From the NCBI GenBank assembly GCA_002269645.1, contig NIVC01004297.1, positions 1 to 48,076 of the forward strand: a stretch of 48,076 bases of DNA, in the 5' to 3' direction. Positions 1 to 48,076 of this stretch are shown in pieces; the stretch's first letter is position 1; every line of letters begins with the position of its first letter. The notes below the pieces were generated by a model. It saw only the letters and a program-made list of their open reading frames with translations, had not been told where the DNA came from and ran no database searches. The position numbers and the translations under genes are program-made. The DNA comes from Macrostomum lignano (Eukaryota).

Positions 1-224
1 TCCAGATGATTAATAGCGATGCTGTTCATCGATTGATGAGCTGTGTGGTCGGACTAGGATTAACTTCCGTTATACTGGTGAGTGACGCTTGCCGGAAAAT
101 TCCGGATAATCAAAAGATAGGCAAAAAATAGAATGTCGCCATGACGCAAAACGAAAACAGATAAATTGATGTCAGTGGCCAGCGGTGGCGCCTGACCAAA
201 ACAGGTGTCAGCGTGGTGTTAAAA

Positions 225-3200
225 ATGGGCATCAATGTACGTGGCGTTAAACTGCAAACGTGCGTTGAAGGCACCAGCCACGAGGACTCGAAACCATTCC
301 TTCCTTATCCATTCTCCCAGACTCCCGAGGTCGACGCTTCATCCACCACGCCGCCGAGTCGGCAGCGCAACCCTCATCAGAGTGTTCCTGACCAGCGGCC
401 CGCTGAACGTGCAGGACGCCGACGGCTGGACGCCGCTGCTCCGAGCAGCTGATCGAGGCCACACTCAAGTAATCGAAATTCTCAGCCAAGAGTCCTCGGT
501 GAACATGCCGAAGACTCCGCGACCGGAGATCATGTCCGCGCTACACCTGGCAGTCCGGGGCGCCATTGCGACTGCGTTGACGCGCTGCTGGCGCGGGGCG
601 CCTGTCCCGACATGCTGGCTGGCGGAGGCGAGACGCCGCTGCACCTGGCCGTGGAGTCCGGCTGCCTGCACTGCGCCCTGGCGGTTCTGGAGCGCGGAGC
701 CGACCCCCGCTGCGTGGACGTCTACGGGCAGACGCCGCTGCACCTGGCCGCTAAGAGGGACAACGTGACCATGGCCGATTGTCTGCTGAATGCCGGAGCC
801 GAGCCCTGCGCCAGGGACACCAACGGAAAGTCGCCGCTGCATCAGGTGAGCGTGTTCTACAAATTGGCGCAAGTCTTCTTCTAGATTTAGAGGCCTCCAT
901 CCTTGAAATAGCCTCCGTTAGTGACAGAATGTCAGGTAAATCGCTGACAGAATCGCTAACCAGTGTTCAAAACCTTGACTTACCAGTGACCGAAAATCTC
1001 TCGTCAGTGGCAAAAGACGTCTAGCTTCTAAGCCAGTGCCAGAACCCCAGAACCTCGTACCAGTGCCAGCATTTTATCTAAAAGTGCTAGAACCTCGTAT
1101 TATACATGTACATTTACCTTGGCCGGAACCTCAGTCACTGAACAAGCCCTCATCAATCTCATTCATTTCCCCAATCCGCAGGCCATCTTAAACGATCGCT
1201 GGGTCATGGCTGACTACCTGCTCGCACAACCTGGCGTCGATGTCAACTCCGCCGATCATCAGGGCGTCAGACCGCTGCATCTGGTCATCATTCGTTGCGC
1301 CGGCAGCTCCGGGATGCTCTTGGCCAACGCTGGTCAGGCAGCGTCGGCATCAGCTGCAACCTCGACAGCTGCAGCTCCGACGATCGAAGCTGCTCGCATT
1401 GAACTGCTTGAGAAGCTGCTGGCTCAGGGCGCTGATGTGAGTTCAAGGGTGATCGATAATGGAAAGTGTTAGATCGGCGTTGAAGACATTCGCAGCTGAT
1501 TTTATTCGACTACAAAACCGCCCAATATGACGCCAAAACGCAAAACTACTCAATATACGACTACCACTGAAAAACACATTTAGCTACATGAACGCTCGTA
1601 CACAGAAAACAGTAACGCAATACCTTTCTCAAACGACGTGGTTTCTAGGGCAAAGGGTGACTCATGGTCTCTGAATCACTTCCTCCCTTCCCCTCTGTCT
1701 GCATGAGACTACTTAAGCTTAATATTTCGTGTACTCCAAAAGGGCGTCGCCGCTCAAGCACAGCCCAATCCTCTAGTGCTTGCTACCTTCAGATTCAGGA
1801 GTGAGCGAGTGGGCAACCAACTGCCCGTCAACTTAACTGAATCATTGATTTGACGCTCTGCGAATCCAGAAATCAATATCGCTGATTGGAATTTCTTAGC
1901 CATAATATAGTCTGCACGGGGACAGGGGGTAGAGTGTGTGTCTGAATTTCGCGTTAAAGTATCGGGGTTCGATTCCACATTAATTTGGGAATTGTGCACT
2001 CAAATTAACCAGCTGGCTTGTCGTGAGATTCACGACCCCTAAGGCACAATCGAGAGTTTACATGCCTGACGATCAGAAATTCAAGGCCTCTGGAGCCTGT
2101 ACAACCCTGTGTATGTTCCAGGCTCGATTCCTATAGTGCAGTCACGTTAAGTTGGGTCTAACTTGGAATCTCGGCTTGGCTCTGCTCGTGCCATTAACGC
2201 CCTAAGGAACAGTAAAGTCTACATGCCTAACGATATATCACGTTGGGCCGCTATAAACTCCTGTGTGTGGCTGTGCTTATGATTGCGTACGTATCCTTGC
2301 GCTTATGTGCCTACTCAGGGGAGTCGGCGGAAGTGGCAGTAATGCCTCTCGCCGGTTGTGTGACAATTTCGCATAAAGTATACCAGAGTGCACATAGCCC
2401 CTGCTTCTAATAGAAAAATTACATTCTGTGGGATTACATGCTCAACTGGTGCATGACTGTTAGTTCGCTCTTCGATTTGAAAGCAGGCGTCTTCTGCACC
2501 TGTACCTCTTCTGTCAACCTAATCAGGTAAACGCGCTGACAGACGAGGCTGGCGAGTCGCCGCTCTCCTTGGCGGTGACCTCCGGTAGCGAGGCTCTGGT
2601 CCGCCTTCTACTAGCCAACGGTGCCAGCGTCTTATCCGCTGACAAGAACGGCGCGAGCCCGCTGCACCGAGCGAACCTCTTGACCACTTCGTCTAGGAAC
2701 TCGATCCTGTCCGCGCTGATTGAGCACGGCTGCGATGTGAACTCCTGCGACAAATTTGGTTATTCACCAATTAGTAAATGCGTCTTCCAGCTCATGGTCG
2801 ATCGGATAACGCAAGCCGACTGCTTCGAGGGACTGCGGCTCATGGTGCGGGCTGGGGCCACGCTGGGTCCCCTGCGGCGGCCTCAAGAGCAGCAGCAGCA
2901 GATGCAGCAGGTACTTACTTTGCACCTTGCTTTGTACCAGCAATATTTGATTAGATACTAGTAGATTGTTTCGGAAGAGTGCTTGCGGTAGAGTAGCCTG
3001 CCAAATTGTCTCGGTAGAGTGTCTGAGTAGAGTAGCTGAGTAGAGCGTCTAAGTAGAGTGTCTGAGTAGAGTGTCTGAGTAGAGTAGCTGAGGAGAGTGT
3101 CTGGGTAGAGCAGCTGAGTAGAGTGTCTTAGTAGAGTAGCTGAGAAGAGTAGCTGAGGAGAGTGTCTGAGTAGAGTAGCTGAGTAGAGTGTCTGAGTAGA

Positions 3201-4665
3201 GTAGCTGATTAGAGTAACTGAGGAGAGTGTCTGAGTAAAGTAGCTGAGTAGAATGTCTGAGTAGAGTGTCTGAGTAGAGTAGCTGAGAAGAGTAACTGAG
3301 TAGTGTGTCTGAGCAGAGCAGCTCAGCAGAGCGGTGTGTCGCTGTGACCAGGCTGCTGCTCAATCCGCCCCATCCCGCACATCGATCCCGCCCAGCAGCA
3401 GCCCGCTCGCCAGCTGAACTCGCCCATCGTGTTCCTGGCGTGGCGCGGCCACTGGCCCGGCGTGATGTTCCTAATCCGGTGCGGCTGGCGCCTTCAAGAC
3501 GACGCCAATCTGCTCTCGGTGCTCACCGCGTCCGCCGGCTCGCTGCTGCCGCCCGACCCCGTCAGGGAGCGGCTGGCCCGCTGGGTGGAGGCCGCGTGGC
3601 TGCGCCGGCCGGCTACTCTGGCGCACCTGTGCCGCGCATCCGTGCGGGAACACCTGGGCGGAGTGCTGGCGGAACAGGTGAGGATCTGGGACAGGGGTGG
3701 GGTGTGACTAGGATCCGAGGTATTAGGATATATAGGATTTGGGGATCTAGGATTTCGATCTTGGATGTCGGCATCTCACAAAAAATTCTCACAAAAGATT
3801 CAGTATGAACTTAACAGACCCAGATGCGACCCCAGTATTTATAATTTGGGATTTGGGTTTTGGCATTTGGAATATGGGATTTGGAATATAGGATTTGGGA
3901 TTTGGGATCTGAGATATGGGATTTTTATTGTAGGATATGTGATTTGGGATATGAGATTTTAGATTGGATTCGGAATATGGGATTTGCGATTTGGGATAAG
4001 GGACTAGGAATCCAGGAACTTGAACCTATGAGCAAGAGTTATGTGTGTTACTGTGGGTTCGTACTTTAAGCTTGCCAAGTACGAGATGCTGAGGATTACG
4101 TCTTGTCACAGGGGGGCCGTAGCCCAGCGGTAGCGCAGCTGCTCTGGTGTGCCAGCGACCCAGGCTCGATTCCAAGTGCAGTCACATTAATTTGGGGCTG
4201 AATTGGAATCTCGGCTTGGCTCTGCTCGTGCAATTAACGGCCTTGAGAGCCAACCCCCCAAGGCGCAGTGAAGTGTACATGCCTAACGATAAAATAAAGT
4301 TAGGGCCGCTGTACACTCCTGTGTGAGTGTGTGCCTGCGTACGTATCCGCGCGCTTGTGTGCCTGCTCAGGGGAGTCGGCGGAATGGGCAGTAAATTGCC
4401 TCTTGCCGGTTGTGCGGCAATCGCTTAAAGCGCGCGCCAGGGTGCACCCAGCCGCCTGCCAGCTCTAACTCAAAAACAAAACCCCTCAATCCTGCCGCAG
4501 AAAATCAAGCAACTGCACCTGCCAATCAGTCTGAAATCCTACCTTCTCTACGAGCCCGAGTGTCGGGCCTTTGAGGACACCTCGATGCAGGACTTTGACG
4601 AAGACTTCAGCGACTGTGACGCCGATCCAGAAGTCGAGGCTGAAGCCGGCACGTCCAACGCTTGA
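225..4665 (+). CDS. Ankyrin-repeat and SOCS-box containing protein (ASB-like), ~10 ankyrin repeats; frameshifted as assembled (sequencing error or pseudogene)
   Basis: Exons ~225/321-845, 1182-1436, 2527-2910, 3352-3677, 4501-4665 with GT-AG ends and matching phases. Ankyrin motifs GWTPLLRAA, GETPLHLAV, GQTPLHLAA, GKSPLHQ|AI, GESPLSLAV, GASPLHRA. SOCS box PATLAHLCRASVREHLGG..|KIKQLHLPISLKSYLLY, stop TGA 4663-4665. Frame must shift near 358-362, 559-563 and ~3408 (possibly also ~316). The 5' end is uncertain. Confidence 0.85.
1945..2410 (+). mobile_element. tRNA-derived SINE, 5'-truncated copy (2118-2410) preceded by a diverged related head (~1945-2115)
   Basis: 2118-2410 aligns by eye to the copy at 4111-4465 (CCAGGCTCGATTCC, TTGGAATCTCGGCTTGGCTCTGCTCGTG, ACATGCCTAACGAT, CAGGGGAGTCGGCGGAA). 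An upstream segment has a B box GGTTCGATTCC and ACATGCCTGACGAT. Confidence 0.75.
2985..3325. repeat. 13-bp minisatellite (GAGTAGAGTAGCT / GAGTAGAGTGTCT) in an ASB-like intron
   Basis: About 25 degenerate tandem units visible directly. Confidence 0.95.
3705..4015. repeat. Degenerate GGATTT/GGGAT-rich simple repeat in an ASB-like intron
   Basis: Recurrent GGATTTGGGAT/GGATAT units. Confidence 0.8.
4111..4465 (+). mobile_element. tRNA-derived SINE, near full length (~350 bp)
   Basis: Head GGGGCCGTAGCCCAGCGGTAG (A box) and GGCTCGATTCC (B-box-like), then a body shared with three other dispersed copies in the window. Confidence 0.8.
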
Positions 4666-6972
4666 CTTTTGAATCTCTCTGGCCCAGAGAAACCCTGGGA
4701 AGGGCGCGCAGCTTTCACAGTTTTTTGCTGTCATCAGCGAGATAATGGAAGTTTTCTGATGTTTTGTAGCACCAAATATCTAACCTGTGCACTCAGAGAT
4801 GCACTCAAAAGTTTATCGAGAAAAAATTGAAAAGCATCGTTGAAGAGCGGCAACGTAACGTAAAACTACCCTGATGCAGAGAAACTCGAATTTCTAGTCA
4901 ATCATTATTAACTGCTCTGCAGGATTCTGTAACTCATCAACTGCTAAAAAGGAAGTTAGACAAGAAGCAATACAATTACTACTTTTAGTGATACGTAACG
5001 CTTCATTTTGACGTTTTATTTTTCCTGCGATCTCATGAGCAATGGTGTATACGATGTTACGATTTTCGTATTTTTTAGCTGAAAAATGTTATTATCATCT
5101 GCATGGTACCACAGTCACAGTCGTGCCGAAAACTGCATGGTTCGATTCCTACTAGCGCGAACTAAAATAGACACATGTAATTTGAGACTTGTCCAAGAGG
5201 GCGGACCTGTTACTGATTATTTTGTTATAGTCTGTCAGTTATTAGTGTTGTAACCGTCTTTGATTAACGTATTGATGAAGCTAAAATATAACATGATACA
5301 TGACGAAAATAATTTTTTTCTCTCTTTTAGTTCAAAATTGTATTTATAAAATCCGCTATTTCACTAGAGGCTATAATATAATTAAATTCATTGTTAGCAC
5401 ATACGATTATTTTATTTGGCTGTTTCTCATTTATTAAACCCACTGTCTGTTGAGCAGATAGCTAGTGCGAGTTCTTAGGCCACATATGTTAGTTGCTTGT
5501 TTCTATATGAACTGTTCTTTAAACAAAAATCAAAGTATAGCTACATAAATTATTTTATCGAGTGAAACCATTTTTCATGATTAATTTATCAAAAATTAAC
5601 TGTATCGGATTTAGTATTTTAAATATTTTTGTTGTTTTCATTCAAAATTCATTTAGCTAAAGTTATTCAAATTCAACTTTGAACTCAAAATAGAAATGTC
5701 CTACATTTTATAATTTGTTACTTGTTAGTAAAAAACTAAAAAATTTCCCAAAACTGATTGACGTAAAACTAGCTTATATTATTGATGAATCTAAATATGT
5801 TTATTAATAAACATACCGGTAAATAAGGATTTGGCATGATGCAGCTTTAGATATAGTGGTTATTCGTACTGTACCCTTTTAAATCCAGAAAATCCAGAAT
5901 TAAAAATGAAGTCAATTTTTTTTCATTTTGATGCTTCAAAAAATTATCTTTAGACAGCCGACTTCAATAACTAAAAAACGTTTGTTTTAAAGAAATCATT
6001 TTTAGAATAGGCACAATGACAACTAAAACCAGTGATTGGATAGCTAATAAAGAGACTATATTGTCTTTTGGCAAAATATAGGCAAAGTAAATGAAATAGA
6101 AAAAAATAACTATAGAAAAAATTAATAATACCAGCAGCAACTAATTTTTAAAATGATTTTAAATATCAGACAGTATATCTGATTCTTGTGCATGCTAAAT
6201 AATATTTAACTGTTACGGTTTGACAATGAATATTTTATTTGATTAAACAAACCGGCAAAATAATCGTTACAAATTACTGAATTTAGCTACAATGATAAGT
6301 TACAGTTCTATGTATATAGTATAGAAAACTTTTTTCATTGGACACTCGTTAATTTGGATAAAAAAAGGCAAATGAAATTAACAAAAAATTCACAATTGAA
6401 AAAGCGATCAACAAAGAATGGTCTAAGATTAATTTACTGAGCAAACTGTTTTCGGATACAAATGATGAAGAAAAGACCAGCCAAATGTACGCTAAATATA
6501 ATGGCAGTAGGAAAGGTGTACAAGCAGCGTCTTTTGTTGTACAATATAATGTCAAATAAAAACTATAATAAATACGCTCGTAATGAAGTAGAAATTTCTG
6601 AATAAAAATTAGTAATAAACATTACTAAGCATTGAAACCACAGAAACCTTCTGTGATTGAAACTTTACCCCACTCATGCTGCATGATCACGAAAAGTTCA
6701 GAGAGAAATGGAAATCTACAAGCAGTGTAAGAGCTTTTTAAATATTTATTTTAAAACAAAAATTTTCAAAAGTTTTCAGCAGCAAGGATATAAAAACATA
6801 CACACTATAATAATTTCAGTAAATGTACAGCGGATTATAACCAATAGTAAAATTCTAAACAGTAAAACTAAAATATTAAATATGAGAAAACAACCTAAAA
6901 TACCCATATTAAGTGTGAATAAACAAGATTTTTTGGCTTTGAAATCGTTCAGTTGTCCGTTATACTCGTATT

Positions 6973-9900
6973 TTAGTCTCTAAACGTAATCTCTTCGACG
7001 CACTTCTTAGCTCTTTCTCGACAGGCCTCGGGCAGGTAGTCGAATTCCGTAATCATTTTAACACCGTTCAATAGCTCCTCGTCGCGTTTCCGTTTGAGCA
7101 GCAGGTCGGCCAGTCTAATCAAATAAACGGACGCCTCCTCATCTGGCACTCCGTCACCCATGGTGGCCATCATTCCTATAGCCAGGCCGACCGCTTCCAT
7201 TATGCTAGGCCGATCCCAGGGCCTCGAACGCAGGCTAACATTGCCCATTAGAACGTATGCACAGTCTAGCAGGCGGCGGAACATCACAGGCCGATCCCAG
7301 CCAATTTGGATCAACTCTTCTAGGCCGTCGATCACCTGGATGCGCAAGAAAAGAATGGGCGGGAGTTGAGGGATGACTTTTAGGGAGTGGACGAAAGGGC
7401 CATGTACATTTAGGGACGAGATTGAGCGTGTGTACAATGGGGGACGAGATTAAGCGCGAGTGTACATTGGGGAACGAGATTGAGCCTGTGTACATTGGGG
7501 GACGAGATTAAGCCTGTGCGTACATTGGGGGACGAGATCGAGCCTGTGCGTACATTAAATCAGGAACGAGATTGAGTGAGAGAACATGGGGAACAAAATT
7601 AGCTGTGCATGCACGCTCGTACGCTGCATAAGTGCAATATGTTGAGAGCAAAATACGAGTTTATGAAACTAACAATGCACATTAAAGACGGCCTCTGCCT
7701 GTAAATTAGGCGCCTGTACATTACATCAAGCTCACCCTATTAGACGTAATATAAAAGCGCACTCACATCTTTAAAGTGTCTCTCTTCGTTTAGCCGATAA
7801 GCGAGCTTAGGGCACTGGACCAGCTGCCGGAACAGCCTGTATTGCAGCTCCTCAATGCGATCGCTATACTCCACAGTGATTGGCTCCGAGAACAACTTCA
7901 TCATGAATTCCGGGAAGTTAATCCGATTGCAAATCATTCGACAGACGTCCGTCTTTTCGCAGACCATGCACATTACCTCCATTGACAGGACGCGCATAGC
8001 GCCTGGGTATTTGTTTGGTTCGCGTATCATTTCAACGGATATGTCGATAATGTTGGGCATTTGAATGTAGCGAATAACAGTGTCGCGACAGTCCGGCATG
8101 ATTTTGAGGCCCATCGACCAGAGGCCCATCATTACGTAGAGCTCGTGGTGCGTCATTTCTTTCAGCGGCGTGCGTACAATTCTTGGTATCGAGCGATGTC
8201 GAATCTAAAGATTGTTCAGTGGTGGAATGAGATTTGAATTTGAATTTGCTCTTAATCTACAAGTGGGGAAGTGGATCCCGAAATCCAATTGAAATTGAAT
8301 CTGGATCCTGGGGTCACAGAAATCTGATATTTTTGCATAAATAAACTTCCAACCTTCTATTCCTACCATCTCCAACTATAAAGCGTACTTTATCACTGCT
8401 ATTGATTGACTGTCTCACCAGGCCCCCGCCGCTACAGCCCCACTCCATATATTCCTACCCCTTTAACTGCATTTTATCACTGCTGTTTATCATCGACTGT
8501 TCGCCTGACCACCCCCTCCCCACCCGCCGCCACAGCCCCAATACATACATTCCTACCCCTTTAACTGCATTTTATCACTGCTGTTTATTATTGACTGTCT
8601 CGCCTGCCCAACCCCCCTCCCCACCCGCCGCCACAGCCCCAATACATACATTCCTACCCCTTTAACTGCATTTTATCACTGCTGTTTATTATTGACTGTC
8701 TCGCCTGCCCAACCCCCCTCCCCACCCGCCGCCACAGCCCCAATACATACATTCCTACCCCTTTAACTGCATTTTATCACTGCTGTTTATTATTGACTGT
8801 CTTGCCTGCCCAACCCTCATTCCCCACCCGCCGCCACAGCCTTAATCCATACATTCCTAACCCCTTTACCTGCATTTCATTACTGCTATCACTGCTGTTT
8901 ATTGGCTGTCTCGCCATCCCAACCCCCCCTCCCACCCGCCGCCACAGCCCCGATCCATACATTCCTTCCTATCCCTTCTAACTGTATTTTATCACTGCTG
9001 TCTAGTAAGGACTGGATGAGCGACGGTTATTATAATTTCTATTCAATCAATTAGAAATTTCTTATCACCAACTGACCAGCATATCAAAGCCGCCCTTCTC
9101 TTTAAATTTGGTGTACAATTCTGTGCCGCGTTTATCCGCCACAGCTTCGCCTAGACAGTGGAAAGCACCGGCAAAGAACAATTGGGGGGCGTCGAACCAT
9201 TCCTGGCCGTTAAATAGGTTTAGGAGTTGCTCGGCGTCAGCGATTCGCTCCGGTGTGGGACCGAATTCTGCGTTGCAATGAATGTTTTGCTTTTTTCGGT
9301 TAAAATGATGACTACGGGGTAGTTGATTGATAAGATCTGGTGTTTGCTGGTCTGGGCAGTGTGTATATTGGGACACTGGGGGTAGAGTGTTTGCTGGTCT
9401 GGGCAGTGTGTATATTGGGACATTGGGGGTAGAGTGTTTGCTGGTCTGGGCAGTGTGTACATTGGGGGTAGGGTGAGTGTTTGCTGGTCTGGGCAGTGTG
9501 TACATTGGGGGTAGGGTGGGTGTTTGCTGGTCTGGGCAGTGTGTACATTGGGGGTAGGGTGGGTGTTTGCTGATCTGGGCAGTGTGTAGATTGGGGGTAG
9601 GGTGGGTGTTTGCTGGTCTGGGCAGTGTGTACATTGGGGGTAGGGTGGGTGTTTGCTGGTCTGGGCAGTGTGTACATTGGGGGTAGGGTGGGTGTTTGTT
9701 GACCGGGGCTCTGACTCACCATCGGTCTTATTGAATTGGCTCTCGTATTGCTCTAAAAAGTGCCTACATGCGGCATCGAACAGCTGGCCGGGGTTATCGT
9801 GCAGCCTACGCATCTCTAGCGCAGTGGCCGCGGCTCGCGCCCAACGACGAGTCTCAGCAGCGCGACCGCTGTTGAGCACCTGGTTAACCTGTAAAATCAG

Positions 9901-12900
9901 GTAGGGTGAAGACGGGTAAAAATAAATTGACAGTGTAACAATTACGGTAAGGGCGTTAAGAATTGAAAGCAGATTTATCAGAAGAAGTATTAAAAAAAAG
10001 AAGAAGAAGTATTAAAGCTTCCAGGAAGTTTTAAATACGACAATCAGGCCCTTGAAAAACTTTATTTTAGTTCTAGATCGGTGAAAAAACAAACCCTGAA
10101 ACTATGGAAGAATCAGGTCCTGAAACAATGAAAAAGTCAGGCCCTGAAACTATGGAAGAATCAGGCCCTGAAACTATGGAAGAATCAGGTCCTGAAACTA
10201 TGGAAGAATCAGGTCCTGAAACTATGGAAGAATCAGGCCCTGAAACAATGAAAAAGTCAGGCCCTGAAACTATGGAAGAATCAGGCCCTGAAACTATGGA
10301 AGAATCAGGCCCTGAAACTATGGAAGAATCAGGCCCTGAAACTATGGAAGAATCAGGCCCTGAAACTATGGAAGAATCAGGTCCTGAAACAATGAAAAAG
10401 TCAGGCCCTGAAACTATGGAAGAATCAGGCCCTGAAACTATGGAAGAATCAGGCCCTGAAACTATGGAAGAATCAGGTCCTGAAACTATGGAAGAATCAG
10501 GTCCTGAAACTATGGAAGAATCAGGCCCTGAAACTATGGAAGAATCAGGCCCTGAAACTATGGAAGAATCAGGCCCTGAAACTATGGAAGAATCACGCCC
10601 TGAAACTATGGAAGAATCACGCCCTGAAACTATGGAAGAATCAGGCCCTGAAACTATCGAAGAATCAGGCCCTGAAACTATGGAAGAATCAGGCCCTGAA
10701 ACTATGGAAGAATCAGGCCCTGAAACTATGGAGGGATCATGTCCTGAAACTATGGAGGGATCATGTCCTGAAACTATGGAAGAATCAGGTCCTGAAACTA
10801 TGGAGGGATCATGTCCTGAAACTATGGAAGAATCAGGCCCTGAAACTATGGAAGAATCAGGTCCTGAAACTATGGAGGGATCATGTCCTGAAACTATGGA
10901 AGAATCAGGCCCTGAAACTATGGAAGAATCAGGCCCTGAAACTATGGAAGAATCAGGCCCTGAAACTATGGAAGAATCAGGCCCTGAAACTATGGAAGAA
11001 TCAGGCCCTGAAACTATGGAAGAATCAGGCCCTGAAACTATGGAAGAATCAGGCCCTGAAACTATGAAAAAGTCAGGCCCTGAAACTATGGAAGAATCAG
11101 GCCCTGAAACTATGGAAGAATCAGGCCCTGAAACTATGGAAGAATCAGGTCCTGAAACTATGGAAGAATCAGGTCCTGAAACTATGGAAGAATCAGGCCC
11201 TGAAGCTATGAAAATCTAGCTGAAACTAATAAAGCGGTGTAGACCCTAAAAAAACACAATCCAATTGAAGCATTAAATCGTAACCATACACGTTTAAGTC
11301 CAACTAACCATTTCGCCGATCGCGTTGCACTCGGTCAGTATCTCGTCGGTTTGCGGCAAGTCCATCAGCAGCATAGACATGCAGCCAAACATGCGGCCCA
11401 TGGCCAACGTACCCTCGGGCGACACCTCGTCTAATAGGTTCTCAATGGCCGTGCGACAAGCCTCGACTAATCCAGGCTGACGCATTAAAGCCTCTCGAAT
11501 GCAATAGTGCTGGCATAGACTGAAATCAATTTAGCTTTACTATTAATGATCTGACAACACTCCTTTGACATCTTGAGTGCTAAGCCACCTATCTGCCTCT
11601 CACTCCTAAACCACCCCTAAGCATTTTCATGTTTTTAAAATTCAACTCTTTCGAGAAGGTCAATTTCCAGATTCTATAGACCCGCAAAGGTCAAACAATC
11701 GAATTTGACGATGAGAGAAGTTTTGAGCTAATAAAAAAAACGATCCTGTTTCAGAGGTTGGATTTCATTTGCATTTGTTGTGCAAAACATTAATAAGCTA
11801 CTATTCCAGAAAAAAGAATACTTCTTCGCGTCTACCGGTAGATTTCAAGCCTAAATCATTCTCTCTCAGTCCAACAATCGCTACGGTAGCTATACTCACC
11901 GGTAAGCAGCGTTGCAAAACTCCCCAAACGATTTCGGATGCTCACTTCCGTTAACAAGACCCTCTCGAATGGCTTTGGCAATGTAGTCAATTTTCTTAGA
12001 GTCCTGATCAATCACGCGAACGTAGAACCTTGGACACAGCGCTATGGTGGCCACGAGTTTGTAGGCCTCGGCACGGGCCAGATCGGATTCGCCGCCAGTT
12101 CTTAGCATGAGATGCATATTGGCTCGAATTTTGTTGCTACCAAATATGCCGTAGTCGCTATCGAACAATGCAGTCTCAGTCAAGTCGTACTTGTTGCACA
12201 TCAGCTTGCAAACGTTCGGATCGGAGAGCACACCGATAGCGTATTGAATGCCTTCAAGGCTGACATCTTCCAGCATACGCTTCTCGGTGCACACCATTTC
12301 GAATACGTTGTCAATGACGCCGCGGACTTGCAACGAGCGCACGGCGTTGTCTTTGAAGTCGCGAGAGGCGTGCTTGCACAGCGTGTAGGCAGATTTTAAC
12401 ACCTGGGATTGGTTGGCATGTAGGTTGTTAGTGGAACTAGTATCTTCTGTTGCCTGTTACTAGTGCATTATGTTCTCAGATTGACTGAAATAATGCACTG
12501 TACGAACTTTTTCTGAGGAAAATACGTAATATTGAAACTAAAAAATGTAAATTTCCACGGCTTTTCTACGCCTTAATAATTTAGTGAGTGAGCCATTGTC
12601 GGCTTTTTAGGGCCTGGTGCACTTTGGGGCTGGCCGCTGGACTTTGGCGTGCCCCTTCCCTGCCGTGCACCCTGCCCCGTGCTCTGTGCTGGTTGGCTGC
12701 GGCCAGCCCTGCTGTGGCACGAGGGCTGCGCCCTGCCCCGTGCTCTGTGCTGGTTGGCTGCGGCCAGCCCTGCTGTGGCACGAGGGCTGCGCCCTGCCCC
12801 GTGCTCTGTGCTGGTTGGCTGCGGCCAGCCCTGCTGTGGCACGAGGGCTGCGCCCTGCCCCGTGCTCTGTGCTGGTTGGCTGCGGCCAGCCCTGCTGTGG

Positions 12901-13994
12901 CATGAGGGCTGCGCCCTGCCCCGTGCTCTGTGCTGGTTGGCTGCGGCCAGCCCTGCTGTGGCACGAGGGCTGCGCCCTGCCCCGTGCTCTGTGCTGGTTG
13001 GCTGCGGCCAGCCCTGCTGTGGCACGAGGGCTGCGCCCTGCCCCGTGCTCTGTGCTGGTTGGCTGCGGCCAGCCCTGCTGTGGCACGAAGGCTGCGCCCA
13101 GCCCCGGGCGGGGTTTTGATTGGCTGGCTCTGAGCGCTGTTCTGCGCAGCTTAGTCTGTGGGACAGGCTGTTCCCCAACCCCTCCTCTCAAGGCCCAAGG
13201 TCTGTTTTTTTTCATCATTTATTGTCTTCTTTGCGCCTTTTTTACTCTGCTATTGTTAGTCTTTCGCACCAATTTGCTATTACAAGTTCCAAATATACTA
13301 ATCTCTATCCATATACTAAAAATGGTCTGTCGGTAGGTAGGTATGTGGGTATGTGATCGATTTCAGAAAAAACTGCTCAACCGATTTTCTTTGAACTTGT
13401 TTACTCTACAAATATACGGGTGTTATTTATTCAGCTTCTGGTAAGCACTATGAAAAAAAAATTATACAACTCCCGAAGCATGGGACTTTAGTCTAACAAA
13501 AAACATTTTAACATAACTTTGTGCAACTAATCGAACTTGAATCTTGATACTGAAAGAGTGAACTAGGATAAAAAACTTTGAGTCCAGTCATGTGGACAAA
13601 GTTTCAAGTCAATTGACTTGTTCGATTTCAAGTTGAGCACTTAGATTGTACTCCTAGTAGTTAAGACGAAAATCAATGATTTAAAGCAATATTGGCTGTA
13701 AAAACTAACCTTCAACTCGTCTGGGTACATATTATCAACAGTTTTGGCCATCACTGCACTAATCTTTGGATTTCGAATGAGAACATTGAAGCCATTGTTT
13801 TTCTTGAAGCTGAAGCGCATTTCATCATCGCTAAGGGAATTTGCAAAAGCAACAAGTCCATCAGCATAAAATTGTAATTCTTGATCTGGAGGCGAAAGGC
13901 TGTCCATTGTGGCTTTGATTACATCACCAAACTTGTCTTCCCTTGGTGGTGGAGGCGGTGGCCCCTGCTGCTGCTGCTCTGTCTCTTCAGCCAT
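6973..13994 (-). CDS. Uncharacterised 719-aa predicted alpha-solenoid (ARM/HEAT-like) protein with two ~340-aa internal homologous halves
   Basis: Exons 13994-13710, 12402-11900, 11519-11309, 9888-9720, 9267-9077, 8204-7767, 7335-6973: all GT-AG, phases match, total 2160 nt with no internal stop. The halves align, e.g. FKKNNGFNVLIRNPKI / FKEKGGFDMLIRHRSI, NVCKLMCNKYDL / DVCRMICNRINF, YKLVATIALCPRF / YRLFRQLVQCPKL. The ARM-like call is inferred from the amphipathic-helix pattern only. Confidence 0.85.
7385..7590. repeat. ~29-31-bp minisatellite (GTACATTGGGGGACGAGATTGAGCCTGT) in intron 6 of the ARM-like gene
   Basis: About 7 tandem units. Confidence 0.9.
8345..9000. repeat. ~100-bp tandem repeat (ACTGCATTTTATCACTGCTGTTTAT...CCCACCCGCCGCCACAGCCCC) in intron 5
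   Basis: About 6 units with period 98-101 (CTGTTTAT at 8483, 8581, 8682, 8783). Confidence 0.95.
9335..9700. repeat. 41-43-bp G-rich minisatellite in intron 4
   Basis: Unit TTTGCTGGTCTGGGCAGTGTGTACATTGGGGGTAGGGTGGGTG, about 8 copies. Confidence 0.95.
10092..11215. repeat. 24-bp minisatellite (GAAACTATGGAAGAATCAGGCCCT) in intron 3
   Basis: About 47 units; the source of the spurious (MEESGPET)n ORF. Confidence 0.97.
12668..13105. repeat. 61-bp GC-rich minisatellite in intron 1
   Basis: About 7 near-identical units, period 61 (CCCTGCCCCGTGCTCTGTGCTGGTTGGCTGCGGCCAGCCCTGCTGTGGCACGAGGGCTGCG). Confidence 0.97.
13302..13400 (+). mobile_element. Possible Helitron/DINE-like non-autonomous element 5' fragment
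   Basis: TCTATCCATATACTAAAA start, a short CTGTC/GTAG/GTAT microsatellite-like stretch, then AAAACTGCTCAACCGATTTT, resembling the usual Helitron-like 5' layout. No 3' CTAG end identified. Confidence 0.35.
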
Positions 13995-15603
13995 TTTGAG
14001 CTTATAACTAAGATAAGCTGCAAGTCACAAACATGCATAAATTTTGAATGAATATTTTATTGATCAGCATAACTATAAACTGGATTTTTAGTTAGAATGA
14101 AAAACATAATTGTATAGTGTGATAGTGCACTGCTGCCAACTGATTAACATAATGCAGACTACAGAACTTTGCCTAAGTGCCTCTCCCACTGTTATGTTTG
14201 TGACCCAAATAGATGCTCAAGTTGAGAAGCCAGACTGCTACTTGAGGCTTGGCAAGTAAACTTTCTTTTCTTGCTTGCTTGGCTATAGCCTAGGCAAATG
14301 GCTACATTGTCATTAGTCATTTATATTATTAAATTAGAAACTAAAAAAATGTATTCTCCAAAATAAAATGCAATTTTAACCATTAAGGTTATTATACAGT
14401 ACAAATATATAATATTTGCTAAGCTTTTCCACACCATGATATTATTCTATACTGCATATTATAGTTATACATTATCTAATTTAAGTGCAGATCAAAAGAA
14501 TACATCATAAGATAATAAGATATCCTTAGAAACTCAAAATTTTCCAAAAAAGATAAATTAGCAAAATTCCTTTTCTACCTATATTATAGATTATTTGGTA
14601 AAAGAAATTAAAGATTGATACTAGATGTAGATATAAAAAAGTTTTTATAAATGTAATAAAATATCCTACTGAAAATACTTCATTCACACATCAATATACA
14701 CATATCAATAATTGATTAAGTAAGCCGAAAGAAAAAACAGACAGCCACTTTAGAGCAAGATAAATCAAAAGGTTTTAAGTTTTAACTTCGCAATTCTAAC
14801 AAGGAACCATATTCACAAATCATTGTGATTAGCATGTTTTAGCGAAATTTTCTCGAATTCTTGTTTAATAAATCATAAGACTTACAAAAGCGTATTTCAA
14901 TAGACTATCAAGAAGATTTTAACTGTAAATTTATTATAATTATGGAATTATTTATAACTAAAAAGTAAAACGTACGACCAAGGGTAACGAGCGTTTTTAA
15001 ATTCTATGGCAAAAGAGGCGTCTGAATGCCCGAAGAGAAAGTATCAAGGCGATAACGAGAATAATAGGTAGATAAATAGGTAGATTAATTTCTCCTAGTA
15101 TCGACTCAGTCACTCAGGTGTAAAGTGTAAAGCCTTTGGGCAATACCTATCCTTTAAAAGCGATTTACAAAATCAGTGGTAAAATGTCCACTTTTTCGAA
15201 AGCGAAATTTATACAAGGTACTAAAATTTAGCTTCTGTAATAATTAGGCAGTAAAATTAAAAGAAGATTTTAATTAAAGATTACAAATGCATTATTTTAC
15301 TTCTTTAATTCATTAAATTTGATGTAAATAATTTGTAAAGTTTGTTAATGTAAGCTAAAGCCGTCAAAATTTATCTAAATTGTTTGTACTTGAATTAATA
15401 TGCTTATATGAATAGTGGGCATAACTCTGTGATCTCTAGCTTAGCTTTTATTTCTCTCCCTATTTTTTTCTATGTGTATAAACATCTGTCCTATTTGCAG
15501 TTGGCTTTTCTGCATGCTTGTAATAACAGGAGCTAGTAAGGCAGGAATAAAGGGTCTCCTCCAGTGAAGTCCAGGGCTGCAGAAGCTCGATGGAAAAAAA
15601 AAC

Positions 15604-15686
15604 TTGGCGGGAAAAAACTGGCTTGAGAATCTAGCGCGGAGGGTTTACCGAGGAAACCCTCCTGCAGGTAACCATCCTGCGGGAAA
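15604..15686. promoter_or_regulatory. E2F-type motifs upstream of the ARM-like gene
   Basis: TTGGCGGGAAAA (15604-15615) and GCGGGAAA (15679-15686) match TTTSSCGC on the - strand, in a GC-richer island within AT-rich DNA. Function untested. Confidence 0.2.
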
Positions 15687-16389
15687 CCCTCCTGCGGGGA
15701 AAACTCTGGAGGAAAATCAAGCGGTTGATGGCAAGTTAAAGTGATTTTAATGCTGAGCTATGGCCTCTGAGACTTTACTCGTAATATTAAGTTGACACAT
15801 TTTAGCCAGATGATTATTTGTGTGTTTTTCAAAATTCACCGAAGTATAGTATATACCGGTATAGAGAGCATACAGCGTAAAAGAACCCCCTGTGCGGAAC
15901 TAGCTCCTTTCTTTGTCTTTGCGCCAGCACCAAGGGGACGCCATTATAAGAGTGCGTGTGCATTTCGTAGACTAGACTAGCTACTCGCATTGGCATAAAT
16001 AAACTGGTCGCGGAATGATTAATGTTCTTTAATTATCTCTGCATGGTTCAGATTTTGATTACAATTTTCACATATAACAAACCAACAAGCTGTTTGAATT
16101 TAACATATGCTACATGAATGCATGAAACCGGGTGTAAACAGTGATTTTCTGACCGGAAATGTTTAGACCACTTGATGGCGTTTAACTTATTTTGCCCCTT
16201 CGCACAAGTTAGTAGCATTGCAATACGTGAAACCTCAGCTTGTCAGGCGCAATTAACATGACATATTCGCTTCCTCTATTAAAGTGCCGCTGTGTGCATA
16301 AAGAACGATTTACGACTATAGGCTGGTCTACATACATGTATGTTCAATATGGTGCGGTTCTTGTCGGCTCTTTTGGTGTATATTCTCTT

Positions 16390-17745
16390 CCTAATGTTTT
16401 TTCAGTCTCTTCCTAATAGTTTTGTACAGTCTCTTCCTAATGGTTTTGTACGGTCTCTTTTTAATGGTTTTGTACAGTCTGTTCCTAATAGTTTTGTACA
16501 GTCTCTTCCTAATGGTTTTGTACGGTCTCTTTTTAATGGTTCTGTACAGTCTGTTCCTAATAGTGCTGTACAGCCTATTCCTAATGGTTTTGTACGGTCT
16601 CTTTTTAATGGTTTTGTACAGTCTGTTCCTAATAGTTTTGTACAGTCTCTTCCTAATGGTTTTGTACGGTCTCTTTTTAATGGTTCTGTACAGTCTGTTC
16701 CTAATAGTGCTGTACAGCCTATTCCTAATGGTTTTGTACAGTCTGTTCCTATAATAGTGCTGTAAAGTCTGTTCCTAATGGTTTTGTACGGTCTCTTTTT
16801 AATGGTTTTGTACAGTCTCTTCCTAATAGTTTTGTACAGTCTCTTCCTAATGGTTTTGTACAGTCTGTTCCTAATGGTTTTGTACAGTCTCTTCCTAATG
16901 GTTTTGTACGGTCTGTTTTTAATGGTTTTGTACAGTCTCTTCCTAATAGTTTTGTACAGTCTCTTCCTAATGGTTTTGTACGGTCTCTTTTTAATGGTTC
17001 TGTACAGTCTGTTCCTAATAGTGCTGTACAGCCTATTCCTAATGGTTTTGTACAGTCTGTTCCTATAATAGTGCTGTAAAGTCTGTTCCTAATGGTTTTG
17101 TACAGTCTGTTCCTATAATAGTGCTGTAAAGTCTGTTCCTAATGGTTTTGTACAGCCTATTCCTAATGGTTTTGTACAGTCTGTTCCTATAATAGTGCTG
17201 TAAAGTCTGTTCCTAATGGTTTTGTACAGTCTGTTCCTAATGGTTTTGTACAGTCTGTTCCTAATGGTTTTGTACAGTCTGTTCCTAATGGTTTTGTACA
17301 GTCTGTTCCTAATGGTTTTGTACAGTCTGTTCCTAATGGTTTTGTACAGTCTGTTCCTAATGGTTTTGTACAGTCTGTTCCTAATGGTTTTGTACAGTCT
17401 GTTCCTAATGGTTTTGTACAGTCTGTTCCTAATGGTTTTGTACAGTCTGTTCCTAATGGTTTTGTACAGTTCTGTTCCTAATGGTTTTGTACAGTTCTGT
17501 TCCTAATAGTGCTGTAAAGTCTGTTCCTAATGGTTTTGTACAGTCTGTTCCTAATGGTTTTGTACAGTTCTGTTCCTAATAGTGCTGTACAGTTCTGTTC
17601 CTAATAGTGCTGTACAGTCTGTTCCTAATGGTTTTGTACAGTCTGTTCCTAATGGTTTTGTACAGTTCTGTTCCTAATAGTGCTGTACAGTCTGTTCCTA
17701 ATGGTTTTGTACAGTTTGTTCCTAATGGTTTTGTACAGTCTCTTC
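16390..17745. repeat. 20-bp minisatellite (TTTTGTACAGTCTGTTCCTAATGG-type core with 20/21-bp variants)
   Basis: More than 60 tandem units, with ~120-bp higher-order blocks in the 5' part. Confidence 0.97.
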
Positions 17746-18504
17746 CAAATTTTCCGGCACTGCCTGACCCTCAGAAATGGAATTGCGGTTCTGTACCATT
17801 ATAAATGTATGGATTAAGCATTGTTGTATTGATGGTACTAGCATAGATTTCTAACGTAGATTATAGCCTCTGTCTGGACTAACACTACACTAATATGCAC
17901 CATACATTATGTATAAACATATGACAATTTACAAATTGTCATATGTTCTGAGGACGCAGAAGATCGAGCACACGCATGCTGGCAGGGAGAATTCTGGAGA
18001 GTAGCGTGAGACTGGGGTTATTTATATAGCCGAATAGATCGCGTGAGGTGATTTTTTTAGAATTATTATTTCGGCCAATGCAGCGAAGGCTCTATAGTAT
18101 GACAGACAGAGACTGAGGCAGAGAGAGGGGGGATGAAGATGGATCAAATCAGCTGCCAAGATGAAGAAGCAAAATCTTTCTGGAAGTGAGCACTATTGCA
18201 CTCTCAGCTGTATGCTCTCCCGTGTGAGTCATCTCTATCCCATGTTTTTCTGAACCTCTGGGAGTGGGAATAGAGCTGATGGGATCAGTGGGTAGCGGCT
18301 GTATGGCTGCCGGCTAGGAGAAGCAAAACTGCATAAAATAACATTTTCTGGCAGCGGGAAGGGCTACCCAGGCTAGAGCAGCTTGGCTTGGATTGGGACT
18401 GGTGAGCGCCTGAAGTTCGAGCTGATAGCATTCGACAGCACGAATCGGTGGCAGTCAGAGAACGCTGGCAAAATAAGATTTGAAATGACTAGAATGACAC
18501 TTAA

Positions 18505-19557
18505 ATTCTATATGACCCATTTAGATCCTATATGACCCATGCACTTAGACCTTATATGACCCACTCAGGCCCTATATGCCTATTTAGATCCTATGACCCA
18601 CTCAGACTTTATATGACCAACTCAAATCGAAAATGACCCACTCAGACCTTATATGACCCACTCAGACCTTATATGACCCACTCAGACATTATATAACCCA
18701 TTAAACTCCAAATGACCCACTAAAATCCAAAATGACCCACTAAGATCCAAAATTACCCACTCAAATCCTATATGACCCACTACTATCCTAAATGACCCAC
18801 TACTATCCTAAATGACCCACTCAGATCCTATATGACCCAATCAGATCCAAAATGACCCACACAGATCCTACACTGTATATGACGGACTCAGAACTTATAT
18901 GACCCACTTAGATCAAAAATGACCCACGCAGATCCTATATGACCTACTCAGATTCAAAATGACCTACTCAGATTCAAAATGACCCACTAAAATCCAAAAT
19001 TACCCACTCAGACCTTATATGACCCACTAAAATCCAAAATTACCCACTCAGATCTTATATGACCCACTAAAATCCAATATGACCCACTCAAATCCTGTAT
19101 GACCCACTCAGGTCCTTTATGACCCACTCAGATCCTTTATGACCCACTCAGATCCTTTATGACCCACTTAGATCCTTTATTACCCACTCAGATCCTTTAT
19201 GACCCACTCAGATCCTTTATGACCCACTCAGATCCTTTATGACCCACTCAGATCCTTTATGACCCACTCAGATCCTTTATGACCCACTCAGATCCTTTAT
19301 GACCCACTCAGATCCTTTATTACCCACTCAGATCCTTTATGACCCACTCAGATTCTTTATGACCCACTCAGATCCTTTATGACCCACTCAGATCCTTTAT
19401 GACCCACTCAGATCCTTTATGACCCACTCAGATCCTTTATGACCCACTCAGATCCTTTATGACCCACTCAGATCCTTTATGACCCACTCAGATCCTTTAT
19501 GACCCACTCAGATCCTTTATGACCCACTCAGATCCTTTATGACCCACTCAGATCCTT
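18505..19557. repeat. 20-bp minisatellite (GACCCACTCAGATCCTTTAT)
   Basis: About 50 units, degenerate at the 5' end and near-perfect from ~19100. Confidence 0.97.
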
Positions 19558-19899
19558 TTGAAAGTCTTGAGTCAACCATAACGCCAATCCATAGTCTCGG
19601 AAGCAGAGCAGACTAAGCATAGCTCGTATAAACAGTAAGCTGAGGACATTTCACCCAATACACATACGGCTAAGCATATATTGATGGCGATAACCGCCCC
19701 AGGGCTTGAAGGGCAAATTGGACTTGCCATCTATAATCCGTATAGGCTAAAGTTATGTCTTCTCGCATAGTAAGCGTGCGATAGAAAATGAGGAGCGGAC
19801 AGAGGACACGAGAATCCGGGGAGAGGGTAGAAAGACGGGAGATACCGCCCAAGGGGGGAATTCTCAGTTCCCCTTCCCTTCCTTCCCGAGGAAGGATCT

Positions 19900-20200
19900 C
19901 GCCGAGCCAACCAAATCAGCGCTGATTGGTCCATCGCCGCACCCCCAACCCCCTTCGCAGCCTCCCGATCCCCCTCTCCCACAGACGCTCGCTAGCTGGT
20001 CAGTTTTTTAAAATTGGTAACCCTCCCTCCCTCCTCTCCCGCCTCGCCTCTTAATTCCCCGGCTTTTTGGACTCGCCGAGGCGTGGGAATGGGTGCGATG
20101 GAGAGAGAGGGAGAGACTGGCAAAGAGTAGGAAGACGAGAAGAGAGGCTGAGTGTAAGAGGAGGGAGGGTGAGCCGAACGAACTGATCAGACGGGGCTTT
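19900..20200 (+). promoter_or_regulatory. Putative promoter region of the Gln/Pro-rich gene
   Basis: CCAAT motifs (CCAATCA reading on - at ~19924, CCAAATCA), GC-rich and GAGA tracts directly upstream of ATG 20285. Confidence 0.25.
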
Positions 20201-20284
20201 TTTGAGTGAAATCTTCTGCATCAGCGTCGGGTTGGTCCGAGTAATTCTTGGCGGGTGCACACGAGACAAAAAGCGAGGAATATC

Positions 20285-21826
20285 ATGCAGCAATCTGAGA
20301 GAATGGCTGGTGCTGGCTTTTCAACGAAGCAGCACCAGCAACAACAGCAACACCAGCAACACCAGCAACACCAGCAACAACAGCAACACCAGCAACAGCA
20401 GCAACAACAACAGCAACAACAGCAACAGCAGCAGCATCTTGTGTGCACTTGTCCACCGGAAGTGCATCAAGGTGAGTGACGATTTTTAGAAAAGAATTAA
20501 AAAACAGAAACATAGTATAAGACGAAAAACAGTTTTGAAAAACATTTGTTTTACAGAATGACTAATTTTACCTGTGGCCTACGCAGGGTGTCTTTTGATG
20601 GGTGCCCCTGTCTCTTGGTGGACGCCCCTGTCGTTTGGTTGACGCCCCCTGTCTCTGGTTGGCTCGCCCTGTCGTTTGGTTGACGCCCCCTGTCTCTGGT
20701 TGGCTCGCCCTGTCGTTTGGTTGACGCCCCCTGTCTCTGGTTGGTGCGCCCTGTCGTTTGGTTGGCACCCCCTGTCTCTTGATGGGCGTCCCTGCCTCTT
20801 GACGGGCGCCCCTGTCGCTTGGTGGGCGCCTCTGTCTCCTGGTGGGCGCCCCCTGTCTACTGGTGGGCGCCCTTGTCTTTTGGTGAGCGTTCCTGTCTCT
20901 TGGTGGGCGCTCCGCTCCTGTCTCTTGGTGGGCGCCCCTGTCTCTTGATCGGCGTCCCTGCCTTTTGATGGGCGTCCCTGTCGCTTGGTGGGCGCCCCTG
21001 TCTCCTTGTGGGCGCCCCCTGTCTCCTGGTGGGCGACCTCTTAAAACCTTTTCCTCTTCAAAGGACTGTAACACACCCACACTGTCAAGTTCCGTGCTTC
21101 GCTGATACCGTAGTAGGTTGCTATCAGTAGAAAATCAAAGCATTTTTATTATACAATTCGGTGCACTCTCACCCCAACGGCCGCCCAACCTCTTGTCCAT
21201 AGCCATGCACGAAGCGCAGCGCTATGTTAAATCCGGCAGACCGCTGCCCAAGGAGCTTCTACAGGTGCTATCGTCAGGTGGAGCTGCTGGTTCAGTCAGT
21301 CAGCACCAGCACCACCAGATGGCCGATCAGTTCAGGTAAGAGATTGTTGGCATTGCCCAAAGCAAGTGTGCAACAGCTGCTTCGCTTGGTCACTAGTACG
21401 AATTATTGCATAGATCAAACCTGCCCAATCTGCATGATGGCTAATCCATCCCATTCATCTCTGATTTTGTCCGGTTCTGTTTGGATTTATAGGGGGGGGG
21501 GGGTTGTCTGCAGCAAAACTGCAGACTGATTTGCTTATATAATCAGCAAGTTCGTTTCTACCGGACTTCAGCCAAACTCTGATAGTGAATCGTAATCAGT
21601 GTTGCAGCTGCAGATGTATGCGAAATGCTATAAGCCGGGGCGATTCATTGTACCAGTAGAAACTGCTTGCAATCTTCATAACTGATGAAACTGAAAATAT
21701 AAGACCAATTTTAACTGTTCTCTACTTATTAAGAAGTTGGTCAACTTGCTGAAGAATCGCATATTTCAGCGGTCGTCTGTCTCAAGCTGAAACGCAACTG
21801 AGCCACGTCAATGACTGCTTCGTCCA

Positions 21827-21859
<33 letters not shown>

Positions 21860-24800
21860 GAAGGTGACGACATCCCACATTCCCAGCAACTGCAGTTTGG
21901 ACAGTGCAATCTCTGCTCAAAGCGGTGAGTAAATGTACATCAATGTACAGTATTACAATGTACAATGTACAATGTACAATGTACAGGAGCTAACCTTCCT
22001 GATAAAAAGTCGTTGAAAATTATGCAGAGTAATTAATTGAACTTTTATCAATCTAGAATTATGATTGAGCATTAATCAAATATCAATCTGAAATCAATCC
22101 GACATCAATCTGACATCCATCTGATATCAATCTGACATCCTGACTAAGCATCAGTCTGACATCATGGCTAAGCCTCAGTCTGACATCATGACTAAGCATC
22201 AGTCTGGCATCATCACTAAGCCTCAGTCTGACATCATCACTAAGCCTCAGTCTGACATCATCACTAAGCCTCAGTCTGACATCATGGCTAAGCCTCAGTC
22301 TGACATCATGGCTAAGCCTCAGTCTGACATCATGACTAAGCATCAGTCTGACACCTCGTGACTAAGCCTCAGTCTGACATCATGGCTAAGCCTCAGTCTG
22401 ACATCATGGCTAAGCCTCAGTCTGACATCATGACTAAGCATCAGTCTGAAATCATCACTAAGCCTCAGTCTGACATCATGACTAAGCCTCAGTCTGACAT
22501 CATGACTAAGCATCAGTCTGACATCATCACTAAGCCTCAGTCTGACATCATGACTAAGCATCAGTCTGAAATCATCACTAAGCCTCAGTCTGACATCATG
22601 ACTAAGCATCAGTCTGACATCATGGCTAAGCCTCAGTCTGACATCATGGCTAAGCCTCAGTCTGACATCATGGCTAAGCCTCAGTCTGACATCATGGCTA
22701 AGCCTCAGTCTGACATCATGGCTAAGCCTCAGTCTGACATCATGACTAAGCATCAGTCTGAAATCATCACTAAGCCTCAGTCTGACATCATGACTAAGCA
22801 TCAGTCTGACATCATGGCTAAGCCTCAGTCTGACATCATGACTAAGCATCAGTCTGACATCATCACTAAGCCTCAGTCTGACATCATGACTAAGCATCAG
22901 TCTGAAATCATCACTAAGCCTCAGTCTGACATCATGACTAAGCATCAGTCTGACACCTCGTGACTAAGCATCAGTCTGACATCATGACTAAGCATCAGTC
23001 TGAAATCATCACTAAGCCTCAGTCTGACATCATGGCTAAGCCTCAGTCTGACATCATGGCTAAGCCTCAGTCTGACATCATGGCTAAGCCTCAGTCTGAC
23101 ATCATGACTAAGCATCAGTCTGAAATCATCACTAAGCCTCAGTCTGACATCATGGCTAAGCCTCAGTCTGACATCATGGCTAAGCCTCAGTCTGACATCA
23201 TCACTAAGCCTCAGTCTGACATCATGGCTAAGCCTCAGTCTGACATCATGACTAAGCCTCAGTCTGACATCATGGCTAAGCATCAGTCTGACATCATGGC
23301 TAAGCCTCAGTCTGACATCATGGCTAAGCCTCAGTCTGACATCATGGCTAAGCCTCAGTCTGACATCATGGCTAAGCCTCAGTCTGACATCATGACTAAG
23401 CATCAGTCTGAATCATCACTAAGCCTCAGTCTGACATCATGGCTAAGCCTCAGTCTGACATCATGGCTAAGCCTCAGTCTGACATCATCACTAAGCCTCA
23501 GTCTGACATCATGGCTAAGCCTCAGTCTGACATCATGACTAAGCCTCAGTCTGACATCATGGCTAAGCCTCAGTCTGACATCATGGCTAAGCCTCAGTCT
23601 GACATCATGGCTAAGCCTCAGTCTGACATCATGGCTAAGCCTCAGTCTGACATCATGACTAAGCCTCAGTCTGACATCATGGCTAAGCCTCAGTCTGACA
23701 TCATGACTAAGCCTCAGTCTGACATCATGGCTAAGCCTCAGTCTGACATCATCACTAAGCCTCAGTCTGACATCATGGCTAAGCCTCAGTCTGACATCAT
23801 CACTAAGCCTCAGTCTGACATCATCACTAAGCCTCAGTCTGACATCATGACTAAGCCTCAGTCTGACATCATGGCTAAGCATCAGTCTGACATCATGACT
23901 AAGCATCAGTCTGACACCTCGTGACTAAGCATCAGTCTGACACCTCGTGACTAAGCATCAGTCTGACATCATGGCTAAGCCTCAGTCTGACATCATGACT
24001 AAGCATCAGTCTGACATCATGACTAAGCCTCAGTCTGACATCATGGCTAAGCCTCAGTCTGACATCATGACTAAGCATCAGTCTGACACCTCGTGACTAA
24101 GCATCAGTCTGACATCATGGCTAAGCCTCAGTCTGACATCATGACTAAGCCTCAGTCTGAAATCATCACTAAGCCTCAGTCTGACATCATGACTAAGCAT
24201 CAGTCTGACATCATGGCTAAGCCTCAGTCTGACATCATGGCTAAGCCTCAGTCTGACATCATCACTAAGCCTCAGTCTGACATCATGGCTAAGCATCAGT
24301 CTGACATCATGACTAAGCATCAGTCTGACACCTCGTGACTAAGCATCAGTCTGACATCATGGCTAAGCCTCAGTCTGACATCATGACTAAGCCTCAGTCT
24401 GAAATCATCACTAAGCCTCAGTCTGACATCATGGCTAAGCCTCAGTCTGACATCATGACTAAGCATCAGTCTGAAATCATCACTAAGCCTCAGTCTGACA
24501 TCATGGCTAAGCCTCAGTCTGACATCATGACTAAGCCTCAGTCTGACATCATGGCTAAGCCTCAGTCTGAAATCATCACTAAGCCTCAGTCTGACATCAT
24601 GGCTAAGCCTCAGTCTGACATCATGACTAAGCCTCAGTCTGACATCATGGCTAAGCCTCAGTCTGACATCATGACTAAGCCTCAGTCTGACATCATCACT
24701 AAGCCTCAGTCTGACATCATGACTAAGCCTCAGTCTGACATCATGGCTAAGCATCAGTCTGACATCATGACTAAGCATCAGTCTGACACCTCGTGACTAA

Positions 24801-27447
24801 GCATCAGTCTGACATCATGGCTAAGCCTCAGTCTGACATCATGACTAAGCATCAGTCTGACATCATGACTAAGCCTCAGTCTGACATCATGGCTAAGCCT
24901 CAGTCTGACATCATGACTAAGCCTCAGTCTGAAATCATCACTAAGCCTCAGTCTGACATCATGACTAAGCATCAGTCTGACATCATGGCTAAGCCTCAGT
25001 CTGACATCATGGCTAAGCCTCAGTCTGACATCATCACTAAGCCTCAGTCTGACATCATGGCTAAGCATCAGTCTGACATCATGACTAAGCATCAGTCTGA
25101 CACCTCGTGACTAAGCATCAGTCTGACATCATGGCTAAGCCTCAGTCTGACATCATGACTAAGCCTCAGTCTGAAATCATCACTAAGCCTCAGTCTGACA
25201 TCATGGCTAAGCCTCAGTCTGACATCATGACTAAGCATCAGTCTGAAATCATCACTAAGCCTCAGTCTGACATCATGGCTAAGCCTCAGTCTGACATCAT
25301 GACTAAGCCTCAGTCTGACATCATGGCTAAGCCTCAGTCTGAAATCATCACTAAGCCTCAGTCTGACATCATGGCTAAGCCTCAGTCTGACATCATGACT
25401 AAGCCTCAGTCTGACATCATGGCTAAGCCTCAGTCTGACATCATGACTAAGCCTCAGTCTGACATCATCACTAAGCCTCAGTCTGACATCATGACTAAGC
25501 CTCAGTCTGACATCATGGCTAAGCATCAGTCTGACATCATGACTAAGCATCAGTCTGACACCTCGTGACTAAGCATCAGTCTGACATCATGGCTAAGCCT
25601 CAGTCTGACATCATGACTAAGCATCAGTCTGACATCATGACTAAGCCTCAGTCTGACATCATGGCTAAGCCTCAGTCTGACATCATGACTAAGCATCAGT
25701 CTGACACCTCGTGACTAAGCATCAGTCTGACATCATGACTAAGCATCAGTCTGACACCTCGTGACTAAGCATCAGTCTGACATCATGGCTAAGCCTCAGT
25801 CTGACATCATGGCTAAGCCTCAGTCTGACATCATGGCTAAGCATCAGTCTGACATCATGGCTAAGCCTCAGTCTGACATCATGGCTAAGCCTCAGTCTGA
25901 CATCATGACTAAGCCTCAGTCTGACATCATGGCTAAGCCTCAGTCTGACACCTCGTGACTAAGCATCAGTCTGACATCATGGCTAAGCCTCAGTCTGACA
26001 TCATGGCTAAGCCTCAGTCTGACATCATGGCTAAGCCTCAGTCTGACACCTCGTGACTAAGCAAGAACCTCTCGAAATGATTTGCATGCTTTTTAGCTCA
26101 TCAGGCCGCAGCACACGTTTAGCTACAGTTGCTCCAGTTGAGCCAGTGAGGGTTGTACTTTTATTTCGAACAGAAAAACACTCTACCAGTAGTTCAAAGC
26201 ATATAAAATTCAGGCCCACAATCTCACGGCTGCGGCCCGCTAACCAATAAATCGATATTGATGAAATGCGCTATACGCAGACACCGGTGCGGCTTGGTTG
26301 CTTTTTTTGCTCGAGCCGTCCCTGAGCTCTAGGCAAACTCTCATTCGCTATCCTACCCCTCTCTCTCGTGAGGGCCTCACTCCAGGACTCAGCTGGGTTA
26401 AACTGATCTCTCATTTCTACTTTCCTTTCCTATATGCATACATATATGTTTATAACAGCGCTGCAGAGTGTTGGCTGATAGCTAAAATACTATACACTGT
26501 ATGCCGCATATGCATACGATATTATGCTACATCGAGATGCTGATGCCACAAATCCCTTAATGGCCATGGACGCGTTTGTTCGCCTTGCGTAGCGTAGCCT
26601 CCACTGTGAAAGTCTTTTTTGCTTCTGCTTAAAAAAGTGAAGAGAATGCGAGAGACGAGAGAGATGAGAGAGAGAGAGAGAGAGACTGAGAGAGAGAGAC
26701 AGAACGCTCTTACCACGTAACTTACACAGCCATAAAATTCCAGTCAAGACGAGAACAAGAAATTCGCTTCTTGACATCTGAAGCGCAATTCTGGGTTTAA
26801 ACTTCTACCCTTTCATGGTAGGCTACCGTTCGGGATTATACAGTTTAATTCTTGAAATTCTGGACTGCTACTGTATCGCTACTGATGAGGAAGGAGGCTG
26901 AAACTAAATTATCAAACATTAGTATCGGATATATGCATGTTGATAAAGATCAATATCACTTTTCTGCCCGAGAATCCGATGGTAAACTCTACGATTATGG
27001 CTCTGAACTACACTTGGCTCCTACATGCTACGAATGAAAAAATGTTGTATTTTGGCAATATCATGAAAAATGCCTTCTGTAAAGCTGCGAAACTTATTTA
27101 TAGAAATATGCGAGCAATATCTTCGGATTGAAGCTTAAATTAATATCTGATATTAAATATCCGCAGGAGGGCTGTGGGGATCCTTGCGCAACACCTGCCC
27201 GTTTCCCGCTTCTGATCCTCAGGTAGAGCTGCAGTTTACAGCTCTGCGTAGACCGAGTAGTTTTGTTTGGTCAAGGGGTCGGCAAACTCCGACCGGGGAA
27301 GCCTCAAGGACCACTAGAAGTTACTTTTGTAACGGTAACTTCTAGTTGTCCTTGGGAAGCCTCTCTATCCGGCCCGGCCCCCGGGTTCTTTGAAACTTTA
27401 CAATAGCAATCCGACCCGCTCACGGTTTGTGTCTCTTCTCAGCTCTC

Positions 27448-27493
<46 letters not shown>

Positions 27494-30436
27494 TCTTCTC
27501 TCCTTTCATCTCTCATCTCATATATTCTCTCATATTCTCTTTCCTCTTCTCTATTCCCTCTACTTTCCTGGCCTTTTCTAACCCTTGACGAAATTCACCT
27601 TCCTTCATCGGATAAGTCATATTTTTGCTATATGGCCACCTTGAATGATGCTTCAAGCCATAAGCATGCATTGCTAATGCCAATAGAACTGTCAATCATA
27701 GTTCTCGATGCAATCGTCAGGTGTTTTTCTGACTATCGTTTTAATGTCTTTATTCATTTGGCTGAAGTTGAAAAAAGCACTTAGTTGGCTCCGGGGGACT
27801 AATAGAATGCCACTCATGTAAACTATAAATCTACGATCTATTTCATCCTGTTTCACTCTGTCCCAAATGAAAAACGAAACAGTCCGTTAATGAGCCTTGT
27901 AGATTGATTGTAGATTATTCCGGTAATGAATTAAACGAACATTATTAAGCTTTGGGCTTGTTTGTAAATTCTACTCTGAATAGTTCTTTAGCGTGTGCTA
28001 TGGCTCCTTTTAAATCGCATCTTTTATAGAGGCCGGGGGCTGTGTGCACCCTGACGCACTTTAAGCAACATTGTCACACAACCGGCGAGAGGCATTGCTG
28101 CCCATTCCGCCGACTCCCCTGAGCAGGCACACAAGCGTAAGGATACGTACGCAGTCATACGCACAGGCACACACTCACACAGGAGTGTACAGCGGCCCTA
28201 ACTTTATTTATCGTTAGGCATGTACACTTCACTGCGCCTTTGGGGTTGTCCCTCAATGACGTTAATTGAACGAGCCGAGCCAAGCCAAGATTCCAATTTA
28301 TCCCCAAATTAATGTGACTGCACTTGGAGTCGAGTCTGGACCGCTGGCTCACGAGAGCGCCGCGCTAGACCATTGGGCTAACGGCCCCATTTTCAAGTTT
28401 AAAACTTCGGAGATGACGCGAACAAACAAATTCAATTCCATCAACCAAACAGCCTCTAAACTGAAACTTTTGCAGCCAAAAGTGGCGGCAGCATTCACGA
28501 AGTTCTGACCCGAACAAGGCACGATTTGGTTCGACTCCGGTCGGAATTCGAAGCCCTGAGATCGTGCTACCGGCAGAGCCTTGTTGACGTGAGCCAAATG
28601 TTCGCTGAACAGCTCGCTTGTTTGAAGGTGAGACCGAGAAAAGCCTGGAATTGCCAACATTACCGGTTGAGTGGAGCTTGATTGCAGGAAGGCGTTTAAG
28701 GTGACATTCAAACAGCTTGGCGTTATACATGAACAATGGATCTGACTTTCTAAAGTGTACAAGTGTACACAAGGCGCCTCGGGAGAGGGGTGTCCCTAAT
28801 AGGCAAGAGTCGCAAGTCAAGCCCCAGGAAAGCATTTTTGTGGCTGCTCACGGACGCATTGATCATTAAGCTGCTCTGCGCCTGCTTCCCACCAATTGAA
28901 AGCAAACTTTTCTTTTTTAATTGAGTTCTTCACCATCCCGCAGAAGATGCAGAGCGGTGGCCAAGGTGCGGCACAGAATCACCACAATCACGCGCAACAT
29001 CCGATGCATCTTCCGCTGCCGATGCAGCAGGCTCATCCAACTCAGCAGCATCTGCAGTCGAAGCGGCGATCTCAGCTGCGCTCAACATTGCAATCCTACC
29101 GACAAGAGACTCAAGCAACGGAGCGTCAGTTAGCTGAGTTGGAACAATCTGTGGCAGCAGCAGCTGCAGCTAAGAACGCAACCAGCTCCCAGGCTGTTGA
29201 GAGAACCTGCAAGAGTCTGCAGGACTCGTTAGGCCAAGTAACCAAGTCGCTGATTGGAGCAAAGACAGTCTTTGAGGCCGAGATCAATCGCGGCGTTCGC
29301 GACTTAATTAGGGATGGATTTGAGGATGCCACCACAGCTGAGTAGTAAGGAATTCACCAGCCTATTATAAATGTATCAGGAATGTAAATAAAGCGTAGAC
29401 TGTGGAAACACGCTGTAGAAGCGCTACAAATAGCATATAAATAGCCTTTCGCACCTATGGATGACACCTCTCAGACTTCTGTTTAACAGTCGCTTGAAAA
29501 GCAACATTGTTTTCTCTGCAGTTTCGTGAGCCAAGAGCCAACCCGACTGGAGCAGTGCTTTCAAAGATGCCACAAACTCTCGGACGCCATCAAATCGTTG
29601 AGGTACGTAGGAACTTAAAGACACTTTTGCATTCAAAGCACGTAACAATTTTCAAAAGCTTTACAATGATAATAATTAATGCTAGACGCAAACTGACTGA
29701 AATGTTCTCAAAACAGTCAGGTTGCACTCAAAGACACCGTCTAAATCCAGCCAGAAATTCCTTGAGGCATAATAATTTCAACATACACAGCTTTTAAAAA
29801 TTGTACTTACAAATCAAAGAACCTATATGAACCATCTTGCAGCACGTCCTCGGAGATGGCCAACTCCACTGGTGAAAGTCGACGCTTTTCGCCCATTAAG
29901 CAGCAGCAGCAGCAGCTCATGAACCAGCTCAAGCCGGCCGAGGTGATGTACCATTCGCAGCCAGAGTTTCGTCCAGCTGGAATTTTTCAATCTCAGGTGA
30001 GATTTTTCTTTGCAATTTCCTGCTGCGACTAACAGTAATCGGCCGAGCTAATAAAACAATTAACTTTGAACGACAGCAGCCGCAGCAACAACCAGAGACG
30101 CTGCCTCCGCCGCCTCCACCGACGCAATCAACTCCAACGCCACCCAGAGTTCTGCCTAAGCCTGGCAGTCACGTGAATCCAACATACGATGAATATCTGC
30201 TGCCTCCACCGCCGCCACCGTCACAGCCAGCAATGCAGGCCTCTCATCTGACGCAGCTGCAGCAACCGCCAAGCCGGCCAATCAGGCAGCCAGGACGGCC
30301 TCAAGTTGCATTTAGCAACACTGTCAAAGTGGACGATGGTAGCGAAGTTGTCCGACTGAACTGGCCAGACGAGGAGCTTCTCGACAGCGAGACAGTCGTT
30401 AGAAGGCCTCCCCCAACTAAAATAGTTTCTCAGCCC

Positions 30437-30476
<40 letters not shown>

Positions 30477-30868
30477 TGCAGCAGCGAACGCCGCCGCCAC
30501 CACCGCCGCGAAAGTCGTCCGCGTCGACTTCGTCTTCGTCGCCACCGCCACCGCCGTTGTCTCTCACCGGGCCTGGCCAGAGACCAAGCGACTATGAGAA
30601 CCTCGACATAGAATCGTTGACCTCTCGACAGCAGTACCACGTGTTCGATATCGATCCGCCGCCAGCGCGCCAGAAACACCCGACAGCTCAGCAGATCAAC
30701 GGGCAAGTGCAGCGAACGCCGCAGCACGACATCTGGCTTCGGCAGACGTCGTCAGCAGCACCGTCAGGCTACGGAAATCAGCACCTGCGCTCCAGGAGCG
30801 AGCCGGATGCGAGCAAAAGTGCTCAGCCGTTGTTTCAGCAGCGTCAGTCCAGTTCGCGTGCTAACTAA
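20285..30868 (+). CDS. Gln/Pro-rich coiled-coil protein, probably SRCIN1/KIAA1217 (AIP3-type coiled-coil) family-like
   Basis: Phase-consistent exons 20285-20471, 21203-21335, 21770-21924, 28476-28627, 28944-29344, 29843-29996, 30077-30868. YRQETQATERQLAELEQSV and PPPPPRKSS recall SRCIN1/KIAA1217 segments as I remember them (not searched). Possible further exons ~30923-30973, ~31420-31503 and 32864-32953 are uncertain. Confidence 0.7.
20575..21040. repeat. ~19-21-bp GC-rich minisatellite (GGGCGCCCCTGTCTCTTGGT-type) in intron 1 of the Gln/Pro-rich gene
   Basis: More than 20 degenerate units. Confidence 0.92.
21954..21985. repeat. (TACAATG)n microsatellite
   Basis: About 4.5 perfect units. 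Confidence 0.9.
22085..26060. repeat. 24-bp minisatellite (CTAAGCCTCAGTCTGACATCATGG) with 26-bp variant units and a 772-bp higher-order duplication
   Basis: About 165 units. ORFs 24320-24778 and 25092-25550 (and 24335-24796 / 25107-25568) have identical translations at an offset of 772 = 30x24 + 2x26. Confidence 0.98.
26646..26702. repeat. (GA)n tract
   Basis: Direct reading. Confidence 0.9.
26872..26933 (+). ncRNA. Candidate type I hammerhead ribozyme-like fold
   Basis: CTGATGA 26882-26888; 2-bp stem II; GAAA 26900-26903; 5-bp stem III closing on GTA (26922-26924); imperfect stem I. Could be chance. Confidence 0.25.
27272..27384 (+). mobile_element. Possible hAT-like MITE 5' terminus, interrupted by the P-like remnant
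   Basis: CAAGGGGTCGGCAAACT...ATCCGGCCCG resembles common hAT termini (CAGGGGTCGGCAAAC...CCGGCCCG). No partner end or TSD found. Confidence 0.3.
27305..27354. mobile_element. 50-bp P-element-like TIR-TIR remnant (putative excision footprint) with 8-bp TSD
   Basis: GGAAGCCT [CAAGGACCACTAGAAGTTAC TTTTGTAACG GTAACTTCTAGTTGTCCTTG] GGAAGCCT. The 20-bp arms match at 19/20 and begin CAAGGAC like the large element. Confidence 0.8.
27440..27560. repeat. (CT)n / pyrimidine tract
   Basis: Direct reading. Confidence 0.9.
28027..28388 (-). mobile_element. tRNA-derived SINE, full length
   Basis: The reverse complement begins GGGGCCGTTAGCCCAATGGTCTAG...AGACTCGACTCC and matches the 4111 copy along the whole body. 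Confidence 0.8.
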
Positions 30869-32859
30869 CTACAAACACACCTTTATTAAAAAATCCAGTA
30901 TTTTGACTAATTTTATTTCTAGCTTGTGATAATATTCTTGCCGAACAAAGAGTATCAAGACCTACCGCTATAGGTGAGCTTGTAACAAAAACTATTTTGG
31001 TTCGACTTCAATATGGGCTCAAATCCAAACTCAGTGAATTTTGTTCAAATTTAGTTCATCACGAAACTTGAAAAATAGCTTTTTGAACTTCAAAGCCGTT
31101 GAAAACTTTTTTAGATCTGTAATTCTAAAGGGAACAATTTACTAAGCCAGACTGACCAGAGAGCTTGATACTTTGAGAAAGGCTTCAAGTCCACTTCTGC
31201 TTACCTCGATCTGCTTTTCATATTGTATAGCTAGTGCCTCGGAACAGATCTAGTGAGGATTTTCCGAAGCTGTTTTGGCGCACTGAATTCTTTTGAACTA
31301 TGAGCAGTCCAGCAGGCAAACTCTGCTTTAGTTTGAGACGAACTCGATCTATTTTTAAACTCGAAAAACCTGTTTATAACTCGTGATATTGGACCTATTG
31401 GCATTCGCTGACTGTGTAAGGTCAGGGAGGGGTCCCTGGCCTGGAGAAAATTGTGACACGGGTCCATGAGAATTGCCCGCAGACGCCGAATTTCTCCAGA
31501 ATGGTAATTCCGATTTTGACAAATTAATTATTCACTTTACTAGCTATATCTTAGAAAGCGAATTGGCCTGGGTTGGTAGATTGTCACATCCATGTCTCCA
31601 GGGCTCCCTGTTTAGGGTTTTTTTTGCTTTGTCAGCGTTGTGTAACAGTTATTATGCATTATGTACCTCTTTCGTTATTTTCTTCTGAAAACTTAATTGT
31701 TTTATTAACTACCAAAGCTTGTAGTTGGAACTTCCTTGAGCACTAAGCTGACAGAAGAAAAGATAACTCTAATGACGTCACATTAGGCTCATAGTTCAGA
31801 TTTTTATTTCGCATCGAATCCCAGCAGATCGCCGGCAAATCTGCTGACAGAAAAAAATTCACATGGATGCGTTTATTCAAGCGTGACAACATCGAACAAA
31901 ACATGATATGCTGATGTAGAATGCCATTTTGTCAGTGTTTTTAAAATGAATTACGCCACAAGAATAATATTTTTCAGAGTATAACAGCAATTATTTGCAT
32001 CCAATAAATCAACGATAAATGCCGTCTGATTCCTCTGCTAATTAAAACAATGTAACAAACCTTCTTATATAGTATGCAGAGAATGAAATTTTCTATTTTT
32101 ATTTTTTACTCTAATTTAAAGAGTTATAATCTTTGAGACATATCTTTAGTAACTGTAAGTATAGTATTGCGTCAGCAGTAACTAATCCACCTTAATAGTA
32201 CACAAGTTGAAGCCATTCAGTGTTATTAAAAGTACAAAGCTTGCAAGGAGAAGTTAGGAGCATGTGTGGTTGAAAGTGCTATAATTATCTGTGATGGCCC
32301 CCCATTTGAAACTGACATCAAAATCGACAGCATAAACATCGAAATTTTGTTCAACCCAAGGTTAGGATATGTTAGGAGAAGAGTTTAACAAAAAAGAAAT
32401 TTGTGCAAAAAAATCACAACAGCAGCTAAATGCCATCAGAATATAGTGGCGATATTCTATCGAAGGAAACGAGGTGTCCGTAAATAACACTAGGCCATTG
32501 TGAGCGCACAAAGGTCCTTTTATGACAGCATTTACCATGCAAAAAATAATCAATATCGAATGGATGCGCGCAAATGTTTAAAAGAAAAATGGGAACCGCA
32601 ACAACATTCGCGGGACAATTATCAACAGCTGTTCTCCGCTTTGCGCACACGTGTAGACAGGTGCAATGCATAGTTTTAAAATCGTTACTTTTTCGCTGAT
32701 AAAGACACTAAAAACACTTGAAAATACTTTAAAACTTTGCTGATTGATTGTGCCAGAATAGAAAATGTATATTTGGGAAGTTGTTCTCTATTAGAAAGAA
32801 ATAGTCCGAGAGTTTGAATTGACCCCGTACAAAACCAGACGAATAATTAAAATTGTTAA

Positions 32860-33060
32860 TTAGGAAGTGGGGAGCCTTAGTGATTCGCCGACTTCTCCGC
32901 GACTAATTGAGCCACTTGAAGGCGGAGTAGCAACTTCCACAGCCATGGACTGATGCTCGTCATTGGAGACCAATGCGCACACTGCTGTCTCTTGCGGGTG
33001 GCAACAAACACTAGCAACCGCCGCTCCCTGTGCTGCGGCCTCTTCACCTTCATCATCGAG
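32860..33060 (-). CDS. Candidate terminal coding exon of the Cav3 gene (LDDEGEEAAAQG...SLRLPTS*)
   Basis: Acceptor CAG at 33063-33061 and a phase-0 66-aa ORF compatible with the exon ending at 37127. An alternative short terminal exon is 33646-33611. Confidence 0.35.
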   Translation of the reverse strand, partial: LDDEGEEAAAQGAAVASVCCHPQETAVCALVSNDEHQSMAVEVATPPSSGSISRGEVGESLRLPTS

Positions 33061-33224
33061 CTGTTTTGATGTTGTTCAACGTAAGGGTTGAAAATTAACT
33101 GAGTACTTGTAGTCCCGTTGATAAGCTAGAAACCTGACAGGTTTCATTAAAATATTTGGACCTTGTGAAGCTTCAAGCTTGTGAAGTGTACTGCGTACAA
33201 AGCGGAACGATATTCTGGGCTATC

Positions 33225-33540
33225 CTGTGTCATCCTGTGATATCTGTGTCATCCTGTGTCATCTTGTGACATCTGTGCCATCCTGTGATATCCTGTATCA
33301 TCCTGTATCATCCTGTGTCATCCTGTGTCATCTTGTGACACCCTGTGATATCTATCCTGTGTCATCCTTCGCCATCCTGTGATATCCTGTATCATCTTGT
33401 GTCATTCTGTGTCATCTTGTGAAACCCTGTGACATCCTGTGTAATCATGTGCCATCCTCTGGTAACCTGTGTCATCATGTGACATTCAATGATATGTGCC
33501 ATTCTGTCATCCCGTGACTCCTGTGACATCCTGTGACCAG
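33225..33540. repeat. Degenerate 10-bp repeat (TCCTGTGTCA / TCCTGTGATA)
   Basis: About 30 units. Confidence 0.9.
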
Positions 33541-33771
33541 ACATCAAATGACTTAACTATGCAGTGCGTAGCATCTTAGCTCTCCTCTGACTTCATCAGG
33601 TAATTGTACTCTAAGTTAATTCATTCCTTTTTCCATTGGGTTCTACCTAACGTGTACTGTAGTATATGAGTAATCTGATGCGCATTCCTAATCTCTTCAC
33701 TCTTATTAATCAGCTCGATAACCAGTAGTGAAAAGGTACCAAACTGTGCAAATATGAATAGAAATCTGACA

Positions 33772-36700
33772 CAAGGACTACTTAAGTATCGTTTATAGAA
33801 GGACGCTGCACTCGCGGTTCGTGTAATTTTTTTTGAAGGCCAATTTTCGCCGAAAAATACATTAACGAGATACAAAAAATTCACGATTTTCATCTTCAAT
33901 GGCTTGCTCAGACTGCCTACAACCCTGCTGAAAAGAAAAAACTGCTGAAACTTATCAAAAAGACCTAGTGTATTCGCTCCTCTATTGTATTTCGCCAAGT
34001 TAGTGTCCTTGACACGTTTACTTTTAAATACTTCGTATTTTTTCGAGGGTTTTCAATTCTGTAATGTTAAATGTTAAAGGTTGGATTAAAGTGTTAGTTT
34101 CTCTCAATAATCAGTAGTTTCTTTAGCATTCTATGATGACTGCTTTCTATGTCTTTATTTTTTTGGTAAATTTAAATTAGCTATAGACATTCTATATTAA
34201 ATGTTAGTCTATACCCTGGCTATGCCTGATATATAATAATATCTAGGGCCTACTATGCTTTTTTAGCATGTTCTACAAAAATGTTGTGTAGAAAGGACCT
34301 ACTGATTAGTTTATGAGTAGATCGTTATAAAGTATTATTCTTAATTTGAAGGTAGATAGATATTAGATACTTGCATATTGTATAGAAGGTACTAATTTTA
34401 CTATTCTGTCAAATATCTGTAGATTAGGCTTCTTAAACGGTTCTACTGGATACAAAAGTTCTATTTTCAGACTTGTCTTGAAACTTTATATTTTATTTAA
34501 ATGATAGGCCTAACAACATATTGAATTTATTTCTGCTGTTTGGAGAGCAGTTTTTTAACCTAGTCTAGTTTAATGGAACCAAGATATATTCAATACTCAG
34601 GCCTTGCATTGAATTTAAAATATAAATATTTATATATAGAAAGTGATTCTAAAGGAAAATGCGTATAATAGACTTTAGAAGACAAATTTTCAACTTTAGT
34701 AATACTATTGAAGTGATTTAGTATAGAATTGATTATATTGGCCTGTTGGGATAAAAGCAATACAGTATTGTAGCAATTTTTTTACTAGATATAATGTATA
34801 GAAGCTGTATATATTTCTTTTTGTTAGCTTCAGAATTTCTGCAATGCCAATGAAATGCTGTCTTCCAAAGTGTACAAGTAACTACAAATCTGGTGAGAAG
34901 GTGACAGTGTATAGCTTTCCAAAGGATAAAGAAGACTACAGCATGTGGATCCGAGCTTTGCCACCAAATGTTAAGGTATGGTGCTATTGCTGCTATTGCA
35001 TATTCTTGTCTTGCTTAATTCACATGCTAATGGAACATTAGTACAATATGATATAATACTTACTGTTTTAGAGTCCATCTAAATACATGGGCATTTGCCA
35101 AAAACATTGGCCAACAAATGCACCAATGTTAAAGGTCAAGCGATTCATGCGCCCTATGGACCCACCAAGTGTATTCCCAAATCTTCCAACAGGCTCTCTT
35201 CGCCTGACTGAGCCAAGTAAGTATATCTCATAGCAAGGTTAAATATTACAGTTTGTACCAAATGATAGGCTTTCTATAATATTTTACTTAATTAAGTTTT
35301 TGTCTGATTTCATACCTTACATATTATTATTCTTACTTCAGAGCACTCTAGAGATCAGTTTTTGAATAATTGTTGCTAGGGAATGAATTTAATGAATTGT
35401 GGGGATGCAGGTCACGGCTATCTAATGGGTCACGAAATTGTCTTTAAGGTGTACTGCAATCAGACAGATTGGAGGCCGAGTTCGCTCTCTACCGCCAGGG
35501 CCACGGCGGGTGTTACTACATAACAGTCGAGCAAGTTATGGCCAGTGCTCGGCTGCACCGAATGAAATTGTACGGAGCGCTTCAGAACAGCTTTGAGGCT
35601 CATGAGCCGGCGACATGCTGTTCCGATGGGATGAAGGACTCTGATCTAGAGGTGTTTGATCAGCTTCAAGACAAGATCAGCCACAATACAGATGAGGAGA
35701 ATGCTTCTTTGTACTATATTTCCGGTTACGTTGCTGCTAAAGAGCATCTTCCAGAAGTTTTTGAAGCATTTGCAACTGAGTTTCCTGGCGGTAGCGAATT
35801 TACATCGCTGCTATCTCGTGGCAAGCTCCGGCACCCGCCAGAGTGGCTTTTAGTTTTCTCCAGCCTGTGCTATGCTTTTTTCTCCTCTGTCAAGATCCAC
35901 TGCGTCAACTATTGTGTCCGATCTTTTATTAACGTTTTTGAAGCTTTCATGGATGTAACTGTTTCAGATCCAGCTCAGGTTAGCCGCATTTCCAGGAGGT
36001 TAGCTAACACATTTTTTAAAGGACTCGTGCGTCGTGATTCGGACCATGTACGAGAGACGCCCGGCAGTGGACGGCGTCTGCGAAAGTTAGCATCAAGTTA
36101 GTTATGAGCTGTTTGTACGCTTTTTGAGAAATCCGTGACATTCTATCAACACACCGAGTTCGTATAAAACTTGAACACCCATTGTACACTTAGACACCTC
36201 TAATTTAAACAAACGAAGTGGACACTGGAAAATATCGAAATATCCAACCAAAAATGCAATAAGCCAAAATCGGAGGCAACATAGCTCGTAGAATTGAAGC
36301 GAACATTGTTAATTGATTGAGCATGTAATTTGACCCATAGTCCATGGTTGTCCATGTTTTATACAGACCCAATTCACATTCACGTCATTGAATATGCTTA
36401 TGCCTTCATAAGTTGGTTTATGCATCTGTTGCTGCTTTCATACGTTGGTTTAAACATTTGTTGCTGCTTTCATAAGTTGGTTTCTGCATTTTACTGCTGT
36501 TGCCTACCCAATAGTTGCCACAGTTTCTATACACTATACACTATACACAGTCTTATATTTGCAGCCTTACATACATATTTGCCTTACTGTAGCTATCAAT
36601 TGAGATTAAAGTACAATGAGCTGCTGTGCAACAAGCAACCAGTTCAGTTCAACATTTTTTGTTTCCAGTCCAACAACGATACATCGATTGTTATCAGCAC

Positions 36701-37110
36701 TGGCATTGTGCCAGTTTCTCTGCTTTTGCTCTTTGTTATTTTATTGTTGAAAAGATCAGGGATGGCTTTTGAAAAGTACAGACTGACGGGCTTCGTTCTT
36801 TGTTAATCTCATCTCATTTTAATTGGATTACATTAGCTCAATTGTCGGAATTATCCTTTAAATATCCTAGCTTTATTGTTCTATAATAAAGAAGGGGGTA
36901 ACAGTACCTTGCTGTACATTTCTCGCGAATACATGTAGTTGCAGCCGAAACTGTTCACTCATCTAAAAGAGGAATAAATTCTGAGCAACCCCGTGAAAAA
37001 ACTAGACCTCTACATGCAACCATTTAAAAATAACAGCATTTTGAAAAATGGCCTTCAAAAAAATCTACACCATTCGGGAGTGCAGCGTCCTTCTACTTAA
37101 GTAGTCCTTG
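33772..37110 (+). mobile_element. P-element-superfamily DNA transposon, internally deleted, 3339 bp
   Basis: 17-bp perfect TIR CAAGGACTACTTAAGTA at both ends, extended imperfectly to ~70 bp (TAGAAGGACGCTGCACTC...TTTTTTTGAAGGCCA). 8-bp TSD ATCTGACA at 33764-33771 and 37111-37118. Internal THAP domain and transposase C-terminus. Confidence 0.93.
34844..36101 (+). CDS. Truncated P-element transposase: THAP zinc finger plus C-terminal region
   Basis: Exons 34844-34975 and 35072-35216 give a C2CH THAP domain (MKCCLPKC...FPKD...W...ICQKHW...PPSVFP). 35449-36101 encodes LQSDRLEAEFALYRQGHGG, LYYISGYVA and LSRGKLRHP, motifs typical of P/THAP9 transposase C-termini. The middle (~first two catalytic Asp and insertion domain) is absent. 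Confidence 0.8.
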
Positions 37111-37126
37111 ATCTGACATTTCTCAC

Positions 37127-40100
37127 CTCATGCACTCGCCGCTCTTGGATCTCTCGTTGACGCTGCTGCTCACGCTGCTCTTCCTCCAGCTCGCGTCGGA
37201 TCTCCTTCTCTAACTCGTCGTCATCAGACATCATTTTGTGCGACTCCTGTTTAGGGATAGTTTTTTTAAATTAAAACTGTTAACTGTGGATTGCAATAGA
37301 TTTTACTAGAGTAAAAAGCTTGACGTTATAGTGCCGACTAAAAAGTTTATTTAGACTTTGTGTACTTTTTATCAGAGGCAGGAGCTGTGTGCACTTTAAG
37401 CGACATTGTCACACAGCCTGCGAGAGGCACTACTGCCCGTCCCGCCGACCCCCCTTAGCAGGCACACAAGCGCAAGGATACGTACGCAGTCAAACACACA
37501 GGCACACACTCACACAGGAGTGTACAGCGGCCCTAACTTTTATTATCGTTAGGCATGTACACTTCACTGTGCCTTCTTGTGGGTCGGCCCTCAACGGTAT
37601 TAATTGCACGAGCAGAGCCAAGCCGAGATTCCAATTTAGCCCCAAATTAGTGCAACTGCAGTTGGGAATCGAGCCCGGACCGCTGGCACGTAAGAGCGCC
37701 GGCCCCCTGACTTTGCGTACTTAGCTAATTCCCACCGCAACTCCGTGATCTACGCTCACCTCCAAGTGTTTCATTAGCACAGCAACCACAACATTCACCA
37801 GGACAAACTGCGCCATGAGCACGAATACCACGAAATAGATTGGCGCAATTATAGGCGAGACGCAGCAGTTCTTGACGCAGTTGTCGCTAGGATCGCATTT
37901 CTCCCGCAGGGTGTCCTTCATGATGCCATTCCAGTTGTCTCCAGTGGCGATGCGAAACAGCGTTAGAAATGCCATGCCGAAGTTTTCGAAGTGGGCGTGT
38001 CTGCTCAGGCCAACACACGGATTGTCTAATGAGCACTCTGAAATGAAAAAATATTATGTCATTATCTTTTTTATAATTTTGGGGTATTTCAACAAAAATG
38101 CTTTTAAAATTATAGGTGCATTAATTATTGGATGGTAAAATTCAAGTCAGTTGTTTAGTATCTTAGTATCTACATTATAAACACGAAAAATAGTAATCTC
38201 ACCAAGTCTCCCAAACAGCTCCACACCCAGAGCGGCAAAGATGAAGAACAGTAGAAAGAAGAGCAGACCGAGATTGCCGACCTGCGGCAATGCCTGAATG
38301 ACGGTGTCCAGCAGTGCTCTGATGCCTTTGGCCATCTTGAGCAGTTTCAGCACTTCAAAATCAATGTTAACAATTTTTGTGCTATATTGAATGAAAGTTC
38401 CTAGGGTTGGGTAGGGTAAAGTAGGGTAGGGTAGAGTAGGGTAGGGTAGGGTAGGGTAAAGTAGGGTAGGGTAGGGTAGGTCAAGTAGGGTAGGGTAGAG
38501 TAGGGTAGGGTAGGGTAGGGTAAAGTAGGGTAGGGTAGGGTAGGTCAAGTAGGACTAGGGTTAGAGTAGTATTATGGCTAGAATAATCTCCCTGTCAGCC
38601 ATAAAAGACTCACGGGGGACATTGCTGAGATGTCAAGGCTTATGGGGGAATGGCTGAAATGCTTGGCTCATTAGGGGGGGGGGGTCGTTCAGATGCTTTG
38701 AGCCAAAGCTCATAGATGATCCGACTTATATCTTAGGCTACATAGCTGGCTTTCAGGGCGGAGACTTTGTTGCTTTAAAAATAATTCTCCCCTAAAAAAA
38801 TTAACAATACGGACAGTACAAGGTCATAACCTACATGTAGTTTATTCAAAAATTTCTTTGTTGCCTCCCCAACGACGTGGGCGCTTATTGGTATTGAAAA
38901 TTCTAATAAAAAAACTCATCGACAGCAGCTTACCTCTGGCTATTCGAAGAACTCGCATAACCCGAATAATGGTTGGATTTATTGGAATCAGCGTGTACTG
39001 AACCTCCTCGAGAATGATCCCGGCAATGGAAAGTGCAACGATTATTACATCGAGCTGGTTCCATCTGGAGTAGTTTGGAGTTGACGTGAGCCAAGAGTGC
39101 TAAACGTTTGCTAAATTGTTGACACGATTTACGCAACTACATAGATTTCTTACTTATCCTTGAGGTAGCGTTGCAGTCCGAGAGCAAAAATTTTGAAAAT
39201 CGCTTCAAACACAAACACGGTTGAAAATGCATAGTTAGTAATCTTGAGTCCCATTTCGAACTCCTGTGGTAAAATGAATTGATTGTTTTTATTGCGCAGT
39301 CTAAACGTCAAAAATATTCTCAATTAAAGTTAATAAAGGCTTACCGGCGGCATCATATAGAATTCCATTGCCATGGTGATTACGTTGACACCAATAATTG
39401 TTGCTATAATTAGGTCAAAGTACTTGCTTTCTACGAATCGGTGCACTGTACGCCGAGTTCTCGAATATTTTGACCAATAGGGTATCTCACGAATACCTGA
39501 AATGTAGTTGTCATTTAGCAATGTTCATTTTTATCGTAGATTTTTTGCGAGTGCCAATTTCAGCTACCTTCCGCCGCTGGCACGAATTGCCAAATTTCAA
39601 CTTACGCCTTCGTTTCTTCTCCATCCTTCTGGCTCGCTTGGCAGCTCTTCGCGCCTTCTCTTCTTTCTCCTGGCTTGCCCGGCATTTGTGAAAGTTTTCA
39701 ACGACAACGCCGACAAACATGTTAAGCACGAAGAAGCCTACTAATAGTAGGAACGAGATAAAGTACAGCAGCAGCCACTCGTTGTTGTTCTCCTTCGGCT
39801 GCTGATTTTCGCCCACAGCGTCCAGTCCCGTGTACATGATTTGAACCCAGCCGTCTCTTGATGACAAAACAAACAGCGCCATAAGTGCCTGGCCAAGGTT
39901 GTCAAAGTTGTACTTGTGCCTTTCCCAGGTGTTGCGCTTGTCCGCCAAACAGTTGGTTTTGTTGGTGACGCCTGTCAAATCGGGTCCTTTGCAGTAGAAA
40001 AACTTTCCTTTAAAAAGTTGTACACCAAGAATGCCAAAAATGATGAAGAATGTGCAACAGATTAACACGATGTTGCCTATGGGTCTAAGCGAAGACAGCA

Positions 40101-43100
40101 GAGTTTGCACGACCAATTTGAGCCCTGGTGCCCTGCTAATCACGCGCAAAGGTCGTAAAGTTCGTAACAGGCGGAAAACCCGTAAAATTCCAAAAATCCG
40201 ATTAGTACTACCAAACAGTAGTACCACGAGGATATCAATCAGTGAAATGAACACGAGAGCTCCGTCCATTATGTTCCAACCGCTTCGCAAATAGGAATGA
40301 CGACTTATAATGAGACCGTGGGATACTAGCTTAATTAGCATCTCGACCGTAAATATGACCGTAAATATATTGTTGCTGAGACTGAGAAATTGACGCTCCT
40401 GAAATTGTTTGTGCAATTACATCATCACATATGTAACAACTAAAAGTACATTATTACAACAAAGTACAAAAAAACTTACTGTACTATTCTGTGGAATCGA
40501 AGGTCTTTCCATAGCCAGAGTGATGCAGTTCAGAGCGATGAAAAATAGTACTGTGTAGTCGAACCATCGCTGCTGCGTTATCTTATTGCACAATAAGCGG
40601 AATCTGACGGACACGTAGGTGATTATTAATAAATATGCGAGCTTAACCTATCAGTAATAATCCAAAACACCCTGATGAGCTTCGTTCACTTCTCCACCTA
40701 CATTACCGTTTCTTAATCGGTAATTTAAATATCCATACAGTGAAAAATAGTTTCTGCAATCTCTTATTCAAGATTTCCGGATTGCAAAGATAGACAGTAG
40801 ATTTACCTGTTAGTTGGACTGAACAGATACAATGCGTAGTCTTCGCGATCTTTGAAACAGCCAGTGGTCGGTACAACATACTCGCTGAGCCATTTCAGCT
40901 GCTGCAAAATTGGTAGATGAGAGCTTCTATTGTAGAAATCGTTGGAACGGCGGAAGCACTTTTCTGACAGCTACGATATAATACAGTAGACATTTGAAGG
41001 TGGCTATCACATGTTCGAAATCCTTCATAAGATCAAAAATTCACTTGATTAAGTATTCAAGTCGTCAAATTGTTTTGGTTTTTTTTTCGACGCTGTAAAA
41101 AGTGAACCTATGATGTATCCCACTTTGCCTGTACGCCTTGTCTATGTAACTAGTGCTTTGCAAGCGGAGATTCTCACTAAGTAACCTCCGCTGCCATAGA
41201 CAATAAAATTAACGCCTTGAGCCAGAGTGAGGTTGGTTGAGCACTTTCTTCTACCACAGACAAAACGTGTCCCGCGAATACGAGCTACAGGGAGCGGAGA
41301 ATACTCATAATCTCTGCAAATCTAGTCAATATTCTCCGTTCCTTGCATTCGTGGGATACATTTCAATAACCAACTGAAACTTGGAGAATGTCTATGGCAA
41401 ATCTGCATAGACATTCTCCTCGTTTCACTAGGTTATTATACATGTTTCGAGCTAGTGATATTCTTGTAGTTGTGAAAGCAACCACAGGCACTTCTCCCAC
41501 TGCCTCTTACCAAATCGTCCTCCGTACTAGCGTTGCTGTCACGCTCCTCTTCGGCTCCGGATTCTCTTTCGACTGGACGTCCGGCAGAGCCTTCGCATGC
41601 CCGCCGGCTGCCCAGCTGCGATCGGTTACTGCTGAAACTTCCAGCGCCGTCTTCGTCGTCCTTGTTATTGTCCAAGTTGCGCATTCCCAATTCGTCGGCT
41701 TGATTTTCAATTGGCGACGAGCGGAGAAACGGGCCGCGACCGTTGCTGCCGTTAGACTGATGGCGAGCCACGAGTTGGCCGTTGCAACCACTGGAAGGTT
41801 CATCGGTGGACTTTACATTTTTACTTTTAAACAGTCCTTAAAAATTTCTGAATTGAATCTTGTTTTTGTAATTAGGTCGAATTCGATACTCGTAGTATTT
41901 ATGATAGACGATTTCGACTTAGTAACAATAAATGTAAAATGTGATGCACATTTCGGACAATATGTGAAAACGCGAATTAGCGGTTGGCAACAAAGAACTT
42001 AAATTAAATCCGATTTACCTTCCAATGTGCTTTTAAAGTGTGTAAATCGAATGATTTGTAGGTGCACACTTGAGATACGCGCTGAGATGCGTTGGATTTT
42101 AAGAAATCAATTTAACTACGAGACCTATAGGAAAACTAGCCTTTTGATCAACAGATTTATGCTGCAAGTCCTAAGACGAAAGTTCCTTTTGTGGCTTTGG
42201 ATGCCCAGCTAAAAGTATACGACTATGATAAAAATACTCGCATGGGTGTTAGCACAAGGGTTCTTTTCCGTAAGTATCAATCTTGTGATCGACTTTAATC
42301 AAAGGTAGAGAAAACTTTAAAAATGCACTTGATTAGTTATAAAAATAGGAAGTAAAACACCTGACTACGACGATAAAAATGCTGCATATGAATACGATGG
42401 ATTGATGTGTAGTGATTAAATATATACGGAAGTGCTTGTAAGTTTCTGATAGCTCTAATTTTACCGTTCCATTTTATGTTTTGCATTTTAAAAAAGTGGA
42501 GTTGTCACGCCTACGTACAATAAAAACTTGGAAAATCCTATTGTTAGGACCAGGTTTTCCTTTCTGTGGGTATTTTTCCTCAAACTGCACTCAATAGACT
42601 TCTTTTTTGTTCCTAATTGGCCGCACAAGGAGTGGTAAACTTTATTAGTGCATCGAACCAATAATTATTCAGTCGAGTAAATAGTGAGAAAATATTAATA
42701 CATTTGCATAATCCAACAGAGACATTGTGCGCGATTATCCGTGAATTATTTGGATTGGTTTGATTTTTATACATCTAAAAAAGTGACGACACGATGCAAT
42801 CTCAGGTTGCGCAGGAGGTAAGAAAGCTCCGTCTGTTACGTCACAAGTCACTATAATCACCAAGACGTATTGCACACTGAAAGTAAAATAATTTTTACTT
42901 TCTCTTGATGACAGTACCTGACAGTATGGCGCCTAAAATAAAACGTGAACTTGTCTAATGGTTGGCCGCTATTATTGCAGACTGGCAGCTCAAGCAGCTG
43001 CGCCACATTGCTGTTGCTTTTGTTGCACAAACTAGCGCTGCTGCTGCCGCTGAGGGAGCACCGACTGACGCTGGTACAGCTGCTTGCTGAGCTGCTGCTG

Positions 43101-46100
43101 TAGCCACTTTGACTATTATTGAGAACAGCGAAATAAACAGAATTGTTAGACAATGAAATTAATAGGATAAATTTGTTGTTTTTTCTTCAACTGTTTGCAA
43201 CCATGATACTTTAACTAACAATATGCTCGTAAAGGTTTATAATGAGTACGACGAGAAGGTAAAAGAGAGATAGCTGCTCAAGAAGTATCATACAAAAGTT
43301 TAACTATCAATATAGTTTTACTTAGTGTATTAAATACACATCATGTCTAACTACTAACACTCAATAATCGCGCCTCTTACCTCATGTCCTGTGCCGCATC
43401 GTATCTGGCTTGTATGCTCAGCTGCTCCATCATTGGCCGCGTTGATGTCGAAGACTTTGGACTGCCCGCTCCGACGCTTTCGCAGCCCACCGAGTTACTC
43501 CGACAGTCAGGCTTATAAAAACATCAAAAATTTTGCATTCATTCGGTTTAACGAAATTAGCTCATTGATTTATTATTCAGTTATTATTTCACGAGTTGTT
43601 TAACAATTTTCTTTAATTGCTAACCATTAAGTGTTCAAATTTTTGTAGGAACAAAGTTGAACTTCTTATTTGCTTAAAAACGTCCTATTCCTTTTTGGTA
43701 AGTGACACTTAAAAATTTAAAGCTAACAAATTCAGATGGATAATTTTTTAAATGGAACTCACAGTCACAGACCGATCGATTGTGGCGATGCTAGACGAGC
43801 TGCAGTGGAACGCCAACTTTGGATTGGCTTGCCCGGCCGAGGCTACCACGGCTGCCGCCGCCGCCGCCGCTGCCGCCGCGGTAGAGCTCGCGCTGACTCT
43901 CTCTGGCGTCGCCGCCGTACGTATGATGACTGGCGGAGGCGGCAGTGTGAGCTGCGGCGCTGCCTCTAAGGTTGAATCGCCGACAATTTTGCTGCCGTTC
44001 GATCGACCGACGCGGCCACTTTCTTTAGCTTCTAGAAAAAAAGAAATAAAGATTTACTGTATATTTGTTATAATTCATTGATATGTGTATTTAAAGCCTA
44101 TGCAAACTGTTTAAATGTCTTGAAATAGAAGCCATTAAGCAGAGGTAAAGCAAGATCCTTTTGCATAACTATCAATACTGCATAGTTACTATTAAATCTA
44201 TCTGACTGAACCAATTAATCTACTGCCGAGTGCTTCCGGTAAGCACAGTATTTCTTCACTACTACGAGCCGTACAATCGGAGGCTCCGATGCGTCCGTTA
44301 ATCTATAGATTTACCGCAGATACACTCACAGAATGTTAGCCATTCGGTCACTTAACGTACGGTACGTGTACCAGCGCTAGTCGTTTACTCACTGCGCCGT
44401 TTTCTTTTTCGCCGCTGCGACGCGAATTCTGAATCGGGTGCGTCCGCAAGTGCTGCGCCACTGAGGTCCTTTGAGTTGTCGATGTCGGAGCCTTTGACAG
44501 GTGCAGCTGCTTTCTGAAATGCGATCAGCTTTTCGTAGTTTAACTTCATCAAGTTGATAAAGCATTTCATTTCATCAGCTGTAAAGTTTTAGGGAAAAAT
44601 CAGTTTCGATAAAACAATCGGAGTGATGTTTCTTTGAAATTTTGGAACACAACATAGTTTAAGAGAGCCGAGTCAACTCTTCAGTTTTATTGTAGATTGA
44701 GAGAAGACAAATCTAAGTGCAACAATCGAAAATCAATCACTTGGTTCTTTTAGCTGTCACACTGCAAAAGCAAACAGTTTGATCAAGATGATAGATATTC
44801 TGGTTAAGTTAATGCAAGGAACAGCAAACCGTAGTGACTCGTGCATTTACATGATGCAATTCAGAGCTAGGCAAATCGGGTGACTACTTGAATTTTTTGT
44901 TAGTCACATAAATGTCAAACATAGTCGAAAACATTAAACTAACAAATACAAAAAACTAAAGACCATGGGTTAATTTCCTGACTATTCCGTTGAGTCTTCA
45001 GACGGGGAAGATGTAATTAAGATGTGGGAAATGTCTTAGGACAACCAATAAATGGAACGCACATTCATTTGGTTTGAGTTGCTGAAAGTTCAACTGGCAC
45101 TAATTTTTACATATAGCTCTTGAATTTATGAATATTATTAGCAAGGCCAAATACAATCAGGAAGGTCAGCTCTAACAAAAAATTATAAAAAAACAGTTCA
45201 CCCCTCGTAACTAAAAGCAAGGCACTAAAACACGTTTTGTATTGAAATGTATGCAGTTAACTTGACAACAAGTGGATCTAAAATTGTTACAAATAGAAGA
45301 TGCCATTTTCTAATACTTGTAAACTAGAGGTGTTTAATAATTATATCTGTGCTATCGATAAGCATCATAATCAGCAATCAGTATTGCTAACGAAGGTGCA
45401 ACAGTAGAACTCGTACATAAGCACATTCGAAGAGCACTCGCTTTTACCTTCTTCAGACGGTACTTCTCCATGATATAGTACTTTCGCTGCACAGTGCATT
45501 GATTAGGGGTTTTGTTAATAAAACTGCTTCATATAGTAAAAAATATGCTCAATTTTATCCCTGACAATTAGTCCTTCTTATTAAAATGAATCTGGAGTGG
45601 AAAATTCAGAAATGAATCTTAACTATTTGGAACTTTTCAGTGACAACAGAAAAATACAGACAGGATTAGCTCGCATCAACAATGATGCAGTTCTGGCGAC
45701 ATCAGTTATTTACGATAAGCAATAAAAATGGTCGAAATATTTTCCGAATAGTAAAAAACGGAGTATACTAGTACTCGTAAATTGCAGTATGTAAACTGCC
45801 TGGCATTGCAGTTCAAGCATGCGTTTCTTGGAATGTAGTGGTAAATGATGTATGCCTATTCTATGATATTCTACGAGCTAAATACTGCTGTTTCAATACA
45901 GTTTTATGGTTACTTGTAATTTTATAGACAGGTTTAATCTGCTGGTGACCATAAAATTATTGTTAGTAAATTAAAAGTTGCTATGAGCTGTTAGCGGGCA
46001 ACAATCCGAATAAAATTATTTGCTTAATCGCTCTACACTTGTAAAAGTAATAGTGATACGAGTAATTAAAGACAATTTCTATATTTTACTTACCTCGCTA

Positions 46101-47198
46101 GAGAAGCCTTCGACCAGAATAGCGACCAGCAAGTTGAAAAGAACGTAGTTACCAAACGTCATCAGAGCGATAAAGTAAAGAGCTGCCCACGGTGAAGTGC
46201 GATACATGCCATTGTACAGCACCGTGTTCCAATCCTCTTGTGTCAGCACCTGGGGGTTATTATGCCGCTTGTAAGGTCGCAAATTCGAAATGAGCTTAAT
46301 TAGAGTTGGATTTTATTATCCAAAAGTTGTTCGGAACAAACTATACGCGTATGAGCTCAGACCACATCATTGCTATTATTACCATAGTACATCAAAAAAT
46401 AAAGTCAAACACAGTAATCAGAAAGCCAAGCGAAAAGAATTCTGAGTTTGCCTATATTCAAAGAAGTACATCAATACTATAGACGTTAGTCGTACGAGCG
46501 TATTTCGATTCTAACAGTAAAAAATCCGACAACTCAACAAGGAAAATCAGTTTTAATCAAAGCACCTGAAATACGGTGACCAGCGACCACATGATGGTGT
46601 CGAAATTTGCCCGATCACACGTGCAGTCGCTGTTGGGTTTAGCTCGCTCGCTGCAGGTGCACGTCTTGCCGTCCGGGTGCCAGCAGAACTTGCCGCCAAA
46701 TAAAGTCATGCCGAGGATGCTGAAAATTGGGTCGAAAAAATTTCTTCAGATTTTGCAGTAAAAATGTTTTACTTCTACCTTTTAAATTACACTCCGCTTT
46801 GCATAATCAATGCGTCCAAGGGCGTAGCCAGGTTTTTCCGTGGGAGGGGGTTACGTTCCTGCCTACTAATTTTGTTTAAGAGACGCTGCTCCATTTTAAG
46901 GGTTTCCAAGGCTACTACAAGGGTCCTAAAGCTGCTGTTCAACAAAAGAAAGTACAAAAGTTCATTTACCAAACATTTATTTTATTAAAGGTATACTTTC
47001 AATTGTTCATACCTGAATATAAAGATAAATAGCACAAGCAGTGCAAAGAAGGTGGCCACATTGTCCATGGTTTTTAACATCACAAAAAGCTGCTGCCGCA
47101 GAGCAGGAAGAAATCGCACCAGTTTTAGAATTCGAAGCAGACGAAATGTTCGCAGCACAGAGAGGCCACTGTTGCCACCTTGGATGAGCTCGAAGATG
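37127..47198 (-). CDS. Cav3: Voltage-gated T-type calcium channel alpha-1 subunit (CACNA1G/H/I orthologue), domains II(S3)-IV and proximal C-terminus; 5' part outside window
   Basis: Phase-consistent exons 47198-47014, 46719-46566, 46249-46094, 44513-44393, 44031-43763, 43511-43381, 43112-42918, 41790-41511, 40901-40807, 40603-40480, 40398-39606, 39496-39345, 39263-39154, 39064-38934, 38352-38203, 38037-37760, 37246-37127 (linker exons less certain). S4 segments [42 protein letters not shown]. Pore loops TQEDW, SRDGW, TGDNW fit the Cav3 (E)EDD filter. Linker motif [11 protein letters not shown]. Confidence 0.97.
37373..37707 (-). mobile_element. tRNA-derived SINE, A-box region partly missing
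   Basis: The reverse complement matches the 4111 and 28027 copies (GGCTCGATTCC, TTGGAATCTCGGCTTGGCTCTGCTCGTG, GTGTACATGCCTAACGAT). Confidence 0.8.
38402..38565. repeat. (GGGTA)n pentanucleotide repeat in a Cav3 intron
   Basis: About 30 units with AGAGT/AAAGT variants. Confidence 0.95.
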
Positions 47199-48076
47199 CT
47201 GGGATAAGTGATGAAGATTTAATATATATAGTCTAGCAGTTGACTACAGTTGTGCGAATTCCTGATTTACTCCCCAATGCATATAACAAGTGTAGCTCTA
47301 ATCATCGACTTGTCTATTAACGTCATCAGGTTAATTCTTCTGCATTTTAGTACGAGTATCTGCTTGCAATTGATTTCATGGCCGCCGGCCTCTCAAGCCC
47401 AACTCCGTTTAACCATATAGGCATTTAGCGTGGGGTTGGGTTTGGCTTATCTTAATTCGACGGTCAATTAAACTCCCACCCCTATTTCTGTCCCCGCACA
47501 TCCAATAAGAAAGCTGATAGCTTATCGATTTTTAGGGCGCATGACCCACCCCCTTCTTCAACCCCACTGCCCTTGAGCCCAACTATGGGGAGGGGTGAAA
47601 TGCAATCGATTTTATAGCTGCCCGTTCAATCCACAGAATATACACAGAATGGCGAATCGGCAGTTCTCTATGAAAGCGAAAATAAATGCGCTTGCACTAC
47701 TAACGTTGTGAAGCTGATAAGTAGCTGCGATTTTTTAAACGCAAAGTTGAATGTAAAAGTTGAGCTCAAGACAGCCTTTGAAAGCTCTGAATCGTCGTTT
47801 TGACGCTGCAGTTAAATGCTGTGCTATCATTGTAATTAATTTGTTCATAACGGTGCGTGCGCAAAGTCATGAGCAGTAGTAACAACTGTTATAACCTCAT
47901 TACCATGTATATGTAAGCTAAAAAACAAAAGTAACAAACATAACAACAGGTTAAATTTTAGTGCTGCACGCAAGGCAGGAAATGCCAGACGCAACAGAAA
48001 TTGCAAATCTCATGCAATCACACTCATCCTCTTGAACTTCCTCGATTGCTCATTGCAAAATGCTCGCCCGCGCTTT

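Follow-up and report, generated by a model that had tools for sequence, protein, structure and literature searches.

Organization of the locus

The window, a 48,076-nt contig of Macrostomum lignano, harbors a 3,339-bp element at positions 33772–37110, whose features are listed in Table 1. When the whole window was searched for the 17-bp terminal inverted repeat (TIR) with up to three mismatches, two matches were obtained, both at the ends of the element, against an expectation of 0.15. The inverted repeat extends imperfectly past the TIR to ~77 nt and includes a 53-nt subterminal inverted repeat (IR). Perfect duplications of the target site (TSDs), each 8 bp long, flank not only this element but also two related insertions elsewhere, namely a sister copy of the element on contig L004 (AGCAAATG) and a sister-family element, L006 (TGAATAGG). 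The subterminal blocks GAAGGACGCTGCAC and CGTGTAATTTTTTTTGAAGGC are kept in L006, and a 9-nt spacer is found at the 5′ end only in both families. An initial sequence-only reading had proposed a P-superfamily element with intact ends, consisting of perfect 17-bp TIRs and an intact 8-bp TSD; every coordinate of these ends was borne out, as was the assignment to the P superfamily.

The element is inserted in a T-type calcium-channel (Cav3) gene, at positions +9 to +16 of one of its introns and in antisense orientation to that gene. Host exons upstream on the same strand matched the Cav3 structure 9ayg_A (E 4.6e-181), and the exon adjoining the insertion presumably encodes the proximal C-terminus of the channel. 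The 5′ region of the element contains, 10 nt upstream of the ATG, a strong acceptor-like site (...TTGTTAGCTTCAG/) that has its end at 34833 and may represent a trans- or cis-splice acceptor; the coding sequence modeled for the sister copy begins at the equivalent of 34838.

Table 1. Features of the element and its flanks (positions in the window; a slash marks an exon–intron boundary).
Feature	Position	Strand	Evidence
Left TSD, ATCTGACA	33764..33771	.	Identical to 37111-37118
Left TIR, CAAGGACTACTTAAGTA, containing the 10-bp palindrome TACTTAAGTA	33772..33788	+	17/17 complementary to 37094-37110
Left subterminal IR, blocks GAAGGACGCTGCAC and CGTGTAATTTTTTTTGAAGGC, candidate transposase-binding region	33796..33848	+	87% complementary to the right subterminal IR
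AT-rich 5′ non-coding region	33849..34843	+	No ORF with homologues
Exon 1, first part of THAP, 132 nt, donor AAG/GTATGG	34844..34975	+	100% identical to GenBank model P0009
Exon 2, second part of THAP, 145 nt, ends in phase 1, donor A/GTAAGT	35072..35216	+	
Native intron 2, 125 nt, acceptor ...TTATTATTCTTACTTCAG/	35217..35341	+	Used in the RNA-seq-derived model P0009
Exon 3, first 14 nt (KHSRD)	35342..35355	+	Identity with sister copy L004 stops exactly here
Probable 3′ end of exon 3, 27 nt (S V F E stop L L L G)	35356..35382	+	Local alignment with L006
Last-intron remnant of 66 nt, native acceptor TTTAAG/	35383..35448	+	Position and phase as in relatives
Last exon, RNase H C-terminal helix followed by the all-helical transposase C-terminal domain; TAG at 36099-36101	35449..36101	+	
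3′ non-coding region, with 2.8 tandem copies of a 32-nt unit at 36401-36491	36102..37042	+	
Right subterminal IR	37043..37095	-	Pairs with 33796-33848
Right TIR	37094..37110	-	Exact reverse complement of the left TIR
Right TSD, ATCTGACA	37111..37118	.	Identical to the left TSD
Host exon of the Cav3 gene, 40 aa, then /GTGAGA	37127..37246	-	Same-strand upstream exons

Transposase exons and full-length relatives

The first two exons encode a THAP domain (PF05485, E 6.5e-10; score 40.1 bits, cutoff 23.9) in which the C2CH ligands C5/C6, C10, C53 and H56 are present; the two clean THAP exons of the sequence-only reading, with exon 2 ending at 35216, were thereby confirmed. The intron following exon 2 has the same position and phase in L006, where an equivalent of the native exon-3 acceptor (35341/35342) also exists, and the position and phase 1 (G/GT) of the 35448 acceptor are identical in the relatives L002, L005 and L006. 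The downstream ORF, which had been taken for a transposase C-terminus, can be aligned over its full length with the last 210–220 aa of 860–870-aa transposases and includes, at 35472-35474, a GAG codon equivalent to the catalytic Glu that aligns with Drosophila E531.

Searches of Pfam and PDB with the sequence of the C-terminal ORF alone returned nothing related to P transposase, and the link to this enzyme required full-length relatives and a profile. The full-length relatives encode P-type transposases of 862–864 aa, whose C-terminal 216 aa correspond to the last exon of the element; P0012 (862 aa) contains THAP and TNP-like RNaseH_N domains, the core domains of the relatives correspond to PF21787 and PF21788, and P0102 passes the cutoff for PF12596. 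A profile built from 30 full-length relatives matched 6p5a_A, the P transposase of Drosophila, with E 2.5e-33. The D, D and E that are invariant in the family align with D230, D303 and E531, the catalytic residues of the Drosophila enzyme (PMC7776569). The same profile matched the C-terminal domain (CTD) chain 6p5a_B (E 1.7e-5), which was also the top PDB match in a Foldseek search (probability 0.98, TM 0.65, E 0.35) with an AF2 model of the last exon product (pLDDT 81.7). Of the profile searches that the sequence-only reading had suggested, the one for THAP was positive with the element itself and the one for P transposases with its full-length relatives.

The nearest full-length element in the same genome, L006, belongs to a sister family with ~50–55% identity; it is 5,244 bp long and carries an intact four-exon ORF of 864 aa, in which exon 3 (1,656 nt) is symmetric (phase 1/phase 1), such that its skipping is in frame there too. 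A sister copy and the intact L006 were found, but protein searches yielded no full-length copy of the element's exact family. For this reason, we infer the master element, the exact right breakpoint of its deletion and mobilization in trans. No paper on flatworm P elements was found in the literature, an absence that is not proof that none exists.

Internal deletion and the sister copy

The left breakpoint of the deletion is located at 35355/35356, beyond which the sister copy runs on for 272 nt further into exon 3. The deletion took ~1.6 kb of exon 3, or ~550 codons, encoding the HTH, both catalytic Asp residues and the GTP-binding insertion. Only residues 1–91 and 644–862 of the 864-aa L006 ORF have counterparts in the window and residues 92–643 have none; the catalytic core is missing, with the Glu-bearing helix alone left, in agreement with the earlier description of the element as non-autonomous. 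Both ends and the THAP exons are retained. To the right of the breakpoint, the exon-3 end remnant aligns in matching codon register to the end of L006 exon 3 and its donor (TTTAAATATGTCATGCTAG/GTATGAAT, p ~0.05), an alignment suggestive of 35356..35382 being the tail of exon 3. This putative tail carries a stop at the Tyr codon of the F-S/K-Y-V-L-L-G motif of the relatives and GG, not GT, at the donor position. L002 and L005, locally aligned over their last introns with the 93-nt remnant, gave no significant match.

The copy on contig L004 has other internal deletion end points and differs from the window copy by three substitutions in 3,211 shared nt, all of them non-coding, two being located in the 3′ non-coding region (36404 and 36552). 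These values bear out the claim of a young element, and the host, a flatworm, is a non-insect animal as had been proposed. Since the coding sequence is identical in both copies, dN/dS is impossible to calculate and selection is unreadable. The sister copy shares the same 5′ 1.58 kb, and its GenBank model, the M. lignano protein P0009, is 100% identical to the window copy over the THAP exons; GenBank models of the M. lignano assembly are derived from RNA-seq (PMC5730564).

Origin of the element and its predicted products

The element is an ordinary defective transposon and a new P-superfamily member of a flatworm. With good though not full confidence, we explain it as a young copy of a ~5-kb P-superfamily (P element/THAP9-like) transposon, internally deleted and non-autonomous, which lies antisense in a Cav3 intron and would have a 104-aa peptide as its default product. 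A full-length master would have given rise to the window copy by internal deletion, for which abortive gap repair, as in the Drosophila P element, is a plausible route. The copy would be mobile only if transposase were supplied in trans by a full-length relative, and such a transposase would bind the conserved terminal ~77 bp; GTP-dependent cut-and-paste transposition is predicted from membership of the P superfamily. If the element is transcribed, the exon-2 donor would most likely be joined to the intact native acceptor at 35341/35342, yielding a THAP-only peptide of 104 aa that ends in ...LTEPKHSRDQFLNNCC followed by the stop already reported for this acceptor.

It is possible, although considerably less probable, that the copy is a transcriptionally silent, dead passenger in the host intron that makes no protein and whose frames are intact through youth alone. 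With only three non-coding substitutions relative to the other copy, intactness is uninformative; in addition, no promoter was identified, and neither a gene model of the window copy nor a protein identical to its products occurs in the collections searched. Against silence, the sister copy, near-identical and with a 5′ region in common, possesses a transcript-derived model, indicating that the upstream region is probably promoter-competent.

The sequence-only reading had emphasized another product, a 309-aa protein formed by joining exon 2 directly to the last exon (35216^35449; 132+145+653 = 930 nt), with the sequence THAP...LTEP-S-VLQSDRLEAEF...LRKLASS. This frame is open as had been claimed; the donor and the acceptor are both native, the latter despite its weak pyrimidine tract, and their phase 1 is conserved. 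Because introns 2 and 3 are both in phase 1 in the relatives, the in-frame join is inherent to the gene structure. The 309-aa fusion requires skipping of the 41-nt exon-3 remnant, which would be favored under exon definition by the small size of the remnant and its apparent lack of a donor. However, the nearer acceptor, at 35341/35342, is intact and the stronger of the two, with a pyrimidine fraction of 0.75 in its polypyrimidine tract vs 0.50 at 35448. The model of the sister copy, which is 99.9% identical, also relies on the nearer acceptor, although that model could include reads from other near-identical copies. The in-frame repressor protein is thus possible on paper but is probably not the main product, and would be at best a minor isoform.

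Both the 104-aa and 309-aa products lack the catalytic Asp pair, the HTH and the GTP-binding insertion and are consequently catalytically dead; either could in principle dampen transposition by filling THAP-binding sites, although repressor activity of the window copy's product is purely conjectural. We regard it as unlikely that the exon-2 donor is joined mainly to 35449 and that the 309-aa THAP + CTD protein acts as a KP-like or dominant-negative repressor, by occupying transposase sites on the element ends and/or by docking its CTD into transposase assemblies. A THAP–CTD protein could plausibly interfere in this manner, and the existence of a separate in-frame THAP…CTD deletion ORF, 380 aa long and carried by a contig from a marine metagenome with TIRs of 92 nt, counts in support of it. 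Nevertheless, a search of 5.8 billion clusters yielded no protein identical to the 309-aa product, the segment just after THAP, the site of the dimerization zipper in Drosophila, is deleted, and the coding identity of the two copies gives no sign of selection that could be read in its favor.

A broader form of this idea, which we consider slightly less likely still, is that in the M. lignano lineage skipping of the symmetric, core-bearing exon 3 serves as a built-in regulator made by splicing, of which the window copy would be a constitutive producer. As the whole catalytic core resides in one phase-1/phase-1 exon, skipping always gives an in-frame protein of THAP, Glu-helix and CTD, and this frame is available from full-length and deleted copies alike.

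That the missing middle reflects an assembly collapse over a full-length locus is very improbable: the assemblies of M. lignano are rich in repeats and in part redundant (PMC5730564), but the junction is clean and without a flanking direct repeat, the deletion in the second copy, on an independent contig, is another one and likewise clean, and copies with internal deletions are usual for P elements (PMC7776569). Even less credible is a domesticated host THAP gene or a hAT element, since the frequent domestication of THAP domains has to be set against intact TIRs, a TSD and the presence, at different sites, of at least two copies that are 99.9% identical, and the hAT assignment, with which the 8-bp TSD and terminal CAAGG (fitting the hAT motif YARNG) are compatible, is contradicted by relatives that match P transposase across the entire core and CTD and by the lack of a BED or hAT-dimerization domain.

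Implications for M. lignano

Since P-type transposons and their internally deleted copies are familiar from flies and fish, the element itself is not surprising. The near-identical copies, the perfect TSDs and the apparently intact 864-aa gene of the sister family together suggest that P-like elements are active, or were so very recently, in M. lignano. This flatworm is a model for regeneration in which transgenesis with foreign transposons has failed (PMC5730564), and an endogenous element with defined ends could serve as a transgenesis tool. The exon layout also provides a concrete and readily tested hypothesis of splicing-based self-regulation beyond Drosophila.

Comparison with known P-type systems

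The flatworm element resembles the Drosophila melanogaster P element in its 8-bp TSD, in terminal and subterminal IRs that are spaced differently at the two ends, in a four-exon gene encoding an N-terminal THAP domain, a helical CTD and, between them, an RNase H core that bears a GTP-binding insertion, and in the existence of internally deleted copies that retain both ends and the THAP exons; these features of the Drosophila element and its KP-type derivatives have been reviewed (PMC7776569). The two differ in that sequence identity is only ~20–25% and detectable by profile alone, the TIR is 17 bp and perfect rather than 31 bp, the full length is ~5 kb with ~1 kb of non-coding sequence per end rather than 2.9 kb, and the last intron is located 5 codons before the catalytic Glu rather than after the RNase H domain.

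The analogy with KP drawn in the sequence-only reading holds insofar as the window copy is a THAP-bearing deletion derivative. It fails for the region that follows: KP (207 aa) keeps THAP together with the adjacent dimerization region, whereas in the window copy everything from 5 codons after exon 2 is deleted, the breakpoint 14 nt into exon 3 removing the ~100 aa that follow THAP in the relatives, and THAP can instead be joined to the CTD. The sister copy L004, with its 202-aa model, is the closer KP analogue. The 66-kDa repressor of Drosophila, made by retention of the third intron, is likewise an inactive THAP-bearing product of alternative RNA processing; it retains the greater part of the core but not the C-terminal third, the reverse of the 309-aa product, and a regulator made by skipping exon 3 would be its mirror image. 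The Drosophila protein is experimentally established, whereas its flatworm counterpart is hypothetical.

Among non-insect elements, zebrafish Pdre, of the THAP9 type, shares with the flatworm element short TIRs (13 bp in Pdre), subterminal IRs, 8-bp TSDs and internally deleted copies, the multiplicity of which suggests recent mobility of Pdre (PMC7776569). The M. lignano element differs from Pdre in its platyhelminth host and in belonging to another clade of the superfamily, and its copies are 99.9% identical and reside in a genome that also carries an apparently intact 864-aa ORF of the sister family.

Two differently deleted copies of one element

The 3,339-bp P-superfamily element of the window (33772-37110) is bounded by 17-nt TIRs (CAAGGACTACTTAAGTA, 33772-33788) whose exact complement occupies 37094-37110, and the same 8-nt TSD, ATCTGACA, abuts both ends (33764-33771 and 37111-37118), as the sequence-only reading had described. 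When up to three mismatches were allowed, the only matches to CAAGGACTACTTAAGTA in the 48-kb window were these two TIRs (0.15 expected). Beyond the TIRs, the termini continue as an imperfect inverted repeat, namely a 53-nt subterminal pair (33796-33848 and 37043-37095) that is 87% complementary. Within each TIR sits a perfect 10-bp palindrome, TACTTAAGTA (33779-33788 and 37094-37103), whose ACTTAA core presumably resembles the Drosophila transposase-binding consensus. A 32-nt tandem repeat of 2.8 copies lies in the 3′ non-coding region (36401-36491).

The joining of the three exons reproduced the in-frame product of 930 nt and 309 aa without internal stops proposed from the sequence, and the first 92 aa of this product match the THAP domain in Pfam (E 6.5e-10), as expected of the two exons already recognized as THAP-encoding. 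When used as a protein query, the 309-aa product retrieved a 202-aa GenBank model of M. lignano (P0009, BOX15_Mlig019577g1) with 100% identical THAP exons, and its locus in assembly GCA_002269645.1 (L004) proved to harbor the element again, inserted elsewhere in the genome and flanked by a perfect 8-bp TSD of its own. The segments common to the two copies (33772-35355 and 35484-37110) differ by three substitutions in 3,211 nt, all of them non-coding; one (33916) lies in the 5′ 1.58 kb and another (36404) falls inside the 32-nt tandem repeat. In L004, exon 3 extends 272 nt further (KHSRD/VQRRGILLNQ…VSVSEL), the region corresponding to window 35356-35483 is missing and the ORF enters the last exon out of frame (…STARATAGVTT, then a stop), such that P0009 consists of the THAP domain, 97 aa of exon 3 and an 11-aa frameshift tail. 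Since the two copies carry different clean internal deletions, the comparison favors their separate derivation from one master by deletion and speaks against a collapse of the assembly as the cause of the missing middle. The left breakpoint is therefore located at 35355/35356, and 35341/35342 is the native exon-3 acceptor.

Coordinates of the element, its relatives and other features
Feature	Location	Source or strand	Details
Exon 1	34844-34975	window	132 nt
Exon 2	35072-35216	window	145 nt, phase 1, donor GTAAGT
Last exon	35449-36101	window	
End-asymmetry regions	33772-33850, 37040-37110	window	
End-asymmetry regions	L006:4688-4765, 9860-9931	M. lignano	
Sister copy	L004:8935-12417	M. lignano NIVC01000736.1	TSD AGCAAATG, different internal deletion
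Sister-family element	L006:4688-9931	M. lignano NIVC01000293.1	5,244 bp, TSD TGAATAGG
P-like element	L007:149-1889	Tara Oceans marine metagenome contig, ERZ976238	roughly 1.7 kb
Cav3 exons	37127-40416	window, minus	domain III, domain IV S4-S5, pore/S6, putative proximal C-terminus
Minisatellite	10094-11210	window	24 nt x 46
Minisatellite	16377-17750	window	24 nt x 57
Minisatellite	18511-19558	window	20 nt x 52
Minisatellite	22127-26062	window	24 nt x 163

Full-length relatives and the identity of the downstream ORF

Used alone as a query, the 216-aa C-terminal ORF matched nothing in Pfam or, by sequence, in PDB, and it had few homologues, through which full-length proteins were reached. In the Logan contigs L002 and L005, an ORF of 455-513 aa is located immediately upstream of the homologous C-terminal ORF, and a Pfam scan detected a TNP-like RNase H N-terminal domain in that of L002; a further relative, P0012, is a continuous protein of 862 aa comprising THAP, RNaseH_N and a matching C-terminus. 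A full-length sister-family element of M. lignano (L006), whose ends are related to those of the window's copy (CACGGACTACTTAA…), contains four exons (132, 142 and 1,656 nt, followed by the last exon) and an intact ORF of 864 aa with THAP, HTH, DDE core and CTD. The element is a candidate for autonomous transposition and might serve as a tool for transgenesis. In GenBank, the model of this gene (P0011) ends at 650 aa, having read into the last intron. The two M. lignano families share an end asymmetry: at the 5′ end, but not at the 3′ end, the terminal block CA[A/C]GGACTACTTAA is separated from the subterminal blocks GAAGGACGC..CAC / CGTGTAATTTTTTTTGRAGGC by a spacer of 9 nt (GTATCGTTTA-like).

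Aligned with the 864-aa ORF, the THAP exons of the window correspond to residues 1-91 and the last exon to residues 644-862, while residues 92-643 have no match anywhere in the window. A profile built from 30 full-length relatives matched chain A of the Drosophila P transposase structure 6p5a (E 2.5e-33) and, separately, chain B, the separately modelled C-terminal domain (E 1.7e-5); the catalytic triad D230, D303 and E531 of Drosophila P transposase (PMC7776569) aligned with family-invariant D, D and E. In the window, E531 corresponds to the codon at 35472-35474, which lies five codons into the last exon and specifies the first E of QSDRLEAEF; both catalytic Asp lie within the deleted exon 3. 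The AlphaFold2 model of the C-terminal ORF is all-helical (pLDDT 81.7), with 6p5a_B as its best PDB fold match (probability 0.98, TM 0.65 (target), rmsd 3.8 Å, E-value just 0.35), and the relative P0102 passes the Pfam 87-kDa transposase C-terminal family. On the basis of the full-length relatives, the profile, the fold match and P0102, the earlier assignment of this ORF to a transposase C-terminus is correct, and the ORF represents the last RNase H helix and the CTD.

Splice sites and predicted products

The last intron of L002, L005 and L006 is in phase 1, splits the Gly codon of …YVLLG/… and ends immediately 5′ of (D/E)(L/F)QSDRLE; the window's TTTAAG/GT GTA CTG CAA TCA GAC has the same acceptor and phase. 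Because intron 2 of L006 is also in phase 1 and its exon 3 is divisible by three, the frame stays open when exon 3 is omitted (312 aa), and the in-frame joining of THAP to the last exon is built into the gene rather than a chance result of the window's deletion.

Between the left breakpoint and this acceptor lie 93 nt, probably made up of a 27-nt end of exon 3 and a 66-nt last intron, a suggestive division based on an alignment with p about 0.05. The 27-nt piece reads TTT GAA TAA TTG TTG CTA G, compared with TTT AAA TAT GTC ATG CTA G in L006. In this remnant (35367-35384), TAA occurs where relatives have Tyr, and the donor position of the last intron is GG, not GT; these are two apparent changes within ~20 nt of the deletion junction, versus 3/3,211 positions elsewhere between the copies. 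Error-prone repair of the junction might explain them, as might a misalignment.

Still intact, the native exon-3 acceptor is also proximal (125-nt intron) and richer in pyrimidines than the last-exon acceptor (fractions 0.75 and 0.50), and it is used in the gene model of the sister copy; GenBank models of this assembly derive from genome-guided RNA-seq assembly (PMC5730564). In the window's copy, splicing to this site adds 12 codons before a stop (...KHSRDQFLNNCC), at which translation had indeed been predicted to end, and yields a 104-aa THAP-only peptide. For these reasons, the 104-aa peptide would rank above the 309-aa fusion, for which the 41-nt exon-3 stub would have to be skipped; against this ranking, the stub is very short and seemingly donor-less, which could favor skipping. 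A collection of 5.8 billion clusters yielded no protein identical to the 309-aa fusion.

The 104-aa and 309-aa products alike lack the HTH domain, both catalytic Asp and the GTP-binding insertion; hence, neither can cut DNA. By analogy with Drosophila, either might repress transposition. The structure and the species-level inference of the sequence-only reading stand; its “repressor” label is unproven and depends on the less likely of the two splice choices. The copy provides an easily tested exon-skipping hypothesis.

Insertion site and remainder of the window

A T-type calcium-channel gene on the minus strand hosts the element, which lies antisense in one of its introns; domain III of this channel (39511-40416) matches Cav3 structures (E 4.6e-181). 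The domain IV pore/S6 exon ends with …VLMKHLE, and the next exon (37246-37127) ends with …RRVHE/GTGAGA. In the intron that follows, the TSD corresponds to positions +9 to +16, the element being 8 nt downstream of the 5′ splice site, and the insertion left the splice-site consensus intact. Minisatellites crowd 3007-26062 and 33221-33485 and generate long spurious ORFs on both strands, in keeping with reports that M. lignano is rich in repeats. Ankyrin-repeat-like ORF fragments (…DADGWTPLLRAADRGHTQVIEILS…, …NGASPLHRA…) on the plus strand at 235-2961 hint at a gene with ankyrin repeats near the left edge of the window.

Comparison with known P elements

The window's copy has the 8-bp TSD, TIRs, THAP and CTD of the P superfamily; the catalytic core, present in its relatives, is absent because the copy is a deletion derivative. 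It points to recent activity of P-like elements in a flatworm model. The end asymmetry created by the 9-nt 5′ spacer is reminiscent of Drosophila P, the ends of which have 9 versus 21 bp. In-frame THAP…CTD products also arise elsewhere, independently, as shown by P0100, the one such case in the top 150 hits: this intronless ORF of 380 aa, internally deleted in frame such that THAP and ~125 aa are directly joined to the CTD, lies between the 92-nt TIRs (87%, beginning CAGGGAGTACTAA) of the metagenomic element L007, where a clean 8-bp TSD was not seen. A THAP-CTD fusion would be mechanistically attractive as a dominant-negative, a role that CTD packing would suit. In Drosophila, repressors such as the 207-aa KP protein can come from small elements with internal deletions, and a 66-kDa repressor is produced by intron retention (PMC7776569). 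The analogy is imperfect, because the region after THAP, which holds the dimerization zipper in Drosophila P, is deleted in the window's copy; the 202-aa model of the sister copy is the nearer analogue of KP.
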